Shown: positions 1 through 64,000 of the stretch, piece by piece | Layout of the letters: each line of letters begins with the position of its first letter | Numbering within the stretch: the first letter of the stretch is position 1 | Sequence record: MT446388.1 | Direction: 5' to 3' (one strand) | DNA length: 64,000 bases | From: Escherichia virus TH10 | Position numbers and translations under genes: made by a program | The notes under the pieces: generated by a model | Seen by the model: only the letters and a program-made list of their open reading frames with translations | What the model was told of the DNA's origin: nothing | The model's database searches: none

Positions 1-144
1 CCCCTCTTACTCCCCCTCTCCCCAAAAGTCAAGAGAAAAATTTGTAGAGGATTGAAAAATAATTCTTGATTTGTGTTCTGTTTTGTGGTAGTCGTGTGCG
101 CCCGTTTCATTACAGTTTTGCCAAAAATATTTTTAAAATTTTTC

Positions 145-173
145 TTGACTCTTTGAACGTGGTTATCTAGTAT
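145..173 (+). promoter_or_regulatory. sigma70-like promoter (TTGACT-17-TAGTAT)
   Basis: -35/-10 hexamers with 17-bp spacer, A/T-rich upstream; precedes first leader cassette. Confidence 0.5.
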
Positions 174-183
174 TTGCATCAAC

Positions 184-204
184 GGGGAGGGAATGACCTT
201 CCCC
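184..204 (+). promoter_or_regulatory. leader stem-loop, family A (GGGGAGG..CCTTCCC)
   Basis: 7-bp stem with one G-U, 6-nt loop, followed by conserved ACTAAA..CCTAAACTGGAGATTCAAAA-ATG. Confidence 0.5.
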
Positions 205-236
205 ACTAAACAAAGTCCTAAACTGGAGATTCAAAA

Positions 237-620
237 ATGGCATACCGTGCACCTAAATTCGTGAACAAAGACAACTTTCGCAACGCACTGGAGAAGTCAC
301 TTGATGAGAATTTTAAAGGTAACGTTATTGTTATTCACTCATTTAATTTCAAGTACGATATCAACGGGAATAAAATCAACCATTACACAGCTACAATGCT
401 AGATGGTACTCTTTCAAGTGAAAAATCCATTCTCCATACACTTGCAGGACGTGGAAAAAACCTGATAAGATGTGACAAGAGACGTTATCAGGGTGGCGCA
501 TACGGTTACGATGATGCTATTTATCATCTTGAAAATATGGGCTATCAAGTAGAAAAAGCTGGAGCGTCTCAAATAATCGGTAGTGATGGTTACGTAACTA
601 TCTTCAAAATTAACAAATAA
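237..620 (+). CDS. hypothetical early protein (127 aa)
   Basis: ORF with GGAG RBS 9 nt upstream, preceded by leader cassette. Confidence 0.6.
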   Translation: MAYRAPKFVNKDNFRNALEKSLDENFKGNVIVIHSFNFKYDINGNKINHYTATMLDGTLSSEKSILHTLAGRGKNLIRCDKRRYQGGAYGYDDAIYHLENMGYQVEKAGASQIIGSDGYVTIFKINK

Positions 621-632
621 AGTACTTTACAA

Positions 633-661
633 GGGGCTTATAGTCCGATAAAGTAAGCCCC
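633..661 (+). promoter_or_regulatory. leader stem-loop, family B (GGGGCTTA..TAAGCCCC)
   Basis: perfect 8-bp inverted repeat, variable loop, followed by conserved AGATAAAGA..CTTTACCACTAAATCCTAAA-TGGAGA-ATG. Confidence 0.5.
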
Positions 662-706
662 AGATAAAGAACTTTACCACTAAATCCTAAATTGGAGAAC
701 TTAAAA

Positions 707-964
707 ATGGCTATTATCAAAAACGTTGTAATTACTGTAAAAACTCGTGATGACGCTCGTATCATGGCTAAAAAGTTATGCGGGAAAGTGGTTGACAACG
801 GAAAACAATCTGCTGTAAGGTGGGGCGTGAAGGTTGATAAACAACTAACCTTAAAACGCAGTTCAAACAACCTTTTTAAAGGTGTAAAATCACTCGGTAA
901 AGTGAACGTCTTTACCAAAAAAGGCTATAAAATGCACTTATCATTAACTGGCAATTTAATCTGA
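707..964 (+). CDS. hypothetical early protein (85 aa)
   Basis: ORF track 692..964 begins at TTG; first ATG at 707 is 8 nt after GGAG. Confidence 0.55.
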   Translation: MAIIKNVVITVKTRDDARIMAKKLCGKVVDNGKQSAVRWGVKVDKQLTLKRSSNNLFKGVKSLGKVNVFTKKGYKMHLSLTGNLI

Positions 965-978
965 TAAAGTACTTTACA

Positions 979-1008
979 GGGGGCTTAAAAGCTGATACCT
1001 TAAGCCCC
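979..1008 (+). promoter_or_regulatory. leader stem-loop, family B
   Basis: GGGGGCTTAA..TTAAGCCCC inverted repeat, same flanks as 633-661. Confidence 0.5.
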
Positions 1009-1052
1009 AGATAAAGAGCTTTACCACTAAATCCTAAACTGGAGATTCAAAA

Positions 1053-1265
1053 ATGAACATTAATCAAAAACTGAAAACCGCCTCACAAGTCCTGTTCACA
1101 GATGATGACTATTTCAATAAAGACCTTACAGGTTTGAAATCTCTCAAAGAGATTAAAGAGCGCATGAAAATTTATGGAAAACCTCGGTTAGTTGGTGTAT
1201 TCTCTAACTGTTATGTTTATCAGCTTAATGGTCATTACAATTTTACGATTACTATTTTATCCTAA
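1053..1265 (+). CDS. hypothetical early protein (70 aa)
   Basis: ORF after family B cassette with GGAG RBS. Confidence 0.55.
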   Translation: MNINQKLKTASQVLFTDDDYFNKDLTGLKSLKEIKERMKIYGKPRLVGVFSNCYVYQLNGHYNFTITILS

Positions 1266-1280
1266 ACTGGAGATTCAAAA

Positions 1281-1577
1281 ATGAAATTATCAAATAAAGT
1301 TCGTGAAAATCTAAGCAAGTTACTCAACAAAATTGATTTCATTGAAACATCAAGAAACAGCCATGATGTTATGGAATGGTTACACGGCAAAATAAAAGGT
1401 CGTCGTGTAGTGATTTGCTTATGGAATAGTTGCATGGGGTATAAAAAACCTGTATTGCAAGTTAATATCTATGATGATACTCTTAAAAGTCCTGTCAAAG
1501 CTAAAAGCGATTTACTAGATTCTTATGAGATAACTGTAAATGGCAAAGTGTCACGTAAAGAGGAAGCACCATGTTAA
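1281..1577 (+). CDS. hypothetical early protein (98 aa)
   Basis: ORF preceded by the conserved CCTAAACTGGAGATTCAAAA initiation region (no hairpin). Confidence 0.55.
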   Translation: MKLSNKVRENLSKLLNKIDFIETSRNSHDVMEWLHGKIKGRRVVICLWNSCMGYKKPVLQVNIYDDTLKSPVKAKSDLLDSYEITVNGKVSRKEEAPC

Positions 1578-1903
1578 TGATGGCCATAACTGCAATCATC
1601 GCTATTCTGGCGCTCTATAAGGCTTATAGCGCCTATAATCTGGCAAGTAAGGCAATCACACAACAGGTTAGTAATAGCCTTGTAATGAGCTTTCTAGAGC
1701 GTTTAAGTGATGAACAATTAAAACGGTTAGAGATGAGTTTCAGATTCAGGGCAAGAACTTATCAAATCAGTGACATTTTCAAAGATGATTTTCAATTAGT
1801 CGATGATTATAATTCTCTGACAAATGCTTTAAATATTAGTGACTTAAAAGACTATTACGCTGTAATTGTTCAAGAATTGAGCAAACGAAAACAAAACTGT
1901 TGA
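1571..1903 (+). CDS. hypothetical membrane protein (110 aa)
   Basis: hydrophobic N-terminus (MLMMAITAIIAILALY); start overlaps upstream stop. Confidence 0.55.
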   Translation: MLMMAITAIIAILALYKAYSAYNLASKAITQQVSNSLVMSFLERLSDEQLKRLEMSFRFRARTYQISDIFKDDFQLVDDYNSLTNALNISDLKDYYAVIVQELSKRKQNC

Positions 1904-1928
1904 CACTGATTTTTAGATAGATTAAATT
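1900..1928 (+). promoter_or_regulatory. sigma70-like promoter (TTGACA-17-TAAATT)
   Basis: near-identical about 95-bp promoter+leader copy also at 2766-2857. Confidence 0.5.
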
Positions 1929-1937
1929 ACTCATCAA

Positions 1938-1957
1938 CGGGGAGGCAATAACCTCCC
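1938..1957 (+). promoter_or_regulatory. leader stem-loop, family A
   Basis: GGGAGG..CCTCCC; compensatory change relative to the other copies. Confidence 0.5.
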
Positions 1958-1993
1958 TACTAAATAAAGTCCTTAAACTAGGAGATTCTAAAA

Positions 1994-2266
1994 ATGTACA
2001 CTACTAACAACGGTCGCACCTTAAACGTAACCCTACGCCACTATGTGAACGGTGTAATGCACTTCGAGGATTTACAAGCTGAACAGCACATTTTGGATTG
2101 GCAACTAGCAGGACTCCAAAAAACTGCTACCGGATACGGCAAAAAGATTCCAACTAGCTGGAAAGTACACTATGAAGGACGTTTGCGCAGAATTTACCAA
2201 GATGTATGCAGCAATAGCGCATCTAGTTACATCATAGTAAAAGGTAAAAAGCTGCATTTAGTATAA
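1994..2266 (+). CDS. hypothetical early protein (90 aa)
   Basis: ORF after promoter+leader cassette. Confidence 0.55.
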   Translation: MYTTNNGRTLNVTLRHYVNGVMHFEDLQAEQHILDWQLAGLQKTATGYGKKIPTSWKVHYEGRLRRIYQDVCSNSASSYIIVKGKKLHLV

Positions 2267-2278
2267 AGTACTTTACAA

Positions 2279-2307
2279 GGGGCTTATAAGTCTGTACAGT
2301 AAGCCCC
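2279..2307 (+). promoter_or_regulatory. leader stem-loop, family B
   Basis: GGGGCTTA..TAAGCCCC inverted repeat. Confidence 0.5.
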
Positions 2308-2352
2308 AGATAAAGAGCTTTACCACTAAATCCTAAATTGGAGAACTTAAAA

Positions 2353-2757
2353 ATGGCTATTAATAACCGTGAGTTATCAATCTTAAAAGCACGTTTGACC
2401 GTTAACCGGATTAATGTTATCACGTCATCAGCACCAGATGAAACACTGCAAAATATTATTGGGAAGATTCAAAGTGTTATCTTAGACGTTGAAAGCGTAA
2501 AAAACTCATTGGCTGACGTTGCAGCAGGTATCACGCTAGACGGTGCACAACATGAGATGTCCGACATGTTAGGTAAATCTAAGGTAATGAATAAAGAGTT
2601 AGACTTGAAAATGTTTAGATTTGCCGTGAAAGTATGGCTATCTGTCGAGTATGACGCTAATTTTGCAATCGCTGATTTCTTTGCCACTTGGTTGCAACGT
2701 AATTTGGCAAGTCATGACTTCCGTGACATCTGTGATGCAATTTACGCAGAACTCTAA
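2353..2757 (+). CDS. hypothetical early protein (134 aa)
   Basis: ORF track starts at TTG 2338; ATG at 2353 follows GGAG. Confidence 0.55.
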   Translation: MAINNRELSILKARLTVNRINVITSSAPDETLQNIIGKIQSVILDVESVKNSLADVAAGITLDGAQHEMSDMLGKSKVMNKELDLKMFRFAVKVWLSVEYDANFAIADFFATWLQRNLASHDFRDICDAIYAEL

Positions 2758-2765
2758 AAATTTTA

Positions 2766-2794
2766 TTGACACTGATTTTTAGATAGATTAAATT
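2766..2794 (+). promoter_or_regulatory. sigma70-like promoter (TTGACA-17-TAAATT)
   Basis: duplicate of 1900-1928. Confidence 0.5.
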
Positions 2795-2804
2795 ACTCAT
2801 CAAC

Positions 2805-2824
2805 GGGGAGGGAATAACCTTCCC
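2805..2824 (+). promoter_or_regulatory. leader stem-loop, family A
   Basis: GGGGAGG..CCTTCCC hairpin. Confidence 0.5.
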
Positions 2825-2857
2825 ACTAAATAAAGTCCTTAAACTAGGAGATTCAAA

Positions 2858-3106
2858 ATGATGAATTTTTTAAATATCCCTGATACTTGCCGACTGTTGA
2901 CGCAACCAGAAAATTTAGGCAAACCTTTCCTGTACCATATGCCAGACAATACACCAAAAACATATAGTTACACGGTTAACCGCTTTACGGGTTACGCTGC
3001 AAAAAACGGTTACAAGGTTACTACTCAAAAAGTAACACTATTTACAAATATCGAAGAGCTTCCAACAGTCGCAGTAAAACTAATATTTACGAAGAAGACG
3101 CAATAA
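2858..3106 (+). CDS. hypothetical early protein (82 aa)
   Basis: ORF after cassette. Confidence 0.55.
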   Translation: MMNFLNIPDTCRLLTQPENLGKPFLYHMPDNTPKTYSYTVNRFTGYAAKNGYKVTTQKVTLFTNIEELPTVAVKLIFTKKTQ

Positions 3107-3117
3107 AGTACTTTACA

Positions 3118-3147
3118 GGGGGCTTAAAAGCTGATACCTTAAGCCCC
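3118..3147 (+). promoter_or_regulatory. leader stem-loop, family B
   Basis: same hairpin sequence as 979-1008. Confidence 0.5.
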
Positions 3148-3191
3148 AGATAAAGAGCTTTACCACTAAATCCTAAACTGGAGATTCAAAA

Positions 3192-3734
3192 ATGAAATGT
3201 TTTCACGGTACTACTCAAGAAAATTTCATCAACCTGATTAATAACGGTGATAAACCATCAGGCGCATGGAATTGTTCGGATATGGATGGCAATTTTTACG
3301 TGTATCCAGAAAATAAAATCTATGGCGACGATGATGAAGAGATAACATCGGAAGGTATTCAGCAAGCTCTAGGCAATGCCACTATTACGGCGGCCTTCCA
3401 GATGAAAACCCAAAATATTGTTATCTTAGAACTCGATATTCCAGAGGATGAGCTAAATGATGATTATTCTTGTGATAATATGTCGAGTGTAGCAAGTTTT
3501 ACAGAGTACTTTGATGTAAATTGGATTAAAAAGGTCTATACAACAGAGTTTAACGCTATGTATTCGCCTTTTTGTCTTCCTTCATTGGATAACCCAAATT
3601 TAAACTATCTTGATGAGTCTCTGGAGCTTCTTGCTAAAAGTGTTCAACAGTCGGACAGTATTCAGGTTTTTTGTGACATCATGGATACACTGACAGGAAA
3701 CATTGCAGAAGAGGATTTAAAGAGCTTTTTCTAA
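3192..3734 (+). CDS. hypothetical strongly acidic protein (180 aa)
   Basis: Asp/Glu-rich translation (DDDEE, EDELNDDY, EEDLKS); early-region location. Confidence 0.6.
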   Translation: MKCFHGTTQENFINLINNGDKPSGAWNCSDMDGNFYVYPENKIYGDDDEEITSEGIQQALGNATITAAFQMKTQNIVILELDIPEDELNDDYSCDNMSSVASFTEYFDVNWIKKVYTTEFNAMYSPFCLPSLDNPNLNYLDESLELLAKSVQQSDSIQVFCDIMDTLTGNIAEEDLKSFF

Positions 3735-3766
3735 AAACCTATGCAATCACCTTATAAACACTAATC

Positions 3767-3786
3767 AGCCCCTTGTAGGGGCTTTT
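3767..3786 (+). terminator. terminator-like hairpin
   Basis: AGCCCCT-TGT-AGGGGCT followed by TTTTAG. Confidence 0.4.
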
Positions 3787-3800
3787 AGAGGGCTTAAATC

Positions 3801-4034
3801 ATGCTTACAACCATTTACCTCATCCTTTCCATCTGTAATGGCCATTCATGTGACTTTAAAGGGCTTGAAGAGTTTACAGGAAGTAAAGAAAATGCTATTC
3901 AAGTTTGCCAGATAGCAAGGAAAGACTATCCCGCTAGTGATGATATACAATGTTACTTTAAGACAGAAGATGACGACGGAATCTATTTCGACAGTGTTGA
4001 CGGTCAATATGAAATTGTCATTGAAAAAGACTAG
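3801..4034 (+). CDS. hypothetical small protein with hydrophobic N-terminus (77 aa)
   Basis: ORF; N-terminal MLTTIYLILSIC. Confidence 0.5.
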   Translation: MLTTIYLILSICNGHSCDFKGLEEFTGSKENAIQVCQIARKDYPASDDIQCYFKTEDDDGIYFDSVDGQYEIVIEKD

Positions 4035-4070
4035 ACAAGCCCGATAAAAGTCTGTAAATTGTCAATCAAC

Positions 4071-4091
4071 GGGGAGGGAATGACCTTCCCC
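4071..4091 (+). promoter_or_regulatory. leader stem-loop, family A
   Basis: about 80-bp element 4046-4126 repeated at 5200-5282. Confidence 0.5.
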
Positions 4092-4126
4092 ACTAAGTAA
4101 AGTCCTTAAACTAGGAGATTCAAAAA

Positions 4127-4468
4127 ATGGCTTATGTAACCGTAATTACCGATAAAGCTGGCGCATCTTGGTCAACTCAGGTTAGTGATAAGATGTCACC
4201 TATGCAGTGCCTAAAATACTTTGAACAGTGGAACAAAGGCGAGGACACAAGCCCCTTTCAAGTGATGCAGATTATCCATGTAGACAACGAAGGAAATAAA
4301 ACGACGCTGAATAGTGAGTACTATGCAAGCCGTTTTGAAACGAGAAGTAAAACAATGAAACTTTTACGTGAATCCGGTTATGCCCATATCGCCGCGTTAA
4401 TCTGGGATGACCTGCTAAAAAGTCAGCGTATCAGCTATGTAAAACCTGAAAAAATATTCATCAGTTAA
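4127..4468 (+). CDS. hypothetical early protein (113 aa)
   Basis: ORF after cassette. Confidence 0.55.
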   Translation: MAYVTVITDKAGASWSTQVSDKMSPMQCLKYFEQWNKGEDTSPFQVMQIIHVDNEGNKTTLNSEYYASRFETRSKTMKLLRESGYAHIAALIWDDLLKSQRISYVKPEKIFIS

Positions 4469-4635
4469 TCAATAACTTACAAAAAACTTTTAAAAAGTGT
4501 TGACAATACCCCTTGACATTGGTAACTTTGTTCGAGGGGGTTTATCTAAAAGGGATTAACTTAAAAGATTCTTTATAGATAAGCTTAAAAAATTGCTTGC
4601 AATCAGCTATCAAAACAAGTAAATTACTAATCAAC

Positions 4636-4653
4636 GGGAGGGATGACCTCCCC
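4636..4653 (+). promoter_or_regulatory. leader stem-loop, family A variant
   Basis: GGGAGGG-ATGA-CCTCCCC; upstream TTGCAA..TAAATT promoter-like hexamers. Confidence 0.45.
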
Positions 4654-4685
4654 ACTAAATAAAGTCCTAAACTGGAGATTCTAAA

Positions 4686-5216
4686 ATGAACAAATTTCAA
4701 GCTATCAACTTCATTCGTTCAAATGCTGTAATGTCTAAGCCTGTAAAAGATACATACGAATTTCGTTGTAATGGGGTACATTTCGCAACAATCACCAAAT
4801 CAGAAAACGGGGCTTATTACGTTCATCGTCGTAATGTCTCAACCGTTGTAGTCTCTCACTTTATGCAAGCTGTAGCGGAATTATTACCGTTATTCTTAGA
4901 GATTTATCTAGATGAGTGTAAAAACGTTCACAACCACGTTAAAAGCCTTTTAAACGGTTATAAAATGGCTTATGAACGTTCTATCAAGTCACTAAACAAG
5001 TTTTACAATGCACCTGCAAATACTGTTTCAATGGCTTATGATGTAAACGGTGAGTTAGCTAGCCTCTTTAAAGTGGAAGAAATTAAACTGTATAATTTAC
5101 GTCCTAGTGGTTACTCTAAGACTCTTGGTGAAGGTTTAACGTTCAATATCAAGAACTTAGAAAAAACTTTAAAAGATATTGAAAAAGATATTGACGAGAC
5201 AATCAAAAGTCTGTAA
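4686..5216 (+). CDS. hypothetical early protein (176 aa)
   Basis: ORF after cassette. Confidence 0.6.
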   Translation: MNKFQAINFIRSNAVMSKPVKDTYEFRCNGVHFATITKSENGAYYVHRRNVSTVVVSHFMQAVAELLPLFLEIYLDECKNVHNHVKSLLNGYKMAYERSIKSLNKFYNAPANTVSMAYDVNGELASLFKVEEIKLYNLRPSGYSKTLGEGLTFNIKNLEKTLKDIEKDIDETIKSL

Positions 5217-5229
5217 ATTGTCAATCAAC

Positions 5230-5250
5230 GGGGAGGGAATGACCTTCCCC
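5230..5250 (+). promoter_or_regulatory. leader stem-loop, family A
   Basis: GGGGAGG..CCTTCCC. Confidence 0.5.
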
Positions 5251-5282
5251 ACTAAATAAAATCCTAAACTGGAGTTATCAAG

Positions 5283-5546
5283 ATGGAAAACGTAGAATTA
5301 ACCACACTTTTACAAATTGCAACCGACAAAGAAGATGTAGCATTATTTCACCGTATCGAAAGTGATTTGTTCAATGGTGAAATCATCAAAGAATCTTACG
5401 AAGTTGTCGGATTCAAAGATGGTAAAGCGTTTGGCTTTTTTGACCTCGATAAAGGCAACGCTGTTACAAAGTATGATGTTGTATCTTGTGAGATTCTTAC
5501 AAAATACAACGAAAAAAGGCTTGCAACATACGCCAATATGCAGTAA
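5283..5546 (+). CDS. hypothetical early protein (87 aa)
   Basis: ORF after cassette. Confidence 0.55.
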   Translation: MENVELTTLLQIATDKEDVALFHRIESDLFNGEIIKESYEVVGFKDGKAFGFFDLDKGNAVTKYDVVSCEILTKYNEKRLATYANMQ

Positions 5547-5559
5547 ATTACTAATCAAC

Positions 5560-5576
5560 GGGGATGACCTCCCCCC
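5560..5576 (+). promoter_or_regulatory. leader stem-loop, family A variant
   Basis: GGGG-ATGA-CCTCCCC. Confidence 0.45.
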
Positions 5577-5610
5577 ACTAAGTAAAGTCCTAAACTGGAG
5601 AATCTAAATT

Positions 5611-5859
5611 ATGTCAACTATCCGCGTAACTGTTAATGCTTATGGCTGCCACGAACTTGATGCAAAATTCGATATCGGTGGAACAGATAACACCTTTGAC
5701 CTTATCAAAATGCTGATTCAGCAGGTGCTACCAGATTATAACCCTACCGATGACTTTTGGAAGGACGCTGTAAAAGAAGCCATAAACGAGGAATATCACT
5801 ACCACTACTGGGGAGAAAAAATCGTCTCCCTATACTACAGCAAACAAGGTTACAACTAA
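5611..5859 (+). CDS. hypothetical early protein (82 aa)
   Basis: ORF after cassette; last + strand gene before the non-coding region. Confidence 0.55.
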   Translation: MSTIRVTVNAYGCHELDAKFDIGGTDNTFDLIKMLIQQVLPDYNPTDDFWKDAVKEAINEEYHYHYWGEKIVSLYYSKQGYN

Positions 5860-5894
5860 TCGACGCAACGGGGCTATTTAGCCCCAGATACCTG

Positions 5895-5922
5895 AAAAGC
5901 TCCTTCTCATAGGGGCTTTTTT
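5895..5922 (+). terminator. rho-independent terminator
   Basis: AAAGCTCC..GGGGCTTTT hairpin followed by T-run; preceded by GGGGCT-ATTT-AGCCCC hairpin at 5870-5885. Confidence 0.6.
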
Positions 5923-5929
5923 ACGTCTA

Positions 5930-7520
5930 TCCAATCCCTTCCCAGAATCTTCCCAGACTCCCCTAACAAGTTAGAATCTTACCAGACCTTAAAAGCAATA
6001 ACTCTATAGTCTACTCTATATCTTCTTATCAAATCAACTTAAATATAAGCCCATAACCCGAAAGGGAAGGGCAACCACTAAAACGCTCTATAAAGCTCTA
6101 TAACAGCCTTATCAACCTAACTTAAGCAATCATATTAACCTGCTCTAAAAAGCCCTTTATAAAGCTTCCTAGAACCTTAAAAGAATCTTATAAGGGTGTA
6201 AGCTTTATTATCTCGTTAGCTATCTTGTGAACTACTAAACAAGCCCCTTGATAGTAACTGAAAAGTATGTTATAGGGGCTATAAAGTTACTTCAAAGTTG
6301 CTTAAAAGTTACGTAAATGCTAGCCCCCTTAACATTTTCTTAACAATTTCTTAACAATCCCTACATAGTTATGCTTTTAAGGCACTTGTTAGAGACTTGT
6401 TAGCCCCTTGTTAAATCTCTGTTAAGACCACGTAAAAACCTTGTAAGAACCTTTGACATAGCCTTTAAAGCCCCTGTAAAGCCCTATAAAGAGGTATCTG
6501 TATAGTTGGGGTGTAATTACTAGGAAGAGGCTTAAAAGAGCTTACAAGGAGCTATAGAGAGCTTTTAAGAGGTATGTTTAAAGAATCACTAAGAGGGGAA
6601 GGGAACGATAAGAGAAGAGTAGTGACCATGTTAATAGCTTGTTAAAAAGATTAAACACTTGTTAGAAACTTGTTAATCATCTTAATTGGTATTGTTACCA
6701 ATCCCTACAAAATAACTCTTAAAAATTAACTTGTTAGCTCTTGTTAGTCATCTGTTAAGAGACTATAAAGACCATGTATCGTCTGTTAAGAAACTGTTAA
6801 GCCCTTGTTAGTTCTGTTAAGAATCTGTTAAGACCTTTGAAGAGTTGTTAAGAAGATGTGAGAACTGTTAAGAGATTGTTAAGGATATTTTAAAATTTTG
6901 CAAAGGGGATGTTACAGGGATGTTAAGGGCTACCAAGCAGATATACATCTTCTACAGATATTTTTCAGTTCCTTCAAAGACCCTAAAAAATGACTTGATA
7001 GTCCTATTTTATAAAAATTTTAAAAATCTGAATAATTACCTATACAGTCTTTCTAAAATACAGGTAGAAACAGGCTTATAAGATACCTTGTTAGTACCGT
7101 GTTAGACCTTGTGAGATAAGGTCTGTAAAGATATTCCTGTTAAGTTTGTTAAAACAGTCTATATAGAGGCTTAGTAATACCTAGTGAACACCTATAGAGT
7201 GTCATCTATGTGACATAGAGATTAAGAGGTGTATAGGAGCTTCTAAGAGGGTATAGAGAGATGGTTAAGGTGATTGTATAGGTTGTTAAGAAGGCTTGTT
7301 AGAAGAGTGTTTAGAAGGCTATTTAGAAGGGCTATACAGAGGGGCTATTAAGACCACTAGATAGTTACTAAGATACTATATAGTACTATATAACTATATA
7401 GAGAGTAAGATTAAGAAGGTTGTTAAGAAGGATAGATATTTTATTCACATATGATGGTGACCCAGAGGTTGGGACAACCGATAAAATTTTATAAAAAATA
7501 TAAATTTCGTAAATTTTACT
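5930..7520. repeat. ORF-free iteron-rich region
   Basis: no ORF of 60 aa or more in any frame; at least 25 copies of (C/T)TGTTA(A)G in mostly one orientation, often about 11 bp apart (densest 6650-6900), plus CTATA(A/G)AG family. Confidence 0.8.
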
Positions 7521-7524
7521 CAAT

Positions 7525-7548
7525 AAAAAGCCCCCAATTAAGGAGGCT
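7525..7548 (-). terminator. rho-independent terminator (minus strand)
   Basis: reverse complement GAGCCTCC-TTAATT-GGGGGCT followed by TTTTT; near-identical element in + orientation at 60090-60113. Confidence 0.6.
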
Positions 7549-7559
7549 CTTAAGATATT

Positions 7560-8153
7560 TTAAATCAGTGTTTCCAGAACTGTTTTTAGTGATGACTTGG
7601 TTGTCTGATAAAAATGAGTAAAGCCATTGTTGTTATCAAATACCTGCATCATGATATCATCTCCCTTGATTGGGTACACTCGGATATCATAGTGAAAACC
7701 ATTAAAGACACAAGAGCCATTACAGAATGCACTAAAGTCATCAACTGAGATATACTCTTCATGTCCTGTGATTTTTATACAAACACCTTTACTCGGTCTC
7801 TTAGGGTTGATATCTTCCATCACAGACATATTCTGCCCACCAAGAGATACCATAGTGACCACTTTACGGTTCTTCTGCCTAAAGTACATCTTAACTTTCT
7901 GTAAAGTGTCTTCATAGAACGGATAAGACCTTTCTACAAAGATTCCTTCAAGTGGCTCTTTACCATTTTCAACCTCTCTGTTATGCCGTACTGCAAAGAT
8001 AATTTGTTCGAACCAGTCAAGATTTTCTTCGGAGAGTGCTTCCCGAACATCCTTCCAGTCAAGTACTAAGTAGTTACCTTCAACTTCTTTTAAGTTATCT
8101 TTTTCCATATCTATCACACCATTATCGTAAAACTTGGTAGGCTGGTACTGCAA
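7560..8153 (-). CDS. hypothetical protein (197 aa)
   Basis: ORF; start may be internal Met at 8108. Confidence 0.55.
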   Translation of the reverse strand: MQYQPTKFYDNGVIDMEKDNLKEVEGNYLVLDWKDVREALSEENLDWFEQIIFAVRHNREVENGKEPLEGIFVERSYPFYEDTLQKVKMYFRQKNRKVVTMVSLGGQNMSVMEDINPKRPSKGVCIKITGHEEYISVDDFSAFCNGSCVFNGFHYDIRVYPIKGDDIMMQVFDNNNGFTHFYQTTKSSLKTVLETLI

Positions 8154-8586
8154 ACTTGTTGCTGTTGTTCTTAATAAGGTCTTCTTCTGTTACTAAGAAT
8201 GTAATCCCACATAAGTGCGTATAGTGGCTGTCATACTCAAATATTTTAAGTAGGTATTTACCATCATGGTAGACAGATTCTACTACACCTTTTGCAACAA
8301 TCTTTCCAGTCTTGAAGTCTTTAAGACGGTACACATTACCAACTTTAGGGACTGTTTTCACTTCAGGTTCTTTTAGCTTTTCGCCAGCTTCTACATCACC
8401 TAGCAAGTGAGAACTTTCAAACGCTACATATTGCATATAAGCTTCTGAGCATTCCCAGATAAAACAATGTACAAGAACCTTAGCAGCATGTCTTGAGCAA
8501 TTCAACTTATCACAAATTTCTGTGTACATCTCATCTTTAGTTGAGTTGTTAAGCATTGCTTTTTGAACTACTTCTTTAATTTTCAT
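8122..8586 (-). CDS. hypothetical protein (154 aa)
   Basis: ORF in co-directional block. Confidence 0.55.
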   Translation of the reverse strand: MKIKEVVQKAMLNNSTKDEMYTEICDKLNCSRHAAKVLVHCFIWECSEAYMQYVAFESSHLLGDVEAGEKLKEPEVKTVPKVGNVYRLKDFKTGKIVAKGVVESVYHDGKYLLKIFEYDSHYTHLCGITFLVTEEDLIKNNSNKFAVPAYQVLR

Positions 8587-9004
8587 AAGCTCTCCGAATA
8601 ACCCTATTAAGCATCTCTAAAGTCAGCTTTCCAGATTCTAAATGTGGCATAACAAGCTTTAAAGCTTTTTCAACATCATGCACAACATCTATTATACCTT
8701 CTTCATAGGCTTCTACAAGGATATCTTTTACGTTTTGTTGGTTATCTTTTTGTGGTATTGCTAGACGCATATTAAACTCATTTGCTTGAGGGTGGTCACT
8801 ACCACGCCAGTAACCATCTTTGTTAAAGCTGATGTAGTCACCGTGGTAAAAGTGTACACCATTAGCTTTAAACTTCTCCAGCACAAGGCATTGAATTGGG
8901 TATTCAGTATTCCACTCCCTGACTCCTATAACCTTCACTGTTGCGATGTACTCCTGTGTTTTTGCATCTATGATGTCAAGTTCTTGACCAGCTATGATTT
9001 GCAT
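8576..9004 (-). CDS. hypothetical protein (142 aa)
   Basis: ORF in co-directional block. Confidence 0.55.
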   Translation of the reverse strand: MQIIAGQELDIIDAKTQEYIATVKVIGVREWNTEYPIQCLVLEKFKANGVHFYHGDYISFNKDGYWRGSDHPQANEFNMRLAIPQKDNQQNVKDILVEAYEEGIIDVVHDVEKALKLVMPHLESGKLTLEMLNRVIRRAYEN

Positions 9005-9057
9005 ATTCGCTACCTTCTAAGTTTCTACAAAGGGGCTATCAAGTAACCCCTAAGTTA

Positions 9058-9282
9058 TTACTCAGACTTTTCAGTCTTCTTATCGGATTTCTTACTAGTC
9101 TTCTTCTCAGCTTTCTGCTCAGGTTCCTTCTCAGAAGTTGCCTTGATAACCATATCAAGAAGCTCTGATAAGTCACTCTTCAGCAAAGTAACAGGCTGCT
9201 CGTTATAGAAGTTTTTGTCAAGATATACTTTAAATTCTTCTATAGAAGGAAATCCAAAAATTGGTACAGGTGTCTTAATCAT
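9058..9282 (-). CDS. hypothetical lysine-rich small protein (74 aa)
   Basis: ORF; K/E-rich C-terminus. Confidence 0.45.
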   Translation of the reverse strand: MIKTPVPIFGFPSIEEFKVYLDKNFYNEQPVTLLKSDLSELLDMVIKATSEKEPEQKAEKKTSKKSDKKTEKSE

Positions 9283-9358
9283 TACTTAGTCTCTCCATAG
9301 GCATCTTTTAAGATTGCCTTGTTAATCATTTCAGCGATTGCAAAACGAACACATACAG

Positions 9359-9892
9359 CTATAATTGTAGGTTGCATTCTTTACTTACCTCTTCAAGTTT
9401 AACCTCAGAATCCTTAAGTCGTTTCTTATGAACTCTGAACCTCATTAGTGAGATGATGATACCAGCTAAAGGAACAACATACAAGTACCAGACATCATGC
9501 AACTTTGCAGTAATCTGTGTAATGGTCAAGTCTTGAGCTATGTAGCTGATTGCTGATACAGCTAGTAATGTTGCTAAGAAGAAAACCAGTATCATAACAA
9601 TATTCAGACAACCTCTGGCATGGTATTCATGCTTAATGCACTTATTCTTCTCTTCAACAACCCTGTTGTAGTCATTTGTAAAGTCTCTGTAGAAAGCTTT
9701 TAAGTATTCTTGAGTGTAGCCTTCAAAGCAACCTGTACCGTACCAATAATCACCACCAAAATGTGCTATGATACCAGTATCCCCATTTGGTTTGGTTACT
9801 CTTAGTGAAGTATGATGACCAGTCTTCTGATAATCTATCTTGTATCTTTCTTCGTAAATCATTTCCCAACCCCTCTCAATCGTTTGTTCCAC
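9359..9892 (-). CDS. hypothetical membrane protein (177 aa)
   Basis: two hydrophobic segments in C-terminal half. Confidence 0.55.
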   Translation of the reverse strand: MEQTIERGWEMIYEERYKIDYQKTGHHTSLRVTKPNGDTGIIAHFGGDYWYGTGCFEGYTQEYLKAFYRDFTNDYNRVVEEKNKCIKHEYHARGCLNIVMILVFFLATLLAVSAISYIAQDLTITQITAKLHDVWYLYVVPLAGIIISLMRFRVHKKRLKDSEVKLEEVSKECNLQL

Positions 9893-10077
9893 TCAAGGTC
9901 AACAAGTCTTTGCAGGACTTTCCCTCTAGGTGTTACACCTTTTAAATCTGCATCGTAGCAACGGTAAAAGTCACCTTCAGCGTGTTTACCGTAGCATTTT
10001 CTGATATTCTGGCTCCTACGATACTGCTCTAACAGGGACAGTTTGTAGTAGTCTTCAACTGTAGTTAGTTTTTTCAT
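9859..10077 (-). CDS. hypothetical protein (72 aa)
   Basis: ORF with overlapping stop/start to neighbours. Confidence 0.45.
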   Translation of the reverse strand: MKKLTTVEDYYKLSLLEQYRRSQNIRKCYGKHAEGDFYRCYDADLKGVTPRGKVLQRLVDLEWNKRLRGVGK

Positions 10078-10619
10078 TCTTTCACCATAGCGTTTCTGAA
10101 CTGGCGTTGTGTTTCTCTTGTAATTTCGTTTGGAGTAAAACCAGCTTTTAGCATATCTCTGAAAAGAACTTCTAAATGGTTCCTCTCAATGATGTAAATA
10201 GCATTCTGAATAGCTGTTTTGCGCTCCTTCAGGTCACTACTAATCTCTTCGCACTTACTGGTAAGTTCTGTATCAACTTTCTTATAGACTGGCATAACAT
10301 GTGCATAGCAACCTTTATTAGTCTCCATGAAAAATTTAAAAGATTCTTCAGAGTCCTTTAGAGCAATCCCTATAAAGTTTTTGTAAGCACCTGTGAAAGA
10401 TAAGGAATCAATCTCAGCAGTTGAGTATACAGTCCCTGCACACAGTCTTGCAGAAGTACTGAATGTGTGGTTTGGTGTTGTGTCAAAGTCTAAGTTCTTC
10501 AGTGGTCGGAAATAAACTGTACCATTGTGTGAGATGTGTGTTACAACAGCCTCAACACTCTTTGAAGGGTTCTGTTTAACATACAAAATAATTTTATCGT
10601 GCTCTTTCACTTTAGCCAT
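10074..10619 (-). CDS. hypothetical protein (181 aa)
   Basis: ORF. Confidence 0.55.
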   Translation of the reverse strand: MAKVKEHDKIILYVKQNPSKSVEAVVTHISHNGTVYFRPLKNLDFDTTPNHTFSTSARLCAGTVYSTAEIDSLSFTGAYKNFIGIALKDSEESFKFFMETNKGCYAHVMPVYKKVDTELTSKCEEISSDLKERKTAIQNAIYIIERNHLEVLFRDMLKAGFTPNEITRETQRQFRNAMVKE

Positions 10620-10691
10620 AACTATTCTCCAGAAACTAAAAAGGGAACTACCTCTCGATAGCTCCCATCATAGTCAATATTGTATACTCGG

Positions 10692-11273
10692 TCAAGAGTA
10701 TTTTTTAGGCAGTAATGCACTGCGCTTGTTACTCTCTTCACTCAATAGTGCAATGAAATCATCACTTTTACCTTTCCACGGGCTGAATGAAGGGATATGC
10801 TCACGAATGGCTTCAATCACCGTTTTCAGTGCTGTATTTTTCATCCACCAATCAGAATCTGCTGATGCTACCACGTAGTATCCACCGTCATCAGTTAAAA
10901 TTGGCTCTGAAATACATGGTGAAATCAAAGTGGTGATGATTGAACCATTGTTCATGTAGTATGTTCGTTTCATAACCTTTTCAAGAAGCTTGTGAAGGTC
11001 ACCAAACAGTGTTACAAGTTCTTTGTGGTCAATGTCTTTTTCAAGATTTGCACGATACTTCAACAAAGCTGCATCAACTTCTCTGTCATTGAACTTGAAA
11101 TATTGAACTTCTTCAACAAGGCAAACACTGATATTGTTGACATTCATAGTTAACTTACAAACTTTTACGGGAGAGTTAATACTTGGTTGAAAAAGTGCAA
11201 TACACCCTTCAATATTTCCAAAATGTTGTACCAATGTTACTTGTGGAGTGATATTCTGTTGCTCTTCGGACAT
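10692..11273 (-). CDS. hypothetical protein (193 aa)
   Basis: ORF. Confidence 0.55.
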   Translation of the reverse strand: MSEEQQNITPQVTLVQHFGNIEGCIALFQPSINSPVKVCKLTMNVNNISVCLVEEVQYFKFNDREVDAALLKYRANLEKDIDHKELVTLFGDLHKLLEKVMKRTYYMNNGSIITTLISPCISEPILTDDGGYYVVASADSDWWMKNTALKTVIEAIREHIPSFSPWKGKSDDFIALLSEESNKRSALLPKKYS

Positions 11274-11617
11274 TACAGTTTCCTCATTAAATACTTTTTA
11301 AGTTGTGTGTTAGGTTTCTCAAAAACTTCTATAGAAGATATCTTGACAGATTCACCACGCATACCTGTATGCTTGAATATATAGTACTCTAACATTCCTA
11401 TATACTTTGCTGGTAAGTCATGTTTGACATACACTGTTACAGAATCTTCAAATTCAACAACCTTTGTACCATCTTTGTAGTTAAACTCTTTAGGATGGTT
11501 GTAGTTGTCTATGTCATACATTAAAAAGAGTCTTTTACGTTGTAAATCAAGCTTATTTGTTAAAGACTCTTTAATATCTGAGAAGTTTTTGTACACTGTG
11601 ACATGGAGCTTACTCAT
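11273..11617 (-). CDS. hypothetical protein (114 aa)
   Basis: ORF; stop/start overlap with neighbours. Confidence 0.55.
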   Translation of the reverse strand: MSKLHVTVYKNFSDIKESLTNKLDLQRKRLFLMYDIDNYNHPKEFNYKDGTKVVEFEDSVTVYVKHDLPAKYIGMLEYYIFKHTGMRGESVKISSIEVFEKPNTQLKKYLMRKL

Positions 11618-11903
11618 CGTTAAACTCTCTGACGAAGAAATAGTTGACTTTATTATTACCTACCATAAGGTCAAAGCAGGTATTCTCAAAAGGTTTGTTG
11701 TAGGCATCGTATGAAGTGTACGTATCAGCTACTTGTTTAGTGTTGAGCTTTTTACTTGATGGGTTTAAGAGGCCACCATACAGTTTCTTGATAGCCTCTT
11801 CTACAACAGACCAGATGATTTCGTCAGTAATTTCTTCGTACAGGTCAAGTTCACGCTCTAGTGAGAAGTCACAAATTGGGAAAATAACCTGTACTTTACT
11901 CAT
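11610..11903 (-). CDS. hypothetical protein (97 aa)
   Basis: ORF. Confidence 0.5.
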   Translation of the reverse strand: MSKVQVIFPICDFSLERELDLYEEITDEIIWSVVEEAIKKLYGGLLNPSSKKLNTKQVADTYTSYDAYNKPFENTCFDLMVGNNKVNYFFVREFNDE

Positions 11904-12307
11904 TAACGAATAACCTGTGTTACCTGAATAGCTTCAGTCACTGACAAATCACCAACCTTTTCTTCTTTGATGAAGGTGAAGGTGAGTTCAACAGGCTCTT
12001 GCTCTTCTTGCTCTTCTTGCTCAACCGGAATACCGTTAAGCTCATCAAAGATTGATTGAGTTGTCCAGTCTTCTCCACCATCTGGGTAGTGGATGGCATA
12101 AAGAGGGAACTCTAAATTGTACCAAGCAAAAACAGGGCAACCGTCTGCATCATCTCGGCATCTGTGGAGATATGTGTTTGTACCTTCAAAATGCAAATGG
12201 AGATTACCATTCTTCTCAAAGAGAAGAGCATCTTGAAGGTCTAGTTCCTCATTTTCACTGTAACGGCTGACATCAACTTTAACGTGAATATGGCTGTTAT
12301 TATTCAT
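11903..12307 (-). CDS. hypothetical protein (134 aa)
   Basis: ORF; acidic EQEEQEEQE stretch. Confidence 0.55.
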   Translation of the reverse strand: MNNNSHIHVKVDVSRYSENEELDLQDALLFEKNGNLHLHFEGTNTYLHRCRDDADGCPVFAWYNLEFPLYAIHYPDGGEDWTTQSIFDELNGIPVEQEEQEEQEPVELTFTFIKEEKVGDLSVTEAIQVTQVIR

Positions 12308-12698
12308 AAAAACCTCTCTCTGCTTGTTCGATTTTTGCTCTTAAAGTTTCGCAATGCTGTAAATGGTAGTTAGCTTCTTGTTCATGTGTTGCTAACTGCC
12401 TTTCCAGAACAGTTTTATAGTAACCTGCAAGTTGCTCTTTTGTCAATGGGTGCTCTGAAATAATATCAAGTCCACTTTCACCAAGAGGATTGAATTGTCC
12501 ATGCTCATTGACATTGTAAGTCTCAAACTTGAACATGCCATTGTTCACAGACTCAATAGGTGACAGTTCAACAAGCTCTACAGTAAACCGTGTATACACC
12601 TTGTCGCCTCTTGAAACTACATTGTTTCCAATGATGCGTACAAGTGAACCGTTACGAGTGCACTTAAAAGTTCCAAAGTCACTAGCCCAAAGTTTCAT
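12300..12698 (-). CDS. hypothetical protein (133 aa)
   Basis: ORF track 12300..12773 trimmed to Met preceded by AGGAG RBS, because the longer version would cover the terminator. Confidence 0.55.
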   Translation of the reverse strand: MKLWASDFGTFKCTRNGSLVRIIGNNVVSRGDKVYTRFTVELVELSPIESVNNGMFKFETYNVNEHGQFNPLGESGLDIISEHPLTKEQLAGYYKTVLERQLATHEQEANYHLQHCETLRAKIEQAERGFYE

Positions 12699-12713
12699 AG
12701 TTTTCTCCTTAGA

Positions 12714-12740
12714 AAATAAAAAAAGGCTCCCGAAGGAGCC
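12714..12740 (-). terminator. rho-independent terminator (minus strand)
   Basis: GGCTCC-CGAA-GGAGCC hairpin followed by T-run on minus strand, just downstream of endolysin stop. Confidence 0.65.
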
Positions 12741-12750
12741 TATGAAGATA

Positions 12751-13215
12751 TTACTTTGGATATACACTGTCAAGATAAATGTCAGCTTCCATTCTTCGTC
12801 TATTTTTCAGACCGTTTGAAGTGACCTTCTGACCTTTGACTGTAACCTTGTTCCACCACTGCATAGCTTCTGCACAACCTACCTTATTACCAGCATTGTG
12901 GCGCTTGATAAATGTAGAATCCTGCATAGCTGTAATACCGATGTTGTATGTTTCACTTACAAGAGCATCGAACTCATTCTGAGAAGTAGGAACCTTGATA
13001 GCTTTGTTCACTGCTGCAACAAACTTTTCAACATCTGCAAGAAGATACTGTTCAGCTTGTTCAGCCGTGATTTTCATACCCATCTTAACAGGTTTTCCGT
13101 CAATACGGATTGTACCATACCCGATTGTTGGGATTCCGGCAGAGTCTTCGTAAGCCTCTAACTTCAGACCTTCAAAGAACTTAATAGCTTCTAAACCTTT
13201 TCTTGAGAGTTGCAT
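12751..13215 (-). CDS. endolysin, T4-lysozyme-like muramidase (GH24)
   Basis: N-terminal FEGLKLEAYEDSAGIPTIGYGT matches the T4 lysozyme catalytic Glu/Asp/Thr region. Confidence 0.85.
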   Translation of the reverse strand: MQLSRKGLEAIKFFEGLKLEAYEDSAGIPTIGYGTIRIDGKPVKMGMKITAEQAEQYLLADVEKFVAAVNKAIKVPTSQNEFDALVSETYNIGITAMQDSTFIKRHNAGNKVGCAEAMQWWNKVTVKGQKVTSNGLKNRRRMEADIYLDSVYPK

Positions 13216-14348
13216 TATGCCCCTCCTACTGGACTAACTGTAACTGTTGCAGCGTTAGACGTTACAGAGCCACCTGCACCAGTAACTACACAGGTGTAGC
13301 TTCCTGAATCAGCAGCGGTTGCACCTTCTTTAGTGTAAGTTGCAGCGGTTGCATCAAGGATATCTTCCTCACCTTTCTTCCACTGGTAACCTGTTGCACC
13401 TGTTGCCACAACATTCAGTGTTAAGGTCTCACCTTCATTGATTTCTTGATTGGTTGGCTGTTGAGTGATTACTGGAAGTGCATTCACAGTAACTGTTGCA
13501 GCGTTAGACGTTACAGAGCCACCTGCACCTGTTACAACGCAAGTGTATGAACCAGCATCTGCTGGAAGTGCACCAGATTTGCTATATGTAGCCTTTGTAG
13601 CCGAAGGGATGTCAGAACCATCTTTCTTCCACTGGTAACCAGTTGCACCTGTTGCAGTAACTGCTAAGCTGATGTTTCCACCTTCATTAATAGTCTGGTT
13701 AGAAGGTTGCTTGGTAATCACAGGTAGTGCGTTCACAGTCACTGTTGCTGCATCTGATGTAACACTTGTTCCACCCTCTCCAGATACAACACAAGTGTAT
13801 GAACCAGCGTCAGAAGGTGCTACTGACTGTTTTGTGTAAGTTGCAGAATTGGCACTAGGGATGTCCTCACCATCCTTTTTCCACTGATATCCAGTGGCAT
13901 TAGTTGCTAGAATGCTTAGAGTAAGTGTGCCACCCTCATTGACTGTTTGACCTGTTGGTTGCTGAGTAATCGCTGGTGGCTTAATAGCATCCTTCAACTT
14001 AGCATTCAACATTGAGAACGGCTTAACTCTTGCCAACCATTCACAGTAAATTGTGTCAACATCTTTACCATTGATGATTGCATACTGCAAATCCATGAAG
14101 AAATCAGCAGTTCTCATCTGTGCACCAACACTGTAAAGGAGTTCATTACTAAAAGGAACTTTGTAGTCTGGTTTGTAATCAAACTTCTCAACTTCTGCAA
14201 TATCAGCTTCAGGCCAATATGAGCTATAGGTGAGTGGTAAAATAGCCTCTTGATATGTTCTAAAATCATATCTCTTACCAGCTTTTACGTTTGCAATGAA
14301 GCCCTTCACAAACTCTTTGAAGTCTGGGTAAGTCTTTGCTTTAATCAT
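13215..14348 (-). CDS. protein with three tandem Ig-like domains (377 aa)
   Basis: three repeats of about 82 aa with (Q/K)QP..Q..NEGG.L.L...ATGATGYQWKK.G.DI..A..ATY.K....A.D.GSYTCVV.G.GG; N-terminal 125 aa paralogous to 14345..14716. Confidence 0.75.
   Translation of the reverse strand: MIKAKTYPDFKEFVKGFIANVKAGKRYDFRTYQEAILPLTYSSYWPEADIAEVEKFDYKPDYKVPFSNELLYSVGAQMRTADFFMDLQYAIINGKDVDTIYCEWLARVKPFSMLNAKLKDAIKPPAITQQPTGQTVNEGGTLTLSILATNATGYQWKKDGEDIPSANSATYTKQSVAPSDAGSYTCVVSGEGGTSVTSDAATVTVNALPVITKQPSNQTINEGGNISLAVTATGATGYQWKKDGSDIPSATKATYSKSGALPADAGSYTCVVTGAGGSVTSNAATVTVNALPVITQQPTNQEINEGETLTLNVVATGATGYQWKKGEEDILDATAATYTKEGATAADSGSYTCVVTGAGGSVTSNAATVTVSPVGGA
13240..13985. repeat. three tandem DNA repeats of about 246 bp
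   Basis: near-identical blocks, e.g. ACTGTTGCAGCGTTAGACGTTACAGAGCCACCTGCACC at about 13245 and 13493; encode the Ig-like repeats. Confidence 0.7.
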
Positions 14349-14716
14349 TTCTTTTTAGCCTCTAAATGTGCGTTTAGTCTAAAATAACCTTTGTGGTGTG
14401 GAGATACATCACCAACAACAATACCTTTAACCTTATAACCTTTACCAATTACATACTGGATATCCATAAGGAATCTACCAAGACCAACAATATGGAACAT
14501 TGGATATAATAGATTCTCAGAATCTGGAATATTGATTTCAGGTTTGTAGGTGCGTTGTTCGCTTGTTGGTGTAATATCTTCTTCAGGCCATTTACTGAGT
14601 CTCCATGTCAAAGGTGTTGGGATAACATCATTAAGATTGTACCTCTCACCATTTTTCACGGAATTGATGTAGGATTGTAGGAAGCAATAAAAGTCTTTTG
14701 CACTCTTAGCCTTCAT
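14345..14716 (-). CDS. hypothetical protein, paralog of the N-domain of the Ig-repeat protein (123 aa)
   Basis: shared motifs (KDF..F...I..VK.G.RY, EADI/EEDI, YKP, F.MDLQY.I.GK). Confidence 0.6.
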   Translation of the reverse strand: MKAKSAKDFYCFLQSYINSVKNGERYNLNDVIPTPLTWRLSKWPEEDITPTSEQRTYKPEINIPDSENLLYPMFHIVGLGRFLMDIQYVIGKGYKVKGIVVGDVSPHHKGYFRLNAHLEAKKK

Positions 14717-14763
14717 TAAATATCCTTATAAACAGATAAAGGGGCACTAGCCCCTATTTACAC

Positions 14764-15354
14764 TTAAGCTTTAGTCTTAAGTAGGTTCTTAAGCTTTTTG
14801 AGATTCATACTCTCGTCAAACTTAAAACCAAATCCATTGACGTAATCAATGAACTCGGATTTTTTACTAAGTGATAGCGCATAATCCATATCAAAGCTGT
14901 TACTTGTTTCTGCGTCTGGACTAGAGTTCACATCAAATGAAATTTCTGTAGGCTCTTGCTTATTCTTTCTCATATTATCAACCAATAAGCAGGTATAGTT
15001 TGCTGGATAGAAGTTAACACTACCATCAACATAGCTATACTTATTATTGTGAATAAGATTGGAAAATACCTTAAAGAATGTTTCTGAGTCGTGGCACACA
15101 AGTTTGAATTGACTGCTCTCTCCAAGAGCAACTAATGAGTACGGACTTTCACTATCAAAGTCATAGTTTGGATTCGATGCCGTCACTGTTACACGCATCA
15201 AATTGTTAGCAATTGTCTTTTGCTTAAAAGAGTTTTGAACATAGAAAAGACCTCTACCACACTGGTTAACTAACTCTTTAAGTAGGTCATTTGCATATGG
15301 TGAATTAATTGATACAGAACCATCACTATTGTAATTAAAACTTACTGTTAACAT
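14764..15354 (-). CDS. hypothetical protein (196 aa)
   Basis: ORF. Confidence 0.55.
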   Translation of the reverse strand: MLTVSFNYNSDGSVSINSPYANDLLKELVNQCGRGLFYVQNSFKQKTIANNLMRVTVTASNPNYDFDSESPYSLVALGESSQFKLVCHDSETFFKVFSNLIHNNKYSYVDGSVNFYPANYTCLLVDNMRKNKQEPTEISFDVNSSPDAETSNSFDMDYALSLSKKSEFIDYVNGFGFKFDESMNLKKLKNLLKTKA

Positions 15355-15581
15355 TTTTCAGTTCTCCTGCGATTTATAATTTTGCTGCAATAGAGAAACG
15401 AAGTAAACTCACTGGAAGAAACCATTAAGTGTTGTTCACTAGATTGAGCCATTGCCCTGAAATACATTCCAGTCAAAGCATCATAGTGACTATTCTTTCC
15501 AATTGAGGTTATATAGCCATGACTCTTTGCAGTTTGGTATAAATCAATAATATCTGCGATTTCTAATTGGGAACTACACAT
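15348..15581 (-). CDS. hypothetical protein (77 aa)
   Basis: ORF. Confidence 0.45.
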   Translation of the reverse strand: MCSSQLEIADIIDLYQTAKSHGYITSIGKNSHYDALTGMYFRAMAQSSEQHLMVSSSEFTSFLYCSKIINRRRTEKC

Positions 15582-15745
15582 AGATAATCCTCTTGTCTTC
15601 TGTAATTTTGAAAGAACAGGTACAGACCAATTTCAGAGGACGAATAGTAGAATAATTCTACCCTTTTTGATTCCTTACAGTGATTGGTATTTTTACCTTT
15701 CTTCGGTTTATTTGATTTTCTCATTAAGTCTCCTTTGTAGAACAA
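15563..15745 (-). CDS. hypothetical basic small protein (60 aa)
   Basis: ORF; first gene of minus block. Confidence 0.4.
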   Translation of the reverse strand: MFYKGDLMRKSNKPKKGKNTNHCKESKRVELFYYSSSEIGLYLFFQNYRRQEDYLCVVPN

Positions 15746-15823
15746 GGCAGACCTACAGCTTTAAGTAAGATGGTACAGTAATCCATACAACAAGTCAAGA
15801 ACTATTGCAAGTTAAAAAAGTTG

Positions 15824-15852
15824 TTGACAAAGTACTTGACAAGGTGTAGGCT
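15824..15852. promoter_or_regulatory. conserved tandem TTGACA motif in divergent intergenic region
   Basis: TTGACAAAGTACTTGACAAGGTGT; near-identical motif at 58639-58665 in another divergent region. Confidence 0.45.
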
Positions 15853-15973
15853 TATAAATACTTAGAAGATTACTTAAAAGGTTCCTCTAAAAAGGCTATT
15901 TAAACAGATATCTTTCTGGATATCTATCTTTTATCTTAAAAGCCTTTTAAGAGGTCTTATAAGAGGCATACCA

Positions 15974-16345
15974 ATGAAAAACAGAACAAACAAAGGCCAG
16001 TTTAAAAAAGGCCAATCTGGAAACCCATCTGGAAGACCAAAAGGCTCTCGCAACAAAAGCTCACTTGTAAAAGCTCAACTGACCATTGACAATTCTGCTG
16101 AGTTTGCTGCAAAGTTATTTGAAGCGATTGTTACAAGGGATGCTGCTAAGCTTGCAGAGTTCGGGTTAAACACAGATGACGTAACCATCAAGAGCATGAT
16201 TGAAGTTGGTAAAACTATCATGACTCACTCAGCAGGTGAGATGAAAGCAATTGCAGCAGACACTAAGAAGACCCCTGATAACGGTGGTCAACCTCAGACA
16301 GATAACAAACCAACGTTCTCTGCTGTAGCGACTCTTAAAAAATAA
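15974..16345 (+). CDS. hypothetical protein with GQSGNPSGRPKG motif (123 aa)
   Basis: ORF; basic Gly/Pro-rich N-terminus. Confidence 0.55.
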   Translation: MKNRTNKGQFKKGQSGNPSGRPKGSRNKSSLVKAQLTIDNSAEFAAKLFEAIVTRDAAKLAEFGLNTDDVTIKSMIEVGKTIMTHSAGEMKAIAADTKKTPDNGGQPQTDNKPTFSAVATLKK

Positions 16346-16357
16346 TTTTAAAAGGTG

Positions 16358-16387
16358 TTGACAGACTCTACAAAGTTGCTCTATAGT
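16358..16387 (+). promoter_or_regulatory. sigma70-like promoter (TTGACA-18-TATAGT)
   Basis: hexamers upstream of 16427 gene, A/T-rich UP region. Confidence 0.55.
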
Positions 16388-16426
16388 CTGTCACATCAAA
16401 CAACAAATGAGAGAAGAGAGTAAAAT

Positions 16427-17842
16427 ATGAGCGAATTATTTAAACATGCGCACCTTCATGCAGGTCGAACTGAAAATGGTGCTGTAAACCATACTTCATC
16501 AATGTCTGCTCTTGTAGACTTTTACAAAGCTGCTGGTTCTAGCCGTAGCAATGTAGAAATCTTACCAGACTTGTTCTACAAAGCTTTGCATGAGGATGTT
16601 GATGTTGCAGTTCGTATTTTACTGCATATGCGAGATGTACGAGAAGGTATGGGTGAGCGTAAAGCTTTCCGAACTGTTTTACTTCAAGCAATTGAAGATA
16701 AGATTTTAGAGCCTACACAGGTTCTTCGCATTATGGATAAGATTGCAGAGCTTGGTCGTTTTGATGACTTCAAAATCTTCGTCGGTACTCGTTTCGAAAC
16801 AGATGCCTTCAAACATTTAGAAGCTGCATTACTAGACCCTGCAACAGCAGGTTTGGCAGCCAAGTGGTTACCACGAGTCAAACCACGCCATAAGCATTTT
16901 GTAAAACGTTTCTGCAAGTTTGCAAACTTAAGTGAGAAAGAGTACCGCACACTGTTGTCTGCACTATCTGATACAGTTGAGCAAAAAATCTCTGCTAATG
17001 AGTTTGGTAAGATTGACTACAGTAAGATTCCTTCACTTGCTGCTGCACGTTACCAAAAACTGTTTAACCGTAAAGATGGAGAGCGCTACAAAGCTTACAT
17101 CGAGTCATTATCAAAGGGTGAGGCTAAGATTAATGCTGGTGCTGTTTACCCATACGATGTGATTAAATCTGTTAAGTATGGTAATGCAGATGTTGCTAAT
17201 GAGCAGTGGAAAGCACTACCAAACTGGATGGCAGAGGGTGAAAACATTCTATGTATGTCTGATGTTTCAAGTTCAATGTCTTGGGTGAATTTTGGCTCAA
17301 TTACTGCCCTTGATATTGGTGTATCACTTGCCTTGTATGTAGCAGAACGCAATACAGGTTGCTTTAAGAACGAGTTAATGGTTTATTCAACAAACCCTCA
17401 TTTCATCGAACTGAGTGGCGATTTAAAGAACCGTCACCGTCAGGTAATGCGACATGTTGAATACGGTTCAACTAACTTACAAGCAGCTTTTGACCGCATC
17501 CTTGAGACAGGTAAGAGAAACAACTTGACTCAGAAAGATATGCCAAGTAAGCTTATCATCTTCTCTGATATGGAGTTCAATCAGGTTGACGGTGCAAATG
17601 GTCGTACAAACTTTGAAGCAATTCAGAGTAAGTACAAAAAAGCTGGATATGAGATGCCACAACTGGTATTCTGGTACTTAGCAAACCGTAATGGTACTTG
17701 CGAAGTATCTGTTAAGGATAACGGTGTAGCAATGGTATCTGGTTTCTCTCCAGCCACTTTAAAAGCTCTGCTTGGTGGTGAGAAGTTTGACCCAATCAGT
17801 GTAATGCTCAAAGCAGTAATGATTGACCGTTATATCTGGTAA
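16427..17842 (+). CDS. vWA-domain protein with Ro60 (TROVE+vWA)-like architecture (471 aa)
   Basis: C-terminal MIDAS motif D-V-S-S-S (LCMSDVSSSMSW) and later FSDME typical of vWA; about 270-aa helical N-terminal domain; sits immediately 5' of the tRNA/Y-RNA-like array. Confidence 0.6.
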   Translation: MSELFKHAHLHAGRTENGAVNHTSSMSALVDFYKAAGSSRSNVEILPDLFYKALHEDVDVAVRILLHMRDVREGMGERKAFRTVLLQAIEDKILEPTQVLRIMDKIAELGRFDDFKIFVGTRFETDAFKHLEAALLDPATAGLAAKWLPRVKPRHKHFVKRFCKFANLSEKEYRTLLSALSDTVEQKISANEFGKIDYSKIPSLAAARYQKLFNRKDGERYKAYIESLSKGEAKINAGAVYPYDVIKSVKYGNADVANEQWKALPNWMAEGENILCMSDVSSSMSWVNFGSITALDIGVSLALYVAERNTGCFKNELMVYSTNPHFIELSGDLKNRHRQVMRHVEYGSTNLQAAFDRILETGKRNNLTQKDMPSKLIIFSDMEFNQVDGANGRTNFEAIQSKYKKAGYEMPQLVFWYLANRNGTCEVSVKDNGVAMVSGFSPATLKALLGGEKFDPISVMLKAVMIDRYIW

Positions 17843-17860
17843 AAAGTTTTAAAAAGGGTA

Positions 17861-17889
17861 TTGACAATGTGTTTAATACCCTTTAATAT
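17861..17889 (+). promoter_or_regulatory. sigma70-like promoter (TTGACA-17-TAATAT)
   Basis: hexamers between the vWA gene and tRNA array. Confidence 0.5.
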
Positions 17890-17951
17890 GTTCTACATAG
17901 AAACGAAATGAGAGCTTTTCTAAGATACTGAAAAATATTTTAAAAAAGTTC

Positions 17952-17980
17952 TTGACAATCACTAAAAAATAATGTTAAAG
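17952..17980 (+). promoter_or_regulatory. possible promoter (TTGACA .. TTAAAG)
   Basis: -35 good, -10 weak; about 30 nt upstream of first tRNA. Confidence 0.35.
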
Positions 17981-18007
17981 TGGTTACATAGAGTTTGAAA
18001 AGTTTAT

Positions 18008-18084
18008 CTCTGTTTAGCTCAGCTTGGTAGAGCGTTCCGTTTGGGGCGGTAAGGCCGGAGGTTCAAGTCCTCCAACAGAGACCA
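18008..18084 (+). tRNA. tRNA-Pro (UGG)
   Basis: 7-bp acceptor CTCTGTT/AACAGAG, T-arm GGAGG-TTCAAGT-CCTCC, loop ttTGGgg, encoded CCA. Confidence 0.75.
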
Positions 18085-18091
18085 AATTAAT

Positions 18092-18169
18092 GTTCCAGTA
18101 GACAAAATGGTAAAGTCACCACTCTTTCAAAGTGGATATCTGAGGGTTCAAATCCCTTCTGGAACGCCA
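18092..18169 (+). tRNA. tRNA-Glu (UUC)
   Basis: acceptor GTTCCAG/CTGGAAC, anticodon stem CCACT/AGTGG, loop ctTTCaa, CCA. Confidence 0.8.
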
Positions 18170-18176
18170 GTTTTGA

Positions 18177-18248
18177 CAGAAGACCAATTACAGCAAACTT
18201 AATCTACTCATCTGAAAGTTAATCGGACAAAGAAGATATTTGGTCTGG
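18177..18248 (+). ncRNA. structured element 1 (CAGAAGACC..GGTCTGG helix)
   Basis: 5' CAGAAGACCAA pairs with 3' TTGGTCTGG; no ORF; one of 4 copies with compensatory changes. Confidence 0.4.
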
Positions 18249-18259
18249 TCATTAAGAAT

Positions 18260-18336
18260 TGCGGGTATAGAGAAAGGGCGTCTCACATGTCTCATTAGCA
18301 TGGTATCGGCAGGTTCGACTCCTGCACCCGCCTCCA
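18260..18336 (+). tRNA. tRNA with CAU anticodon (Met or Ile2), atypical
   Basis: T-arm GCAGG-TTCGACT-CCTGC, acceptor with 1-72 mismatch, loop ctCATta, CCA; irregular D arm and 6-nt variable region. Confidence 0.55.
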
Positions 18337-18342
18337 ATTTTG

Positions 18343-18401
18343 CAGAAGACCGTATTCAGCAACAAAATACTTTTTGCGGATAAAAGAAAAACACGGTCTG
18401 G
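18343..18401 (+). ncRNA. structured element 2 (CAGAAGACC..GGTCTGG helix)
   Basis: 5' CAGAAGACCGT pairs with 3' ACGGTCTGG. Confidence 0.4.
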
Positions 18402-18412
18402 CAATGTATTAA

Positions 18413-18489
18413 GGTTAGGAAGCACATAAGGTATGTGCGGTCGCCTGTTAAGCGAATGGCACAGGGTTCGAATCCCTGACTAACCGCCA
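18413..18489 (+). tRNA. tRNA-Asn (GUU)
   Basis: T-arm CAGGG-TTCGAAT-CCCTG, D-stem GCAC/GTGC, loop ctGTTaa, CCA. Confidence 0.75.
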
Positions 18490-18497
18490 AATTAAAT

Positions 18498-18585
18498 GTG
18501 TCGTTATCCCGTAGATGGTAGCGGTGGGGACTGTAAATCCCTTGTCATTGAGACTCGGTAGGTTCGACTCCTACACGGCACACCA
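18498..18585 (+). tRNA. tRNA-Tyr (GUA), type II
   Basis: acceptor GTGTCGT/ACGGCAC, anticodon stem GGGGA/TCCCT, loop ctGTAaa, long variable arm, T-arm GTAGG-TTCGACT-CCTAC, CCA. Confidence 0.8.
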
Positions 18586-18590
18586 ATAAA

Positions 18591-18667
18591 GGCTATGTAG
18601 TTTAACTGGAGAAAATACTCCCCTGTCACGGGAGATGATGTGAGTTCAAGTCTCATCGTAGCCGCCA
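18591..18667 (+). tRNA. tRNA-Asp (GUC)
   Basis: acceptor GGCTATG/CGTAGCC, anticodon stem CTCCC/GGGAG, loop ctGTCac, CCA. Confidence 0.8.
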
Positions 18668-18728
18668 ATTTTGAGAGGGCTATTTAGCCCCTCCCTTAAA
18701 GAGTTCTTACGAGTATTCTTTAAAGGAG

Positions 18729-18804
18729 CAGAAGACCAAATACAGCAAGAACGTATGAAAATTTCAAGCCAATTTAATTTTGAAAAATTTAAAACTTGGT
18801 CTGG
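18729..18804 (+). ncRNA. structured element 3 (CAGAAGACC..GGTCTGG helix)
   Basis: 5' CAGAAGACCAA pairs with 3' TTGGTCTGG; interior A/T-rich. Confidence 0.4.
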
Positions 18805-18817
18805 CTCAACAAATTTA

Positions 18818-18948
18818 CAGAAGACCGTTTACAGCAAAACTTAAACAATCTATTTCTCGGTAAAGAAAAGGCGAAGGTTCGATTCCTTCACTCGGCAGAT
18901 GTCGAGTTGGTGTAATGGTAGCACTTAAGATGATAAACAACGGTCTGG
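18818..18948 (+). ncRNA. candidate Y-RNA-like RNA: permuted tRNA-like module closed by terminal helix
   Basis: order is helix strand (CAGAAGACCGTT), T-arm (GAAGG-TTCGATT-CCTTC), acceptor 3' strand ACTCGGC, 4-nt loop, acceptor 5' strand GTCGAGT (7 bp incl. one G-U), D-arm GTG-TAATGGTAG-CAC, helix strand (AACGGTCTGG). Confidence 0.5.
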
Positions 18949-19097
18949 TAATTGTCTTTGTAGATAAGTTATTAAGCTTACCTGTGAGTATGCGACCACA
19001 AAGGGTGAAAGGGTAAATTCTAGATTTAAACCCAAAAAGGCACATCGCTACAGACCTTAAGCAAGTCTGGGTAGCTTATCTACAAAGATAATTTAAT

Positions 19098-19173
19098 GGA
19101 AGTGTAGCAGAATGGTGATGCGGCAGACTTTTAATCTGACAGGCGATGGGTTCGAATCCCTCCACTTCTACCA
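19098..19173 (+). tRNA. tRNA-Lys (UUU)
   Basis: acceptor GGAAGTG/CACTTCT, anticodon stem CAGA/TCTG, loop ctTTTaa, GGGTTCGAATCCC T-arm, CCA. Confidence 0.7.
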
Positions 19174-19251
19174 AATTCACCCTTAACTGAGAAACACCTG
19201 CGCGGCTGGAAACACCCACTCAACAGTTTCTCTAACTAGGGTACTTATTCT

Positions 19252-19328
19252 GGTTCAGTCGCAGATAAGGTAATGCAAGGGTCTCATAAGCCCTATGAAT
19301 GTGGGTTCGATTCCCATCTGAACCTCCA
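19252..19328 (+). tRNA. tRNA with CAU anticodon (Met/Ile2)
   Basis: acceptor GGTTCAG/CTGAACC, anticodon stem AGGGT/GCCCT, loop ctCATaa, T-arm GTGGG-TTCGATT-CCCAT, CCA. Confidence 0.7.
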
Positions 19329-19329
19329 A

Positions 19330-19405
19330 GCTGGTATAGTTAAGAAGGTTATAACACTCCCCTGATAAGGGAACATCGGTGGTTCGATTCCACCTACCAG
19401 TACCA
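19330..19405 (+). tRNA. tRNA-Ile (GAU)
   Basis: acceptor GCTGGTA/TACCAGT, loop ctGATaa, T-arm GGTGG-TTCGATT-CCACC, CCA. Confidence 0.75.
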
Positions 19406-19420
19406 ATTTCAATAAAGTTG

Positions 19421-19449
19421 TTGACATTGAGATGTGACAGCTTTATAGT
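19421..19449 (+). promoter_or_regulatory. sigma70-like promoter (TTGACA-17-TATAGT)
   Basis: consensus hexamers inside tRNA array; followed by about 200 nt ORF-free transcript before tRNA-Arg. Confidence 0.55.
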
Positions 19450-19652
19450 AACCTTAGTTTTCGTTGCGTAGCGTCTATTTTGCAAATTTAAAATAAATGC
19501 AAACGACAATGTTTTTCTGGCAGTAGCTTGATAGGCTAAACACCAGTGAGGTCTTCCAACCCCTCATCAAAGAATTTGGCGTACTAGCCCACGGTATGAT
19601 TAATAAGGTGGGCATCTTTAAGGGCTTTCTCAGAGAGTCTTTAAAGATTAAT

Positions 19653-19729
19653 GCACCCTTAGTTCAATTGGATAGAGCAACGGTCTTCTAAATCGTTAGT
19701 TACAGGTTCGAATCCTGTAGGGTGTGCCA
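19653..19729 (+). tRNA. tRNA-Arg (UCU)
   Basis: acceptor GCACCCT/AGGGTGT, D-arm AGTTCAATTGGATAGAGC, loop ctTCTaa, T-arm ACAGG-TTCGAAT-CCTGT, CCA. Confidence 0.8.
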
Positions 19730-19877
19730 AATAGTTAGCAGATTGCTTAGACGACCTTATCGGGTCTCCGTGTAAGGAGGTGGTCTGTATCTCATGTTTT
19801 CCAGAACATGTAAATAATCTGAGAAGGGGCTTTACAGTGTTGAGATAATACGGTAAGCTTCGAATTATAGTTTTAAT

Positions 19878-19948
19878 AGGGGTGAGCTATGGCAGCAATA
19901 GAGTCTCCAAAATTCTTGATTAGAGTTCGAATCTCTACACCCCTGCCA
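19878..19948 (+). tRNA. tRNA-Trp (CCA), short
   Basis: perfect acceptor AGGGGTG/CACCCCT, T-arm TAGAG-TTCGAAT-CTCTA, loop ctCCAaa, CCA. Confidence 0.65.
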
Positions 19949-19962
19949 GAACAGGTGCTTGT

Positions 19963-20367
19963 ATGAAACTTTGTAGAAAATGTTCTCAAGAAAAGCCTTT
20001 AAGCTGCTTTCATAAAAGAGGTAATGGCTATCAGTCTGCTTGCAAAGATTGTAAAGCTAAGTACTCAGCAAAGAGATACAAAGAAGACCCTACTTATAAA
20101 GCAAAAAGAAAAGTTAGGGCAAAATATGACAAAAAGAGGAACAGAGAGTTCCTTAGTAGATATAAAAAGTTTTGCAAATGCAGAATATGTGGCGAATCTG
20201 AGCCAGTAGCTTTGGATTTTCATCACTTAGACCCTAAAGAGAAAGATTTTGCTCCAAGCAATCTTAAAACTTACTCTAGGGGCACTATTAAGCGTGAAGT
20301 CCGTAAGTGTGTTGTGCTTTGTTCAAACTGTCATAGGAAAGTTCATGCAGGACTGTTAAGTATTTAA
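19963..20367 (+). CDS. HNH endonuclease (134 aa)
   Basis: Cys-rich zinc-binding N-terminus; HNH motif DFHHLDP..N..VVLCSNCHRKVH; embedded in tRNA array. Confidence 0.8.
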   Translation: MKLCRKCSQEKPLSCFHKRGNGYQSACKDCKAKYSAKRYKEDPTYKAKRKVRAKYDKKRNREFLSRYKKFCKCRICGESEPVALDFHHLDPKEKDFAPSNLKTYSRGTIKREVRKCVVLCSNCHRKVHAGLLSI

Positions 20368-20380
20368 CAGTCTTATTAGG

Positions 20381-20468
20381 GGTAGGTAGCGGCTAATGGC
20401 AGCCAAACAGTCTTGAAAACTGTTGCCACTGTAGAGATACGGTGAGGGTTCGACTCCTTTACTTACCG
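20381..20468 (+). tRNA. tRNA-Ser (UGA), type II
   Basis: acceptor GGTAGGT/ACTTACC, anticodon stem ACAGT/ACTGT, loop ctTGAaa, long variable arm, T-loop TTCGACT; CCA not encoded. Confidence 0.75.
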
Positions 20469-20626
20469 CCTAATAAGATTTAAAGCCAAGCTTCATTCGG
20501 ATGTTGCTTTGGTATCCCTCGTGTATTGTCGTACACGCACAGTAAAACACCTAGTAGGTGTCACGGAGAAGAGATAATATCAAGCTCTCCAAAGGTTCTA
20601 GTCACCGGATTAAACAAGACTATGCA

Positions 20627-20647
20627 AAGACCTTTTTAGGTCTTTTT
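20627..20647 (+). terminator. terminator-like hairpin inside tRNA array
   Basis: AAGACC-TTTTTA-GGTCTT followed by TTTA. Confidence 0.35.
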
Positions 20648-20726
20648 AGAGGGCTTCTAAGGTTATTACAGCTTGTTGTGGAACCTTGTTGCTTAGGTTC
20701 TTAGAAGTTCTCTAAAAAGGTTTAAT

Positions 20727-20804
20727 GGGAGATTGACGGTAATTGGTAAACCTACCATCCTTAGAAGTTGGTGTTTGAGGGTTCGAATCCCTTGTCTCCT
20801 ACCA
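20727..20804 (+). tRNA. tRNA, anticodon UAG (Leu-like), short variable arm
   Basis: acceptor GGGAGAT/GTCTCCT, T-arm GAGGG-TTCGAAT-CCCTT, loop ctTAGaa, CCA; lacks type II arm. Confidence 0.6.
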
Positions 20805-20811
20805 AATTAAT

Positions 20812-20887
20812 GCAGGTGTAGCAAAATGGTTATGCGGCTGACTCTTAATCAGTAAGACGATGGGTTCAATTCCCTCCACCTGTACCA
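20812..20887 (+). tRNA. tRNA-Lys (CUU)
   Basis: acceptor GCAGGTG/CACCTGT, anticodon stem GCTGA/TCAGT, loop ctCTTaa, GGGTTCAATTCCC T-arm, CCA. Confidence 0.7.
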
Positions 20888-20893
20888 AACAAT

Positions 20894-20969
20894 GGGGATG
20901 TAGTTTACATGGTTAAAACATAAGTTTTGCAAACTTAAGTACAGGGTTCAATTCCCTGCTTCTCCACCA
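20894..20969 (+). tRNA. tRNA-Ala (UGC)
   Basis: acceptor with G3:U70 pair (Ala identity element), anticodon stem TAAGT/ACTTA, loop ttTGCaa, T-arm CAGGG-TTCAATT-CCCTG, CCA. Confidence 0.8.
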
Positions 20970-20975
20970 ATTAGT

Positions 20976-21050
20976 GCATCCATAGTTTAAACGGGAAAAT
21001 TACAGTCTTCCAAACTGAGGTTGAGGGTTCGATTCCCTCTGGATGCTCCA
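20976..21050 (+). tRNA. tRNA-Gly (UCC)
   Basis: perfect acceptor GCATCCA/TGGATGC, loop ctTCCaa, T-arm GAGGG-TTCGATT-CCCTC, CCA. Confidence 0.75.
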
Positions 21051-21056
21051 AACAAT

Positions 21057-21133
21057 GCTGCTTTCGTATAATTGGCTATTACACATCCCTTGTAAGGATG
21101 GAAATGCAGGTTCGAGTCCTGTGAGCAGCACCA
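21057..21133 (+). tRNA. tRNA-Thr (UGU)
   Basis: acceptor GCTGCTT/GAGCAGC, anticodon stem CATCC/GGATG, loop ctTGTaa, T-loop TTCGAGT, CCA. Confidence 0.8.
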
Positions 21134-21137
21134 ATTC

Positions 21138-21226
21138 AGAGGTCAAGTGAAAGACCGCTTTGAGTCAACTGAAGACCGTAACAAATTCCACGGAGTTGAG
21201 TTAGCGGCACAACTCCAGACCTCTTT
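21138..21226 (+). ncRNA. structured ORF-free element (nested inverted repeats)
   Basis: outer AGAGGTC..GACCTCT and inner GGAGTTG..CAACTCC inverted repeats; contains GAAGACCG motif. Confidence 0.35.
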
Positions 21227-21229
21227 CAT

Positions 21230-21304
21230 ACTCGCTTAGTTTATATGGTAAAACACCACCCTTACAAGATGAAGAAAAAGGTTCAAGTCCTTTAGTGAGT
21301 ACCA
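21230..21304 (+). tRNA. tRNA, isotype uncertain (possibly Val UAC)
   Basis: acceptor ACTCGCT/AGTGAGT, T-arm AAAGG-TTCAAGT-CCTTT, CCA; anticodon stem poorly paired. Confidence 0.55.
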
Positions 21305-21305
21305 T

Positions 21306-21383
21306 GTTCCAGTATCCCAATTGGCAGAGGATGCAAGCTCAAACCTTGTACTAGTGACGGTTCGAATCCGTCTTGGAACACCA
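21306..21383 (+). tRNA. tRNA, anticodon CAA (Leu-like), short variable arm
   Basis: acceptor GTTCCAG/TTGGAAC, anticodon stem GCAAG/CTTGT, loop ctCAAac, T-arm GACGG-TTCGAAT-CCGTC, CCA. Confidence 0.6.
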
Positions 21384-21399
21384 ATTTTAGGAGAACACT

Positions 21400-21507
21400 A
21401 TGAGTAATAAGTCAATTGCAAAAAAGTTTATAGCGTCATTCAAAAACAGACGTAAAAACAACTCTTGTGAAAAACTGTATGGTGTTCTTGTAGGTAAGCA
21501 GGATTAG
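21400..21507 (+). CDS. possible small basic ORF (35 aa)
   Basis: AGGAG RBS 7 nt upstream of ATG; not in ORF track (<60 aa); 3' end overlaps next tRNA by 10 nt. Confidence 0.3.
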   Translation: MSNKSIAKKFIASFKNRRKNNSCEKLYGVLVGKQD

Positions 21508-21573
21508 TTCAAATGGATAGAGCAACAGTCTACGAAGCTGTTAATAGGGGTTCGAATCCCTTATCCTGCACCA
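21498..21573 (+). tRNA. tRNA-Arg (ACG)
   Basis: perfect acceptor GCAGGAT/ATCCTGC, D-arm AGTTCAAATGGATAGAGC, loop ctACGaa, T-loop TTCGAAT, CCA. Confidence 0.8.
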
Positions 21574-21592
21574 ATTTAAAGAGGCTATTTAG

Positions 21593-22150
21593 ATGAGATA
21601 TTTGAAGTATGCTTCATGGATTTTCTTAGCTTTGTTAGAACCATTTGCAGCAACCCTAGCAGTCATCTTAGCACCTTTTGTAGTTCCATTCTACAGTGAG
21701 AAGAAAGGACACTTACCTTTCGGGTTCAGATGGATGGAGACATATGACAACCCAATTGATGGTGATGAAGGTCACGTTAAAAGATGGGCTAATATTAGAT
21801 GGATTGGTAAACTAGGCGTCTACATGCAAAGAGTCGGATGGCTCTGGAGAAACAAAGCTTATAACTTCTCTTACCATGTATTAGGAAGAGATGTAAAAGA
21901 TGTTACTAAGTGGAAAGGTAATATCAACGTAAGTTCTGACCCTGAAGATAATCAGACTGGTTATCTCCTAATGTGGAACAGTAATGCTTGGGGATTATTC
22001 GCCTTTATCCCATCAATTAAAGTCTTTGGTAAACAGTTTTACTGGAGAATTTATATTGGATGGAAACTAAAAAGTGTTGTCCCAGAAGAAAGAGCATTCT
22101 CAAGGGAAAGAGTTATGTTGGCATTCTTTATTCATCCACTGAGAAAGTAA
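21593..22150 (+). CDS. hypothetical membrane protein (185 aa)
   Basis: AAGAGG RBS; hydrophobic N-terminal segment; Trp-rich; embedded in tRNA array. Confidence 0.6.
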   Translation: MRYLKYASWIFLALLEPFAATLAVILAPFVVPFYSEKKGHLPFGFRWMETYDNPIDGDEGHVKRWANIRWIGKLGVYMQRVGWLWRNKAYNFSYHVLGRDVKDVTKWKGNINVSSDPEDNQTGYLLMWNSNAWGLFAFIPSIKVFGKQFYWRIYIGWKLKSVVPEERAFSRERVMLAFFIHPLRK

Positions 22151-22158
22151 AGATTTAA

Positions 22159-22234
22159 AGGGGATTAGTTTACAAGGTTAAAACCTCGGTCTTTGAAATC
22201 GAAGAAGTTGGTTCAATTCCAACATCCCCCGCCA
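22159..22234 (+). tRNA. tRNA-Gln (UUG)
   Basis: acceptor AGGGGAT/ATCCCCC (1-72 mismatch), anticodon stem TCGGT/ATCGA, loop ctTTGaa, T-arm GTTGG-TTCAATT-CCAAC, CCA. Confidence 0.7.
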
Positions 22235-22236
22235 AT

Positions 22237-22315
22237 GCTCCATTACTCCAATTGGCAGAGAGGCCAGACTTAAAATCTGTGTTATGTATCGGTTCGAATC
22301 CGATATGGAGTACCA
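22237..22315 (+). tRNA. tRNA, anticodon UAA (Leu-like), atypical variable region
   Basis: acceptor GCTCCAT/ATGGAGT, T-arm ATCGG-TTCGAAT-CCGAT, loop ctTAAaa, CCA. Confidence 0.55.
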
Positions 22316-22320
22316 AATTT

Positions 22321-22396
22321 AGCGGTATAGCATAACTGGCAATGCAGCAGTCTCTGAAGCTGTCCTATTAAGGTTCAAATCCTTATGCCGCTGCCA
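22321..22396 (+). tRNA. tRNA-Gln (CUG)
   Basis: acceptor AGCGGTA/TGCCGCT, anticodon stem GCAGT/GCTGT, loop ctCTGaa, T-arm TAAGG-TTCAAAT-CCTTA, CCA. Confidence 0.7.
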
Positions 22397-22427
22397 CTTC
22401 TAAGGATTCTTACGAGAGTCCTTAAAT

Positions 22428-22503
22428 GTGGCCTTATCATAAATGGTAATGACCCATGCTGTGAACATGGTCTATACGGGTTCAAATCCCGTAGGTCACC
22501 CCA
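22428..22503 (+). tRNA. tRNA-His (GUG)
   Basis: acceptor GTGGCCT/AGGTCAC, anticodon stem CCATG/CATGG, loop ctGTGaa, discriminator C, CCA. Confidence 0.8.
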
Positions 22504-22508
22504 ATTTA

Positions 22509-22585
22509 TAGTCCAAGTAGCTTATATGGTTAAAGCGCGTGTCTGAAAAACATGAGAAGAGGGTTCAAATCCCACTGGACTACCA
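22509..22585 (+). tRNA. tRNA-Phe (GAA)
   Basis: acceptor TAGTCCA/TGGACTA, anticodon stem CGTGT/ACATG, loop ctGAAaa, T-loop TTCAAAT. Confidence 0.7.
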
Positions 22586-22601
22586 ATTTCAAAGGTGCTT
22601 A

Positions 22602-23336
22602 ATGAAAGAGATGACAGAACAAGGTAAGGAGATTTTTAATCTCTTAAAAACTGGTAAAGGGTTTTCTAATCCCCTTATTACTGGTGCAGCAGTTCTCAGT
22701 GGAACCGTAGCTGCCTCTACATCACTTGTAAGCTCTATTAGCTCTGTAACAGACCCAACAATAAAAGATAAACTTGTTGCTGCTGGACTTACAACAGTTC
22801 TGCTTAACAGCTTTACAACGAGCCTGACAAGCACTACATCAACTACCAAAACACTGACAGATTACGGTCAAAAGTCCATTGATGAGTTTTCATCACGTAT
22901 GCAGGTAGCAAAAGGTTATTCTAATGTTATGGGTGCAGCAGGTGAACAAGTTGGCTGTACACCATTTAGTGGTATTATGGGTGTTGCTACAGAGTATGGT
23001 CAAAAAGCTATTGATACGATTAACAGTGCACTAGACGGTGTTAATGATGTATTAAGTGACTTACAAGACGCTATTGACAAAGGTCTTGATACTATTTCTG
23101 ATTTAGCTAACCAAGCTGTTAGTAAGATTAATGAAGGTATTTCGAAGATTACAGCTTATGCAGATGAAGTTGTGCAGATGATTGAAGAAGAAGCTGCCCT
23201 TATTGCAGAGTACCTTAGAACGAATATCAATGGGTTCTTAGCAGGTATCTTACCAGACTGGTTTGATGATGCTTGTAAAACTGGTGTAATTGATACTATT
23301 GCAACACCAGAAATGAAGAACGCATTACAGAAATAA
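22602..23336 (+). CDS. hypothetical Ser/Thr-rich protein (244 aa)
   Basis: ORF track 22539..23336 starts at GTG inside tRNA-Phe; trimmed to first ATG (MKEMTEQ). Confidence 0.6.
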   Translation: MKEMTEQGKEIFNLLKTGKGFSNPLITGAAVLSGTVAASTSLVSSISSVTDPTIKDKLVAAGLTTVLLNSFTTSLTSTTSTTKTLTDYGQKSIDEFSSRMQVAKGYSNVMGAAGEQVGCTPFSGIMGVATEYGQKAIDTINSALDGVNDVLSDLQDAIDKGLDTISDLANQAVSKINEGISKITAYADEVVQMIEEEAALIAEYLRTNINGFLAGILPDWFDDACKTGVIDTIATPEMKNALQK

Positions 23337-23337
23337 T

Positions 23338-23430
23338 GGAAGATTAACCCTAAAAGGTAAGGGAGCAGTTTGCTAAACTGCCAGTAGCTGAGAAATCGGT
23401 GTACCAGTTCAAGTCTGGTATCTTCCTCCA
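23338..23430 (+). tRNA. tRNA-Ser (GCU), type II
   Basis: perfect acceptor GGAAGAT/ATCTTCC, anticodon stem GCAGT/ACTGC, loop ttGCTaa, long variable arm, T-arm ACCAG-TTCAAGT-CTGGT, CCA. Confidence 0.8.
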
Positions 23431-23434
23431 ATTC

Positions 23435-23510
23435 GAATCCGTGACAGAAATGGCTATGTGCCTGTCTGCAAAACAGGTTTATAAGGGTTCAAGTCCCTTC
23501 GGATTCTCCA
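23435..23510 (+). tRNA. tRNA-Cys (GCA)
   Basis: perfect acceptor GAATCCG/CGGATTC, anticodon stem CCTGT/ACAGG, loop ctGCAaa, T-arm AAGGG-TTCAAGT-CCCTT, CCA. Confidence 0.8.
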
Positions 23511-23547
23511 AGTTATTTTACTCTCTCTCAATTAAAATAATAATAAT

Positions 23548-23607
23548 GCCCTGCTATAAGTATTCTTCCTTTCGCTACCGAAGAGTATTTTTAGACAGGG
23601 CTTTTTT
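23548..23607 (+). terminator. rho-independent terminator (long hairpin)
   Basis: GCCCTG..CAGGGC extended inverted repeat followed by TTTTTT; ends the tRNA operon. Confidence 0.7.
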
Positions 23608-23672
23608 ACAGAGTTATACTTTATAAGAAGCCTTATACAGTATGTCTCTGACGTACATTGTGGTTTCTCCTT

Positions 23673-23696
23673 GACGGTCTCTGTACCGTCTTTTTT
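23673..23696 (+). terminator. rho-independent terminator
   Basis: GACGGT-CTCTGT-ACCGTC followed by TTTTTT. Confidence 0.6.
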
Positions 23697-23732
23697 AAGG
23701 GGAAACATGGTTAACTATTTGGAGAAAACATA

Positions 23733-23933
23733 ATGAGCGAGACCGTTTATAAAGAACTTTACGAAGCTAACAAGAAGCTAGAATTTATGCAGAACACTAT
23801 CATGGCAATTGCAGACAGACTATCTGTAGCAACAGGTATTGATATTCAAGAAGCGTCTATGGATGCACTTCTTGACGCTGTTGATGCAAAGTTCGAAGTT
23901 AAGAAAGAAGAGACTGCTACAGACTCTGAATAA
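23733..23933 (+). CDS. hypothetical small protein upstream of terminase (66 aa)
   Basis: ORF; position suggests a packaging-associated protein. Confidence 0.5.
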   Translation: MSETVYKELYEANKKLEFMQNTIMAIADRLSVATGIDIQEASMDALLDAVDAKFEVKKEETATDSE

Positions 23934-23954
23934 TTCTATTTGCGGAGGTGCTTA

Positions 23955-25556
23955 ATGGACTTAAATGCTGTTAAGCAGAAGCGAGTGGAAGATGTTAGGA
24001 AAGTCCTAGCTGGAGAGTTGGGGCTTTCTGATGAAGTAAAAGAAATTATCAAATCATTCGGTAAAGACCCCTCTAAATTCCTTCCAACTCAAATTCTGAC
24101 TTTATTAAGATACACACCAGACCAAGTTAGACTTATCTTCAAATTGATGACTGATAAGAACTATGTAGCCCCTCAGCCGGGTTCTCAAGAGGTCTTTTTA
24201 AACACTAATGCTGACTTGGTTCTCTATGGTGGTGCTGCTGGTGCTGGTAAGACGGCTGCATTGCTAATGGACTCTTTAAGGTTTATTGATGACCCTAATT
24301 ATAATGCTGTATATTTCCGTCGAAATACAACACAGCTACAAGGTGGTTTGTGGCCTGCTGCAAAGAAACTATTTGGTAAGTTTGGTGGGGTTCCTCACGA
24401 GCAGAAGATGACTATCACATTCCCTTCTGGGGCAACTATCAAGTTTACCTACCTAGAACTTGAAAAGCACGCTGAAGGTCATCAGGGTATTGAATACTCA
24501 GCTATTTACTTTGACGAAGGTACTCACTTCTCTGCTTCACAGATTTCATACCTACAGACTCGTCTGCGTTCTGGGGCTGAAGGTGATTCATACATGAAGA
24601 TTTCTATGAACCCAGACAGAGACCACTTTATTTACGATTGGGTAGAACCATTCTTAGATGAAGAAGGTTACCCAGACCCTGAAAAGTGTGGTCGTATTCG
24701 TTGGTATGTAATGAATGATGGTGTTATGGTTTCTGATTGGGAGAGAGACAAGATTCTTGAAATGTTTCCTCTTGAGATTCCTCAAACATATACATTCATC
24801 TCTGGTACGATTGATGATAACCCAATTCTTGACTTCTTAGAACCAAAATATCGCGGTAAGTTGGAAAACAACACCCCTGTAAACGTTGCAAGACTTCGTT
24901 TCGGTAACTGGAAGGCTCGTGCAGAAGGTTCAAACTATTGGCAAAGACAATGGTGTGAAATTGTTGATTCACTCCCAGAAGATGTATTCGATGTCAGAGC
25001 ATGGGACTTAGCAGCAACTTTACCATCTGAGATTAACCCTAATCCAGACTGGACAGCAGGTGTTAAGATGGGTAAATCTAAAAAAGACGGTTGCTATTAT
25101 ATCATTGATGTAGTAAGATTTAGAGATAGACCCTCTGGAGTCGAAACACAAATTAATTTGACTGCTGAAAGTGACGGTAAGCGAACTGGTATTTTTATCC
25201 CTCAAGACCCAGGCGCTGCTGGTAAATCCTACGCAACATCCCTCATCAGGAAACTTGCCGAGAAAGGTTATCGAGCAAGAGCTAAACCAACAAATAAAGA
25301 CAAAGTTACCCGATTTGCGGGGTTTTCTGCTGCTTCTGAAGCTGGACTTGTAAAAGTCTTGAGAGGTAGTTGGAACGAAGCTTACTTCCAAGAACTTGAA
25401 GGCTTTTGTGGTGATGGTAAAACTAAAGATGACCAAGTGGATGCTACCAGTGATGCTTTCAACAGTCTTAACGAAGTTAAATTATTCAAGCCACCATCAA
25501 TGGGTGCTCACACAGACTTAGTGAGAGGAAACCCATATGAGGGGCTTAGACGTTGA
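23955..25556 (+). CDS. terminase large subunit
   Basis: Walker A LYGGAAGAGKT; about 530 aa; first gene of late module; ATG 23955 after GGAGG. Confidence 0.8.
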   Translation: MDLNAVKQKRVEDVRKVLAGELGLSDEVKEIIKSFGKDPSKFLPTQILTLLRYTPDQVRLIFKLMTDKNYVAPQPGSQEVFLNTNADLVLYGGAAGAGKTAALLMDSLRFIDDPNYNAVYFRRNTTQLQGGLWPAAKKLFGKFGGVPHEQKMTITFPSGATIKFTYLELEKHAEGHQGIEYSAIYFDEGTHFSASQISYLQTRLRSGAEGDSYMKISMNPDRDHFIYDWVEPFLDEEGYPDPEKCGRIRWYVMNDGVMVSDWERDKILEMFPLEIPQTYTFISGTIDDNPILDFLEPKYRGKLENNTPVNVARLRFGNWKARAEGSNYWQRQWCEIVDSLPEDVFDVRAWDLAATLPSEINPNPDWTAGVKMGKSKKDGCYYIIDVVRFRDRPSGVETQINLTAESDGKRTGIFIPQDPGAAGKSYATSLIRKLAEKGYRARAKPTNKDKVTRFAGFSAASEAGLVKVLRGSWNEAYFQELEGFCGDGKTKDDQVDATSDAFNSLNEVKLFKPPSMGAHTDLVRGNPYEGLRR

Positions 25557-25572
25557 TAGCTAGGTGAGAAGA

Positions 25573-27039
25573 ATGGCAGAAATTACAGAAACACAAGAAA
25601 GCTTACCACCATTTAGAATGGGTGAAGTAGGTTCTTTGGGTCTGAAGGTTAAGAATGGAAGAATCTATGAAGAACCTCGTCAGGCACTAAGGTTCCCTGA
25701 AAGTATTAAAACTTTCCAATTAATGATGCGTGACCCTGCTGTAGCAGCATCTGTAAATATTATCAAGATGTTTGTCAGAAAAGTCAACTGGAGATTCGTA
25801 CCTCCAAAGGGAAAAGAGCAAGACCCTAAAATGCTTGAAAGAGCAGACTTCTTTAATTCTTTAATGGATGACATGGAGCATGATTGGGCAGATTTTATTA
25901 ACTCTGTAATGTCATTCTGCACTTATGGGTTCTGTGTTAACGAGAAAGTTTATAAGAAGCGACAGGGTAAAAAAGGAAAGTACCAGTCAAAATTTGATGA
26001 TGGTCTCATTGGATGGGCTAAATTACCAATCAGAAACCAATCAACACTTGATAAGTGGTATTTTGACGAAGACTTTAGAAAAGTTACTGGTGTTAGACAG
26101 AATCTGAGAAATGTTTCACATATTGCTGGAGCAATTAATCTTGGAGAAAGACCGCTAACAAGAAAACTTCCACGAGCTAAATTCATGCTGTTTAAGTATG
26201 ATGATGAATATGGAAACCCAGAAGGTCGTTCACCATTACTTAATGCCTATGTACCGTGGAAGTATAAAGTTCAGATTGAAGAGTACGAAGCTGTTGGTGT
26301 TTCAAGAGACTTGGTAGGTATGCCAAAAATTGGTTTACCACCAGATTATCTGGATGAAAATGCAGAACCTGAAAAGAAAGCTTTCGTACAATACTGCAAA
26401 ACTGTTGTTAACGATATGATTGCTAATGATAGAGCAGGTTTAATCTGGCCTAGATATATCGACCCAGATACTAAAGAGGATATTTTCGAGTTCTCATTAG
26501 TTTCTAGACAGGGTGCTAAAGCATACGATACAGGTTCTATTATTGATAGATATTCCAAGCAGATTATGATGGCATTTATGTCAGATGTTCTTGCTATGGG
26601 TCAGTCAAAATATGGTTCATTCTCTCTTGCAGATTCTAAGACAAGCTTACTAGCAATGTCAGTAGATATTCTGCTTAAGCAGATTAAGAACGTAATTAAC
26701 CGTGATTTAGTTGCACAGACTTATGTTCTTAATATGTGGGACGATGAAGAACATGTACAAATCACTTATGATGATATCGAAACTCCAGACCTTGAAGCAA
26801 TTGGTTCTTATATCCAGAAGACTGTTGCAGTAGGTGCTTTGGAAGTTGACAAAGAGCTATCTAACAAGCTTAGAGAGCATATTGGTCTCCCTCCTGCTGA
26901 TGAGTCTCAGCCAGTATCTGAAAAGCTTTCTCCAAATAGTCAAAGCCGTTCAGGAGATGGTTATAAGACCGCTGGAGAAGGTACTGCAAAGACACCTTCA
27001 GCGAAAGACCCAAGCACAGCAAATAAGGCAAATAAATAA
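25573..27039 (+). CDS. putative portal protein
   Basis: about 490-aa ORF immediately after terminase; conserved gene order only. Confidence 0.6.
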   Translation: MAEITETQESLPPFRMGEVGSLGLKVKNGRIYEEPRQALRFPESIKTFQLMMRDPAVAASVNIIKMFVRKVNWRFVPPKGKEQDPKMLERADFFNSLMDDMEHDWADFINSVMSFCTYGFCVNEKVYKKRQGKKGKYQSKFDDGLIGWAKLPIRNQSTLDKWYFDEDFRKVTGVRQNLRNVSHIAGAINLGERPLTRKLPRAKFMLFKYDDEYGNPEGRSPLLNAYVPWKYKVQIEEYEAVGVSRDLVGMPKIGLPPDYLDENAEPEKKAFVQYCKTVVNDMIANDRAGLIWPRYIDPDTKEDIFEFSLVSRQGAKAYDTGSIIDRYSKQIMMAFMSDVLAMGQSKYGSFSLADSKTSLLAMSVDILLKQIKNVINRDLVAQTYVLNMWDDEEHVQITYDDIETPDLEAIGSYIQKTVAVGALEVDKELSNKLREHIGLPPADESQPVSEKLSPNSQSRSGDGYKTAGEGTAKTPSAKDPSTANKANK

Positions 27040-27539
27040 TGGCTGAAGTTATCTCTATTTCAAATGCTACACGAGTGCATTCGTATAGAGGTGTTCTTAT
27101 CATTACTGACAAATTATCTGTAGAGGCTGGCTCAAGGGTCAGCCTTTCAGGCTATGTAAGTGATGGTGGAACCTCTGACGTTTTCACTATTTGCAGGTTA
27201 CTTGATGCTCCAATGAGTGGAAAACCGTTTATTTCAGGAAATTGTAGTGAAATTGTTAAAATTCCATTTGACAGTTCATGCCTTTTGGGTGTAAAGTTAT
27301 ATAACTGCGAGAATAAACGTATCAATGTTAATAGCATTGAAGCTGCTTTCATTACCCTCGACACTGCATTTCAATCTCCAATGACAGTTAATAAAGAAAC
27401 AAACAGACTTGAGTACATTTTTTCACAAAATGATTACAAAGTACTTGTCAAAGGTAAAGTATATGATATGATTGTAAATGTGGTAGATGAATCTGGTAAC
27501 CATTCAACAGTCCTTAAACAAAAAGTAAGGTTTAATTAA
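27039..27539 (+). CDS. hypothetical head-module protein (166 aa)
   Basis: ORF between portal and protease. Confidence 0.5.
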   Translation: MAEVISISNATRVHSYRGVLIITDKLSVEAGSRVSLSGYVSDGGTSDVFTICRLLDAPMSGKPFISGNCSEIVKIPFDSSCLLGVKLYNCENKRINVNSIEAAFITLDTAFQSPMTVNKETNRLEYIFSQNDYKVLVKGKVYDMIVNVVDESGNHSTVLKQKVRFN

Positions 27540-27871
27540 TGGGAACATTAACTATTGATGGTAAGAATAAAATCCTCGCCACGCTAACCCCAACGACTAT
27601 TATTTTACACAATGTAGACCCAACGGCAGACCCTACAGCAAATAAGGTTACTCAGCCAGTGGCTATTTATTTTTCTGAACCGGATAATGGCTTAATTACC
27701 TCAGAAGATACAGTTAATATTACTGTTCCAGCTTCTGCAACGGTCTCACACTATAGCTTGTGGGATGCTAACGATAAATGCGTGGCAACTGGTGCTCTTA
27801 GCAAACCTCAATTCTTTGCTGAAGAAGGTATCTATGTTATCTCTTCAGTCTCTGTAGATTTAAACAAATAG
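27539..27871 (+). CDS. hypothetical head-module protein (110 aa)
   Basis: ORF with ATGA stop/start overlap. Confidence 0.5.
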   Translation: MGTLTIDGKNKILATLTPTTIILHNVDPTADPTANKVTQPVAIYFSEPDNGLITSEDTVNITVPASATVSHYSLWDANDKCVATGALSKPQFFAEEGIYVISSVSVDLNK

Positions 27872-27882
27872 GGTGAGTAAAA

Positions 27883-29229
27883 ATGAGTTCGAATATCTTC
27901 AGACTTGCTGATAGATTATTCAACCAACCTTTACTAGCCACTGAATCATTAGCTCACTCAGCAGCAACTTATGTGAATAACAGATTGCTGGGTGATGTCC
28001 AAGCAGCAGTAAACTTTGATAAACCCAAAGGCGAAGCAAGAAGTCTTTTAAAAGTAAAAGATGACATTGCTATTATCCCTATTATGGGTGGTTTAACCCA
28101 TCGTATGACATTCATTGATGCAATGTGTACAGGTGGATTAAGCTCTTATGAAGGTTTGCGTAGAGGCTTTGACGAAGCTTTAGCAGATGAGTCAATCAAG
28201 ACTATTGTTCTGCACATCGATTCTGGTGGTGGTGAAGCTTCAGGTTGCTTTGAATTAGCACGTCACATTATGGCTTCAAGAGGCCAAAAGAAAATTATTG
28301 CCTATGTAGATGAGTTCGCTTGTTCCGCTGCATATGCTCTTGCATCTTCTGCTGAAGAAATTATTGCATCACCAGATGCAGATGTTGGTTCTATTGGTGT
28401 AATTATGGTTCATCAGGAATTAACTAAGGCATTTGAAAAGAATGGCGTAACAATTAACGTCATCAAAGCTGGTGAGTTTAAAGGTATGGGTTCACCATTC
28501 CAAGCACTCTCAGAAGAAAGCAAAGAAAGACTTCAAAAGAGAATTAATGATACCTACGCAACCTTTACAGGTTTTGTAGCCGAATCTCGTAATCTCTCTG
28601 AAGAAGCTGTAAAGAATACTGAGGCGAATGTTTATTCTGCTCAGGAAGCTCTTGAACTTGGTTTAATTAACTCAATCATGTCTCAAGATGATTTCTTAAA
28701 TTACTTACAAGGTTCTGAAGAGGCTCCTGTAAGTTTAAACGTTAACAATTCAGGTGAAGAAATGACTGAACAAGAAAAGCAAGAACTAGAAGCTTTGCGT
28801 CTTCAGGTTGCTCAAATGAAAGCTAAAGAACAGGAAGCTGCTTTGTCAGATTTGACTAATAAGATTTCTGCTTCTGCTGAAGCTTTTGGGTTTGATGCAA
28901 AAGAAGCTGCAACGACTATTTTAGGTGCTGGTCTTGATAACCCTCTGAGCGTTCTGTTTATGAATGCTATGGAAGGTGCTAACCAGAAACTTAATGAAAC
29001 TATCGCGTCCCATGCTTCTGCAATGGAAGAAAAAGAATCAGAAATTACCAAGCTGAAAGAAACTGCTGGTGCTGTTCTTGAACATTCCAACGCTATGGAA
29101 GAAATGGGTAATGACGGCGAAGCTGATTTGGTTGAAGAAGAAAAAGAACCAGCTAAGAATGCTTCCGAAGACACCGCTGAACAACGCAAACTGGCTCTCC
29201 AGAATGCTCTAAAATCTCTTATTAAATAA
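27883..29229 (+). CDS. prohead protease (S49/SppA-like) fused to scaffold-like coiled-coil domain
   Basis: LHIDSGGGEA and FACSAAYALAS motifs typical of S49 peptidases; Glu/Ala/Lys-rich C-terminal half. Confidence 0.75.
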   Translation: MSSNIFRLADRLFNQPLLATESLAHSAATYVNNRLLGDVQAAVNFDKPKGEARSLLKVKDDIAIIPIMGGLTHRMTFIDAMCTGGLSSYEGLRRGFDEALADESIKTIVLHIDSGGGEASGCFELARHIMASRGQKKIIAYVDEFACSAAYALASSAEEIIASPDADVGSIGVIMVHQELTKAFEKNGVTINVIKAGEFKGMGSPFQALSEESKERLQKRINDTYATFTGFVAESRNLSEEAVKNTEANVYSAQEALELGLINSIMSQDDFLNYLQGSEEAPVSLNVNNSGEEMTEQEKQELEALRLQVAQMKAKEQEAALSDLTNKISASAEAFGFDAKEAATTILGAGLDNPLSVLFMNAMEGANQKLNETIASHASAMEEKESEITKLKETAGAVLEHSNAMEEMGNDGEADLVEEEKEPAKNASEDTAEQRKLALQNALKSLIK

Positions 29230-29240
29230 GGAACACAATA

Positions 29241-29618
29241 ATGGCATATGAAGGTTTTACTAAGCTAGGTAAAAGAGAACCTCTGAATGATATCATTCTT
29301 TGGGAACAGGTTACCCCAACAGGCCACTCTCGTAAAGAGTACACTCCAGTTGCTTCAACAGAATACCGTGTAGGTGAAGTTCTGAAAGCAGATGGTACTA
29401 AAGTTGCAGCAGGGGAAGAAACTCAGGCTGATTCTGTATGTATCGTTAACTTTTATGCAGACCTGCAACTGTCTTACCACGGTCAGTTGAAAGTTGTTGG
29501 TATTTACCGCGACGCAGAACTAAAAGACCTGCTTACTCTTGAATCAGGTGTTGATGCTGCCGCAGTCAAGACAGCTCTGGCTGCTAAAGGTATCGATTTC
29601 GTACCAACTGGCCTGTAA
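29241..29618 (+). CDS. putative head decoration protein (125 aa)
   Basis: small ORF between protease and capsid gene; position only. Confidence 0.45.
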   Translation: MAYEGFTKLGKREPLNDIILWEQVTPTGHSRKEYTPVASTEYRVGEVLKADGTKVAAGEETQADSVCIVNFYADLQLSYHGQLKVVGIYRDAELKDLLTLESGVDAAAVKTALAAKGIDFVPTGL

Positions 29619-29651
29619 TAACAATAATAAGACATTCTGGAGAATTTTACA

Positions 29652-30755
29652 ATGTTGACTAATTCTGAAAAAAGCAGATTTTTCCTTGCTGACCTGACTG
29701 GTGAAGTCCAGTCTATCCCAAATACTTATGGGTATATTTCCAACTTAGGTCTGTTCCGTTCAGCACCAATCACCCAAACTACTTTCCTTATGGACTTGAC
29801 TGATTGGGATGTTAGCTTGCTTGATGCGGTAGACCGTGATAGCCGTAAAGCAGAGACTAGCGCACCTGAGCGTGTTCGTCAAATCAGCTTCCCAATGATG
29901 TACTTCAAAGAAGTTGAAAGCATCACTCCTGATGAAATTCAGGGTGTACGTCAGCCAGGCACTGCAAACGAACTGACTACTGAAGCTGTAGTACGTGCTA
30001 AGAAACTGATGAAGATTCGTACCAAGTTCGATATTACTCGTGAGTTCCTGTTTATGCAAGCTCTGAAGGGTAAAGTTGTTGATGCTCGTGGTACTCTGTA
30101 TGCTGACCTGTACAAGCAGTTCGACGTTGAGAAGAAAACTGTTTACTTCGACCTTGACAACCCTAATGCTGACATCGACGCTTCTATTGAAGAACTGCGT
30201 ATGCACATGGAAGACGAAGCTAAGACTGGCACTGTAATCAACGGTGAAGAAATTCACGTAGTTGTTGACCGTGTATTCTTCAGCAAACTGGTTAAGCATC
30301 CTAAGATTCGTGACGCTTATCTTGCACAGCAGACCCCACTGGCTTGGCAACAGATTACTGGTTCTCTGAGAACTGGTGGTACTGATGGAGTTCAGGCTCA
30401 CATGAACACCTTCTACTACGGTGGTGTTAAGTTTGTCCAGTACAACGGTAAGTTCAAAGACAAGCGTGGTAAGGTTCATACTCTGGTGAGCATTGATGGT
30501 GCTGGTGCAGAGGTTGGTGTAGGACACGCTTTCCCTAACGTTTCTATGCTTGGTGAAGCAAACAACATCTTCGAAGTGGCTTATGGCCCATGTCCTAAGA
30601 TGGGTTACGCAAATACACTTGGTCAGGAACTATACGTATTCGAATACGAAAAAGACCGTGACGAAGGTATTGACTTTGAAGCTCACTCTTACATGCTGCC
30701 ATACTGTACTCGTCCTCAGTTGCTGGTAGATGTTCGCGCTGACGCTCAAGGCTAA
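29652..30755 (+). CDS. putative major capsid protein (367 aa)
   Basis: strong AGGAG RBS; position after protease/decoration genes; highly expressed-type codon usage. Confidence 0.65.
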   Translation: MLTNSEKSRFFLADLTGEVQSIPNTYGYISNLGLFRSAPITQTTFLMDLTDWDVSLLDAVDRDSRKAETSAPERVRQISFPMMYFKEVESITPDEIQGVRQPGTANELTTEAVVRAKKLMKIRTKFDITREFLFMQALKGKVVDARGTLYADLYKQFDVEKKTVYFDLDNPNADIDASIEELRMHMEDEAKTGTVINGEEIHVVVDRVFFSKLVKHPKIRDAYLAQQTPLAWQQITGSLRTGGTDGVQAHMNTFYYGGVKFVQYNGKFKDKRGKVHTLVSIDGAGAEVGVGHAFPNVSMLGEANNIFEVAYGPCPKMGYANTLGQELYVFEYEKDRDEGIDFEAHSYMLPYCTRPQLLVDVRADAQG

Positions 30756-30776
30756 TATTCTTAAGGAGGGTTATGA

Positions 30777-31226
30777 ATGTGTTATACAGGCAACCCAGCC
30801 AATAACCCTCTTGATAGAGTAAGAATCCTCTGCACAGACACCAATAATGATGAAATTCTTATTGAACAGTCTGTGCTAGAGTGGTTCTATCTAGAATCTG
30901 GAAAGGATGAAAAGAAAGCAGCCATCAAAGCTCTTAAATATTTACTCTTTCAAGTAGCCAAGATGGGAGATGAGAAGGTTGGTGGTGTTTATTTACGTAA
31001 CTCTTCCAGATTCAAATCTCTGAAAGCTGTTTATGACGACCTTGTTAAAAGCTCTGTTTCAGGACTACCCTATGCAGGTGGTATTAATCAGTGTGACATT
31101 GATATGCGTCGTCAGAATCCTTGCTCTGTCAAGAAATACACAGAATATGGTGATGCTGCCAGATACGAAGGCAGAGATTACTGCAACCGTGTTAATGGCG
31201 TATTTATTATCGAGCGAGATGAATAA
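30777..31226 (+). CDS. hypothetical head-tail joining protein (149 aa)
   Basis: position. Confidence 0.45.
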   Translation: MCYTGNPANNPLDRVRILCTDTNNDEILIEQSVLEWFYLESGKDEKKAAIKALKYLLFQVAKMGDEKVGGVYLRNSSRFKSLKAVYDDLVKSSVSGLPYAGGINQCDIDMRRQNPCSVKKYTEYGDAARYEGRDYCNRVNGVFIIERDE

Positions 31227-31708
31227 TGGTTAAAAGGGTTATTCACCCCGCTAGAGCAAAATTAGTCGGGGCTATGAAGAACTTGCAAACGGCTAATGCT
31301 CAAGTTGGGTATTTTCAAGAACAAGGTCAACATAGCTCTGGTTTTTCTTATCCTGCTTTAATGTATTTACAAGAGGTTATTGGGGTTCCTTCAGCTTCTG
31401 GTAAAGTATATCGTAGGTTGTTTGAAATCACTATGATGCTAAACAAACAGACCTTGTTAGAGCAGACTAAGAAGAATCTATATAAGCAACTTAGCAGTCT
31501 CAATACAGACCCTTCAAATACCTTAGAAGCATTTGCAAAGAATGCTCAAAAGGCAATTAAAAGAGGTTTTGGTAATTCTGCTATCCTCCCTCCTAACGCA
31601 CCTTCCACAGTCAAGAAAAAAGGCTTTAATGCACCTCTTGTTGAGACAGGTGACTTAAGGGATAACCTTGCTTATAAAATTTCTACTAAGAAGGGTATTA
31701 AAAAATGA
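31226..31708 (+). CDS. hypothetical head-tail joining protein (160 aa)
   Basis: position. Confidence 0.45.
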   Translation: MVKRVIHPARAKLVGAMKNLQTANAQVGYFQEQGQHSSGFSYPALMYLQEVIGVPSASGKVYRRLFEITMMLNKQTLLEQTKKNLYKQLSSLNTDPSNTLEAFAKNAQKAIKRGFGNSAILPPNAPSTVKKKGFNAPLVETGDLRDNLAYKISTKKGIKK

Positions 31709-32106
31709 GGCTCTTAAACAGACACAGCTTTGTAGTAAAGCGTAAAGTCTCTGAAGACGGTTATTATAATGATGATGGTGATTGGGTAGCTTCACAAGAT
31801 ATTGTTGAGGTTAACTGTAAAGGTAATATCCAGCCATACATCAAAGGTTCTGTAAAGAATGGTACACAGATTGCTTTACCGGAAGGTATTAGGCTAACCG
31901 ATACAAGAATCCTGTATACCACATATAAACTTAGAACTTCAGATGATGTAGAGTGGAATGAGTCTGACATTGTTATGATTGATGGTCATGAGTATGAAGT
32001 ATTTATGACTATGGATTGGTCACAGCAATTAGCCCATACGTCCCATTATGAATATATCATTATTAGAAGGGATAAAATGAATGCAGTTAGAAACAGCAGA
32101 ACTTGA
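31705..32106 (+). CDS. hypothetical head-tail joining protein (133 aa)
   Basis: position. Confidence 0.45.
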   Translation: MRLLNRHSFVVKRKVSEDGYYNDDGDWVASQDIVEVNCKGNIQPYIKGSVKNGTQIALPEGIRLTDTRILYTTYKLRTSDDVEWNESDIVMIDGHEYEVFMTMDWSQQLAHTSHYEYIIIRRDKMNAVRNSRT

Positions 32107-32680
32107 AAAAGGTCTAGTTAGAACCTTAGTGGATGTTATTGGTCACAGACTAGCTCGTGATAAAAATAATAGGCCAAACGTAATTAGAGCTTACCCTTCT
32201 GATAACTCAAATGACAAAGGTTTAAAACCTGACCAGCCATTTATTACCGTATATTGTCAAGATGCTGCAACACCTTATGGTTGGGTTCTTGATAAGTTTG
32301 TTGAGGATGATGTAGTTTGCTACAGAATTGCTTTTCAGATTCCAGTGTTAATTACGGTGAATGGTAAAGGTGCTCACAGTATTATGCTTGAGCTTAAACA
32401 ACGATTAGAGATGAGTTCAGTCAGAGATTTAATCCTTGAAGAAACAGGAGCTACAGTACTAGACACTGGAGCAATCCCTAATGATTACACTTATCTCAAT
32501 ACAGATTTCGAAAATTCTGCACCTCTTGTTGTAACTCTTGTAAAAAACTCAGTCCTGAAAGATGAACGTGGAAGTATTATTGAGCGTGTCATTGTTGATG
32601 GTGAGTTAGTTTATGAAGAAGGACAAGAGCCACCAGAATATACTATCCATCTAGATGTAGACTCCAAAGGGGTAAAATAA
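32081..32680 (+). CDS. hypothetical tail completion/terminator protein (199 aa)
   Basis: position upstream of sheath. Confidence 0.45.
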   Translation: MQLETAELEKGLVRTLVDVIGHRLARDKNNRPNVIRAYPSDNSNDKGLKPDQPFITVYCQDAATPYGWVLDKFVEDDVVCYRIAFQIPVLITVNGKGAHSIMLELKQRLEMSSVRDLILEETGATVLDTGAIPNDYTYLNTDFENSAPLVVTLVKNSVLKDERGSIIERVIVDGELVYEEGQEPPEYTIHLDVDSKGVK

Positions 32681-34033
32681 ATGTGGAATCCAATTGTTAA
32701 TGTAGATATTACATTGAACACCGCAGGAACTACAAGAGAAGGTTTTGGTTTGCCACTATTCTTAGCTTCAACAGATAACTTTGAAGAAAGAGTGCGTGGT
32801 TATACTTCCTTAACTGAAGTTGCTGAAGATTTCGATGAGAAGTCTGCTGCATATAAGGCTGCTAAACAACTTTGGAGTCAAACTCCTAAAGTAACTCAGC
32901 TTTATATTGGTAGACGTGCTATGCAGTACACTGTATCAATTCCTGATGCCGTTACCGAAAGTACAGACTACTCAATTACTGTAGCTGTCGGTGGGGGAAT
33001 GTCACAACCATTCCAGTACACCTCACAAGGTGAAGATACTGCCGAGAATGTATTACAACAGTTTAAAACACAGATTGAAGCTGACCAATCAATTAAAGAT
33101 AAAGTTTCAGTCAATGTTACTGGTAGCAACGGTTCTGCCACAATGATTATTACCAAAGCTGGTGATAATGATTTTGTGAAAGTAACAACCACAGCACAGA
33201 CTGTGTATATTGCAAGCACAACTGCTGATACAGCATCAACTGCTCTGGCAGCTATTGAAGCTTATTCTACCGACTGGTATTTCATTGCAGCAGAAGACAG
33301 AACTCAACAGTTTGTCTTAGCAATGGCTTCTGAAATTCAGGCTCGTAAAAAGATTTTCTTCACGGCTAACTCTGATGTAACAGCACTACAAGGGACAGAA
33401 CTAGCTAGTGCAAATGATGTTCCAGCACAACTCTCTAAGGGTATGTACACCCGCACAGTTTGCTTGTGGCATCACACAGCAGCAGAAGACTATCCAGAGA
33501 TGGCATACATTGCTTATGGTGCTCCATACGATGCAGGGTCAATTGCTTGGGGTAATGCTCAGTTGACTGGTGTAGCGGCTTCTCTACAGCCAGCTAATAA
33601 GAGACCTCTGACAAGTATTCAGAAGTCAGCTTTAGATGCGCGTCACTGTAACTTTATTGACCTTGATGGTGGTGTTCCAGTGGTTCGTAGAGGGATTACT
33701 TCTGGTGGGGAATGGATTGATATCATCCGTGGTGTTGACTGGCTAGAATCAGACCTGAAAACTTCTCTGAGAGACTTGCTAATTAACCAGAAGGGTGGTA
33801 AGATTACTTATGATGATACTGGTATTACCCGTATTCGTCAAGTCATTGAAACCTCTCTACAAAGAGCAGTCAACAGAAACTTCCTGTCATCTTACACAGT
33901 TAATGTTCCTAAAGCCTCTCAAGTTGCTTTGGCAGACAAGAAAGCTCGTATCCTGAAAGATGTTACCTTCGCAGGTATCTTAGCAGGGGCTATCTTGGAT
34001 GTTGACTTGAAAGGTACAGTGGCTTACGAATAA
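32681..34033 (+). CDS. putative tail sheath protein (450 aa)
   Basis: size and position: followed by about 150-aa tube-like gene, chaperone pair and tape measure. Confidence 0.55.
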   Translation: MWNPIVNVDITLNTAGTTREGFGLPLFLASTDNFEERVRGYTSLTEVAEDFDEKSAAYKAAKQLWSQTPKVTQLYIGRRAMQYTVSIPDAVTESTDYSITVAVGGGMSQPFQYTSQGEDTAENVLQQFKTQIEADQSIKDKVSVNVTGSNGSATMIITKAGDNDFVKVTTTAQTVYIASTTADTASTALAAIEAYSTDWYFIAAEDRTQQFVLAMASEIQARKKIFFTANSDVTALQGTELASANDVPAQLSKGMYTRTVCLWHHTAAEDYPEMAYIAYGAPYDAGSIAWGNAQLTGVAASLQPANKRPLTSIQKSALDARHCNFIDLDGGVPVVRRGITSGGEWIDIIRGVDWLESDLKTSLRDLLINQKGGKITYDDTGITRIRQVIETSLQRAVNRNFLSSYTVNVPKASQVALADKKARILKDVTFAGILAGAILDVDLKGTVAYE

Positions 34034-34048
34034 TAGAGGTAAATTGGA

Positions 34049-34495
34049 ATGGCTATGTATCAGCAATATTCCCCTAAAGACGTTGTATGTAGCTGGAATG
34101 GTATTGCCATTGAAGGCTTTGCCCCAGACTCATTTTTACGTCTACAGAGAACATCACCACTTGTGACACCAGTTGTTGGGGCAGGTGGTCAAGTTGCTCT
34201 GACAAGAAATGCAGACAAGACAGGTACTATTGAGATTGAGCTAATGCAGACTTCTCTCTCTAACCAGATGCTTTCTGCAATTCAAGCTAAACAAGACAAC
34301 ATGGAACTTGAAGAAGATATCTCTTCTAACTTCGTAATCTACGACCCATCAGGCTCTGTTCTGGCAACTGGTATTAATGCTTGGTTGCAGGAATTACCAC
34401 AGATTGAACTTGGGCGTGACCAGAACTCTAAAACTTGGATTTTTGGTTGTGAGAAGCTAGACTACACTTCTACAATTCCAGCGTCAAGTGTTTAA
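34049..34495 (+). CDS. putative tail tube protein (148 aa)
   Basis: size/position; followed by strong terminator. Confidence 0.5.
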   Translation: MAMYQQYSPKDVVCSWNGIAIEGFAPDSFLRLQRTSPLVTPVVGAGGQVALTRNADKTGTIEIELMQTSLSNQMLSAIQAKQDNMELEEDISSNFVIYDPSGSVLATGINAWLQELPQIELGRDQNSKTWIFGCEKLDYTSTIPASSV

Positions 34496-34507
34496 TAAAT
34501 CCTATAA

Positions 34508-34540
34508 GGGGGAGACTTTAAAAGGTCTTCCCCTTTTTTG
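34508..34540 (+). terminator. rho-independent terminator
   Basis: GGGGGAGAC..GGTCTTCCCC 9-bp stem followed by TTTTTT. Confidence 0.65.
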
Positions 34541-34567
34541 TTTCTTTTAAAGTATTAAGGAATCACA

Positions 34568-34966
34568 ATGAAAACAGAATCTAGAGTAATTAATGGTAAG
34601 AAAGTAAATATCGTTCTGCTTGGGGCAAGAGATGGTATTAAGATGTCTATGAAGTTGGGTAAGATTGTTGTTCCAACCTTTGCACAGATGCTGTCAAGTC
34701 TGACTGATAAAGATAAGAAAGAAGCTCCAATGGTTCCATTTAAAGAACTTGTTGAAGCTTGTTTTGACAGAATTGAAGAAATTAACCTTGAAGAAATGGC
34801 TACCCTGTTATTTCAAGGGGCAACTGTTGATGACTTCCCACTTAATATTGATACATACTTCCAAGCAAACTATGGTGAGTTTATTGATTACTTAGCATTT
34901 GCGCTGGAGGCAAACTTCGGAAGTTTTTTCGAAGCAAGCATTTTCAAAAGCCTAACTTCTCAGTAA
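34568..34966 (+). CDS. putative tail assembly chaperone (132 aa)
   Basis: position between tube and tape measure. Confidence 0.5.
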   Translation: MKTESRVINGKKVNIVLLGARDGIKMSMKLGKIVVPTFAQMLSSLTDKDKKEAPMVPFKELVEACFDRIEEINLEEMATLLFQGATVDDFPLNIDTYFQANYGEFIDYLAFALEANFGSFFEASIFKSLTSQ

Positions 34967-34968
34967 AC

Positions 34969-35207
34969 ATGGGTAATACTCTACAGACACCACTGACTGA
35001 TGCTGCTGTAGAGGCAACCTATGAAGAAGCAGACGAGATGAAATTTGTGCTTGCTATTTATGGTATGGAAGGGTGTAAAGAAACACTTGACCAACTCTTT
35101 GCTATGACATTCTCTGATTTATTATCATTGAGACAATTTCTTGAAATTCAGAGGTCGTATAAAGAGGAAATTGCTTACAACGAACTTAGAAGAGCAGGAA
35201 AAATGTA

Positions 35208-35208
<1 letters not shown>
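34969..35208 (+). CDS. putative tail assembly chaperone, second ORF (79 aa)
   Basis: adjacent ORF in different frame; possible frameshift partner. Confidence 0.4.
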
Positions 35209-43221
<8,013 letters not shown>

Positions 43222-43223
43222 TA

Positions 43224-44396
43224 ATGGCAGTAGGTGAAATTCAAATTAGTGCCTTGCCTCAAGCAGCTTTACCAATTGACCTTAGTGATATCTTCCATCT
43301 TAAGCAGGGTATTGAGGATAAGAGGTGTACTCTTGAGCAATTACTTGCTCCACACGCAAGCCTAAGAAATAACCCTCATGGTGTTACTAAAACACAAATT
43401 GGTTTAGATAATGTTATTAATGCTCTTCAGTTAGTCGCTGCAAATAACTTATCAGATATTGTTAATGTAGCTGAGGCAAGAGCAAATCTACAGATTATGT
43501 CTTCAGAAGAGGTTAATAACCTTGTTCAGCAACATATTCAGGACAAGAGCAACCCACACAATACAACTAAGGCACAGGTAGGATTGAGTAATGTTCAGAA
43601 CTGGACAACATCTAACCTTTATAATGAAGATGCAGATAAGTATGCTACAGCAAGAGCAGTAAATAACTTGTACAAGGCTGTTCAGGCTTCCTATCCAGTA
43701 GGTACTATCCATCTTTCCATGAACTCTGCAAACCCTTCTACATACTTAATTTGCGGAGGTACTTGGGAGTTAGTCTCAAAAGGTAGGGCATTGGTTGGTT
43801 ATGCCTCTGATGCAAGACCAGCAGGTTCTGTATTTGGTGCTTCAACTGTCACTTTGTCAGTTAATAATATGCCTCAACACTCCCACTCTGTATCTCTTAG
43901 TGGTGGTGGTCACACTCATAATGCAACTGTGTCAATCTCAGCTTTTGACTATGGAACTAAGACTACCAACTCTTTTGACTATGGAACAAAAGCTACTAAC
44001 ACAACTGGCAACCATACACATAGTGTGTCAGGTAACACGAGTACAAACGGTACTCATGACCATGACGTGTATCCTAGAGAAAATGATGGCACTGGTAATG
44101 CTGTAGCTGACTCTGATGGTGGTGGTGCAAGAAGGACATCAAGGACATCTAGTGATGGCGCACACTCACATAGTTTTAGTGTTACATCTGGTGCATCCGG
44201 TAACCACAGTCATACAGTCGGTATTGGTGCTCACAGCCACACAGTTGGTATTGGTTCACATACACACAGTGGTACTGTGACAGTTTCTTCTTCTGAGCAT
44301 ACACATAGTGGTAACACGAATAGTGTTGGTGGAGGTCAGGCTGTGAATATCGAACAGCCGTCCTTCGTGCTGTATGTATGGCAGAGAACAGCTTAA
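43224..44396 (+). CDS. tail fiber protein with His-x-His repeat tip (390 aa)
   Basis: C-terminal HSHS, HTHN, FDYGTK, NHTHSVSG, HSHSF, HSHTVGIGAHSHTVGIGSHTHSG repeats; C-terminus ..YVWQRTA. Confidence 0.75.
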   Translation: MAVGEIQISALPQAALPIDLSDIFHLKQGIEDKRCTLEQLLAPHASLRNNPHGVTKTQIGLDNVINALQLVAANNLSDIVNVAEARANLQIMSSEEVNNLVQQHIQDKSNPHNTTKAQVGLSNVQNWTTSNLYNEDADKYATARAVNNLYKAVQASYPVGTIHLSMNSANPSTYLICGGTWELVSKGRALVGYASDARPAGSVFGASTVTLSVNNMPQHSHSVSLSGGGHTHNATVSISAFDYGTKTTNSFDYGTKATNTTGNHTHSVSGNTSTNGTHDHDVYPRENDGTGNAVADSDGGGARRTSRTSSDGAHSHSFSVTSGASGNHSHTVGIGAHSHTVGIGSHTHSGTVTVSSSEHTHSGNTNSVGGGQAVNIEQPSFVLYVWQRTA

Positions 44397-44406
44397 TTTC
44401 TTTACA

Positions 44407-44426
44407 GGGGCTTTATAGCCCCTTTT
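44407..44426 (+). terminator. terminator-like hairpin
   Basis: GGGGCT-TTAT-AGCCCC followed by TTTT. Confidence 0.45.
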
Positions 44427-44442
44427 AAGAGGAAAATTTATA

Positions 44443-46800
44443 ATGGCAGATTACAAGTTGAGTGAATTAAACTCAATCGACACAATCCGTTCAGACGACC
44501 TTCTTCATGTCAGAGTTAAAAAGAGACCTGAAATGCTAGGTGATGAAGACCGTCGAATGACCTATCAAGACTTCTTAGCATCTTTTAAGCTTGAAAGATT
44601 TGTCCAGATTGCTGGTAGTACTATGACGGGTGACTTAGGGATTGTTAAGTTACTCTATGGCGGTAAGGCAGTATTTGACCCAACAGATTCTTCTGAGATT
44701 AATATTGGGGATGTTTTAAAGACTTTTAAAATTAACGCAAATGGCCTTAAACTAACTATTGCAGATGCTTCGAGGTCAGCAACTGTTTATCATACTCTGA
44801 ATAAACCAAGTCCTAATGAGCTTGGGATGAGAACTAATGAAGAGAATGATGCAAGATACTCAAGATTGGCTGTAAAAAACACCTTTAGCAGTACTCAAGC
44901 TATTCTCTCTGATAATGAAGCCCTTATTATTAAGAATACCACACAAGGTGCGCCAATCTACATTAGTTGCCAAGATGCAGATGGCACTCAAAGATGGTAT
45001 CTTGGCAATGATGCTTTTAGTAGAGATAACCTTGTTATCAAAAATGTTAAATATGGTGTCTATTTAGCTCTTTTAGACGGCCTATTATCCGTGAACAAAT
45101 CACTCCAGATTGTTGGTCAAGTTCGACCTTCTGATTGGGCTAACTTAGATGCTAGATACTTTACTCAGACAGTCGCTAATCAGAGATTTGCACAGCTAGC
45201 TGGTGATAACACCTTTAGGGGTATTAATAATTTTGTAGGTGAGTTCAAAATTACCAGAGATAATGCTGCGTTAGTTATTAAGAATGCCTCTAATGCAACC
45301 GGACTATACCTACTTGGGGTGAAGGCTGACGGTACAAGCAAATTCTACTTAGGGACTGATACTTCTGACTCTGTAGTTAATCTGCACAACTACAGCACAA
45401 GCACAACCATCTCTTTGTCAGATGTGATTAGTGCTACTAAGACTGTGAGAATCACTGGTCAAGTTCAACCTTCTGATTGGACTAACATTGACTCTAGATA
45501 CGTTCCGGCAGGAACTTTGAGCAATCTTGCTAAACTCAGTGACATGAATACTTTTAGGTCTGCACAAATTATTACACAAAATGGTTCATTGTTGCGACTA
45601 AAAAACACTGTTCAGGATAATGAACTGTACCTTTCTGGTCATAATGCTGATAATGCGAGAAGGTGGTACATCGGGACTGCTGATAGAGCAAACCCATCTA
45701 GATTCATTATCCACAATGATAAAACTGTGACCACTATTTTTATGGAAGATGACTTTTTGCTAAATAAAACTGTAAGGATTACTGGTCAAGTACAACCTTC
45801 TGACTTCTCTAACTTAGATGCTAGATACTATACCCAATCTGCCGCAAACGCAAGATATATGCTTGCAAGCATCACTGGCTCAGCTTCTGAAGCAGATGGC
45901 GGTGATGGTGTTGCATGGAATGCAAAAACAGGTCTCTATAAGGTTACTAACACAAGTGGCCAGTCCTCTCTTCTTGTGTATCACATGTTTTTGGGCACTA
46001 GTTCTACGCCATCTGCACAATTAAAGTTTAATTTTAAAAATGGTGGGATGTGGTATAGAACAGCAAGAGATAGCTATGGTTTTGAGGCCAGTTGGTCTAA
46101 AGTTTACACAGATACTCAAAAACCAACCCCTTCAGAAATTGGTGCATATACTAAAGCCGAAACTGACCAGAAAATTGCAACAGCAATTAGTGACTCTACA
46201 GACCTTAATAAAATCTATCCAGTAGGTATTGTAACGTGGTTTAACAGTAATGTTGACCCTAATACAGCACTTCCTGGGTTAACTTGGACGTACCTTAACA
46301 ATGGTGTTGGTAGGACTATCAGGATTGCAGCAGCAAATGGTTCAGATGTTGCTACAACTGGTGGTTCAGACTCTGTAACGTTGTCTGTTGGTAACTTACC
46401 ATCACACACCCATAGTTTCTCTGCTACCACTTCATCTTTTGATTATGGTACAAAGAACACTAATAACACTGGTGCTCACACCCACTCTGTAAGTGGTACT
46501 GCTAACTCTGGTGGTGGACACGCACATAGAATCTCACAAGGTGACAACGCTAACGTACCATCTGGTCGTGTTGCTTCATCAAACTCTGCTCAAACGCACG
46601 TTGGTTGGACAGAAAGTGATGGTGTTCACACTCACTCTGTAAGTGGTTCTGCTGCATCTGCTGGGGGACATGCTCATTCTGTAGGTATTGGCGCTCACAG
46701 TCACACAGTTAGTGGTAACACTGGTGGTACAGGTTCTGGTTCAGCATTCAGTGTTACTAACCAGTTCTACAAGTTAATGGCTTGGGTAAGAACTGCTTAA
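44443..46800 (+). CDS. long tail fiber protein with triplicated shaft repeats and His-x-His tip (785 aa)
   Basis: three internal repeats (..(V/L)(R/Q)I(T/V)GQV(Q/R)PSD(W/F).N(L/I)D(A/S)RY..); C-terminal FDYGTKNTNNTGAHTHSVSG..HAHSVGIGAHSHTVSG; C-terminus ..MAWVRTA. Confidence 0.8.
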   Translation: MADYKLSELNSIDTIRSDDLLHVRVKKRPEMLGDEDRRMTYQDFLASFKLERFVQIAGSTMTGDLGIVKLLYGGKAVFDPTDSSEINIGDVLKTFKINANGLKLTIADASRSATVYHTLNKPSPNELGMRTNEENDARYSRLAVKNTFSSTQAILSDNEALIIKNTTQGAPIYISCQDADGTQRWYLGNDAFSRDNLVIKNVKYGVYLALLDGLLSVNKSLQIVGQVRPSDWANLDARYFTQTVANQRFAQLAGDNTFRGINNFVGEFKITRDNAALVIKNASNATGLYLLGVKADGTSKFYLGTDTSDSVVNLHNYSTSTTISLSDVISATKTVRITGQVQPSDWTNIDSRYVPAGTLSNLAKLSDMNTFRSAQIITQNGSLLRLKNTVQDNELYLSGHNADNARRWYIGTADRANPSRFIIHNDKTVTTIFMEDDFLLNKTVRITGQVQPSDFSNLDARYYTQSAANARYMLASITGSASEADGGDGVAWNAKTGLYKVTNTSGQSSLLVYHMFLGTSSTPSAQLKFNFKNGGMWYRTARDSYGFEASWSKVYTDTQKPTPSEIGAYTKAETDQKIATAISDSTDLNKIYPVGIVTWFNSNVDPNTALPGLTWTYLNNGVGRTIRIAAANGSDVATTGGSDSVTLSVGNLPSHTHSFSATTSSFDYGTKNTNNTGAHTHSVSGTANSGGGHAHRISQGDNANVPSGRVASSNSAQTHVGWTESDGVHTHSVSGSAASAGGHAHSVGIGAHSHTVSGNTGGTGSGSAFSVTNQFYKLMAWVRTA

Positions 46801-46879
46801 TCCCTTGTTGACTGATTGTTAAGATGGTGTTAATATTCTTTATGGGTATTCTCACCATCTTGGCTGATGAGGTGATTAA

Positions 46880-47077
46880 ATGCCTACAATCCTAGCAATT
46901 CTTCTAAAAAATCTAGGTAGCTTCTTCTGGAAACTCATTTTATCCCTTCTAAGTGAATACATGATTGAGAAAGTGTTCTTTAGGCTTGCAAGATACCTTG
47001 CGAGTAAAACAGACACACCTATTGATGATGAGTTCGTAGATAACTTAGAAAAAGCTTTTAAGGGGGAGAATAAATGA
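46880..47077 (+). CDS. hypothetical small membrane protein (65 aa)
   Basis: N-terminal hydrophobic segment. Confidence 0.45.
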   Translation: MPTILAILLKNLGSFFWKLILSLLSEYMIEKVFFRLARYLASKTDTPIDDEFVDNLEKAFKGENK

Positions 47078-47445
47078 AGTGGCTAGAGGAAGCTTTTAAA
47101 AATAATATTGGTGCAATTGTAGTTGGTATTTTTAGTGTTATTGGGATGTATACCACCATGCAAGTTTCAAGTGGTAAACAAGAAGTGTCTGTCACAACAA
47201 AGTTACAGCAGCTAGATAATTATTCCAAAAGTAACTATTCAGCTATTCGTGATTTACAGTCTGACATGAGATTGATTCAGCTAGGGATGGAGAACCAGAA
47301 AGTTCAGTTAGAGAATGTTAAGGGCGAAAACGCAAAACTTACCAAAACTCTTGATAAATTTTCTGACAGTGTAAATAATCTGGCTCAATCAGTATCAGCC
47401 CTCCAAGCTATTACTGAGAAGAACACAAAGAATACTGAAAAATAA
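47074..47445 (+). CDS. hypothetical membrane-anchored coiled-coil protein (123 aa)
   Basis: N-terminal TM (IGAIVVGIFSVIGMY) then heptad-like region. Confidence 0.5.
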   Translation: MKWLEEAFKNNIGAIVVGIFSVIGMYTTMQVSSGKQEVSVTTKLQQLDNYSKSNYSAIRDLQSDMRLIQLGMENQKVQLENVKGENAKLTKTLDKFSDSVNNLAQSVSALQAITEKNTKNTEK

Positions 47446-47453
47446 AATTTTAA

Positions 47454-47485
47454 GGCTCCTTTTGACGGGAGCCTTTTTTGTTTTT
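47454..47485. terminator. bidirectional rho-independent terminator
   Basis: GGCTCC-TTTTGAC-GGGAGCC flanked by A-run upstream and T-run downstream; sits between convergent genes. Confidence 0.7.
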
Positions 47486-48383
47486 ACTTACCTACTGACA
47501 AAGGCGCTTCAATCTTTCCTGCATGTTGGTAGTTGTTAATTCCACCGATAAAGTCACTTGCAGTGAGATGTTTTAGGTCACTTAAAGTGTTAAGTGGGAT
47601 ACCAATCTCAAAAGTTGGTGCATGGAACTCTTCATTGTTCATCAGTTCATAAACCTGCTTCATATGGTTCTGATAAATCTGAGTATCTCCAAAGACACCT
47701 ATCAAATATCGTGGAGTGTATCCAGTCATCTTACAAAGGACTTCCAGAATAAAACCATAAGATGCAATGTTAAACGGAAGCCCTAAAAAGGTGTCTACAG
47801 AACGCTGATACCATTGTAAGTCAACTTCACCCTCGTTGGTGATATAAATCTGAAACAGAACATGACAAGGTGCTAAAGCCATCGAGTTTGCTGCAATATC
47901 TGCTGCATTCCAAGCATTAACAAGCATGTAACGGTCTGTGATATCACCTTTCATCTTCGTTACTAAGGTTTCTAACTGGTCTACAACACAACCATTATGA
48001 CCTTCAAAGTTTCTCCACTGAACCCCGTAGATTCTCCCACCTGCATCTTCTAACCAGTCTTGCTCAGAAGAATAGTTAGAGCTTAACCAACGTTTAAAAT
48101 CATCTGACCAGATAGTCCAACGTTCTCCATCATTTTCACCCCAAGTGCGATAACGGAGTTCACCAAGTTTATTCTCACCATTCAGGAACCATAAAGCTTC
48201 CCCAATGACTTGCCGTGTAAACACCTGTTTAGATGTTAAGAGTGGGAAACCAGTACGCATATCAAAACGAAACTTAGGTGGAGCAAATGCAGAGATAACA
48301 TCTCCAGTTCGTGTAGTACGCAGTTCACCAACGGATAAAACATGGTTCAGGATATTTTTGTAACTTGTATCTGCTTGTGACAT
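47484..48383 (-). CDS. thyA: thymidylate synthase
   Basis: active-site ALAPCH, LGLPFNIASY and RTGTG-like (RTTRTG) motifs. Confidence 0.9.
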   Translation of the reverse strand: MSQADTSYKNILNHVLSVGELRTTRTGDVISAFAPPKFRFDMRTGFPLLTSKQVFTRQVIGEALWFLNGENKLGELRYRTWGENDGERWTIWSDDFKRWLSSNYSSEQDWLEDAGGRIYGVQWRNFEGHNGCVVDQLETLVTKMKGDITDRYMLVNAWNAADIAANSMALAPCHVLFQIYITNEGEVDLQWYQRSVDTFLGLPFNIASYGFILEVLCKMTGYTPRYLIGVFGDTQIYQNHMKQVYELMNNEEFHAPTFEIGIPLNTLSDLKHLTASDFIGGINNYQHAGKIEAPLSVGK

Positions 48384-48384
48384 A

Positions 48385-48930
48385 TCAAAAGTGTCCTTTT
48401 ACTTGTGGAACATAAATTTCAAAGGTTGCTTTACCATCCTCTGATGGTTTTGACTGTACCTTTGTGAATACACGGTTATCATACAGCTTCTCAAAGAAGT
48501 TTTCAAAAGGTAAATGCACAGTGGCCTCTTCAGTAACTTTATGGAAAACTGTATGGAAAACTACACCAGCATACGGTAAAGCATTGACAAGGACACCTGC
48601 ACCACCAATTACAAAGACATCTTCATCAATAGAGCTATCAAGATAGTTCAAAAATGCTCCAAAGGATTCTTTACTGGCCTTAGCATACATTACCTCATCT
48701 TTGCCAAAGTCTATGCCTAAGTATGGTACAGAATTTGTTAAGATGAGGTTTGCACGTTCTGGTAAAGGCTTACTCCCCAGAGTCTTGAAAGTCTCGTTAC
48801 CCATCACTACTAAGTTGTTTTTAGTAAGTCTCTTAAACTCTTGCATATCCTGTTTATGTCGAGGCCACGGCATACCAGTTGGAGTACCAAACTCCCCATT
48901 TTCACCACTTGCAAAGATTAATTTAATCAT
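48385..48930 (-). CDS. folA: dihydrofolate reductase
   Basis: N-terminal GMPWPRHKQDMQEF and VIGGAGV motifs; adjacent to thyA. Confidence 0.85.
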   Translation of the reverse strand: MIKLIFASGENGEFGTPTGMPWPRHKQDMQEFKRLTKNNLVVMGNETFKTLGSKPLPERANLILTNSVPYLGIDFGKDEVMYAKASKESFGAFLNYLDSSIDEDVFVIGGAGVLVNALPYAGVVFHTVFHKVTEEATVHLPFENFFEKLYDNRVFTKVQSKPSEDGKATFEIYVPQVKGHF

Positions 48931-49187
48931 TTTGTAAATCCTTTCTTAATGAACCAGTTGATAACATTCTTCACAGCTTTATTGCTATGGTAGATTAAGT
49001 GTGGTGTAGGTTGGTATGAACCATAAGCCCAGAAAGCAATGATTGCATTACACCCTGTACACCTTGTACTCTCTTCAGCAATATGACCGTTGACTATTTC
49101 ACTTACCTCACCTTGTAAGTCTGTACATCCACAATGTGGACAACGGATAGGTGCTCCGTCAGACTCATAGCAGTGTTCAATTTTCAT
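48927..49187 (-). CDS. hypothetical zinc-ribbon protein (86 aa)
   Basis: CPHCGC..CTGC Cys pairs. Confidence 0.5.
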   Translation of the reverse strand: MKIEHCYESDGAPIRCPHCGCTDLQGEVSEIVNGHIAEESTRCTGCNAIIAFWAYGSYQPTPHLIYHSNKAVKNVINWFIKKGFTK

Positions 49188-49703
49188 TTATTTAACCTCA
49201 AAAACTGGCTCAAGAGCCAATATAAAGTCTACACAGTCATCTTCTTCATCCAGAATACCATCAAAGTTCTTAGGAACGAAGTCGAAGAGGCTCATAACAA
49301 AGCAGTCAGAAGTAACCCTGATAGTGCCTCCCATATTCTCTACAGTCAACACTGTACGGCTTTCTTTTACCTCTCTCAGAAGATTACTCACAAAGTCATC
49401 TAAGAAGTATTTCATCAGTGACTTAAAGCCTTTAGGGTAATCTGTACCAGAGTATGTTTCAATCTGGGGCACAAGCTTAACATTTATACTAGTCTTTGTT
49501 AAGAACGTGCTAGAGAACATACTGTCAGGTAACTTACAAACAGTCTTTCCAGTACCTTCATGTTCAATCTCAACAAAACCAGCTTCGTCACCACATGTAA
49601 CTATTTTAAAAGATGCTTCATTCTCATACTGTGAAGCCATAAACTTTTTAAGCATCTCTTTAAGGAAATCTGCATGAGCATCTTGTAAGTAGATATCAAT
49701 CAT
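49188..49703 (-). CDS. hypothetical protein (171 aa)
   Basis: ORF. Confidence 0.55.
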   Translation of the reverse strand: MIDIYLQDAHADFLKEMLKKFMASQYENEASFKIVTCGDEAGFVEIEHEGTGKTVCKLPDSMFSSTFLTKTSINVKLVPQIETYSGTDYPKGFKSLMKYFLDDFVSNLLREVKESRTVLTVENMGGTIRVTSDCFVMSLFDFVPKNFDGILDEEDDCVDFILALEPVFEVK

Positions 49704-49716
49704 AGTTAATCACCTA

Positions 49717-50076
49717 TTATGGGAACAGACACTTGATGTCATCGTTTTTAAAAACAAAACTTGTGTAGTTATGACCATCAACATCCAGCCAAACAGCCTG
49801 AACATCTACACCATCAAGGTTGTGGTAAAGCTCTTTGATGAAGTGGTCTTTTACAATCTGGCTGCTAGTTGTTTCCAGCTTAATGTTTGAGATTGCTGAA
49901 CCTACAGCCATATAGCCCATGACACGTTTCTTCTCAGTATGCTTAATCTTACCATCTTTGTAAGCCATAATGAGATTGGAGAGAATCTTCACACCATAAT
50001 ACTTTTCAAGGTGAGTAGGTACACCATAAAAGCCTAATGCAAAGTTTTCAGAGTGGATAATGTTTTCACGTTTCAT
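49717..50076 (-). CDS. hypothetical protein (119 aa)
   Basis: ORF. Confidence 0.5.
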   Translation of the reverse strand: MKRENIIHSENFALGFYGVPTHLEKYYGVKILSNLIMAYKDGKIKHTEKKRVMGYMAVGSAISNIKLETTSSQIVKDHFIKELYHNLDGVDVQAVWLDVDGHNYTSFVFKNDDIKCLFP

Positions 50077-50077
50077 A

Positions 50078-50407
50078 TTAATCTGCCAACCTTAAATTAA
50101 AATTAACACCAAATTTTTCACAGACACCCAACATATACTCAAGGGAGACATTACCAGTGAGGTGGATTATGTTGGATACACGAGCCTGAGAGATACCACA
50201 AATTTTAGCAACTTGCTCTTGAGAAAGACCTCTGGATTTAATCTCTCTCTTAAAACGATGTGCAACGAAATCTCTCATTTCGTCTACATCCATTGGACAA
50301 ATATAACTCTCCATTTCAGCCTCTCTGTCAGCCTCCCAATCATCTTGTGGAGCATAAGGGTCAAAAACCTCATTCATCTTTCTTCTTCCGTTTTCGTGAA
50401 GTGTCAA
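50078..50407 (-). CDS. putative HTH (XRE-type) DNA-binding protein (109 aa)
   Basis: LSQEQVAKICGISQARVSNI helix-turn-helix signature. Confidence 0.6.
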   Translation of the reverse strand: MTLHENGRRKMNEVFDPYAPQDDWEADREAEMESYICPMDVDEMRDFVAHRFKREIKSRGLSQEQVAKICGISQARVSNIIHLTGNVSLEYMLGVCEKFGVNFNLRLAD

Positions 50408-50582
50408 TCAATGAATCTATGTTTGTAGCCCTAACCTTTTCACGTTCATCGTTAAGATAATCGTCAAGAGCCTTTTCAATCTGTGAATCATCCTGACAGA
50501 TGACTGTAAAGACTGTAAAGCCGTCTGTATCGTCAATTATCTTACCATAACCGCTTCTGGGATGTAACTTTTTAAGAGCCAT
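50370..50582 (-). CDS. hypothetical protein (70 aa)
   Basis: ORF; start may be shifted to reduce overlap. Confidence 0.4.
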   Translation of the reverse strand: MALKKLHPRSGYGKIIDDTDGFTVFTVICQDDSQIEKALDDYLNDEREKVRATNIDSLIDTSRKRKKKDE

Positions 50583-50583
50583 A

Positions 50584-50967
50584 TCAAATACCTGTGCAGC
50601 TTCTGTTTTCTAAGAAATACTCAACACCATACATAGCTTTTTGCATCAAATCTTCTTTAAACTGGATACGATGATTGAGCATAGCCTGTACATCAATATC
50701 ATCAGGGTGCTTCTCTTTAATATTTGCAGATTGCAGGAAATACTCTGCAAGAACACGATACTGATAGTCAGTTACCTTATCAGTCATCTCTGTTAAAGAC
50801 TCTTCAGAGATTGGTTTAAGTAGTTCACCTTTAGATAGGGCAACACCTTTAACAATCTGGCAAGTGTCTTCTGGAACACCTGATAAGTCCACATTTGGAA
50901 GTTCTGTTGCATTGACTGGTAAATTCATTGCCATAACCATTGCAGCAGCTAATAAAATCTTTTTCAT
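50584..50967 (-). CDS. hypothetical secreted protein (127 aa)
   Basis: N-terminal signal-peptide-like MKKILLAAAMVMAMNLPVNA. Confidence 0.6.
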   Translation of the reverse strand: MKKILLAAAMVMAMNLPVNATELPNVDLSGVPEDTCQIVKGVALSKGELLKPISEESLTEMTDKVTDYQYRVLAEYFLQSANIKEKHPDDIDVQAMLNHRIQFKEDLMQKAMYGVEYFLENRSCTGI

Positions 50968-51353
50968 AATGACCTCAAAGTTATATTAAATTTTGTATTA
51001 CATTGAGTATAAAAATAAGCTATAACACCTGACTTGTCAACAGATTTTATAGCTTATTTGGCAGATTTTTTATAAGGCTACTGCCATCCTTCCAAACTAT
51101 ACCAAACCTAACCCCACCTAACCCCACCTAACCCTACCACACCAGACCTAGCCTAACCTTGTTAAAAGACCCTCTTAAAGACCTTTTAAAAAGGTAAGTC
51201 TCATTTTAATGTAGCTGAGACTAACTACCCATACCAGACCCTACCTTACCAAACCAGACCTCACTCTACCCCACCATACCGTATACTACCTCATTAAAAG
51301 ACCCTCTTAAAGACCTTTTAAAAAGGAGCCTCCGAAGAGGCTACCTAGTCAAC
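50968..51353. repeat. CA-rich repeat region R1 with conserved core
   Basis: iterated CCAGACC/CCTTACC/CCTAACC units; about 65-bp core (51164-51240) near-identical to 52575-52641; terminator-like AGCCTCCGAAGAGGCT at about 51327. Confidence 0.7.
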
Positions 51354-51794
51354 TTAGAAAGGTTTTCTGCGTTGCTTGTTAATGTTAGCTTTCATAGCAG
51401 CTAAGTGGTTTTGCTGTTCAATTAGTCGTGAACGTTCTTGGTGGCTAAGTGCCATAGTGTTCACATTCTCAATCGCTTGAGTGGCTTGCTTTAAAGCACG
51501 ACCAATCTTACCAGACATTTTACGTTTTGCAATAGTTGCTTGATGCTTAGGTTCAACCACACGATAACCAACACCCATTGAAGCAACCAGATAAATCTTC
51601 TCTTCTTTAAGAAGCTTCTCAATAAACTTCTCAAGTCGGTTTAGACGTGTAAGCGCATAAGCCTTCATTTCATCTTCGTACTTAACAATGTCACCTTGAT
51701 AAGTTGGTTTCACAATACCTAAGAAGGTATCCATCTCAGAATGTGATACAGTGTCACCGTAACTAAACTTTGCTGCTAATGCTTTTGTATTCAT
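51354..51794 (-). CDS. hypothetical protein (146 aa)
   Basis: ORF flanked by repeat regions. Confidence 0.55.
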   Translation of the reverse strand: MNTKALAAKFSYGDTVSHSEMDTFLGIVKPTYQGDIVKYEDEMKAYALTRLNRLEKFIEKLLKEEKIYLVASMGVGYRVVEPKHQATIAKRKMSGKIGRALKQATQAIENVNTMALSHQERSRLIEQQNHLAAMKANINKQRRKPF

Positions 51795-51796
51795 AA

Positions 51797-52833
<1,037 letters not shown>

Positions 52834-53934
52834 TTATTCGTAATCTCGAATAACTAACCCAACAGGGAACTGTAAAGAACCCTTACGAGTCATCTTCTGG
52901 AACTGAACAGTTAAAGGTTTCCCGATAAACTCTTCAGGATGTTCAGCAAGATACTGTTTCTTCTCATGAGTAGTCTTCCATGAGACATCTACAAAGACGT
53001 TAGGAAGAGTCTCTACGACGAACTTACCATGACCACGTTTATCAGTCTTTACACCAGTTACTTTAAACTCTTCAGTGTGCATCTTCTTGTGCTTAATCAA
53101 GAAGTATGAACGGTGACAACACTCATAGAAGGAGTCTTCAGAGATTGAACGGTACATTGCACCTTCAAACTTAGCTTCAACCCACTTATCATGAGCTTCA
53201 TCAAACTCTTCCCAAGAGTTAACACGACGAGACTTAACAGGGACAACTTTACAGCCGTCTCTGAAGTCATTCAATGGTGAAGTCTCAATAATATCTCTAC
53301 GCTCAGGCCACGTCTTAGTGCTGTCACAGATATCATACCAGTAGAACTGGAGTAGATGTCGGTCTGGATTGTCAGCATTCTTAATCATAGACACAATATC
53401 TTCTAAGTCCCAACCATGAGCATAAATCTCACCATCAAAGTCTTCTACTTGTGGATGCAATTTAAGCAACAAAAGCAAATCTGGGATTAGTTCTTCTGGG
53501 ACGTTGTAAATAGTATTCTCACGAGAATAAGCCGTGAAGTTAACTAAATCAGCATCTCTTGAAATCCTACAACGGACACCATCAAGTTTCGGTTGAGCAT
53601 CAGCAGGGAACTTCAGATACTTTGCGTGACTAACCTTTGCAGCATCATGAGCAAGCTGTACACCCACCTTTTCAGTATTCTGTGCAGACTCTTTTGTGTA
53701 AGCATAACCTTTACGGTCAACTTGCTTTTTATACTTAGCAGCAACTTCAAAGAGAGCTTGCTGTTCAGCGTTACGCTCATTCTTTTTACCGATGTTTTTA
53801 GGTTCTGCTGTATACTCTTCAAACATCATCTTGCCATTTTCTTTACCGTAGGTTGTGATAACTTTGTCGCCTACAGCAACACATGACCAGACGTTGAAGG
53901 AACCATCTTTATTTTGTTTGTACAGAATTGTCAT
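52834..53934 (-). CDS. ATP-dependent DNA ligase
   Basis: motif I KLDGVRC (KxDG), EGAMYR and LIKHKK motifs; start trimmed to Met preceded by GAGGT RBS. Confidence 0.8.
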   Translation of the reverse strand: MTILYKQNKDGSFNVWSCVAVGDKVITTYGKENGKMMFEEYTAEPKNIGKKNERNAEQQALFEVAAKYKKQVDRKGYAYTKESAQNTEKVGVQLAHDAAKVSHAKYLKFPADAQPKLDGVRCRISRDADLVNFTAYSRENTIYNVPEELIPDLLLLLKLHPQVEDFDGEIYAHGWDLEDIVSMIKNADNPDRHLLQFYWYDICDSTKTWPERRDIIETSPLNDFRDGCKVVPVKSRRVNSWEEFDEAHDKWVEAKFEGAMYRSISEDSFYECCHRSYFLIKHKKMHTEEFKVTGVKTDKRGHGKFVVETLPNVFVDVSWKTTHEKKQYLAEHPEEFIGKPLTVQFQKMTRKGSLQFPVGLVIRDYE

Positions 53935-54127
53935 TTTTAACCTCTGAGTGATACCAAGTATTGCAAGCATTACATGCGTAAAGCTCTAAGTCATTTTTAT
54001 CTGGTTTATGAAAACAGTTTGCTCCACAGTGGCAACGAAACGGCTTTCCACCAACTGTCAGGATGAAGGATTGAACCTTTCCATCAGGAGTTCGTACAGC
54101 ATTTTTATTCTTGGCTTCTTTACTCAT
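53909..54127 (-). CDS. hypothetical zinc-ribbon protein (about 72 aa)
   Basis: CHCG..C..C..CNAC cysteine cluster; start uncertain (ORF track 53909..54262). Confidence 0.4.
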   Translation of the reverse strand: MSKEAKNKNAVRTPDGKVQSFILTVGGKPFRCHCGANCFHKPDKNDLELYACNACNTWYHSEVKNDNSVQTK

Positions 54128-54283
54128 TTGTGCTATTACCTGTGTCAGATTTAATATAAGACCTATCACTACGTCTTTTAATGAAATGTACAAAGCATTT
54201 TGGTGTATTTTTTGCATCTTTAATATGCAACCTTTCGAAACTGAGTACTGTGAAGATTGCATCTGTCATTGTTTGCTTAGATT

Positions 54284-54490
54284 TCATTTTCTCTTACCAC
54301 CAATTTCCACGTCGATAACCTGAACACCACTAGCAACATCAAACTTGTGAGTAATACTCTCCACAGTGTAAGTCCAACCATCAATGCGAACCCATTCACC
54401 CTCTCGTGGTACTATTGGGTTTTGTTGGGCCACGGTTGCAGTGGAATAAACAACATCGTAGCAGTAGATATAGTGTACTAAAACTTGCAT
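54284..54490 (-). CDS. hypothetical protein (about 68 aa)
   Basis: ORF track 54284..54589 trimmed to internal Met to avoid 90-nt overlap with the lipoprotein gene. Confidence 0.4.
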   Translation of the reverse strand: MQVLVHYIYCYDVVYSTATVAQQNPIVPREGEWVRIDGWTYTVESITHKFDVASGVQVIDVEIGGKRK

Positions 54491-54497
54491 ATTAGTC

Positions 54498-54758
54498 TCA
54501 TCCATCAATAACAGTAGTGTGTGATTGACCATTTTTGCCATATCTATAAGATGTTGTTGTTTGAGAGTTGGGGCATCTGACAACAACAATATCCCTGCTT
54601 ATAGCATCACCATTGAGTTTGTAGATTTTGCAGTCTTGCATCTCTGGAGGGAGGCTGTAAGAGGCATCTTTGTTTTCATAAGATGGGTTACAGCCAGCCA
54701 GAAAAATTACTCCAAGTGCAACCATTGCTTTCACACAACTCTTAACCTTATTGTTCAC
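54498..54758 (-). CDS. putative lipoprotein (86 aa)
   Basis: signal peptide with lipobox FLAGC then small Cys-containing domain. Confidence 0.65.
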   Translation of the reverse strand: MNNKVKSCVKAMVALGVIFLAGCNPSYENKDASYSLPPEMQDCKIYKLNGDAISRDIVVVRCPNSQTTTSYRYGKNGQSHTTVIDG

Positions 54759-54890
54759 GATAGTCTACCTCTCTGTATGTTTTTAAATAGTGAGTGATGA
54801 GTTCTGGTAATTCACTACGCTTAACGTTTGAACGAAGAAGTGTCCAGTCAAAACCTTTACCAACCCTTCCCCAGAGACTGTACATTTTCT

Positions 54891-55124
54891 TCATAGCAAC
54901 TCCAGAATATCAATACGTTCACCTTTGAGTACTCCAGTACGGTCTTTTGCAATCTTACCTTCAACAATAAGAATGTGTGCAGACCTTAAAGTGTCACTGT
55001 TAAAGGCTTTTACGAACTTGCTAGGCATCACTACAATACACATCTCCTGAATCAACTCTGGAGTATAGCAGTTGTCGTGAAGTTGCTGAATAACGTCTGC
55101 AAGTGTCATTTTTGATGTCTCCAA
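54891..55124 (-). CDS. hypothetical protein (77 aa)
   Basis: ORF. Confidence 0.45.
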   Translation of the reverse strand: METSKMTLADVIQQLHDNCYTPELIQEMCIVVMPSKFVKAFNSDTLRSAHILIVEGKIAKDRTGVLKGERIDILELL

Positions 55125-55315
55125 TACTCAATGTCAATAAGTTCTTGTGCAATGCTTTTCAGATTACCTTTCAAGAAAACCTTCTCAGAACCTGAAAGAG
55201 ATGAATTGTCAATTAACCTGCTCATTCTCTCAAACAACTTCTGCTTACGGTTCTTGATAGTCTCCTTTGAAGCACCTTTCATCATCGCTGCATGGGTTCT
55301 TCCACGGTGGCTCAT
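55106..55315 (-). CDS. hypothetical basic protein (69 aa)
   Basis: ORF. Confidence 0.45.
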   Translation of the reverse strand: MSHRGRTHAAMMKGASKETIKNRKQKLFERMSRLIDNSSLSGSEKVFLKGNLKSIAQELIDIEYWRHQK

Positions 55316-55366
55316 AAGCCCTCCTATATAAGATATAGTATAAGGTACTCTTCCATGAGCACCTTG

Positions 55367-55882
55367 TCAACTTAGTTTTGCAAACTCTCCGTGGAGTTTA
55401 ATAGCAGCTTCACAGTAAGCTTTATGGGCTTCTTCTTCCGTTGTGTATGTTCCTATATGTATAGTCTTGCCGTTATGGTTAATCTGGGCTATCCACTTAC
55501 CAGACTTGCTTCTACTTGTACCTTTTAAGTTTTTTGATGTTCTAGGTTGTCTCCTATTAGACATGTTCTGTTCTTTTGTGGCCTCTCTTAGATTGTCCCA
55601 AGCGTTATTCAAACCATCTCCATCTTTGTGGTCAATGTGTTTGTCAGGCCACTTACCTGTCATCCAGAACCAAGCAATTCGGTGATTACCTGTCCTGTAT
55701 CCTAAAATCTGTGTGTGCATATACACACCAGACCTTGTGCGCTTAATTGCTCCGGCTTGGCTTCCAATAACCACCCTACTACTATGTGGAGGTCTGCCAA
55801 TCCATGTTAAGACCCCTGTTTCGGGGTCATAATCTAACCAAGATTTTAACTGTTCATGTGTGAATCCACAATCTCTCATCAA
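55367..55882 (-). CDS. HNH homing endonuclease with AP2-like DNA-binding domain (171 aa)
   Basis: HIDHKDGDGLNNAWDNLREATKEQN (HNH) and SGKWIAQINHNGKTIHIGTYTTEEEAHKAY (AP2-like); directly downstream of DNA polymerase. Confidence 0.8.
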   Translation of the reverse strand: MMRDCGFTHEQLKSWLDYDPETGVLTWIGRPPHSSRVVIGSQAGAIKRTRSGVYMHTQILGYRTGNHRIAWFWMTGKWPDKHIDHKDGDGLNNAWDNLREATKEQNMSNRRQPRTSKNLKGTSRSKSGKWIAQINHNGKTIHIGTYTTEEEAHKAYCEAAIKLHGEFAKLS

Positions 55883-58608
55883 TGTACCTCATACCAGCTC
55901 TTACCAACCTTACCAGTACCAGTTACCAGTGTTTCTTTCTTAAGACCTAAGTTCTTAGAAGCTTGTCCATAATACCAGTCAGTAACCGCTTTCACCTCTG
56001 CCGTCATACTTTCTGGACATTCCCAACTCGTCTCATCGTGATATGCGCAGAGTAAACGAGCACCAATAGCTGGTTTGCGACCATTCAACTTCATCAAGCC
56101 TTCGTCAATCATACGACGACAAGCAAGGTTAATCGCCTCATTTTGAATCTGAGCCTCTGAACCCATCAAAAGATAGTTCAATAATTTGTGTGGAGATTTA
56201 CACCACAACCAAGCTCCAGCAACCTTTACAAAACCACCTTTAGAGATTGCAGCGGTCTTACCAAACACCTCTTCAAGTGCCTTTTTAGTTGCTTTGTAGT
56301 CAGCTTCCAAGTTATCTAATAGTTTCTTAATCTTTGGCAAACGCACAAAGTAAGTCTGTTTAGTTAATGCACCTTCCTGAGTAGTAGCTGCCTTAATAGT
56401 TTTAGCAAACTTCTCATCACCTGCACCGAACAGTAGTGCATAGATACCATTCTTAGCTTTCTTACGACCTTTGCTAATCTCATGAAGAAGATTCTCATCC
56501 TGAGTAGCTCGACAAGTCAAGATATCCTGCTCATCATTCAAGCTAAAGTAAATACTGTTCAGTGTATGTGCATCAGTCCCTGAATAGACAACGTACAGGT
56601 CATTCTCAGAGTCATAGCGAAGGTACTTATCAATCTCTGGGTTTAGGTACTCATCAAAATGTTTGCAGTAATAGCGTCCATCTTCTTGACGAATGAACTC
56701 AATCTCTTCTTTACCTTGCGTTACCGCTTTGGTGAAGTCTTTATCACCCATAAAGTTACAAAGAAGAACTAGCTGGGCTGAGTTCATATCTACAGATACT
56801 ACGTTGGTTCCCTCTTCACAAATCCACACTGCCCTCATTGGTTCCCCATAGACAGCAGCACCAGACGGTACGTTTACAATACCATATTGTGTCATACGTC
56901 CAGTTGAAGTACCAAACACCATTGCACCAGCACTAAGGCGACCATCAGGACGAATCTGGTTCAACCAACCTTTTTCATCATCCTTTGAGTTCTCAATAGT
57001 TCTGCGTCTGTGCATCAAAGTGTAGTATTTAGCAATCTTCTGTCCAAGCTCACCTTCAATCGTATCATAAGATGATTCAGTAAGTTTTGGTGAAGTACGG
57101 ATTAAGCAAGGCTCAAGCAAATCTGTGTATTTCTTCACAGACCAGTTATGCTCGATGTACTGTACACCTTCATGTTCAACATAACTCAAACCACACCGCT
57201 CAATCATTTCCTGCCACTTAGGATGCTTTGTAATCATCTTTTTATTGTCTTTGAAACGACAAACTTTGACAGGGCGACCATCTGAGTCTTTCTTGTAATT
57301 CCAGTCATCTGGAATCCAACCAACTGATTTCAAGTAGTCTTTAACAACTGCTACCTGAGTCATACGAGAAACTTCAAACTCAATTGGTGTATATGGTGCA
57401 TCAATCAATCCTGTGTAGCGACTTGACTCAAGTTCAAAGTGGTTAACAACATGGCTGTTATAGTACTTCACAGTTTTAACAGTTTTTACTGGCTTCCAGT
57501 CTTTGCATTTCTTACCAATCTTTGCATTCAACTCGTTGCAAATTGCACGGGCATCCTTCATTGCTACAAAGCCTTCCTTGTACTCTTCACCAGTTACAGA
57601 GTTGGTTGGTGTATAGCAATTTCTCTTTTCAATGTTAAAAATCTTTGTAGTTGGCTTACCAAATGGCTTGATTTCGTATGTCTGCATCTCACCGTTACGT
57701 ACCTGCTGACGATACTTTGTTTTAGGGTACTTGGTAATTCTCTTCAGTCCATCTGCATGACCGAATGTTTCAACATACTCATTCCAAGCTTTTGCAAACT
57801 CTTCTCCAGTGACTTTACCTTTGGTCTTAATAGTTGGAGGTAGATGTGGTTCAACCTCTGAAGCAAGCTCATTAGTCAACTTGTCAAGTTCCTTTACATG
57901 GAACTCCATAAGCTCTTTATCAGCTTTCCAGCCATTGATAGCTTGTTGACTCATCCAGAAAGATGTTTCTTTAGCTCGCATGTAGGTTTCATAAGTGTCT
58001 ATGCCACACTTCTTAAGCTTGAGATATTCATTATCAAGTGCCCGTTTAGTTTTGGCGTTAATACGGATATCTTCTACAACACGAGTGAAGATTTCTGCAT
58101 TCCACACACCCCAATGTTCAATCTCTGGTTTACGAACACCAACACGAGCACCCCATGCAGCCAAACCATGAGCACCTTTATAACCCTTTGGAGTTGGTCT
58201 ATCCATCCACTGAACACGAGACTGGATAAGAGAATCCTGAAAGAAATTACTCCACGGTTTACACTTTGGATTATCAAAGTTCCATAAATCAGGTGCAATG
58301 TGATTGAAAACCCACCAGTCATAACCGAGGCCGTTATGGATGCAAAGTCGTTTTGCCTTTAACGCAAACTCAACACCTTCACGTAAACCACCCTTGATGT
58401 ACTTAGTGTACTTGTGACCGAGGATAGGCTCATCTGTAAAGACCCATACAGGTGGCTCTTCATCGTCAGATTTATAGTCTGCGAAAGCCATTACGTGCAC
58501 TTTAGTGAACTCAAGGAGTAAACCATCAGTTTCTGTATCACCAACTAAATGTAAGTTTTTAAAATCTACGTTTTCCATTTTTACTCCCTCTAAAATCATT
58601 AACCTCAT
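55879..58608 (-). CDS. DNA polymerase, family A, with 3'-5' exonuclease domain
   Basis: exo I motif DTETDGL near N-terminus; polymerase motif C LLCAYHDE; 909 aa; start may be internal Met (MENVDF). Confidence 0.85.
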   Translation of the reverse strand: MRLMILEGVKMENVDFKNLHLVGDTETDGLLLEFTKVHVMAFADYKSDDEEPPVWVFTDEPILGHKYTKYIKGGLREGVEFALKAKRLCIHNGLGYDWWVFNHIAPDLWNFDNPKCKPWSNFFQDSLIQSRVQWMDRPTPKGYKGAHGLAAWGARVGVRKPEIEHWGVWNAEIFTRVVEDIRINAKTKRALDNEYLKLKKCGIDTYETYMRAKETSFWMSQQAINGWKADKELMEFHVKELDKLTNELASEVEPHLPPTIKTKGKVTGEEFAKAWNEYVETFGHADGLKRITKYPKTKYRQQVRNGEMQTYEIKPFGKPTTKIFNIEKRNCYTPTNSVTGEEYKEGFVAMKDARAICNELNAKIGKKCKDWKPVKTVKTVKYYNSHVVNHFELESSRYTGLIDAPYTPIEFEVSRMTQVAVVKDYLKSVGWIPDDWNYKKDSDGRPVKVCRFKDNKKMITKHPKWQEMIERCGLSYVEHEGVQYIEHNWSVKKYTDLLEPCLIRTSPKLTESSYDTIEGELGQKIAKYYTLMHRRRTIENSKDDEKGWLNQIRPDGRLSAGAMVFGTSTGRMTQYGIVNVPSGAAVYGEPMRAVWICEEGTNVVSVDMNSAQLVLLCNFMGDKDFTKAVTQGKEEIEFIRQEDGRYYCKHFDEYLNPEIDKYLRYDSENDLYVVYSGTDAHTLNSIYFSLNDEQDILTCRATQDENLLHEISKGRKKAKNGIYALLFGAGDEKFAKTIKAATTQEGALTKQTYFVRLPKIKKLLDNLEADYKATKKALEEVFGKTAAISKGGFVKVAGAWLWCKSPHKLLNYLLMGSEAQIQNEAINLACRRMIDEGLMKLNGRKPAIGARLLCAYHDETSWECPESMTAEVKAVTDWYYGQASKNLGLKKETLVTGTGKVGKSWYEVH

Positions 58609-58638
58609 ACATTACTGCAAAAAATTATAAAAAGCAAG

Positions 58639-58665
58639 TTGACAATGCACTTGACAAGGTGTTAA
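58639..58665. promoter_or_regulatory. conserved tandem TTGACA motif in divergent intergenic region
   Basis: TTGACAATGCACTTGACAAGGTGT; matches 15824-15852. Confidence 0.45.
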
Positions 58666-58835
58666 TCTTTGCGAAGTGGGTTTTTACTTAAAAGGTTACT
58701 TAACAGTTTAACTATACAGATACTTTAAAACTCTTAAAAGATTATTTAATAGCTTTTAAAAAGCTTTAAAGTATAACGTATAGAATACGTTAAGATAAAA
58801 GATTAAAACTTAATAGCTACTTAAAAGAGGCTTAC

Positions 58836-59258
58836 ATGCAGAAAATGTTTGTTCACCCAGACATAGCTGACTTTGTTAGAGCTTTGCAGAAGTTGGAAGA
58901 ACTTGACATTGCTGCTCAACGGGAATATGCTCACCATCACAGGAGAATGGTTGATATACAACATGAAATAGAGTTGTCTGAAGACTATGAAGATGACTTA
59001 AAATGCTCTGTATTTGAGCATATGAAAGATGTTGCTACAGCGAGACGTAAAGCTAAAGACACAGTTGCTTTACTAGATTCTCTTAAAAAGAGGTTGCAAA
59101 GTGGTACAGACCTGTGTAATCTAGCATCACTGATTAACGATGTTGAAACTTCTTGGGATAGGCACTATTATCCACGTTCTGAAAAGACACTTGACTTTTC
59201 TTCATCCGAAAACTTAAAATGTTCTAGAAAGAAACTTAACCAACTGAGAGAGAAATAA
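58836..59258 (+). CDS. hypothetical protein (140 aa)
   Basis: ORF. Confidence 0.55.
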   Translation: MQKMFVHPDIADFVRALQKLEELDIAAQREYAHHHRRMVDIQHEIELSEDYEDDLKCSVFEHMKDVATARRKAKDTVALLDSLKKRLQSGTDLCNLASLINDVETSWDRHYYPRSEKTLDFSSSENLKCSRKKLNQLREK

Positions 59259-59259
59259 T

Positions 59260-60072
59260 ATGAATATCGATGTAGAAAAGATGCTTGAAGAGAAAGGTGT
59301 TGATGAAGCATTCTTAATCAATGCTGTAGAAAGCATGGCTATGATTCTTCGTGGAAACAACTATACAGAACAGTTTATGCCAAAAAGCTATAACTTGCCT
59401 GAAGATAAAACTGATAACGGTGCTTTTGCAGAGCAGGTTAATATGATGCTGTGCGACAAAACACTTGCTTTAGCATCTATCGTTGTAGGTGTTGATGCTC
59501 TTGCAGAGTTCATTTTTTATGAAATGCAGAAAAATGACTATGTTGCCATGACCTCTGAAGAGAAAGACCTGCTACTACTCGCAGGTAATGATGAACTAAT
59601 TAACCTGTTAATTTCATCAACGAGTGCTGTAATGGCTGCTCTTGAGAAGCGCATGGAAGAGAAACTTTCACGATATGAAAAACTTGATTGGGGCGTAGAA
59701 GAATTAAACCCACGAATCAAAGAGATTATCCAGCAAACTAAAGAGTCTTTGGAAAAAGCTGTTGAAAATGACTCTGTAGCTGATATAGAACCACTTCAGG
59801 TGAAAGTTGCACTGATGATTCCAGCTATCTCTACGATGATGAATATCGTTGCACTAATCCAACTTTCACAGATGATGGGTGTGAGTGTTGAGTTCATTGA
59901 GGAGATGACTGGTGGCGTTAGTATGCAAGCAATCAATGATGTTCTTATGAGCATCGGTGCATCAATTATTGAAGAGAAACTACGCATCAACTTTGGTGAT
60001 GAGTTTGTGAAGCAAGTTGCAGAGATGGCTGAAAAAGAATCTTCTCAAGTGACTGCTAAACAATTGCACTAA
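59260..60072 (+). CDS. hypothetical protein (270 aa)
   Basis: ORF. Confidence 0.55.
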   Translation: MNIDVEKMLEEKGVDEAFLINAVESMAMILRGNNYTEQFMPKSYNLPEDKTDNGAFAEQVNMMLCDKTLALASIVVGVDALAEFIFYEMQKNDYVAMTSEEKDLLLLAGNDELINLLISSTSAVMAALEKRMEEKLSRYEKLDWGVEELNPRIKEIIQQTKESLEKAVENDSVADIEPLQVKVALMIPAISTMMNIVALIQLSQMMGVSVEFIEEMTGGVSMQAINDVLMSIGASIIEEKLRINFGDEFVKQVAEMAEKESSQVTAKQLH

Positions 60073-60089
60073 TCATTTATAAACTTACA

Positions 60090-60113
60090 AGCCTCCTTAG
60101 TTGGGGGCTTTTT
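60090..60113 (+). terminator. rho-independent terminator
   Basis: AGCCTCC-TTAGTT-GGGGGCT followed by TTTTT; inverse copy of 7525-7548. Confidence 0.6.
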
Positions 60114-60132
60114 AGTAATTGATGGAGATAAA

Positions 60133-60876
60133 ATGAGTAATATCATTGCATTTACTGGAAAGGCACGTTCTGGAAAGGACACCTCTTGTTCTATTGTGAA
60201 GGCTATTTTGGAAGATGAGTATGGTTACAATGTTGCAGTAATGGCCTTTGCAGATAACCTTAAGATATCTGCTTCCAAGATATTTGACCTTACTTGGAAT
60301 GACCTTTATGGTGAAACTAAAGAGACTCCACAAGTATTTGATTTATCATACCATGAACTTATGTTTAAAGTTGCGGAAGCTATGGAGTTCACCTTCAAAG
60401 ATGAGAGATACCATCTTGACTTTAAGCTTATGTCAGAATTAACCGGACGATTAATTATGGAGCTTAAAAAGGTTGCTAAACCAACTTTATTAACACGTCT
60501 GGGGTTTAGTAAAAAATATAAATTCTCATCAAGGCAAATCCAACAGATTTGGGGTACTGAAGTTATCCGTAAAGTTATGGGTGATAAATTCTGGTCTAAA
60601 GACCTTGAAAAAAGGATGGTTAACTTCTTTGACGCTTGTGCAATAAGATATCAAGATGGTGTTGTTTTAATCAGTGATTTGAGGTTTGACTCTGAAGCTG
60701 AGTGGCTTGGAAGATTTCCACACCAAACTATTGAAGTAAAAAGAGACAATGTGGATAAGATTTCGTCACATGTTTCAGAAAATGGTATTTCCACCAAATA
60801 TGAGCGTGACATTATTCATAATAATGGTACTCTTGCAGACCTTGAGAACAAGCTAAGAGCTATTCTGAAAATTTAA
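60133..60876 (+). CDS. deoxynucleoside monophosphate kinase (T4 gp1-like)
   Basis: N-terminal P-loop IIAFTGKARSGKDT resembles the T4 dNMP kinase N-terminus; about 247 aa. Confidence 0.7.
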   Translation: MSNIIAFTGKARSGKDTSCSIVKAILEDEYGYNVAVMAFADNLKISASKIFDLTWNDLYGETKETPQVFDLSYHELMFKVAEAMEFTFKDERYHLDFKLMSELTGRLIMELKKVAKPTLLTRLGFSKKYKFSSRQIQQIWGTEVIRKVMGDKFWSKDLEKRMVNFFDACAIRYQDGVVLISDLRFDSEAEWLGRFPHQTIEVKRDNVDKISSHVSENGISTKYERDIIHNNGTLADLENKLRAILKI

Positions 60877-60884
60877 AAGAGAGA

Positions 60885-61085
60885 ATGAAGATGAGAGTAA
60901 AAGATAATTTTAAAGTTATTGACCATCGTTTAGTGGAACTCTCATCTCTTTCCAATGAAGTGATGTTTGAACGTCTTAAAAGAGTTGAATCACGAAGGAA
61001 AGAGATTGCAGATGAGATTTATGAACTGGACAAGATTGAGAATGGTTTAAAAGCAGAACTACAACGAAGAGGTGCTAATGTCTAA
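60885..61085 (+). CDS. hypothetical coiled-coil protein (66 aa)
   Basis: ORF. Confidence 0.45.
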   Translation: MKMRVKDNFKVIDHRLVELSSLSNEVMFERLKRVESRRKEIADEIYELDKIENGLKAELQRRGANV

Positions 61086-63063
61086 AGGTCGTAAATTAAA
61101 AGAGGCTGGTCAGTTTGTAGGTCATTGTGCATGTCCACGTTGTGGTTCGTCAGATGCTGGTTCAATCTATCACCATGACGATGGCTCTTACTCAATGACT
61201 TGCTTTAGTTGTAACAAAGGTTTCCCAGAATGGGATTTTGATAAAGGACAAATCGTGAGCACTTATTCTACTGGTTCAGATAGCAAAAATCGTACATTCC
61301 GTGGGATGGATTTAGATGATGTAAAAGATAATCTTGAAGCTATGGACTTAAAAGACAGGAAGATTCCTGCAAAAGTCCTTGAGAGATTAGGTATCAAGGT
61401 TGATATTGATAGTGATGGTGAAATTGATGCACACTTCTATCCAACTTACAAACGTAATGAAGATGGAAAGCTAGAGCATGTTGGTTACCGTGTTCGTCAT
61501 CGTTACCCAGAAGACCACCCAAAAGAACACCTACGTGGTAAGTTAAAAGATTTTTCAGGTGGTGTTGGAGACATTAAAGGTGAACTGGCAATGTTTGGTT
61601 CATGGATTGCTCCAGAAGGTGGTAATCGCCTGTTCATCTGGGAAGGCGAGATGGAATGTGCTACAGCAATCTATATGACTTCTCTTGCGATTAAGGACAA
61701 ATCTCGTCGTAAGAATTACTGTCATGTGTCCGTTCCATCAGGTGCAAACATCAAGTCTATCAAAGATAATTATCAGTACATTACATCATTTGATGAAATT
61801 TACTTGTGCTTTGATAACGATGAAGCAGGTGCTAAAGCTACTAAGGAGGCTGCTGGTATCCTACCTATTGAGAAGGTTCGTTTATTCCAGTATCCAGAGG
61901 GTGTAAAAGACCTTAATGAATGGTGGACAAAGTTCTATAAAGAGAAAGATACAGTTCTGGAAGGATTTAAGCAGCGTATCTACAACGCACCTCGTTACTG
62001 CCCTGCTGGTATCAAGAACTTTGCAGACGGTTTTGAGGCAATGAAGAATCGTGGTCAGATTCCATTGATTCCTTTCCCAGAATCTTTCGGGGATTTGAAC
62101 AGACTGACTTATGGTGGCTACGGTTTAGGTGAGATTACAACTATTGCAGCACCATCTTCAGTAGGTAAGTCAGCTTACACTCGTGAGATGATTTACTCAG
62201 CTTGGAAAGAAACTGATTATAATATCGGTGTAATTCCTGTAGAAGATACCTATGAAGAGTTGATGGAGATGCTCTGTGCAATCCACCTGAGCAAGCAGAT
62301 TTCTGAGATTCCTTATGATGAACGGGATTGGGATGAATTAAAAGGAGCACACGCAGAACTATCTAAAGGCCGTCGTATCCATATCGTTGACCATCAAGGG
62401 GCAATTGACCAAGATAACCTGCTAGAGTTTGTTGACTATCTTGTTAACAGTTTAGACTGTAAGATTATCATTCTTGACCCTATCACGTTAGCCCTGTCAC
62501 GTTCTGATACGGATGAAGAGGAAGTTTTGTCTGAGCTATTGCGTCGTTGCAAACGCTACCAGTATGCACAGGTAAACGTCTGTCACGTTCGTAAGAGTGC
62601 AGGTGGTCAGAAAGCTAACTCTGAAGGTGGAGATATCTCTGAAGAGGATATTAAAGGCTCTGGTGCGTATTTCCAGATTTCTATGAACAACATTCTGTTA
62701 ATGCGTAACAAGGTTGACCCAGACCCTGTTAAGAAAAACTTGACAAAAATCAAGTTAACTAAATGTCGTCGTCATGGTAAGTCAACGGGTATTGCTGGTC
62801 ATACTTGGTACAATCCAGATACAGGACGTCTCATTAAAGCATCTGGTTGTGGAGTTGACATTGATGGTGCAGCAGAAAATATCCGTCAACAGTTTGGTAT
62901 TGGTGAGGCTGAAGACCATTACGATGACTCTTTGCCACATTATGAGGATGAAGTGTTTGACCGTGAGACTGGTGAAGTCTATACTGATGAGCAGCGTCAA
63001 AGTTCAACAATTCCACCAGTCGTAAGTGAGGATGCAGATGACTGCCCGTTCGAAACTGAGTGA
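61078..63063 (+). CDS. primase-helicase (T7 gp4-like)
   Basis: N-terminal zinc ribbon CACPRCGS..CFSCNKG, central TOPRIM-like region, C-terminal Walker A APSSVGKSA; ATG 61078 after AGAGG. Confidence 0.8.
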   Translation: MSKGRKLKEAGQFVGHCACPRCGSSDAGSIYHHDDGSYSMTCFSCNKGFPEWDFDKGQIVSTYSTGSDSKNRTFRGMDLDDVKDNLEAMDLKDRKIPAKVLERLGIKVDIDSDGEIDAHFYPTYKRNEDGKLEHVGYRVRHRYPEDHPKEHLRGKLKDFSGGVGDIKGELAMFGSWIAPEGGNRLFIWEGEMECATAIYMTSLAIKDKSRRKNYCHVSVPSGANIKSIKDNYQYITSFDEIYLCFDNDEAGAKATKEAAGILPIEKVRLFQYPEGVKDLNEWWTKFYKEKDTVLEGFKQRIYNAPRYCPAGIKNFADGFEAMKNRGQIPLIPFPESFGDLNRLTYGGYGLGEITTIAAPSSVGKSAYTREMIYSAWKETDYNIGVIPVEDTYEELMEMLCAIHLSKQISEIPYDERDWDELKGAHAELSKGRRIHIVDHQGAIDQDNLLEFVDYLVNSLDCKIIILDPITLALSRSDTDEEEVLSELLRRCKRYQYAQVNVCHVRKSAGGQKANSEGGDISEEDIKGSGAYFQISMNNILLMRNKVDPDPVKKNLTKIKLTKCRRHGKSTGIAGHTWYNPDTGRLIKASGCGVDIDGAAENIRQQFGIGEAEDHYDDSLPHYEDEVFDRETGEVYTDEQRQSSTIPPVVSEDADDCPFETE

Positions 63064-63133
63064 TAGCTATAAAAGAGAGGGGTTCATACCCTTCTTTGAA
63101 GAAAAAAGTTTAAATAAATTTCAGGAAGAGTGT

Positions 63134-63162
63134 TTGACAAAGGTTGATAGGTTCTATAGAAT
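63134..63162 (+). promoter_or_regulatory. sigma70-like promoter (TTGACA-17-TAGAAT)
   Basis: consensus hexamers. Confidence 0.5.
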
Positions 63163-63316
63163 GCTCTACATGAAATGTGATGGGGGTGTCGAAGTAGAGA
63201 AAAAGTCCTATCACAATACTGTCACAGTCATCATCACTATACCTGAACATAATATTGGTTGGCTGTTTGTAATAAAAGAAAATGTGTTTGAATATCAAGT
63301 ATATCGGAGAATATCA

Positions 63317-63457
63317 TGAAACACTCTAAAGCATTTGAAAAAGTTTTTGGGGATTCCTTAAAAGCCACTGCTGGAAAACCAGCAAAATACTATGAAGAGA
63401 AGCGTGTAAGAACTGGAAAAACTGCACGCAAAGCATCTTCTAAAGATAAGCACAACT
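63317..63457 (+). CDS. possible small basic protein (46 aa)
   Basis: GGAG RBS 8 nt upstream; not in ORF track (<60 aa). Confidence 0.35.
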
Positions 63458-63472
63458 TCCAGTAATTAATGT

Positions 63473-63501
63473 TTGACAATAGAGTATCAACAAATTAGAA
63501 T
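63473..63501 (+). promoter_or_regulatory. sigma70-like promoter (TTGACA-17-TAGAAT)
   Basis: consensus hexamers. Confidence 0.5.
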
Positions 63502-63537
63502 TGGTACTCTTCATAAATTGAGATAGAGGTTTAAATA

Positions 63538-64000
63538 ATGTCTAAAGTTGTTAAAATGAAAGCTCCGGTAGAGAAGTACAACGGTACTGAACGTCAAACT
63601 CTGCGTTACCTTCTGAAAGATGTCTGGTTTTATTACCTGAACACTTCACCACGTCCGGGAAAAGGTAAGTCCATTGATAAGAAATTCCCAGGCAAAGACT
63701 GTAACTACAGCGTTTCAATTCTGGCAGAAGATGGTAACAAGCTGTTTAAAGAGTTTACTAAGTCTAAGAAAAACCCAGAAGGTTGGGATAAAGTTACTAC
63801 TGAAGCAGTTGATGCAGATGACTTCGAAGAGAAGTTTGGTTGTAAACCACCTTTTGAAGCAGACACTTACTACATCTTGAAAGTAAGTCGTGCAGCAGCT
63901 TATAAAGACGGTGCTGTGTGGACAGCTAAACAGTCATTCCCTGTGATGCTGATTGAAGAAGTAAATGGTAAGCGTGTAGCTGTTAAACAGCCGATGAAGA
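63538..64000 (+). CDS. hypothetical protein, 3' end truncated by window
   Basis: ATG after GAGGT RBS, open to the last base (at least 154 codons); missing from ORF track because no stop is in the window. Confidence 0.6.
   Translation, partial: MSKVVKMKAPVEKYNGTERQTLRYLLKDVWFYYLNTSPRPGKGKSIDKKFPGKDCNYSVSILAEDGNKLFKEFTKSKKNPEGWDKVTTEAVDADDFEEKFGCKPPFEADTYYILKVSRAAAYKDGAVWTAKQSFPVMLIEEVNGKRVAVKQPMK

What the first reader, a model, noticed from the sequence alone, without database searches (positions are those of the whole stretch)
145..5922. Modular leader cassettes in front of 14 small early genes
Almost every small ORF in 237-5859 is preceded by one of two stem-loop families (A: GGGGAGG..CCTTCCC at 184, 1938, 2805, 4071, 4636, 5230, 5560; B: GGGGCTTA..TAAGCCCC at 633, 979, 2279, 3118), followed by a nearly invariant 30-nt translation initiation region (..CTAAATCCTAAACTGGAGATTCAAAA-ATG). 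Stems are kept by compensatory changes while loops vary. Some copies carry consensus sigma70 promoters, and whole about 95-bp units are duplicated (1898-1993 vs 2764-2857; 4046-4126 vs 5200-5282). This resembles promoter-stem-loop shuffling units that drive gene-cassette exchange in variable early regions. The ORFs are candidate host-takeover/anti-defense genes.
Basis: partly seen in the sequence, partly recalled or inferred. Interest (0 to 1): 0.65.

Follow-up and report, generated by a model that had tools for sequence, protein, structure and literature searches.

The report
Promoter-hairpin-leader cassettes in Felix O1-like phage
The early-gene cluster of this Felix O1-like phage is built from repeated units, each a host-type promoter, an RNA hairpin and a shared ribosome-binding leader; these units probably drive each small gene separately and also mark where genes are gained and lost between related phages.

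Summary
The window is a Felixounavirus (Felix O1-like myovirus). Of 14 small + strand ORFs in 237-5859, 7 carry cassette A, 4 carry cassette B, 1 has only the shared leader and 2 have neither.

A is a sigma70-type promoter (17-bp spacer, -10 TAAATT), then 10 nt, then a hairpin, then the shared leader. In 62 of 67 copies from 14 genomes the hairpin starts 10 nt after the -10, so it would sit at the mRNA 5' end.

B is a fixed-length element holding TTTACA-17 bp-TAnnnT (T1, A2, T6 invariant in 56 of 56 distinct copies). It lies inside a three-helix hairpin that covaries and uses G.U pairs, so it folds as + strand RNA.

In relatives, homology blocks end at the leaders. The same gene carries A in one phage and B in another. 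One ORF is flanked by an exact 23-nt leader repeat and has homologues in unrelated phage groups.

The closest known system is the PeSL cassette of T4-like phages, but the architecture differs and no accessible paper describes this for Felix O1-like phages. Promoter activity, hairpin role and the recombination mechanism are inferred, not shown. All ORFs have unknown function; one has weak ADP-ribosyltransferase-fold matches.

The parts
145..239 (+). Cassette A1. -35 TTGACT at 145-150, -10 TAGTAT at 168-173, hairpin 184-204, shared leader with GGAG up to the ATG at 237. An A/T-rich stretch lies upstream. First promoter of the cluster.
237..620 (+). ORF, 127 aa (phrog_4495, unknown function). It carries cassette A here but cassette B in ESCO45, ESh20, nataliec and SP116.
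618..709 (+). Cassette B1. Three-helix hairpin 618-676 containing -35 TTTACA at 626-631 and -10 TAAAGT at 649-654, followed by the leader and the ATG at 707.
707..964 (+). ORF, 85 aa (phrog_5089, unknown function).
965..1055 (+). Cassette B2. Hairpin 965-1023, -35 at 973-978, -10 TACCTT at 996-1001, leader, ATG at 1053.
1053..1265 (+). ORF, 70 aa (phrog_12266). It is absent from the 13 relatives compared and present in only 5 Felixounavirus records. Homologues of 44-55% amino-acid identity occur in about 170 records of unrelated large phages. It is flanked by an exact 23-nt leader repeat (1033-1055 and 1261-1283).
1256..1283 (+). Leader-only unit in front of ORF 1281. It overlaps the 3' end of ORF 1053. 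In relatives the same gene family carries a B-type cassette.
1281..1903 (+). Two overlapping ORFs: 98 aa (1281-1577) and 110 aa (1571-1903). The second has no cassette; its start overlaps the first ORF. The pair stays adjacent in the Felixounavirus relatives where both were detected.
1900..1996 (+). Cassette A2. -35 TTGACA overlapping the stop codon of ORF 1571, -10 TAAATT at 1923-1928, hairpin 1939-1958, leader, ATG at 1994.
1994..2266 (+). ORF, 90 aa (phrog_3436, unknown function).
2264..2355 (+). Cassette B3. Hairpin 2264-2322, -35 at 2272-2277, -10 TACAGT at 2295-2300, leader, ATG at 2353.
2353..2757 (+). ORF, 134 aa (phrog_4327). Its Felix O1 orthologue, ORF20, is maximally expressed at 5 min.
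2766..2860 (+). Cassette A3, 90 of 96 identical to A2. It is joined directly to the 82-aa ORF, which in ASO1A follows a B-type element instead.
2858..3106 (+). ORF, 82 aa (phrog_9030, unknown function).
3104..3194 (+). Cassette B4, 92 of 95 identical to B2.
3192..3734 (+). [not shown]
3767..4034 (+). Gene-specific hairpin AGCCCCttgtaGGGGCT followed by TTTT (3767-3787), then ORF 3801-4034 (77 aa). No cassette and no promoter-like site. The hairpin is kept, with changed sequence, in relatives.
4032..4129 (+). Cassette A4. -35 TAGACA, -10 TAAATT at 4055-4060, hairpin 4071-4091.
4127..4468 (+). ORF, 113 aa (phrog_4318). Its Felix O1 orthologue, ORF21, is maximally expressed at 5 min. It carries B in Sf14.
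4499..4583 (+). Extra promoter-like site TTGACA-17-TAACTT with a hairpin straddling its -10, followed by a second strong hairpin (4540-4583). No ORF here in this window.
4597..4688 (+). Cassette A5. -35 TTGCAA, -10 TAAATT, hairpin 4636-4652.
4686..5216 (+). ORF, 176 aa (phrog_4725). Its Felix O1 orthologue, ORF22, is maximally expressed at 5 min.
5191..5285 (+). Cassette A6. Its -35 TTGACG lies inside the 3' end of ORF 4686. Hairpin 5230-5250.
5283..5546 (+). ORF, 87 aa (phrog_7022). Absent from Felix O1, FGS030, nataliec and SP116.
5521..5613 (+). Cassette A7. Its -35 TTGCAA lies inside the 3' end of ORF 5283. Short hairpin 5560-5574.
5611..5859 (+). ORF, 82 aa (phrog_4559), the last gene of the cluster.
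5895..5922 (+). Canonical intrinsic terminator with a run of six T that closes the cluster. It corresponds to t23 of Felix O1 and to the terminator annotated in ASO1A.

Best explanation
The cluster is an array of self-contained expression modules for small early genes of a Felix O1-like phage, read by the host sigma70 RNA polymerase.

Module A is a strong promoter. Its transcript would begin 2-4 nt before a GC-rich hairpin and run into a standard leader (..ACUAAAUAAAGUCCUAAACUGGAG, then 8-9 nt, then AUG). I infer that the 5'-terminal hairpin protects the mRNA from 5'-end-dependent decay, and that the leader gives uniform, efficient initiation.

Module B packs two signals into about 60 bp:
- A sigma70 promoter (TTTACA-17 bp-TAnnnT) that would start a transcript at about AGAUAAAG.
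- A long three-helix hairpin that forms in RNA read through from the gene upstream. It would serve as an intercistronic 3' stabiliser, or as a processing or attenuation site, for that gene.

The same 30-95-bp modules recur in front of unrelated genes. They therefore also act as portable homology. Recombination and gene conversion between modules delete, insert and re-pair genes with cassettes, and this generates the presence/absence differences among relatives.

Shown here: the anatomy, the conservation pattern, the RNA-type covariation, and breakpoints at the cassettes. Inferred: promoter activity, transcription start sites, the stabiliser role, and the recombination mechanism.
For: Identity and timing:
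- The window is a Felixounavirus.
- Felix O1 has no RNA polymerase of its own. Its ORFs 16, 20, 21 and 22 in this cluster peak at 5 min.

Module A (67 copies in 14 genomes):
- The spacer is 17 bp in 65 of 67 copies, and the -10 always reads TAnnnT.
- The hairpin starts 10 nt after the -10 in 62 of 67 copies.
- There are 36 distinct hairpin sequences, some unrelated to each other (GGGGAGGG.., GGGGCAAG..GCCCC, GGGAAACATCCC). All fold better than shuffles, with median z -4.5.
- G.U alternates with G-C in the stem.

Module B:
- The 47 standard distinct copies are the same length; the 9 B' copies are 1 nt shorter, downstream of the -10.
- TTTACA is invariant. In the -10, T1, A2 and T6 are kept in 56 of 56 distinct copies while positions 3-5 vary. 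With IMG/VR copies added, TAnnnT holds in 116 of 120.
- The RNA fold is -24 to -28 kcal/mol, z -3.5 to -4.8.
- 97.7% of cells are paired, against 33-55% when the partner is slid. Five pairs show changes on both sides, including in the basal helix outside the promoter hexamers.
- 98.7% of cells pair on the + strand against 90.3% on the complement.

Not terminators: neither hairpin is followed by a run of U, whereas the cluster ends in a canonical terminator.

Recombination:
- 60 of 70 homology-block ends fall in intergenic zones, against 28% expected. They cluster at leaders and start codons.
- Gene families 7, 19, 1, 2, 5 and 0 carry A in some genomes and B or leader-only in others.
- The B loop type differs at orthologous sites among close relatives, while lineage-specific stem states are shared by all copies within a genome.
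- ORF 1053 sits between exact 23-nt leader repeats and is otherwise found in unrelated phages.
Against: - There are no transcript data. The generic promoter scan is not enriched over shuffles in this AT-rich region (31 found, 25.5 expected), so promoter calls rest on conservation only.
- Sequences from related phages are not independent. Concerted evolution means one compensatory change can be counted many times (caveat).
- Selection against disrupting genes would by itself push breakpoints into intergenic DNA.
- Gene order never changes among the 14 genomes, so 'shuffling' is limited to gain and loss.
- The Felix O1 RT-PCR puts ORFs 17, 19 and 23 of the same cluster at 25 min, not 5 min.
- The stabiliser role of the A hairpin comes from general E. 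coli mRNA-decay knowledge, recalled rather than tested here.
Confidence: 0.7

Rival explanations
1. The B hairpin is an RNase III processing site like those between the early genes of phage T7. A long read-through early transcript would be cut in the 3x3 internal loop. The upstream mRNA would keep a protective 3' hairpin, and the downstream mRNA would start near AGAUAAAG. On this view the promoter-like hexamers are secondary or inactive.
For: - The hairpin has 20 pairs in three helices, with a 1x1 and a 3x3 internal loop. This spans about two helical turns. That is the general shape of T7 R sites (my own knowledge, not tested here).
- All three helices are supported by pairing, and two of them by covariation.
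- It always lies between two cistrons on the same strand.
Against: - T1, A2 and T6 of a -10 hexamer are invariant inside an otherwise variable loop, exactly 17 bp from an invariant TTTACA. A processing site alone does not explain this.
- No RNase III cleavage data exist.
- Rfam has no matching family.
Confidence: 0.25
2. The hairpins are transcription terminators or attenuators, as some GenBank records annotate them and as in T4-type PeSLs. They would limit read-through from one unit into the next.
For: - The ASO1A record annotates the A hairpins as rho-independent terminators.
- PeSL stem-loops were shown to terminate transcription.
- The stems are GC-rich.
Against: - No run of U follows either hairpin. 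A is followed by ACUAAAUAAAG and B by AGAUAAAG.
- The A hairpin lies about 4 nt into its own transcript and would abort it.
- The cluster has a canonical terminator with six T at its end, and one with four T before ORF 3801. The phage therefore uses ordinary terminators where they are needed.
Confidence: 0.12
3. The inverted repeats act at the DNA level. They could be operators for a dimeric phage repressor that shuts off early promoters, or hairpins in single-stranded DNA that promote recombination.
For: - The upper B repeat overlaps the spacer and the -10, which is a typical operator position.
- All copies in one genome share lineage-specific symmetric changes, for example GGTGCTTA/TAAGCACC in all four ESCO45 copies. 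A co-evolving repressor would predict this.
Against: - G.U pairs are common and strand-specific: 10-58 is U.G in 52 of 56 copies and 24-44 in 22 of 56. Pairing falls from 98.7% to 90.3% on the other strand.
- Pairing extends over 60 nt with internal loops, which is too long for an operator.
- A hairpins within one genome have unrelated sequences.
- No repressor candidate was identified.
Confidence: 0.08
4. The cassettes are leftovers of old tandem duplication, kept similar only by selection for expression. They would play no part in recombination, and breakpoints between genes would simply reflect selection against broken genes.
For: - Gene order is conserved in all genomes.
- Promoters and ribosome-binding sites are under purifying selection anyway.
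Against: - Lineage-specific stem states are shared by paralogous copies within a genome but differ between orthologous copies.
- The same gene is paired with different cassettes in different phages.
- Exact 23-nt repeats flank an inserted foreign ORF.
- Block ends pile up at the leader rather than across the intergenic DNA.
Confidence: 0.12

Closest known systems
PeSLs (promoter-early stem-loops) of T4-like phages (Arbiol et al. 2010, PMC2839356; Comeau et al. 2014, PMC4122927)
   Same: - Short repeated intergenic modules that combine a sigma70-type early promoter with a GC-rich stem-loop.
- Concentrated in a variable region of small genes of unknown function.
- Differences between close relatives are insertions, deletions and replacements bounded by the modules.
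   Different: - In PeSLs the stem-loop lies upstream of the promoter and was shown to terminate transcription. Here it lies downstream of the promoter (A) or overlaps it (B), and has no U run.
- These modules also carry a shared 30-nt leader and ribosome-binding site.
- The host phage is an Ounavirinae member, not T4-like.
- Mini-circles and measured promoter or terminator activity exist for PeSLs only.
RNase III processing sites between the early genes of phage T7 (own knowledge)
   Same: Long imperfect hairpins with internal loops between co-directional early cistrons. They are expected to leave a protective 3' hairpin on the upstream mRNA.
   Different: - T7 sites do not contain a promoter.
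- Cleavage of B is untested.
- B is shorter than the classic substrates and has an 11-nt loop holding a -10 hexamer.
5'-terminal stem-loop mRNA stabilisers in E. coli, for example the ompA 5' UTR (own knowledge: Emory, Bouvet and Belasco 1992)
   Same: A hairpin within a few unpaired nucleotides of the 5' end. What matters is structure and position, not sequence. This fits the fixed 10-nt offset and the free sequence of the A hairpins.
   Different: Start sites and half-lives are not measured here, and no sequence relation exists.
Direct repeats listed in the Felix O1 genome paper (Whichard et al. 2010, PMC3185647)
   Same: The 57-bp repeat CTTTACATGGGGCTTAAAAGTCTGTAAAGTAAGCCCCAGATAAAGAGCTTTACCACT is cassette B. 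The 39-bp repeat TTGACACTGGTTTTTAGATAGATTAAATTACACATCAAC is the promoter of cassette A.
   Different: The paper lists them only as repeats. It gives no promoter, hairpin, leader or recombination reading, and they are not among the promoters it proposes.

Membership tests
PeSL (promoter-early stem-loop) cassettes | A sigma70-like early promoter in each unit | tested here: met
   By sequence conservation only. In A, the -35/17 bp/-10 arrangement holds in 65 of 67 copies. In B, TTTACA-17-TAnnnT holds in 56 of 56 distinct copies. Promoter activity was not measured.
PeSL (promoter-early stem-loop) cassettes | A stem-loop located upstream of the promoter that acts as terminator for the preceding gene | tested here: not met
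   The A hairpin lies 10 nt downstream of the -10. The B hairpin overlaps the spacer, the -10 and the start site. Neither has a U run.
PeSL (promoter-early stem-loop) cassettes | Repeated in intergenic positions of a variable region rich in small genes of unknown function | tested here: met
   There are 11 cassettes in 5.7 kb. All 14 ORFs have unknown function. Gene content differs among the 14 genomes.
PeSL (promoter-early stem-loop) cassettes | Indels and replacements between close relatives have their junctions in the cassettes | tested here: met
   60 of 70 block ends fall in intergenic zones, clustered at the leaders. Cassette type swaps for the same gene. Exact 23-nt repeats flank ORF 1053.
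PeSL (promoter-early stem-loop) cassettes | Excised mini-circles formed by recombination between neighbouring cassettes | not testable with these tools
   Needs inverse PCR or deep sequencing of infected cells or virions.
PeSL (promoter-early stem-loop) cassettes | Found in T4-like phages | tested here: not met
   The window and all carriers are Ounavirinae, with genomes of 82-94 kb.
Intrinsic (rho-independent) terminator | A GC-rich hairpin followed directly by a run of U | tested here: not met
   A is followed by ACUAAAUAAAG and B by AGAUAAAGAG. The true terminator at 5895-5922 has six T.
RNase III processing site (T7 early type) | About two turns of imperfect double-stranded RNA with an internal loop, located between cistrons | tested here: inconclusive
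   The shape fits for B: 6 + 5 + 9 pairs with 1x1 and 3x3 internal loops. Cleavage cannot be tested here. The A hairpins, at 4-8 pairs, are too short.
5'-terminal stabilising stem-loop | A hairpin within about 0-4 unpaired nt of the transcript 5' end, with structure but not sequence conserved | tested here: inconclusive
   The hairpin starts 10 nt after the -10 in 62 of 67 copies, and there are 36 distinct hairpin sequences. The start site is inferred from the usual 7 +/- 1 nt rule, not mapped.
Any Rfam RNA family | A match to a curated covariance model | tested here: not met
   No meaningful match in 1-8000 at E <= 1.

The most novel reading that the evidence does not exclude
Cassette B is a dual-coded element. 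One 60-bp stretch is both a sigma70 promoter in DNA and, in RNA read through from upstream, an RNase III-type processing hairpin. A cut on the 3' side of its internal loop would fall at about the same nucleotide as initiation from the embedded promoter. Every gene would then receive the same standard leader, whichever way it is transcribed. That standard leader (CCUAAACUGGAG, found only in this cluster) could also be the handle for a phage factor that shuts the whole set off together.
Probability: 0.18. Interest if true: 0.7.

Novelty: new variant of a known kind. Interest (0 to 1): 0.55.

Why it matters
Felix O1-like phages are widely used for Salmonella and E. coli typing, biocontrol and therapy, yet the Felix O1 genome paper stated that it is not known how their transcription is temporally regulated.

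- These cassettes give a concrete, testable map of 11-12 early promoters and their leaders.
- They explain why GenBank records show a 'promoter' immediately followed by a 'terminator'.
- They extend the PeSL idea, regulatory modules that double as recombination sites for gene exchange, to a second, unrelated myovirus lineage with a different layout. This suggests convergent evolution.
- The modules are natural, compact promoter-hairpin-leader parts that could be reused for engineering these phages.
- They mark the slots where accessory genes, likely host-interaction genes, enter and leave.

Tried and rejected
- Generic promoter and terminator scan: no enrichment over shuffles, so it was not used as evidence on its own.
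- Rfam: nothing.
- Pfam: no family above threshold for any of the 14 ORFs. PHROGs: only families of unknown function.
- MAFFT alignment of the A hairpins: the 3' arms came out of register because loop lengths differ, so it was not used for pair counts. I used a per-sequence fold tally instead, which leans towards finding pairs.
- T4 MotA-box reading of GGTGCTTA in B: rejected. The distance to the -10 is 8 bp rather than about 12, and the Felix O1 paper reports no such polymerase-modifying factors.
- Integron attC analogy for B: considered and dropped. There is no integrase, and the fold is on the sense strand.
- Literature searches for PeSL together with Felix, for Felixounavirus transcription start sites, and in the wV8 paper found no description of these cassettes.

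Full report
**What the window is.** Megablast of 1-6000 finds 256 phage records. Nearly all are Felix O1-like myoviruses of Escherichia, Salmonella, Shigella and Citrobacter. Identity is 87-95% but only 53-87% of the query is covered, in several pieces per record. The region is therefore the variable small-gene cluster of a Felixounavirus. In the Felixounavirus and Mooglevirus relatives examined, the cluster follows a macro-domain 'phosphatase' gene and a non-coding gap. It is followed by a terminator and a further non-coding gap of about 1.6 kb. Felix O1 encodes no RNA polymerase. Its ORFs 16, 20, 21 and 22 in this cluster are maximally expressed at 5 min, and ORFs 17, 19 and 23 at 25 min.

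**Check of the observation.** Fourteen + strand ORFs start at 237, 707, 1053, 1281, 1571, 1994, 2353, 2858, 3192, 3801, 4127, 4686, 5283 and 5611.
- Seven are preceded by family A and four by family B.
- ORF 1281 has only the shared leader.
- ORFs 1571 (overlapping start) and 3801 (its own hairpin with a short T run) have neither.
- The exact 23-mer CCTAAACTGGAGATTCAAAAATG occurs four times, and once more with one mismatch, against zero in shuffles.
- The looser form TAAACT(A)GGAG precedes 12 ORFs and occurs nowhere else in the 64 kb.
- The claimed unit duplications hold: 90 of 96 and 92 of 95 identical.

**Family A.** I collected 67 copies from the window and 13 relatives (Felixounavirus, an unclassified Ounavirinae member, and Mooglevirus).
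- Each has a -35 (TTGACA, TTGCAA, TTGACG, TAGACA or TTGACT).
- The spacer is 17 bp in 65 of 67 copies.
- The -10 always reads TAnnnT, mostly TAAATT or TAAAGT.
- A 10-nt stretch ending in ATCAAC follows, and then the hairpin.
- The first paired base is 10 nt after the -10 in 62 of 67 copies.

With the usual start 7 +/- 1 nt after the -10, the transcript would begin 2-4 nt before the hairpin. There are 36 distinct hairpin sequences with stems of 4-8 pairs. Some have unrelated inner stems (GGGGAGGG..CCTTCCCC, GGGGCAAG..GCCCC, GGGGTAAGCAAGCCCC, GGGAAACATCCC, GGGCGACAAGCCC). All fold better than shuffles, with median z -4.5; the window copies with flanks give z -0.6 to -3.1. G.U alternates with G-C in the stem. 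No run of U follows.

Position and structure are conserved while sequence is not. That is what a 5'-terminal protective stem-loop requires, by established E. coli mRNA-decay knowledge that I recall rather than tested. Some GenBank records annotate this hairpin as a terminator directly after a promoter, which would abort its own transcript.

**Family B.** There are 58 copies (56 distinct) in the 14 genomes. All have the same length, except a subtype that is 1 nt shorter downstream of the -10.
- CTTTACA is invariant.
- Exactly 17 bp further on lies a hexamer with T1, A2 and T6 in 56 of 56 distinct copies, while positions 3-5 take any base.
- With IMG/VR copies added, TAnnnT holds in 116 of 120 distinct copies.

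This is the conservation signature of a sigma70 -10 element. The RNA folds into three stacked helices:
- 6 pairs, then a 1x1 mismatch, then 5 pairs, then a 3x3 internal loop, then 9 pairs, closed by an 11-nt loop.
- Free energy is -24 to -28 kcal/mol, z -3.5 to -4.8.
- On the alignment of 56 distinct copies, 97.7% of cells are paired, against 33-55% when partners are slid by 1-3 columns.
- Five pairs change on both sides, including G-C to U-A in the basal helix, which lies outside the promoter hexamers.
- G.U pairs are frequent (column 10-58 in 52 of 56 copies; column 24-44 in 22 of 56).
- Pairing is 98.7% on the + strand and 90.3% on the complement.

The fold therefore acts in the sense RNA (or the sense single strand), not as a cruciform or a symmetric protein site. 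A transcript from the embedded promoter would start just 3' of the upper helix, so only RNA read through from the upstream gene contains the whole hairpin. B is thus a promoter for the gene downstream overlapped with a 3' or intercistronic hairpin for the gene upstream. It has no U run. The cluster itself ends in a canonical terminator (5895-5922; t23 of Felix O1).

B is the older element. It occurs in 287 records, including Erwinia phages of the genus Kolesnikvirus, where the leader is different. A scan of IMG/VR with its invariant bases finds it only on contigs of 54-94 kb, most of them 82-94 kb, the genome size of this subfamily.

**The leader.** Across 12 genomes there are 133 leaders in only two forms: CCT-AAACT-GGAG (86) and CCTT-AAACT-AGGAG (47). 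There are no mixed forms, and GGAG lies 8-9 nt before the ATG in 119 of 133. The paired T/A insertion would add one pair to a tiny hairpin, UCC(U)/(A)GGA, that includes the Shine-Dalgarno bases. With only two alleles this is weak evidence, and I leave it unexplained.

**Recombination.**
- Gene order is the same in all 14 genomes, but single units come and go.
- The same gene family carries A in some phages and B or leader-only in others (families 7, 19, 1, 2, 5 and 0).
- Ends of blastn homology blocks against 13 relatives fall in intergenic zones in 60 of 70 cases, against 28% expected. They cluster at 209-243, 1057, 1259-1263, 1962-1997, 2840-2860, 3102-3105, 4107-4126, 5266-5274 and 5543-5553, that is, at leaders, start codons and cassette starts. 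These comparisons are not independent, and selection against broken genes contributes.
- The B loop type differs at orthologous positions among close relatives. Lineage-specific stem states are shared by all copies in one genome: GGTGCTTA in all four ESCO45 copies, GGGGTTTA in Mooglevirus, GGTGTTTA in the Erwinia phages. This indicates gene conversion between copies.
- ORF 1053-1265 is missing from all 13 relatives, and homology stops at 1057 and resumes at 1259-1263. It is flanked by the exact 23-nt leader repeat. It occurs in only five Felixounavirus records, but has homologues of 44-55% identity in about 170 records of unrelated large phages, such as Phapecoctavirus and jumbo coliphages.

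**Comparison with what is known.** The closest concept is the PeSL of T4-like phages: repeated promoter plus stem-loop modules in hyperplastic regions that mediate indels and form mini-circles. Shared features are the module idea, the setting and the junctions at the modules. There are three differences:
- The order of the parts. In PeSLs a terminator stem-loop lies upstream of the promoter. Here the hairpin lies downstream of the promoter or overlaps it, and has no U run.
- The added common leader.
- The phage lineage.

The Felix O1 genome paper listed the B core and the A promoter as 57-bp and 39-bp direct repeats, without interpretation, and did not include them among its proposed promoters. 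My limited searches found no paper describing them as regulatory or recombination cassettes. I therefore rate this as a new variant of a known kind.

**Verdict.** The mechanism rests on comparative sequence evidence only. Transcript-end mapping and reporter mutagenesis would settle it.

Noticed in passing
window 5930-7530: A non-coding gap of about 1.6 kb after the cluster, also present as a gap in relatives. It holds arrays of an iteron, (C)TGTTAAG / CTTGTTAG, at 11-bp phasing. Direct copies lie at 6385-6456 and 6740-6890, and inverted copies (CTTAACA) at 6328-6366. This looks like a replication origin or a protein-binding array. The nataliec record annotates 'repeat_region' here.
   Followed up: partly
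window 4469-4685: A 217-bp intergenic stretch holding another promoter-like site (TTGACA at 4499, 17 bp, TAACTT). A hairpin straddles its -10 (ACCCCT..AGGGGGT), the same promoter-inside-hairpin design as B. A second strong hairpin follows at 4540-4583. The whole stretch folds with z -4.5. There is no ORF of 30 aa or more on the + strand in this window, whereas relatives annotate 34-41-aa ORFs. It could be a small RNA or a long structured leader.
   Followed up: partly
window 3767-3800: A gene-specific hairpin, AGCCCCttgtaGGGGCT followed by TTTT, directly before ORF 3801. It has a different ribosome-binding region (AGAGGGCTTAAATCATG) and no promoter-like site. The hairpin is kept in relatives with changed stem sequence (GCAC/GTGC in REP10, GCCCC/GGGGC in Mijalis). 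It is probably an attenuator between ORFs 3192 and 3801.
   Followed up: no
[not shown]
   Followed up: partly
window 5866-5890: Just after the last ORF lies CAACGGGGCTatttAGCCCCAGATA. This combines the CAAC prefix of A, a short hairpin and the AGATA suffix of B. It looks like a decayed or hybrid cassette in front of the terminator.
   Followed up: no
L010 (Salmonella phage PMBT37) about 8545-8620; L009/L010 generally: The Erwinia-type relatives have few B copies and no A copies. They do show other intergenic units of the same design, for example TTGCAAaGGGGTTATggttatgaGATTATAACCCCgtcaac, where the hairpin arms flank a -10-like hexamer. Promoter-in-hairpin may therefore be a general habit of this subfamily.
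   Followed up: no
window 1-145: The window starts inside the non-coding gap that in relatives follows the macro-domain phosphatase gene. The first bases are C-rich (CCCCTCTTACTCCCCCTCTCCCC). An A/T-rich stretch lies directly upstream of the first promoter. This may be a genome end or merely the start of the deposited record.
   Followed up: no

Follow-up and report, generated by a model that had tools for sequence, protein, structure and literature searches.

The closest described counterparts of the locus analysed here are the chromosome ends of other Felix O1-like phages. In phage UAB_Phi87, a direct terminal repeat (DTR) of 608 bp was found by a combination of Bal31 digestion and run-off sequencing, and is printed in Fig. 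S1 of the corresponding study, where it reads 5'-AACATTTTCTTAACAA...GATGTTAAGGGCTACCAA-3' (Bardina et al., 2016, PMC4837284). In the same study, the large terminase (TerL) falls within a Felix O1-like cluster of DTR phages (Bardina et al., PMC4837284). The DTR of Felixounavirus is already published, and the identity of the region with which we deal is, in that respect, known. What the sources on UAB_Phi87 and on the Erwinia phage vB_EamM-M7 (hereafter M7) report is the repeat and its length only, whereas phased heptamers, repeat arrays in the flanks and conservation across the subfamily are not described in them. More generally, the heptamer architecture, the flank/DTR/flank plan and its conservation in four genera were not found described in the Felix O1-like literature that we searched (Whichard 2010, Villegas 2009, VpaE1, comparative Felixounavirus genomes, BASEL, PhageMaP and Bas63 cryo-EM), in which only the DTR figure was relevant.

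Outside this group, an arrangement that invites comparison is found in T7, in which our reading of the left 470 bp revealed 14 copies of CYTAAAG, all of them on the + strand, some within the 160-bp terminal repeat (TR) and others next to it. The T7 junction reportedly consists of right-end repeats (SRR), the 160-bp TR and left-end repeats (SRL), and we know of no firmly established function for these short repeats. According to the T7 paradigm, replication gives rise to concatemers in which each junction has a single repeat; terminase cuts at its two boundaries, and strand-displacement synthesis supplies the second copy. Short repeats are also a feature of other packaging sites, such as the R sites of lambda cosB, the hexamers of P1 pac and SPP1 pacL/pacR, which have 3-7 repeats in ~100-200 bp and a known small terminase (TerS). 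Lastly, in T5 the pre-early genes separate the untranslated repeat region 3 from the end, which is ~9-10 kb away, and the region is organised around inverted repeats with paired DnaA boxes (Davison 2020, 10.1101/866236).

The window that we have analysed, 64,000 nucleotides of Escherichia virus TH10 (MT446388.1), belongs to a Felixounavirus (Ounavirinae, Felix O1-like myophages) and has at 5930-7520 an ORF-free, repeat-rich region which, judging from comparison with its relatives, is in all likelihood (a probability of about 0.85) the chromosome-end junction of a Felix O1-like phage, collapsed by the assembler. It is homology to experimentally determined ends that shows the identity and position of the DTR. 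The published DTR of UAB_Phi87 maps end to end onto 6331-6936 of our window (606 bp), just as it maps onto 15150-15757 (608 bp) of its own record. Homologous sequences are found at the ends of two other phages, M7 (NC_041978), the record of which begins and finishes with the same 444 bp, and Salmonella phage GE_vB_7A, which has ~581 bp with 99.5% identity at both record ends. The repeats of M7 and GE_vB_7A start at three inverted heptamers and stop just before GCAGATATACA, that is, at homologous boundaries. The likeness to UAB_Phi87 and M7 extends to the boundaries and the heptamers, which are the same, the repeats differing in length (608 bp and 444 bp, vs 606 bp here). In addition, several GenBank records open inside the array, and the first letters of five independent ones, from two genera, fall within a 21-bp interval (window-equivalent positions 6309-6329). 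Across 11 genomes from three genera (Felixounavirus, Suspvirus and Mooglevirus), neither boundary sequence varies, and both can still be recognised in Kolesnikvirus. The ends are fixed by the sequence, i.e. non-permuted, with a left boundary that varies by 2-12 bp between sources. For our phage, this translates into an uncertainty of ~2-12 bp (6319-6331) at the left, where UAB_Phi87, GE_vB_7A and M7 differ, while the right boundary falls between ...GGGCTACCAA and GCAGATATACA. From this homology, we infer that TH10 itself has the same sequence at both ends of its virion DNA. The DTR is present only once in the window (one BLAST match), because the assembly would have merged the two end copies. 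The sequence-only reading had listed a terminal-repeat boundary or a packaging recognition site among several candidate roles, which was essentially right, except that the core of the array at 6331-6936 is the DTR itself. It had also named a scenario under which its interpretation would fall, an assembly artefact of a terminal repeat with iterons not conserved in relatives, one half of which is correct since the repeat is collapsed, but the other is not since the iterons are conserved in more than 200 relatives from four genera.

Restriction data are broadly in line with these ends, although the agreement is imperfect. The SpeI sites around the array, which are the only ones there, predict terminal fragments of 2739-2749 and 4437 bp from the deposited record. 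In the published digests, the SpeI fragments sensitive to Bal31 measure 2819 and 4322 bp (Bardina 2016, PMC4837284), i.e. they are off by +80 and −115 bp. Taking coordinate 1 of the record as an end would give a terminal SpeI fragment of 1.1 kb. The possibility that coordinate 1 of UAB_Phi87 is the physical end, which would place the DTR ~14.5 kb away from the array, is ruled out by Fig. S1 together with the arbitrary openings of the records, which follow convention (before TerL in Bas63, before rIIA in Felix O1).

The junction sits between two gene blocks closed by Rho-independent terminators. The terminators that the sequence-only reading had placed on either side are both real, one closing the + strand early gene block at 5894-5921 on the + strand (a hairpin followed by U6) and the other closing the − strand gene block at 7525-7550 on the − strand (a hairpin followed by U5). 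The former lies in a segment, 5862-5930, with a predicted folding energy of −28.3 kcal/mol (z = −4.7), and a terminator is annotated at the homologous place in Maleficent, while the equivalent of the latter is annotated in wV8 and KhF3. In the virion, the + strand block heads for the right end of the chromosome and the − strand block for the left end. Between them, as had been stated, 5930-7520 contains no ORF of at least 60 codons, the longest ORFs that touch it having 53, 45 and 56 aa. Hidden small ORFs are ruled out by the 37-53 stop codons present in each of the six frames.

What the region contains instead is a large number of short repeats, the frequency of which was gauged against 1000 dinucleotide shuffles of 5930-7520. 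On the + strand, YTGTTA occurs 25 times vs 1.7±1.3 in the shuffles (the maximum being 7), and TGTTA(A)G 22 times vs 1.2 expected. The enrichment of the heptamers is about 15-fold. The count of at least 25 heptamers in the sequence-only reading is reached with the looser YTGTTA but not with the strict YTGTTA(A)G, of which there are 20 (12+8). The motif frequency exceeds the shuffled control that this reading had named as a possible refutation, and its other claims concerning the motif were borne out: the predominance of one orientation (there are only 4-5 copies on the − strand, three of which are a tandem of CTTAACA at 6329-6357), the additional CTATA(A/G)AG repeats (six CTATARAG vs 0.28 expected in the same shuffles) and the spacing of about one helical turn. 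Twelve of the 29 consecutive spacings between heptamers are exactly 11 bp, and the rest are mostly ~20, 22, 31 or 33 bp. When pairwise distances up to 70 bp are considered, the best-fit period is 10.3-10.4 bp (Rayleigh R = 0.66), and the heptamer sites are therefore all turned to the same side of the helix. The densest part of the array, put at 6650-6900 by the sequence-only reading, comes out more broadly as the 500-bp bin at 6501-7000, which has 16 sites vs a mean of 0.89 and a maximum of 4 per 500 bp elsewhere. No second cluster of at least three sites was found outside the region in the 64 kb, which rules out the idea that the motif marks the regulon of a transcription factor.

This array has a definite anatomy, in which the DTR is embedded between two flanks. 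The left flank (5930-6330), on the internal side of the right-end copy of the DTR, is C-rich (GC skew −0.31) and is enriched in k-mers that occur in one orientation, with no reverse-complement copies (four CTCTATA, TATAAAG and CTTAAAAG). It ends with a conserved left boundary box, AAAGTTACGTAAATGCTAGCCCCCTT(A). Then comes the DTR, which harbours 22 of the 30 TGTTA found on the + strand. Its extreme left end is marked by the three inverted heptamers, at 6329-6357 on the − strand, with 11-bp spacing and conservation in all genera. These are followed on the + strand by four direct heptamers (CTTGTTAG / CTGTTAAG) at 6387-6426, with an exact 11-bp spacing and positions that are kept in relatives. 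Motif positions and spacing analysis define two further groups on the same strand, four direct heptamers at 6629-6677 (spaced by 11, 20 and 11 bp) and a main array of 13 YTGTTA(A)G-type sites at 6732-6927. The main array is collinear with the arrays of Panisse and leads into the conserved block at the right boundary, TTTTGCAAAGG...GGGCTACCAA. In BLAST comparisons with Erwinia phages, no other stretch still aligns. The right flank (6937-7520), on the internal side of the left-end copy of the DTR, opens with the invariant GCAGATATACA. Just outside the DTR, at 6955-7060, it has the AT-richest stretch of the region (23.6% GC), followed by seven further TGTTA sites (7089-7425), and it is populated by the G-rich, one-orientation repeats TATAGAG, TTAGAAG and AAGAAGG, with no reverse-complement copies of TATAGAG, TTAGAAG and TGTTA. 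The GC skew changes sign across the region, and a dyad symmetry of the whole region, which this flip might suggest, does not hold since the flank repeats have the same orientation on both sides, inversion being confined to the three heptamers at the left tip.

Comparison with related genomes, which the sequence-only reading had proposed as a check, confirms that the heptamer arrays are conserved across four genera. The region matches 286 phage records, 205 of which cover at least 80% of it, with KhF3 as the best match (95%). In Felix O1-like relatives, the same two gene blocks always enclose it as a gap without ORFs. Suspvirus, Mooglevirus and the distant Kolesnikvirus (phages of Erwinia) have a gap in the corresponding place, with 18-27 TGTTAR sites in the same cluster pattern. 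Alignment of the gap between genera reveals 77-82% identity across 90-100% of its length, whereas the neighbouring ORFs align over 5-38% of their length or are 65-80% identical. Within the junction, motif columns are 92% conserved vs 84% for the rest. In Kolesnikvirus, the three-part plan is the same, with TTCTAA found 12 times in one orientation in the left flank and eight GTTAAG-like sites in the right flank. Conserved over genera, with motif columns that are better conserved than their surroundings, the junction therefore belongs to the cis-acting core of the subfamily, of which it is the best-conserved non-coding element.

How does this locus compare with T7? The two share a short and exact DTR, ORF-free arrays of heptamers in one orientation, a location at the chromosome end and repeats ending in AAG, and the SRR-TR-SRL type of organisation is found here as well, with one-orientation and ORF-free arrays on both sides of the repeat. 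However, T7 is a podovirus of an unrelated family with its own RNA polymerase, its repeat is 160 bp long vs 606 bp here, its heptamers are mostly outside the TR while here they are mostly inside, its early genes are read from the left end into the chromosome whereas here both arms are transcribed outward, and it has a small terminase, gp18, while none is recognisable here. The similarity with lambda cosB, P1 pac and SPP1 pacL/pacR lies in the presence of several short, helically phased repeats by the positions of cleavage, a pattern suggestive of DNA that wraps around an oligomer of a recognition protein. The differences are that there are here ~35 sites over ~1.5 kb and that no TerS is recognisable.

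The genes that would act on such a junction are only partly apparent. TerL is encoded at 23940-25556 (Terminase_6N/6C, phrog_979), but no TerS could be recognised next to it, the 66-aa ORF upstream belonging to phrog_4397, a family of unknown function. TerL was likewise the only one found in Whichard 2010. Nor did a search for candidate heptamer-binding proteins find any, and a packaging role for the heptamers therefore rests on analogy. On the T7 model, the junction might work as follows. The linear virion DNA would begin with the 606-bp repeat (6331-6936), then continue with 6937-7520 and the − strand genes, while the other end of the chromosome would consist of the + strand early genes, then 5930-6330 and the second copy of the repeat. 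The two units that look convergent would be the two arms of the chromosome, each transcribed toward its own end and closed by a terminator, and it is because the two ends are joined in the collapsed assembly that the transcription units appear to converge. During infection, genomes would form head-to-tail chains in which successive units share a single repeat. Terminase would recognise the resulting junction and cut it between ...CCCCCTT(A) and AACATT... on one side, and between ...CTACCAA and GCAGATATACA on the other, and the repeat would be duplicated so that each packaged genome has a copy at both ends, a cutting and duplication mechanism that we infer from the T7 paradigm. The phased heptamers and the one-orientation repeats in the flanks would most probably provide a cis-acting platform for the packaging and end-processing machinery, which could be small-terminase-like or another DNA-binding protein sitting on one face of the helix. 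The phasing, polarity, restriction to a single locus and conserved positions of the heptamers all speak for a protein assembly that occupies the repeat and its surroundings from one side of the DNA. Its simplest task would be to recognise the junction and position the two cuts, a role that is, by analogy with known packaging sites, an even bet. A bolder version, to which we give a minority share of our belief and which we offer tentatively, is that the ~35 phased heptamers and the genus-specific flank repeats dock a new kind of junction-recognition factor, encoded either by the host or by the phage (in the latter case with an unknown fold), which would measure the 606-bp repeat and position the cuts.

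The heptamers could also serve the ends in a way that is separate from terminase, by binding a protein involved in end protection or ejection, by slowing DNA exit or entry, or by promoting the recombination that builds concatemers. Such roles would fit with sites that are present in both terminal copies, on one face of the helix and strongly polar, with the three inverted copies located exactly at the left tip and with the lack of a recognisable TerS. Yet, the seven sites of the right flank and the genus-specific flank repeats fit junction recognition at least equally, and we consider these roles unlikely. An origin of replication, also put forward by the sequence-only reading, would make the heptamers the iterons of a phage or host initiator and the AT-rich 6955-7060 an unwinding element. 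In its favour, many phased direct repeats adjoin the AT-richest 100 bp, which would suit an unwinding element without being specific for one, and the GC skew changes sign, as noted above. There is also one conserved consensus DnaA box in the right flank (7441-7449), and the 11-bp spacing of sites in the same orientation recalls oriC, which has low-affinity DnaA arrays spaced in this way. However, DnaA boxes are not enriched (one in the region vs nine in the 64 kb), the ORFs on either side (5611-5859 and 7560-8153) have no initiator-like domain and hit nothing but families without an assigned function, and 35 sites over 1.5 kb far exceed what is seen in characterised iteron origins. Furthermore, the genome has its replication genes, as well as the divergent promoters presumed to be early, at other places, and the element is exactly coextensive with the physical terminal repeat plus flanks, a location that already accounts for its conservation and uniqueness. 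With nothing specific in its favour, an iteron origin is improbable. A related idea, a DnaA oligomer array or DnaA sponge, which was prompted by TGTTAAGAA being two mismatches away from a reverse-complemented DnaA box and by the 11-bp spacing, was discarded since consensus boxes are not enriched.

Two other readings have even less to commend them. The sequence-only reading had raised the possibility of an injection pause as in T5, a stop signal marking the end of a first-step-transfer segment. The resemblance to repeat region 3 of T5 is genuine in that both are conserved, untranslated and repeat-rich over more than 1 kb, overlap the boundary of a terminal repeat and are better conserved than the adjacent ORFs. 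It is the geometry that leads us to reject this reading, to which we attach a negligible probability: the terminal repeat is ~606 bp and not ~10 kb long, and the array lies 0-1.2 kb from the end with no intervening genes, hence there is no pre-early segment. The distal position, the pre-early genes and the inverted repeats with paired DnaA boxes that characterise the T5 region are all absent here. Alternatively, the region could encode one or several non-coding RNAs with repeated protein-binding motifs, in keeping with a nucleotide conservation over 1.6 kb that is above that of the neighbouring genes, with the opposite strand-specific purine bias of its two halves and with an excess of sigma-70-like matches (13 vs 7.8±2.4 expected). 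Against it, an Rfam search of the region returned no family match, the terminators that bracket the region face inward, and the promoter-like matches arise because TTAACA, the reverse complement of the heptamer, resembles a −35 hexamer, all of which makes non-coding RNAs very improbable. The chromosome-end junction is thus the reading that we retain.

If the heptamers do dock a junction-recognition factor, the one-orientation ...TAAAG heptamers of T7 would point to a shared mechanism for duplicating short terminal repeats. The phased heptamers offer a handle on how ends are recognised and duplicated in a lineage without a recognisable TerS, the analogous question in T7 being not fully settled. 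There are also more practical implications. Assigning 6331-6936 as the terminal repeat fixes the physical map and accounts for gene blocks that appear to be convergent. Hundreds of Felix O1-like genomes, used in biocontrol of Salmonella and E. coli, have been deposited with arbitrary starts, and their annotation can now be corrected, including the spurious small 'hypothetical proteins' that have been called inside the junction in deposited genomes.

The ORF-free junction (5930-7520), which consists of the direct terminal repeat (DTR; 6331-6936) and its two flanks, is better preserved across genera than the protein-coding genes that flank it (5611-5859, 7560-8153 and their neighbours); in Suspvirus, Mooglevirus and Kolesnikvirus, these genes have in part been exchanged for others. 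The phased TGTTAAG heptamer of the DTR is common to Felixounavirus and to the Kolesnikvirus representative Panisse, an Erwinia phage. In the left flank of the Panisse junction (locus L006, 3119-3662), however, the CTCTATA/TATAAAG repeats of Felixounavirus are replaced by TTCTAA, which occurs 12 times in one orientation (0.4 expected). The architecture of the junction is retained between genera, while the repeat units in its flanks diverge. The right flank contains a perfect consensus DnaA box (TTATTCACA, 7441-7449) that is kept in relatives; there is no overall enrichment of DnaA boxes, with nine in the 64 kb of the window.

On a finer scale, close relatives differ by small indels within the DTR, approximately 20 bp at 6686-6706 are unaligned in other genomes, and wV8 and L27 have an 11-bp duplication (at about 6305) of the AGTTACGTAAA box, which lies immediately outside the left boundary of the DTR. 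The length of the DTR is therefore slightly variable among isolates. In UAB_Phi87, the Bal31-sensitive SpeI fragments were published as 2819 and 4322 bp, while the deposited record (locus L004, 13019-19587), taken together with the DTR as published, gives calculated sizes of 2739 and 4437 bp, that is, differences of +80 and -115 bp (published versus computed); the genome itself is 87,669 bp long in the paper (PMC4837284) versus 87,603 bp in the record.

Two of the heptamer units include the motif ATCTGTT (6750-6756 and 6823-6829), which is the core of the class II pause signal of T7 RNA polymerase in the T7 terminal repeat. Since Felix O1-like phages encode no T7-like RNA polymerase, this match is probably coincidental. 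As for the packaging genes, a 66-aa ORF of phrog_4397, to which no function is assigned, lies on the + strand (23733-23933) directly upstream of the large terminase gene (23940-25556), at the place expected for a small terminase gene; the lineage of this phage has no recognisable small terminase homologue.

Five independent GenBank records (BPS15Q2, SPT-1, NBEco005, GE_vB_7A and Erwinia phage M7) start in the stretch equivalent to 6309-6331, at most 21 bp from the left boundary of the DTR, and only M7 and GE_vB_7A have the repeat at both record ends. Most other records open at an arbitrary point, and several carry spurious small 'hypothetical proteins' annotated inside the junction.

Follow-up and report, generated by a model that had tools for sequence, protein, structure and literature searches.

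A Hoc-like capsid decoration protein and a stand-alone copy of its capsid-binding domain upstream of the endolysin in a Felix O1-like phage

The locus and its genes

The window is a stretch of 64,000 nucleotides from Escherichia virus TH10 (MT446388.1). Its source phage is a Felixounavirus, that is, a Felix O1-like myophage, and the DNA of the region treated here is about 94% identical to VpaE1_ev78, AYO145A, and other Felixounavirus records. Three minus-strand open reading frames (123, 377, and 154 aa) follow one another, with exactly the boundaries assigned to them in an earlier sequence-only reading (Table 1). The first encodes a stand-alone paralogue of a capsid-binding domain (CapBD), the second the decoration protein Hex-Dec, and the third a T4-lysozyme-type endolysin, for which the PF00959 match spans profile positions 2-125 of 125 and the translation has the Glu-8-Asp-5-Thr catalytic spacing (E15, D24, T30).

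Table 1. Features of the decoration and lysis gene cluster in the window.
Feature	Position	Strand	Basis or remark
Terminator-like hairpin upstream of the paralogue	14740..14755	-	GGGGCTAGTGCCCC plus an interrupted T tract
Stand-alone CapBD paralogue, 123 aa (Felix O1 gp37, Sf14 gp21, Bas63 g125)	14345..14716	-	BLASTP, phmmer, AF2 model
Hex-Dec (Hoc-like hexamer-centre capsid decoration protein), 377 aa	13215..14348	-	phmmer against PDB, and gene order
N-terminal CapBD of Hex-Dec	13977..14348	-	Aligns to the residues modelled in the 9ncf_S and 9c2d_S maps; Arg79 and Arg107 present
Ig domain 1, aa 125-208	13725..13976	-	Pfam Ig_3/I-set
Ig domain 2, aa 209-291	13476..13724	-	Pfam; absent from 2-Ig relatives, e.g. 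phage tootiki
Ig domain 3, aa 292-374	13227..13475	-	Its orthologue in relatives is their last Ig domain
GH24 (T4-lysozyme-type) endolysin, 154 aa	12751..13215	-	PF00959 E=9e-41; phrog_7 endolysin E=4.5e-58; start overlaps the Hex-Dec stop
Strong intrinsic terminator just past the endolysin	12724..12741	-	AGGCTCC-TTCG-GGAGCCT-TTTTTTATTT; annotated in AYO145A

The junctions between the three genes are tight. The paralogue overlaps Hex-Dec by an ATGA at 14348-14345, and Hex-Dec overlaps the start of the endolysin, as had been claimed, by a TAATG at 13217-13213, with a GGAGG Shine-Dalgarno sequence at 13226-13222. The hairpin upstream of the paralogue coincides with an annotated rho-independent terminator in AYO145A and is also found in Table 2 of the Felix O1 genome paper (PMC3185647). 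Thus, the 3 genes constitute a tightly coupled unit between 2 terminator-like hairpins, which agrees with the operon originally proposed, and a search for a sigma-70-type promoter between the upstream hairpin and the paralogue start codon found none. The same gene order is found in Bas63 (where g124 is Hex-Dec) and Sf14 (gp20). Adjacency of Hex-Dec and the endolysin extends further, to REP11, LNA1, and Kolesnikvirus phiEa104 in addition to Sf14 and Bas63, and thereby to 3 Ounavirinae genera (Felixounavirus, Mooglevirus, and Kolesnikvirus). In phiEa104, a terminator-like hairpin lies between the Hex-Dec and lysin genes, and adjacency is therefore no proof of co-transcription. A match that began at query position 487 had suggested that the endolysin might be replaced in LNA1 and AN17P8; this idea was dropped, since LNA1 carries the same endolysin and the split is an artefact of its 4-Ig gene.

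Transcription data are available for Felix O1, where, by RT-PCR, ORFs 36 and 37 reach their peak with the structural genes at 60 min and the lysin (ORF 35) falls at 25 min (PMC3185647). These times fit poorly with one simple transcript, and the assay is a crude one, since the major capsid gene is placed early in the same table. The location of a head protein gene outside the structural module is probably explained by Hex-Dec and the endolysin both being needed late.

A decoration protein of capsid hexamers

Against the PDB, the 377-aa protein matched 9ncf_S, the Bas63 Hex-Dec, with E=2.7e-269 (aa 1-347 with residues 1-347) and 9c2d_S, the Sf14 gp20, with E=7.2e-170 (aa 1-371 with residues 1-370) by phmmer. 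By sequence, then, Bas63 Hex-Dec (PDB 9NCF chain S) and Sf14 gp20 (PDB 9C2D chain S) are orthologues of the predicted product, which has the homologous CapBD, the arginines at positions 79 and 107, and the C-terminal string of Ig domains that mark the Ounavirinae Hex-Dec/Sf14 gp20 type. Both orthologues consist of an N-terminal CapBD followed by Ig domains, and both occupy hexamer centres at the facet edges only (PMC11821841, PMC12609058). In Sf14, Asp221 of the major capsid protein is paired in salt bridges with Arg79 and Arg107 of gp20 (PMC11821841), and these two anchoring arginines are invariant in all 12 Hex-Dec sequences aligned, the window protein included. Mass spectrometry has detected Sf14 gp20 in virions (PMC11821841) and Felix O1 Gp36 in CsCl-purified virions at 44% coverage (PMC3185647). 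Capsid location, monomeric binding, anchoring residues, and virion presence are thus known from the orthologues, and as these are 84-98% identical to the window protein in the CapBD, capsid binding may be expected of it too.

The databases offer a different label. Most related records annotate this gene as "tail protein," "putative tail protein," or "major tail protein," the protein matches phrog_3995 ("tail protein") with E=7e-210, and there is a likeness between its Ig region and the Ig domains that siphophage major tail proteins carry (phrog_158, phrog_853). However, these tail-like matches do not extend beyond the Ig region, a mobile domain, whereas cryo-EM puts the CapBD in the capsid hexamers of 2 phages (9NCF and 9C2D are capsid reconstructions) and not in a tail; moreover, the Bas63 paper explicitly calls the "tail protein" annotation wrong (PMC12609058). 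We consider a tail protein extremely improbable, and the annotation, a common error, is corrected here for the window.

A second possibility is a non-structural Ig protein of a lysis or middle-gene operon, derived from a recent triplication. The gene does lie among small minus-strand genes of unknown function, with over 10 kb between it and the structural module, and it adjoins the endolysin gene, to which it is translationally coupled. But the orthologues are virion proteins by both mass spectrometry and cryo-EM, ORFs 36 and 37 of Felix O1 peak late with the structural genes, and the triplication is old (see below), so that this reading is very improbable as well. From the unusual setting, the sequence-only reading had implied that here an Ig protein might be found off the virion; in fact, the orthologues sit on the capsid surface (cryo-EM, 9NCF and 9C2D) and in the virion (Felix O1 Gp36, Sf14 gp20), and the apparent anomaly disappears, since the virion surface is where such a protein is expected. 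Nor is the odd genomic position a new observation, as it is stated in the Bas63 paper (PMC12609058) and was noted in the 2010 Felix O1 genome paper (PMC3185647).

As a capsid decoration protein, Hex-Dec of the window would work as follows. The helical N-terminal CapBD of about 120 aa would insert as a monomer into hexamer centres, the targets being the 60 pentamer-adjacent (quasi-3-fold) hexamers of a T=9 head, and would be held in place by the salt bridges of Arg79 and Arg107 to Asp221 of the major capsid protein. The 3 I-set-type Ig domains would then project outward as a flexible, acidic fibre. The most likely use of such a fibre, by analogy with what has been proposed for T4 Hoc, would be to adhere weakly and reversibly to polymers of the cell surface or the environment. 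In a PhageMaP screen, Bas63 g124 scored as more essential on one host, E. coli S17-1, than on 3 others (PMC11482910).

Age and copy number of the Ig domains

The 3 Ig-like domains that had been read from the sequence are confirmed by Pfam, in which Ig_3 (E=1.6e-32), Ig_2 (E=1.9e-26), and I-set (E=9.4e-26) each match 3 stretches of the protein. Ig1, Ig2, and Ig3 are 84, 83, and 83 aa long, each has the GSYTCVV motif, and the DNA encoding them has a period of 249/252 nt. The further statement that these DNA repeats are still highly similar did not hold. Tandem Repeats Finder, run on 12000-15500, did not report the array of roughly 250-nt repeats even at score 30, because the repeats are too diverged, and their identity was therefore measured directly: pairwise, it is 66-70% for DNA and 66-72% for protein. 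A repeat search returned only patches of 71-83% identity, and the single long identical stretch, of 41 nt, is common to Ig2 and Ig3.

Comparison with other phages dates the duplication. Identity to positional orthologues is 88-100% for every Ig domain, as against only 66-72% to siblings within the protein. Specifically, Ig1 is 100% identical to Ig1 of AYO145A and of tootiki and 90% identical to Ig1 of Bas63; Ig2 is 92-93% identical to Ig2 of Bas63 and AYO145A; and Ig3 is 95% identical to the second of 2 Ig domains in tootiki, 92% to the last of 4 in Bas63, and 88% to Ig3 of AYO145A. The duplication is therefore older than the divergence of these phages, and of the earlier alternatives, recent duplication or ongoing recombination, the first fails. 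Recombination between repeats, on the other hand, is borne out by REP11, which carries an Ig1/Ig2 chimera. The repeat-number comparison in related phages that had been proposed gave 1, 2, 3, or 4 Ig domains; the tootiki gene, for instance, is 885 nt long and made of Ig1 and Ig3. For an estimate of copy number, the extent of the matches was taken in 60 records chosen to be well spread. Searches for homologous proteins returned close relatives only, mostly 210-aa one-Ig forms, and were of little use for a census. Variation of this decoration protein between 1 and 4 Ig domains has been published already. Taken together, the alignments indicate that the 3 Ig domains are old paralogues, whose copy number shifts by whole-domain loss and gain through recombination between repeats.

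The stand-alone capsid-binding domain

The claim that the upstream gene is a paralogue of the Hex-Dec N terminus proved correct. By BLASTP, its product is 39% identical to Hex-Dec aa 2-100 over 101 aa (E=2e-17), and a full-length alignment of the 2 domains has 23 invariant columns. Its sole PDB matches by phmmer are 9ncf_S (E=3.5e-12) and 9c2d_S, through residues 3-117. The same 2 chains are the only Foldseek matches of its AlphaFold2 model (TM 0.67-0.70 over 118 columns; nothing else at E<1), a model of moderate confidence (pLDDT 68.8, pTM 0.70) made from a 27-row alignment; a model from the single sequence was unusable (pLDDT 45). In sequence and predicted fold, the protein is thus homologous to the CapBD along its whole length. 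What it lacks are the anchors: the equivalents of Arg79 and Arg107 are Gly and His/Gln, respectively, in 15 of 15 paralogues aligned, although the divergent paralogue P0099 may carry an Arg near position 107, and the missing-arginine test is therefore weaker for that second site.

Could this gene be a duplicate in decay that has no separate function? It is decayed or missing in about 19 of 252 records, including the natural isolate REP11, it is absent in Kolesnikvirus, and no phenotype has been reported for it. However, the full-length ORF is intact in 232 of the 252 records, spread over Felixounavirus, Mooglevirus, and Suspvirus, and its dN/dS of 0.03-0.20, at dS up to about 0.95, signifies purifying selection. 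The columns held in common with Hex-Dec and the transcription in Felix O1 also speak against decay, which we judge improbable. (Loss of the REP11 paralogue by unequal crossing-over with Hex-Dec was considered and rejected; the REP11 CapBD is purely of the Hex-Dec type, and a decayed paralogue remnant lies upstream of it.) The paralogue is thus a functional, late-transcribed, stand-alone CapBD without either of the anchoring arginines.

Whether it resides in the capsid is a separate question. As a minor capsid protein, it might be an Ig-less plug of the 20 true-3-fold hexamers or a competitor of Hex-Dec that sets fibre density. It matches the CapBD in fold and length, its transcription in Felix O1 is late, like that of Hex-Dec, and its pI of 9.3 is above the 7.7 of the CapBD, which makes it the more basic of the two; the hexamer centre, for its part, is lined with Asp. 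The Sf14 authors explain by a different geometry of Asp221 why gp20 stays out of the 3-fold hexamers (PMC11821841), a geometry that the differing contact residues of a paralogue could in principle match, and icosahedral averaging would smear a monomer on a true 3-fold axis. Against this, gp37 is absent from the Felix O1 virion proteome list (PMC3185647), the paralogue is not among the listed virion proteins of Sf14 (PMC11821841), no density was seen at the other hexamers of Bas63 (PMC12609058), both arginines are replaced, and the gene is dispensed with in the records noted above and in Kolesnikvirus. The evidence for absence from virions consists of one 2010 proteome, with a coverage cut-off of at least 25%, and of symmetrised maps, both of which may have missed a low-copy 14-kDa protein. 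On balance, residence in the capsid seems unlikely, and most likely the paralogue is not a stable virion component.

The preferred reading is that of an accessory late protein, which may act, for example, in head assembly or in controlling the loading of Hex-Dec. More speculatively, and with rather little credence on our part, the paralogue could be an unrecognised partner in the decoration system, either as an Ig-less plug of the 3-fold hexamers, overlooked in symmetrised maps and older proteomes, or as a non-virion protein, made late, whose transient contact with hexamer centres or Hex-Dec would determine the number of fibres per head. We found no mention of the paralogue, or usable data on it, in the Sf14, Bas63, PhageMaP, wV8, VpaE1, UAB_Phi87, and Sf14 tRNA papers.

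What the locus adds

As a whole, the account that we hold very probable combines a Hex-Dec that forms a capsid fibre, a three-gene unit, old Ig paralogues, and an accessory late paralogue. Much of this is not new. Hex-Dec of the window is the already known, structurally solved head-decoration protein of Felix O1-like phages, and everything concerning its fibres as scaffolds or determinants of retention is in the 2025 literature; the small anchor-only duplicate upstream is the one part without discussion in print. What the present analysis establishes for the window is orthology, domain architecture, conservation of the anchoring residues, and synteny. The additions are modest and fourfold: first, domain-by-domain orthology, which makes the Ig triplication old and the copy number a matter of whole-domain deletion, insertion, and chimera formation; second, an anchor domain that has exchanged the domain it displays (see below); third, the retention of Hex-Dec-endolysin adjacency in 3 Ounavirinae genera; and, fourth, an upstream paralogue without the published capsid-contact arginines, yet under purifying selection. 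Fibres of the Hex-Dec type have a practical appeal: they are attractive scaffolds for display and, in Felix O1-like phages used for therapy, they might determine how well the phage is retained by surfaces or mucus.

Comparison with known decoration systems

The closest systems are Bas63 Hex-Dec (PDB 9NCF chain S; bas63_0124) and Sf14 gp20 (PDB 9C2D/9C3A chain S), which are alike in full-length orthology, in the CapBD with Arg79/Arg107, in the string of I-set-type Ig domains, and in gene order. The sole difference is Ig copy number, with 3 in the window and Sf14 and 4 in Bas63, whose third Ig domain the window protein lacks.

T4 Hoc is similar in organisation and conduct: it is a monomer at hexamer centres with Ig-like domains strung outward from a small domain that binds the capsid, it is dispensable, its Ig number varies among relatives, and a role in adhesion or sensing of the environment has been proposed for it. 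PHROG families named for Hoc-like head decoration match the Ig region of the window protein, but these matches start at about aa 120 and leave aa 1-119 uncovered. Moreover, the capsid-binding domain is C-terminal in Hoc and N-terminal in the window protein; the CapBD of Hex-Dec exceeds that of Hoc in size, has a different topology and pseudo-C2 symmetry, and is only minimally similar to it in sequence (PMC12609058); and Hex-Dec decorates only a subset of hexamers. Hex-Dec of the window would work like Hoc, but its anchor is not a Hoc homologue, and it does not belong to the T4 Hoc family sensu stricto.

For the T5 decoration protein pb10 (PDB 5LXK, 8ZVI), the likeness lies in its Ig domain, which matches window aa 132-207 (E~3e-12); pb10 differs in having one such domain, and similarity in the capsid-binding part was not detected, the match being confined to the Ig region. 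In contrast, gp038 of Kolesnikvirus (Erwinia phage phiEa104 / phiEa21-4) has a homologous CapBD (profile E=5.6e-11 for the representative P0101), and its gene likewise lies directly upstream of the endolysin, but there one Big_2 domain takes the place of the I-set domains, and the stand-alone paralogue is absent, with one CapBD match per genome. The CapBD anchor is a small, subfamily-restricted module on which the displayed domain has been swapped, be it I-set, Big_2, Big-like, or a Lys/Ser-rich tail.

Identity and setting of the Ig protein

The product of 13215-14348 (Hex-Dec), with a capsid-binding domain (CapBD) at its N-terminus and then three Ig domains, belongs to the Hex-Dec / gp20 family of capsid proteins. 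A PDB sequence search with the 377-aa protein returned two near-full-length orthologues, 9ncf_S of phage Bas63 ("Immunoglobulin-like domain protein", E=2.7e-269) and 9c2d_S / 9c3a of Shigella phage Sf14 ("putative tail protein", E=7.2e-170), and both 9ncf_S and 9c2d_S are chains of icosahedral capsid reconstructions. Sf14 gp20, detected in particles by mass spectrometry, sits in the T=9 head at the pentamer-proximal (quasi-3-fold) hexamers only, in their centre; a helical bundle made of its first 118 aa is anchored through Arg79 and Arg107 to the major capsid protein's Asp221 (PMC11821841). Bas63 Hex-Dec is located likewise, the CapBD at its N-terminus has pseudo-C2 lobes, and the map did not resolve its four predicted Ig domains; its gene is more than 10 kb away from the structural module, the Ig number ranges from one to four across Felixounavirus, and most genomes of that genus wrongly annotate a tail protein (PMC12609058). 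The two-Ig orthologue Felix O1 Gp36 (31.6 kDa) was recovered in 2010 from CsCl-purified virions at 44% coverage, in a paper which remarked that the "tail protein" gene is well away from the morphogenesis genes (PMC3185647). Both arginines are present in the window protein and in 12 of 12 aligned Hex-Dec sequences, and every testable defining feature of the family is found. The sequence-only reading had regarded an Ig protein in this operon as unusual; with Ig-like repeats, and with orthologues on the capsid by cryo-EM and in virions by mass spectrometry, the conditions it set for its own refutation speak for an ordinary virion-surface Ig protein.

Phage records matching 12300-15400 number 251, and almost all belong to Felixounavirus and relatives that infect Escherichia, Salmonella, Shigella, and Citrobacter. 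Identity reaches about 94% in the best nucleotide matches (VpaE1_ev78, LF110P2, and AYO145A), and AYO145A, tootiki, Sf14, REP11, Bas63, and LNA1 share the gene order. The three ORFs proposed from the sequence were all recovered on the minus strand, the last being indeed a T4-lysozyme-like endolysin (PF00959, E=9e-41) with the E15/D24/T30 motif readable in its translation. Paralogue and Hex-Dec overlap in an ATGA (14348-14345) and Hex-Dec and lysozyme in a TAATG (13217-13213), so that the Ig gene does overlap the endolysin start, and the lysozyme Shine-Dalgarno, GGAGG, sits within the 3′ end of the Ig gene. Terminator-like hairpins border the unit, with none inside it, and the stretch from the upstream hairpin to the first start codon yielded no promoter.

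Adjacency to the endolysin is kept in Felixounavirus, Mooglevirus, and the more distant Kolesnikvirus phiEa104, where the homologue (2501-3115 of that locus; CapBD plus one Big_2 domain, no I-set) is directly upstream of lyz (3165-3638) and a terminator-like hairpin (GGGACTCTTCGGAGTCC+T5) lies between them. By RT-PCR in Felix O1, ORFs 36 and 37 peak at 60 min, in the same class as the structural genes, and the lysin (ORF 35) peaks at 25 min. Most simply read, the genes would form a small late unit within the leftward-transcribed arm. Since the RT-PCR is crude, no promoter was found, and phiEa104 has its hairpin, co-transcription of Hex-Dec with the endolysin is only plausible.

Among the neighbouring features, a large tRNA gene cluster is expected in Felix O1-like phages; the 471-aa ORF beside it, with homologues annotated as DUF2828 (pfam11443) in Sf14 and "RNA-binding protein" in REP11, may merit a look. 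Several GenBank records call homologues of the 134-aa ORF "D-alanyl-D-alanine carboxypeptidase" (e.g., tootiki_63), an annotation that looks unsupported because the ORF has no Pfam match at E<=0.1 and a PHROG match of the unknown-function class only. For the ORF at 12300-12773, the PHROG match is restricted to aa 26-157 and annotated homologues begin at an ATG (MKLWASDFG...), which moves the true start to about 12698, beyond the downstream terminator. The sigma-70-like promoter followed immediately by that terminator is an odd arrangement.

Features of the locus and its surroundings
Feature	Coordinates	Strand	Details
Anchor-only paralogue	14345-14716	-	123 aa
Hex-Dec	13215-14348	-	377 aa
Ig1	13725-13976		aa 125-208; GSYTCVV; 100% AYO145A Ig1, 100% tootiki Ig1, 90% Bas63 Ig1
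Ig2	13476-13724		aa 209-291; GSYTCVV; 93% AYO145A Ig2, 92% Bas63 Ig2
Ig3	13227-13475		aa 292-374; GSYTCVV; 95% tootiki last domain, 92% Bas63 Ig4, 88% AYO145A Ig3
Endolysin	12751-13215	-	154 aa; GH24 phage lysozyme
Terminator-like hairpin	14755-14740		upstream edge of three-gene unit
Terminator-like hairpin	12741-12724		downstream edge of three-gene unit
Sigma-70-like promoter	12773-12745		TTGACA-17-TATCTT; upstream of 12741-12724 terminator
ORF	12300-12773	-	mechanical start TTG, within endolysin 3′ end
134-aa ORF	11903-12307	-	
471-aa ORF	16427-17842	+	between divergent promoter region and tRNA cluster
27-tRNA gene cluster	18008-23510	+	about 3 kb past divergent promoter region adjoining the Ig/endolysin locus

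Age and number of the Ig domains

Pfam confirms three tandem Ig-like domains carrying GSYTCVV (Ig_3, E=1.6e-32; Ig_2, 1.9e-26; I-set, 9.4e-26; three stretches apiece). Each has one Cys only, in YTCVV, and hence no canonical B-F disulfide. Outside phages, the Ig region (13227-13976) finds its best solved match in GhpA (9flp_A, E=4.9e-80, 17 stretches), a grappling-hook protein from the predatory bacterium Aureispira.

The sequence-only observation is real except for the high similarity claimed for the DNA repeats, and its interpretation was partly right. Pairwise identity is 66-70% in DNA and 66-72% in protein, Tandem Repeats Finder did not report the ~250-nt array even at score 30, and the single long identical run, common to Ig2 and Ig3, is 41 nt. 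Recent duplication fares no better. Compared domain by domain with Hex-Dec of AYO145A, tootiki, REP11, Bas63, Sf14, and four one-Ig metagenomic forms, each window domain is 88-100% identical to its positional orthologues and 66-72% to its siblings, and therefore the triplication is older than the divergence of the compared phages; it is not recent, nor are the repeats undergoing homogenisation.

Ongoing recombination between repeats, the other suggestion, does find support, and had already been reported in the Sf14 and Bas63 papers. The first Ig domain of REP11 is an Ig1/Ig2 chimera with its crossover, read from aligned sequences, in the conserved GYQWKKDG stretch, and tootiki retains Ig1 and Ig3, with the middle domain missing. 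The 461-aa Hex-Dec of vB_EcoM_LNA1 (LNA1; 1486-2871 of its locus, minus strand) has four Ig domains; in both it and Bas63 the third domain is an addition, and not the same one in each, so four-Ig forms are not unique to Bas63 and have multiple origins or different insertions. One-Ig forms are many, metagenomic and isolate. Relatives thus cover one-, two-, three-, and four-Ig forms, and, judged by match spans in 60 records picked across the set of 255, ~19 fit three domains, ~21 two, and ~9 one.

An anchor-only paralogue

The Ig feature being known already, with its structure solved, what interest remains lies in the upstream gene, which is unmentioned in either structure paper (Sf14, PMC11821841; Bas63, PMC12609058). 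Its suspected paralogy with the Hex-Dec N-terminal ~120 aa is upheld (BLASTP, 39% identity over 101 aa, E=2e-17): the alignment runs end to end, and the paralogue ends exactly where Ig1 begins. The 123-aa protein has no Pfam match, and its only PDB matches, over residues 3-117, are the CapBD of 9ncf_S (E=3.5e-12) and 9c2d_S (E=1.5e-11). Its AlphaFold2 model (27-row alignment; pLDDT 68.8, pTM 0.70) retrieved only the same two chains with Foldseek (TM 0.67-0.70 over 118 columns; next E>1).

The paralogue is a real, functional gene, as seen from its full-length presence in 232 of 252 records (Felixounavirus, Mooglevirus, and Suspvirus), a dN/dS of 0.03-0.20 with dS up to ~0.95, and late transcription in Felix O1 (ORF 37, RT-PCR). 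A functionless duplicate accordingly ranks last among the readings, even with the evidence from REP11, where a decayed remnant (~2340-2497 of the locus; start codon lost, large internal deletion, 5′ and 3′ ends recognisable) stands upstream of an intact two-Ig Hex-Dec, so that at least some isolates can do without the paralogue. Nor is it, probably, a Hex-Dec-type capsid plug: in all 15 of 15 paralogues Gly and His/Gln stand where Hex-Dec has Arg79 and Arg107, Felix O1 gp37 is missing from the virion protein list (PMC3185647), Bas63 has no density on other hexamers (PMC12609058), an intact copy is absent in ~19 of 252 records, and no stand-alone copy was found in Kolesnikvirus. It is also more basic than CapBD (pI 9.3 vs 7.7). 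We rank first a late accessory, non-virion protein; a minor capsid protein that was missed, with the CapBD-like fold on its side and the virion list against it, comes second.

The anchor family and comparison with Hoc and pb10

A CapBD and paralogue profile run against 1.84 billion representative proteins found 12 clusters only. Of the remote members, which keep the anchor, P0101 and P0102 have a C-terminal Big_2, P0103 an I-set, and P0104 a Big-like domain; the metagenomic P0105 (153 aa, profile E=9.4e-5) has a Lys/Ser-rich C-terminal tail, probably disordered, and no Ig domain. The Big_2 forms come from a different genus of Ounavirinae. By these profile matches the anchor is a narrow module, on which the displayed domain can be exchanged. 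Like T4 Hoc and T5 pb10, Hex-Dec is a monomer at hexamer centres that displays Ig domains. Unlike in Hoc, however, the domain order is reversed and the anchor topology distinct, and PHROG Hoc-like matches are confined to the Ig region; the Hex-Dec anchor is not homologous to Hoc.

What the first reader, a model, noticed from the sequence alone, without database searches (positions are those of the whole stretch)
16427..18948. Candidate phage Ro60-like protein with a Y-RNA-like, circularly permuted tRNA-like RNA
The 471-aa protein at 16427-17842 has a C-terminal vWA domain with a MIDAS-like D-x-S-x-S motif and a large helical N-terminal domain, the architecture of Ro60/Rsr. Inside the following tRNA array, 18818-18948 has tRNA parts in permuted order: terminal helix strand, T-arm, acceptor 3' strand, 4-nt loop, acceptor 5' strand (7 bp incl. 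one G-U), D-arm, terminal helix strand. That is the topology described for bacterial YrlA-type Y RNAs, which are tRNA mimics bound by Rsr. The adjacency suggests a phage RNP module.
Basis: partly seen in the sequence, partly recalled or inferred. Interest (0 to 1): 0.85.

Follow-up and report, generated by a model that had tools for sequence, protein, structure and literature searches.

The report
Phage Ro60-like protein with Y-like RNAs
A Felix O1-type phage encodes a protein with the ring-shaped fold of the Ro60 autoantigen, followed by four small structured RNAs hidden among its tRNA genes (one a rearranged tRNA look-alike), and the same protein-plus-RNA pairing, with a previously undescribed RNA "handle", recurs in very different phages.

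Summary

Bases 18815-18951 form a circularly permuted tRNA-like RNA with YrlA topology. Three smaller RNAs (18174-18251, 18340-18404, 18726-18807) share its terminal "handle": a covarying 7-bp stem starting with G, then 3 nt, CAGCAA, with UG after the 3' strand.

The handle lies next to homologous genes in 62 of 80 sampled phage loci (156 hits on the gene strand, 4 on the other). It also occurs in mycobacteriophage LeBron and Listeria phage cka15. Covariation is strong: 91.8% of cells paired, against 34-45% in slid controls.

No Rfam family matches the window RNAs. The LeBron relative hits YrlA below threshold.

Most likely this is a Y-RNA-like ribonucleoprotein system of a new subtype. Binding of the RNAs by the protein is inferred, not shown.

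The parts
16358..16387 (+). Promoter-like site (TTGACA-18-TATAGT) upstream of the Ro-like gene. It is overlapped by the inverted repeat TGACAGACT/AGTCTGTCA.
   Evidence: (11 of 12 matches) and the sequence. Function is not shown.
16427..17842 (+). Gene for a 471-aa Ro60-fold protein: helical HEAT-like ring plus vWA domain with MIDAS D279/S281/S283/T349/D381. Pfam DUF2828+DUF7788, PHROG 850 'RNA-binding protein'. Orthologue of Bas63 gp130.
17861..17981 (+). Two promoter-like sites (17861-17889 and 17952-17981) ahead of the tRNA/small-RNA array.
   Evidence: These are consensus matches only.
18174..18251 (+). E1, small handle RNA: UGAC-AGA-AGACCAA-UUA-CAGCAA...UUGGUCU-G-GUCA. It lies between tRNA-Glu (ends 18169) and tRNA-Met (starts 18260).
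   Evidence: D10; R1 37.9 bits, E 2.5e-5.
18340..18404 (+). E2, small handle RNA: UUGC-AGA-AGACCGU-AUU-CAGCAA...ACGGUCU-G-GCAA. It lies between tRNA-Met (ends 18336) and tRNA-Asn (starts 18413).
   Evidence: (39.2 bits, E 1.2e-5).
18726..18807 (+). E3, small handle RNA: GAGC-AGA-AGACCAA-AUA-CAGCAA...UUGGUCU-G-GCUC.
   Evidence: It is conserved in all Felixounavirus loci. Model R1 did not detect it.
18815..18951 (+). E4, large handle RNA with a circularly permuted tRNA-like domain. Order: handle 5' strand, UUA-CAGCAA, closing helix CUUA/UAAG, V hairpin, T arm (18873-18889), acceptor hairpin (18890-18907), D arm, handle 3' strand.
   Evidence: 155 bits; covariation.

Best explanation
The gene and the four RNAs form a phage ribonucleoprotein module that works like Ro60 with its Y RNAs.

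Proposed roles:
- The protein is a Ro60-type ring: a helical-repeat toroid closed by a vWA/MIDAS domain.
- The RNAs are transcribed with the tRNA array. They are probably released by the tRNA-processing enzymes that cut the flanking tRNAs.
- Each RNA carries the same 'handle', made by its 5' and 3' ends. This is a 7-8 bp helix beginning G-R, then 3 nt (usually UUA), single-stranded CAGCAA, and a U-G after the 3' strand. In this phage there is also an AGA/G internal loop and a 4-bp outer stem.
- I propose that the handle is the protein-binding site. The variable interior would be a cargo or effector module. In E4 the cargo is a tRNA elbow mimic (T and D arms, closed acceptor stem) that could attract tRNA-recognising enzymes or tRNA-directed defence factors.
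- The RNP is used in the phage-host conflict over RNA. The 97%-identical Bas63 protein counters the ppl defence system.

Shown here: the Ro60 fold (as a prediction), the RNA structures, their covariation, and their genomic linkage to the gene across phages of Proteobacteria, Firmicutes and Actinobacteria.

Inferred: RNA-protein binding, RNA processing, the role of the tRNA-like domain, and any role of the RNAs in anti-defence.
For: Protein fold:
- AF2 gives pLDDT 89 and pTM 0.88.
- The top 12 Foldseek hits are all Ro60.

RNA in the window:
- All four elements fold to the same terminal architecture.
- Their outer stems covary between copies: UGAC/GUCA, UUGC/GCAA, GAGC/GCUC, UUAC/GUAA.

Linkage to the gene:
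- The handle descriptor gives 156 hits on the gene strand and 4 on the other strand in 80 loci. 62 of 80 loci have at least one hit.
- In distant loci (38-47% protein identity) 100 of 191 motif sites have the complementary strand plus NG. The expectation is 14.1 with a shuffled 5' strand, and the opposite strand gives 2 of 72.
- 77 of 106 hits lie within 500 nt of the gene. 26 of 49 handle-bearing loci have no tRNA within 6 kb.
- A flanking pair not required by the descriptor is formed in 47 of 55 distinct handles (A-U 30, U-A 11, G-C 4, G-U 2). Shuffles give 29.1 +/- 2.9.

Covariance model R1:
- R1 was built only from Felixounavirus E4. It finds full-length, gene-strand matches in distant loci, with E down to 8e-10.
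- On 26 sequences 91.8% of cells pair, against 34-45% for slid partners. 29 of 33 pairs show compensatory change. 0 of 500 shuffles reach the observed values.

Relatives outside Proteobacteria:
- Three handle RNAs directly follow LeBron gp53 ('Ro-like RNA binding protein').
- Three directly precede Listeria phage cka15 CKA15_055.
- The LeBron tRNA-like RNA hits Rfam YrlA at 39.8 bits, E 1e-7.

Sign of direct recognition: minimal handle hairpins sit on or just before the RBS or start codon of the gene in at least 7 lineages. In the KVP40-like loci the AUG is inside the 3' strand. This is what autoregulation by the protein would look like.

Literature:
- Bas63 gp130 is structurally Ro60-like and counters ppl (PMC11482910). 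The window ORF is 97% identical to it.
- Canonical Ro60 genes have adjacent Y RNAs, including tRNA-like YrlA (PMC4201824).
- Phage phiLo Ro60 binds phage Y-like RNAs (PMC12135203).
Against: - There is no binding or expression evidence for E1-E4.
- gp130 alone, from a plasmid or inserted in T7, restores T7 growth on a ppl host (PMC11482910). The RNAs are therefore not needed for that activity.
- There is no sequence-level link to TROVE.
- No Rfam Y_RNA or YrlA match was found for the window RNAs, even at E<10 on 166 nt.
- The canonical GNCGAAN0-1G / CGAA motif is absent from the family. Felixounaviruses have only a similar C-AGAAG.
- 18 of 80 loci gave no handle hit with my descriptor.
- Many relatives lack a tRNA-like cargo, so tRNA mimicry is not the core function.
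Confidence: 0.65

Rival explanations
1. The RNAs work on their own and are not ligands of the protein. They would be tRNA-derived decoys or punctuation/processing elements of the tRNA operon, and sit near the gene only because both belong to the phage's 'RNA region'.
For: In the window they are embedded in the tRNA array at tRNA-like spacing. gp130 alone counters ppl without them (PMC11482910). No binding data exist.
Against: - 26 of 49 handle-bearing distant loci have no tRNA within 6 kb.
- 73% of hits lie within 500 nt of the gene.
- LeBron has three handle RNAs directly after gp53 and no tRNA nearby.
- Handles overlap the gene's own translation start in several lineages.
Confidence: 0.17
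2. The handle hairpins are cis-regulatory elements (leaders, attenuators or stabilisers) of the DUF2828 mRNA and neighbouring transcripts. They would not be stable trans-acting RNAs.
For: Minimal handles lie immediately 5' of, or over, the RBS/AUG in the KVP40-like loci L016/L017 and in L018, L022, L023, L066 and L080; a further handle lies about 30 nt upstream of the start codon in L038.
Against: - In the window and most loci the RNAs are downstream of the gene. In the window they lie behind separate promoter-like sites, occur in several copies, and are interleaved with tRNAs.
- Large conserved cargo domains, whether tRNA-like or ~240 nt, make no sense for a leader.
- Both uses can coexist, with autoregulation by mimicry.
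Confidence: 0.08
3. 18815-18951 is a decayed or rearranged conventional tRNA gene, and the other elements are chance repeats. The protein would be a generic vWA protein.
For: Only the T arm scores against the tRNA model (14.9 bits). Phage tRNA arrays do decay.
Against: - The permuted order and all helices are kept with compensatory changes across phages whose proteins are only 30-47% identical.
- Acceptor stems differ but stay paired: ACUCGGC/GUCGAGU against ACCCUUC/GAAGGGU.
- Hits show a 28:0 strand bias.
- The Ro60 fold spans the helical ring, not only the vWA domain.
Confidence: 0.02

Closest known systems
Bacterial Ro60 (Rsr) with YrlA/YrlB Y RNAs (Salmonella rsr-yrlBA-rtcBA; Chen et al. 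2014, PMC4201824; Rfam RF02553)
   Same: - A Ro60-fold protein gene lies next to several small RNAs.
- One RNA is large and holds a tRNA-like domain in the order V, T, closed acceptor stem, D inside a helix formed by the 5' and 3' ends. The smaller ones lack it.
- The tRNA elbow nucleotides are kept (GG in the D loop, UUCGA in the T loop).
- An RNA-repair gene is in the neighbourhood in some relatives (RtcB in Listeria phage cka15).
   Different: - The protein belongs to Pfam DUF2828/DUF7788 rather than TROVE, with 10-16% identity to solved Ro60 proteins.
- The presumed protein-binding module is a G-started helix plus UUA-CAGCAA rather than GNCGAAN0-1G.
- The window RNAs do not score against the YrlA model.
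- The RNAs are interleaved with a 27-gene tRNA array.
- Cargo domains are far more varied.
Canonical phage Ro60 systems (Thermus phage phiLo Ro60 with Yrl1/Yrl2, PMC12135203; mycobacteriophage, CcrColossus and Bacillus phage G examples cited there)
   Same: A phage-encoded Ro60-fold protein with adjacent phage-encoded Y-like RNAs. A role in evading host defence has been proposed.
   Different: Those proteins are TROVE-domain proteins and their RNAs carry the CGAA bulge. The present family has its own sequence signature in both protein and RNA. Its protein is found in 709 of 50,697 phage records.
Bas63 gp130 (PhageMaP preprint, PMC11482910)
   Same: It is the same gene: 97% identity and the same position directly upstream of tRNA-Pro. 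It was reported as structurally Ro60-like and as a counter of the ppl defence.
   Different: The preprint only guessed that 'some tRNA genes are possibly Y RNAs'. The RNAs found here are not among the annotated tRNAs. They lie in the spacers, and E4 (and the structured RNA after it) lies under spurious minus-strand CDSs (bas63_0137/0138).
Circularly permuted tRNA genes and two-piece (permuted) tmRNA
   Same: The order is acceptor 3' half, then linker, then acceptor 5' half. Several relatives keep NCCA right after the acceptor 3' strand (L012 GCCA, L018 GCCA, L040 ACCA, L057 GCCA).
   Different: - The window RNA has only a 4-nt AGAU loop and no CCA.
- There is no anticodon arm or mRNA-like part. 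The anticodon position is taken by the handle.
- Nothing indicates cleavage into two pieces.

Membership tests
Ro60 / TROVE protein family | Ring of helical (HEAT-like) repeats closed by a C-terminal vWA domain | tested here: met
Ro60 / TROVE protein family | MIDAS motif (DxSxS...T...D) in the vWA domain | tested here: met
   D279, S281, S283, T349 and D381 are invariant in 39 homologues.
Ro60 / TROVE protein family | Sequence match to the TROVE profile or to solved Ro60 proteins | tested here: not met
   Pfam gives only DUF2828 and DUF7788 at E<1. phmmer and a 39-sequence profile find no Ro60 chain in the PDB at E<10. One homologue has a sub-threshold vWA_Ro60 hit at 22.1 bits against a cutoff of 27.7.
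Ro60 / TROVE protein family | Binds Y RNA on the outer surface and single-stranded RNA ends in the central hole | not testable with these tools
   This needs RIP/EMSA or a structure of the complex.
YrlA-type bacterial Y RNA (Rfam RF02553) | Encoded next to a Ro60 orthologue, on the same strand | tested here: met
   E1-E4 lie 330-970 nt downstream of the Ro60-fold gene on the + strand. The linkage is conserved in 62 of 80 loci.
YrlA-type bacterial Y RNA (Rfam RF02553) | 5' and 3' ends form a helix enclosing a tRNA-like domain in the order V, T arm, closed acceptor-like stem, D arm | tested here: met
   for E4. The topology is as described in PMC4201824 section 6. E1-E3 lack the tRNA-like domain, as YrlB does.
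YrlA-type bacterial Y RNA (Rfam RF02553) | Conserved 5' motif GNCGAAN0-1G (the Rsr-binding region) | tested here: not met
   The window has C-AGAAG (one extra A). Distant relatives have no such motif. The conserved elements are G-R at the stem start, UUA-CAGCAA and a 3' UG.
YrlA-type bacterial Y RNA (Rfam RF02553) | Score at or above the Rfam gathering threshold (69 bits) | tested here: not met
   There is no YrlA hit in the window at E<10. The LeBron relative reaches 39.8 bits, E 1e-7, over the full model.
YrlA-type bacterial Y RNA (Rfam RF02553) | Carries tRNA modifications and is a substrate of tRNA enzymes | not testable with these tools
   The T-loop UUCGA and D-loop GG needed for such recognition are present.
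Conventional tRNA gene or pseudogene | Cloverleaf in standard order with an anticodon arm | tested here: not met
   ARAGORN and the Rfam tRNA model and 24 tRNAs in the window but nothing at 18815-18951. Only the T arm scores, at 14.9 bits.
Permuted tRNA / two-piece tmRNA | Processing at the acceptor linker to give a free CCA 3' end | tested here: inconclusive
   The window loop is AGAU with no CCA. Relatives L012, L018, L040, L057 and L075 carry NCCA after the acceptor 3' strand. Processing cannot be tested here.

The most novel reading that the evidence does not exclude
DUF2828/DUF7788 proteins and 'CAGCAA-handle' RNAs would together form a large, previously unrecognised class of phage ribonucleoproteins, parallel to Ro60-Y RNA. 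One protein-binding handle would be fused to exchangeable cargo domains. The cargoes seen are a permuted tRNA mimic, an unpermuted tRNA body, ~240-nt domains, and bare A-rich loops. The protein would autoregulate through a handle in its own mRNA leader. The RNP would act as a programmable decoy or adaptor against host RNA-directed or tRNA-directed immunity. Some cargoes may even be cut to expose a CCA end.
Probability: 0.35. Interest if true: 0.85.

Novelty: new variant of a known kind. Interest (0 to 1): 0.68.

Why it matters
Ro60-Y RNA particles are known from animals, some bacteria and a few phages, and their functions are still poorly understood.

This result identifies the missing RNA partners for a second, sequence-distinct Ro60-fold family. 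That family's protein is present in about 700 sequenced phages of Gram-negative, Gram-positive and actinobacterial hosts. One member is already known to defeat a bacterial defence system.

It gives concrete, short RNA sequences and a consensus binding module that can be mutated and tested. It also flags mis-annotated 'hypothetical' CDSs in phage tRNA regions (Bas63 bas63_0137/0138). It offers a natural series of cargo swaps for studying how Y-like RNAs direct a Ro-type ring to targets.

Tried and rejected
- **Rfam.** I searched at gathering and at E<10 on the window, on 11 distant loci and on 166 nt around E4. No Y_RNA or YrlA hit appeared for the window RNAs.
- **Sequence searches against solved structures.** Searches with the protein and with a 39-sequence profile found no Ro60. 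NCBIfam found nothing.
- **Strict Felixounavirus motif.** The pattern N4-AGAAGAC...GTCTN-N4' finds nothing outside Felixounaviruses. I had to generalise it to the G-stem/CAGCA descriptor.
- **Handle-only covariance model R2.** I built it from 51 handles with the interiors cut out. It detected only E2 (24.2 bits) and nothing useful with filters off, because real members carry 20-220 nt inserts. I abandoned it. R1 did not detect E3.
- **Loose descriptor.** A version with any stem start, gaps of 2-4 nt and no 3' G was too noisy (1330 against 1124 hits).
- **Literature.** I found no description of these RNAs. 'DUF2828' appears only in plant papers. The supplementary phage list of Chen et al. 2014 is not held, so I could not check whether any DUF2828-type phage was in it.
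- **tRNA-OTHER annotations.** I checked whether these entries in related records were E4. They are tRNA-Glu and tRNA-Tyr.
- **Decayed tRNA reading.** I considered it and rejected it (see rivals).
Full report
**Identity of the window**

The region 16427-19100 is 96-99% identical to Felixounavirus genomes (KhF2, Felix O1, many E. coli and Salmonella phages). ARAGORN finds 27 tRNA genes on the + strand between 18008 and 23510.

**The protein**

- ORF 16427-17842 (+) encodes 471 aa.
- Pfam gives DUF2828 (residues 171-264, E 2e-29) and DUF7788 (274-455, E 2e-43), with no TROVE hit at E<1.
- PHROGs places it in phrog_850, 'RNA-binding protein'. NCBIfam has nothing.
- Neither the protein nor a 39-sequence profile finds any Ro60 chain in the PDB by sequence.
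- The family is large: 2827 database proteins at E<=1e-3.
- In an alignment of 39 members the MIDAS residues D279, S281, S283, T349 and D381 are invariant. So are N-terminal motifs (T15-x-N17-G18; D70-x-R72-x-G74-x-G76-E77-R78; K146-W147-x-P149-R150).

An AlphaFold2 model from that alignment is confident (pLDDT 89, pTM 0.88). It has a helical N-terminal two-thirds and an alpha/beta C-terminal domain.

- Foldseek against the PDB returns Ro60 proteins as the 12 best hits. They are aligned over the full length (E 1e-8 to 7e-7, TM up to 0.66). vWA-only hits start at E>1e-3.

The fold is therefore Ro60, although the sequence family is separate from TROVE.

**Prior knowledge on this protein**

- The ORF is 97% identical to Bas63 gp130 (bas63_0130), which has the same position just upstream of tRNA-Pro.
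- The PhageMaP preprint (PMC11482910) reports that gp130 is structurally similar to Ro60. Its deletion makes Bas63 plaques small on a host carrying the ppl defence gene.
- The same preprint reports that gp130 alone, from a plasmid or inserted in T7, rescues T7 on that host.
- Homologues in mycobacteriophages are annotated 'Ro-like RNA binding protein'. LeBron gp53 is moderately toxic when overexpressed (PMC13148394).
- The Listeria phage cka15 homologue CKA15_055 gave an HHpred match to Rsr and was detected in purified virions (PMC12282133).

**The RNAs in the window**

Bases 18815-18951 fold (MFE -33.4 kcal/mol) into the following parts:
- a 4-bp outer stem (UUAC/GUAA);
- an internal loop (5' AGA / 3' G);
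- an 8-bp helix (AGACCGUU/AACGGUCU);
- a single-stranded segment with CAGCAA;
- a closing helix CUUA/UAAG;
- a V hairpin;
- a T arm (GAAGG-UUCGAUU-CCUUC);
- a closed acceptor stem (ACUCGGC-AGAU-GUCGAGU);
- a D arm (GUGU-AAUGGUA-GCAC).

This is the order Chen et al. describe for YrlA.

Three further elements share the same ends. The repeat finder groups their 5' parts (family D10). All fold to the same outer stem, AGA/G loop and AGACC helix. Their outer stems differ but stay complementary.

E1 and E2 sit in the array like tRNAs. E1 begins 5 nt after tRNA-Glu and ends 9 nt before tRNA-Met. E2 begins 4 nt after tRNA-Met and ends 9 nt before tRNA-Asn. Promoter-like sites precede the gene (16358) and the array (17861, 17952).

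**Relatives**

A scan of IMG/VR with the protein alignment gave 80 loci. Fifteen are Felixounavirus-like and 65 have only 38-47% protein identity.

- All four elements are conserved in the close loci.
- A descriptor for 'T arm + perfectly closed 7-bp acceptor hairpin' gave 28 hits on the gene strand and none on the other strand. These include clear permuted tRNA-like RNAs beside distant genes (L018, L026, L040, L043/L048, L057, L071, L075) and a few tandem-tRNA false positives.
- In Felixounavirus-like L012/L013 the acceptor stem is ACCCUUC/GAAGGGU instead of ACUCGGC/GUCGAGU. This is a set of compensatory changes.

Inspection showed a common module that I call the handle. It is a 6-7 bp stem beginning with G, then 3 nt, then CAGCA(A/C), and after the 3' strand N-G.

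- Searched as a descriptor, it gave 156 hits on the gene strand against 4 on the other strand. 62 of 80 loci had at least one.
- In the distant loci alone, 100 of 191 motif sites have the complementary strand plus NG. The expectation is 14.1 when the 5' strand is shuffled, and the opposite strand gives 2 of 72.
- 77 of 106 hits lie within 500 nt of the gene. 26 of 49 handle-bearing loci have no tRNA gene within 6 kb. The linkage is therefore to the gene, not to tRNA arrays.
- In the 64-kb window the descriptor hits only E1-E4 on the + strand. Shuffles give 0.79 +/- 0.93 for both strands.
- Among 55 distinct handles, the base before the stem and the base after it pair in 47 (A-U 30, U-A 11, G-C 4, G-U 2). 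The descriptor did not require this pair. Shuffles give 29.1 +/- 2.9.

**Covariance model**

R1 was built from six Felixounavirus E4 sequences only. It finds full-length, gene-strand matches in distant loci: L018 at E 8e-10, L057 at E 1e-9, and others. It also finds E1 and E2 in the window.

On the 26-sequence alignment:
- 91.8% of cells form standard pairs, against 34-45% when partners are slid by 1-3 columns;
- 29 of 33 pairs show changes on both sides;
- 178 cells carry double changes, against 13-42 in the slid controls;
- 0 of 500 shuffles reach the observed values;
- the T arm (97.6%) and acceptor hairpin (98.0%) are the best-supported helices.

That alignment is fitted to the model, which favours the structure. 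The slid controls and the strand asymmetry argue that the signal is real.

**Spread beyond Proteobacteria**

tblastn finds the protein in 709 of 50,697 phage records: Escherichia 119, Mycobacterium 95, Salmonella 77, Vibrio 56, Listeria 54, Staphylococcus 42, Campylobacter 40, Enterococcus 36, Bacillus 28 and others.

- In mycobacteriophage LeBron three handle RNAs directly follow gp53 (4429-4482, 4496-4617, 4631-4676), followed by a terminator-like hairpin. The middle one is a permuted tRNA-like RNA.
- Rfam's YrlA model matches that RNA over its full length at 39.8 bits (gathering score 69; E 7e-6 to 1e-7). R1 matches it at 33.9 bits. It is a bridge between E4 and YrlA.
- In Listeria phage cka15 three handle RNAs (3623-3678, 3712-3767, 3781-3885 of L084) lie between a strong promoter-like site and CKA15_055. 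An RtcB-type ligase gene lies 1.3 kb downstream.

**Cargo diversity and leaders**

The interior of handle RNAs varies:
- permuted tRNA-like domains;
- T plus D arms without an acceptor hairpin (L018, L019);
- an unpermuted tRNA body with D, anticodon and T arms (L057 8329-8432);
- ~240-nt domains of unknown type (L021, L024, L032, L042, L076);
- short A-rich loops.

Minimal handles lie directly before the Shine-Dalgarno sequence of the gene in L018, L022, L023, L066 and L080, and about 30 nt upstream of the start codon in L038. In the KVP40-like loci L016/L017 the start codon is inside the 3' strand. This is the arrangement expected if the protein binds the handle and represses its own translation. 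That is inference.

**Mechanism**

The best-supported reading is a Y-RNA-like RNP. A Ro60-type ring binds RNAs through a conserved terminal module. The variable module, in E4 a tRNA elbow mimic, recruits or distracts other factors.

This rests on four things. The first is the fold. The second is the rule that Ro60 genes sit beside their Y RNAs (PMC4201824). The third is the demonstrated binding of phage Y-like RNAs by a phage Ro60 (PMC12135203). The fourth is the linkage and leader data above.

The biological role is probably in phage-host RNA conflict, given the ppl phenotype. However, gp130 works against ppl without the phage RNAs. Their contribution is therefore unknown.

**Comparison and novelty**

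The system works like Ro60/YrlA/YrlB but fails three membership tests. The protein has no TROVE sequence match. The RNAs have no CGAA-type motif. They have no YrlA or Y_RNA model hit.

The Ro60 likeness of the protein is already in a preprint and in database annotations. The RNAs, their handle consensus and their breadth appear to be undescribed within the reach of the Rfam 15 and literature searches. I rate it a new variant of a known kind.

Noticed in passing
window 18950-19097 (+): Directly after E4 and before tRNA-Lys there is a further strongly structured element. It has a ~24-bp terminal stem enclosing a multi-helix junction, with MFE -47.9 kcal/mol and z -5.9 against shuffles. Its terminal stem shows compensatory changes in L010/L012 (GUAG/CUAC against GCAG/CUGC). 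There is no Rfam hit. It contains a mini hairpin CAGAC-CUUAAGCAA-GUCUG-G that recalls the handle arms.
   Followed up: partly
window 19174-19251 (+): The spacer between tRNA-Lys and tRNA-Met folds into a stable hairpin (-21 kcal/mol, z -4.3). Its nature is unknown.
   Followed up: no
window 16356-16396: A 9-bp inverted repeat TGACAGACT...AGTCTGTCA overlaps the promoter-like site of the Ro-like gene. Its arms resemble the E1 handle arms (UGAC-AGAC / GUCU-GUCA). It could be an operator or an RNA hairpin in read-through transcripts.
   Followed up: no
L084 2428-2979 (Listeria phage cka15, OR088597): The region annotated as CKA15_059-061 is reported to give up to 67% of phage transcripts, and its authors speculated it was a Y RNA (PMC12282133). 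It matches Rfam ROOL RNA over the full model: 90.1 bits against a gathering score of 99.1, E 2e-17.
   Followed up: partly
L057 8329-8432: A handle RNA (GGUUCC-UUU-CAGCAAA...GGAACC-UG) whose interior is an unpermuted tRNA body with D arm, anticodon arm and T arm (Rfam tRNA positions 5-66). It lies next to a permuted one at 8432-8536 and another at 7571-7710. The same handle is therefore fused to tRNA bodies in both topologies.
   Followed up: partly
L021 7472-7722, L024 5558-5813, L032 7847-8085, L042 7522-7763, L076 7788-7953: Handle RNAs of ~165-255 nt have a conserved interior that is not tRNA-like. An example segment is GAUAUAGCUGCCGAGCUGAAUAA, or GAUAUUCCGCCGGGAAGAAA. Each is preceded by a ~57-nt small handle RNA. 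No Rfam match was found.
   Followed up: no
L012 8504-8542, L018 5379-5509, L040 8155-8289, L057 8440-8532, L075 5112-5244: In several permuted tRNA-like relatives the acceptor 3' strand is followed by NCCA (GCCA or ACCA) inside a longer loop. This suggests origin from, or processing like, a permuted tRNA with a CCA end. The window copy has only AGAU.
   Followed up: partly
L083 10749-11023 (Bas63, MZ501086): The annotated minus-strand 'hypothetical protein' CDSs bas63_0137 and bas63_0138 lie over E4 and the structured RNA after it. They are probably spurious.
   Followed up: partly
window 19347-19652 (+): Weak Rfam matches to tmRNA_permuted (19347-19531, 28.7 bits, E 0.002) and tmRNA (19463-19652, 16.2 bits, E 6e-4) occur in a 247-nt spacer that starts with a promoter-like site (19421-19449). 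They probably reflect tRNA-Ile and chance. I did not examine them.
   Followed up: no
window 19963-20367 (+): A Cys-rich 134-aa ORF with weak HNH endonuclease matches lies inside the tRNA array. It is probably a homing endonuclease.
   Followed up: no
L076 11284-11705: A phage-encoded tmRNA (Rfam 78.6 bits) and a tRNA cluster lie 4 kb downstream of the DUF2828 gene and its handle RNAs.
   Followed up: no
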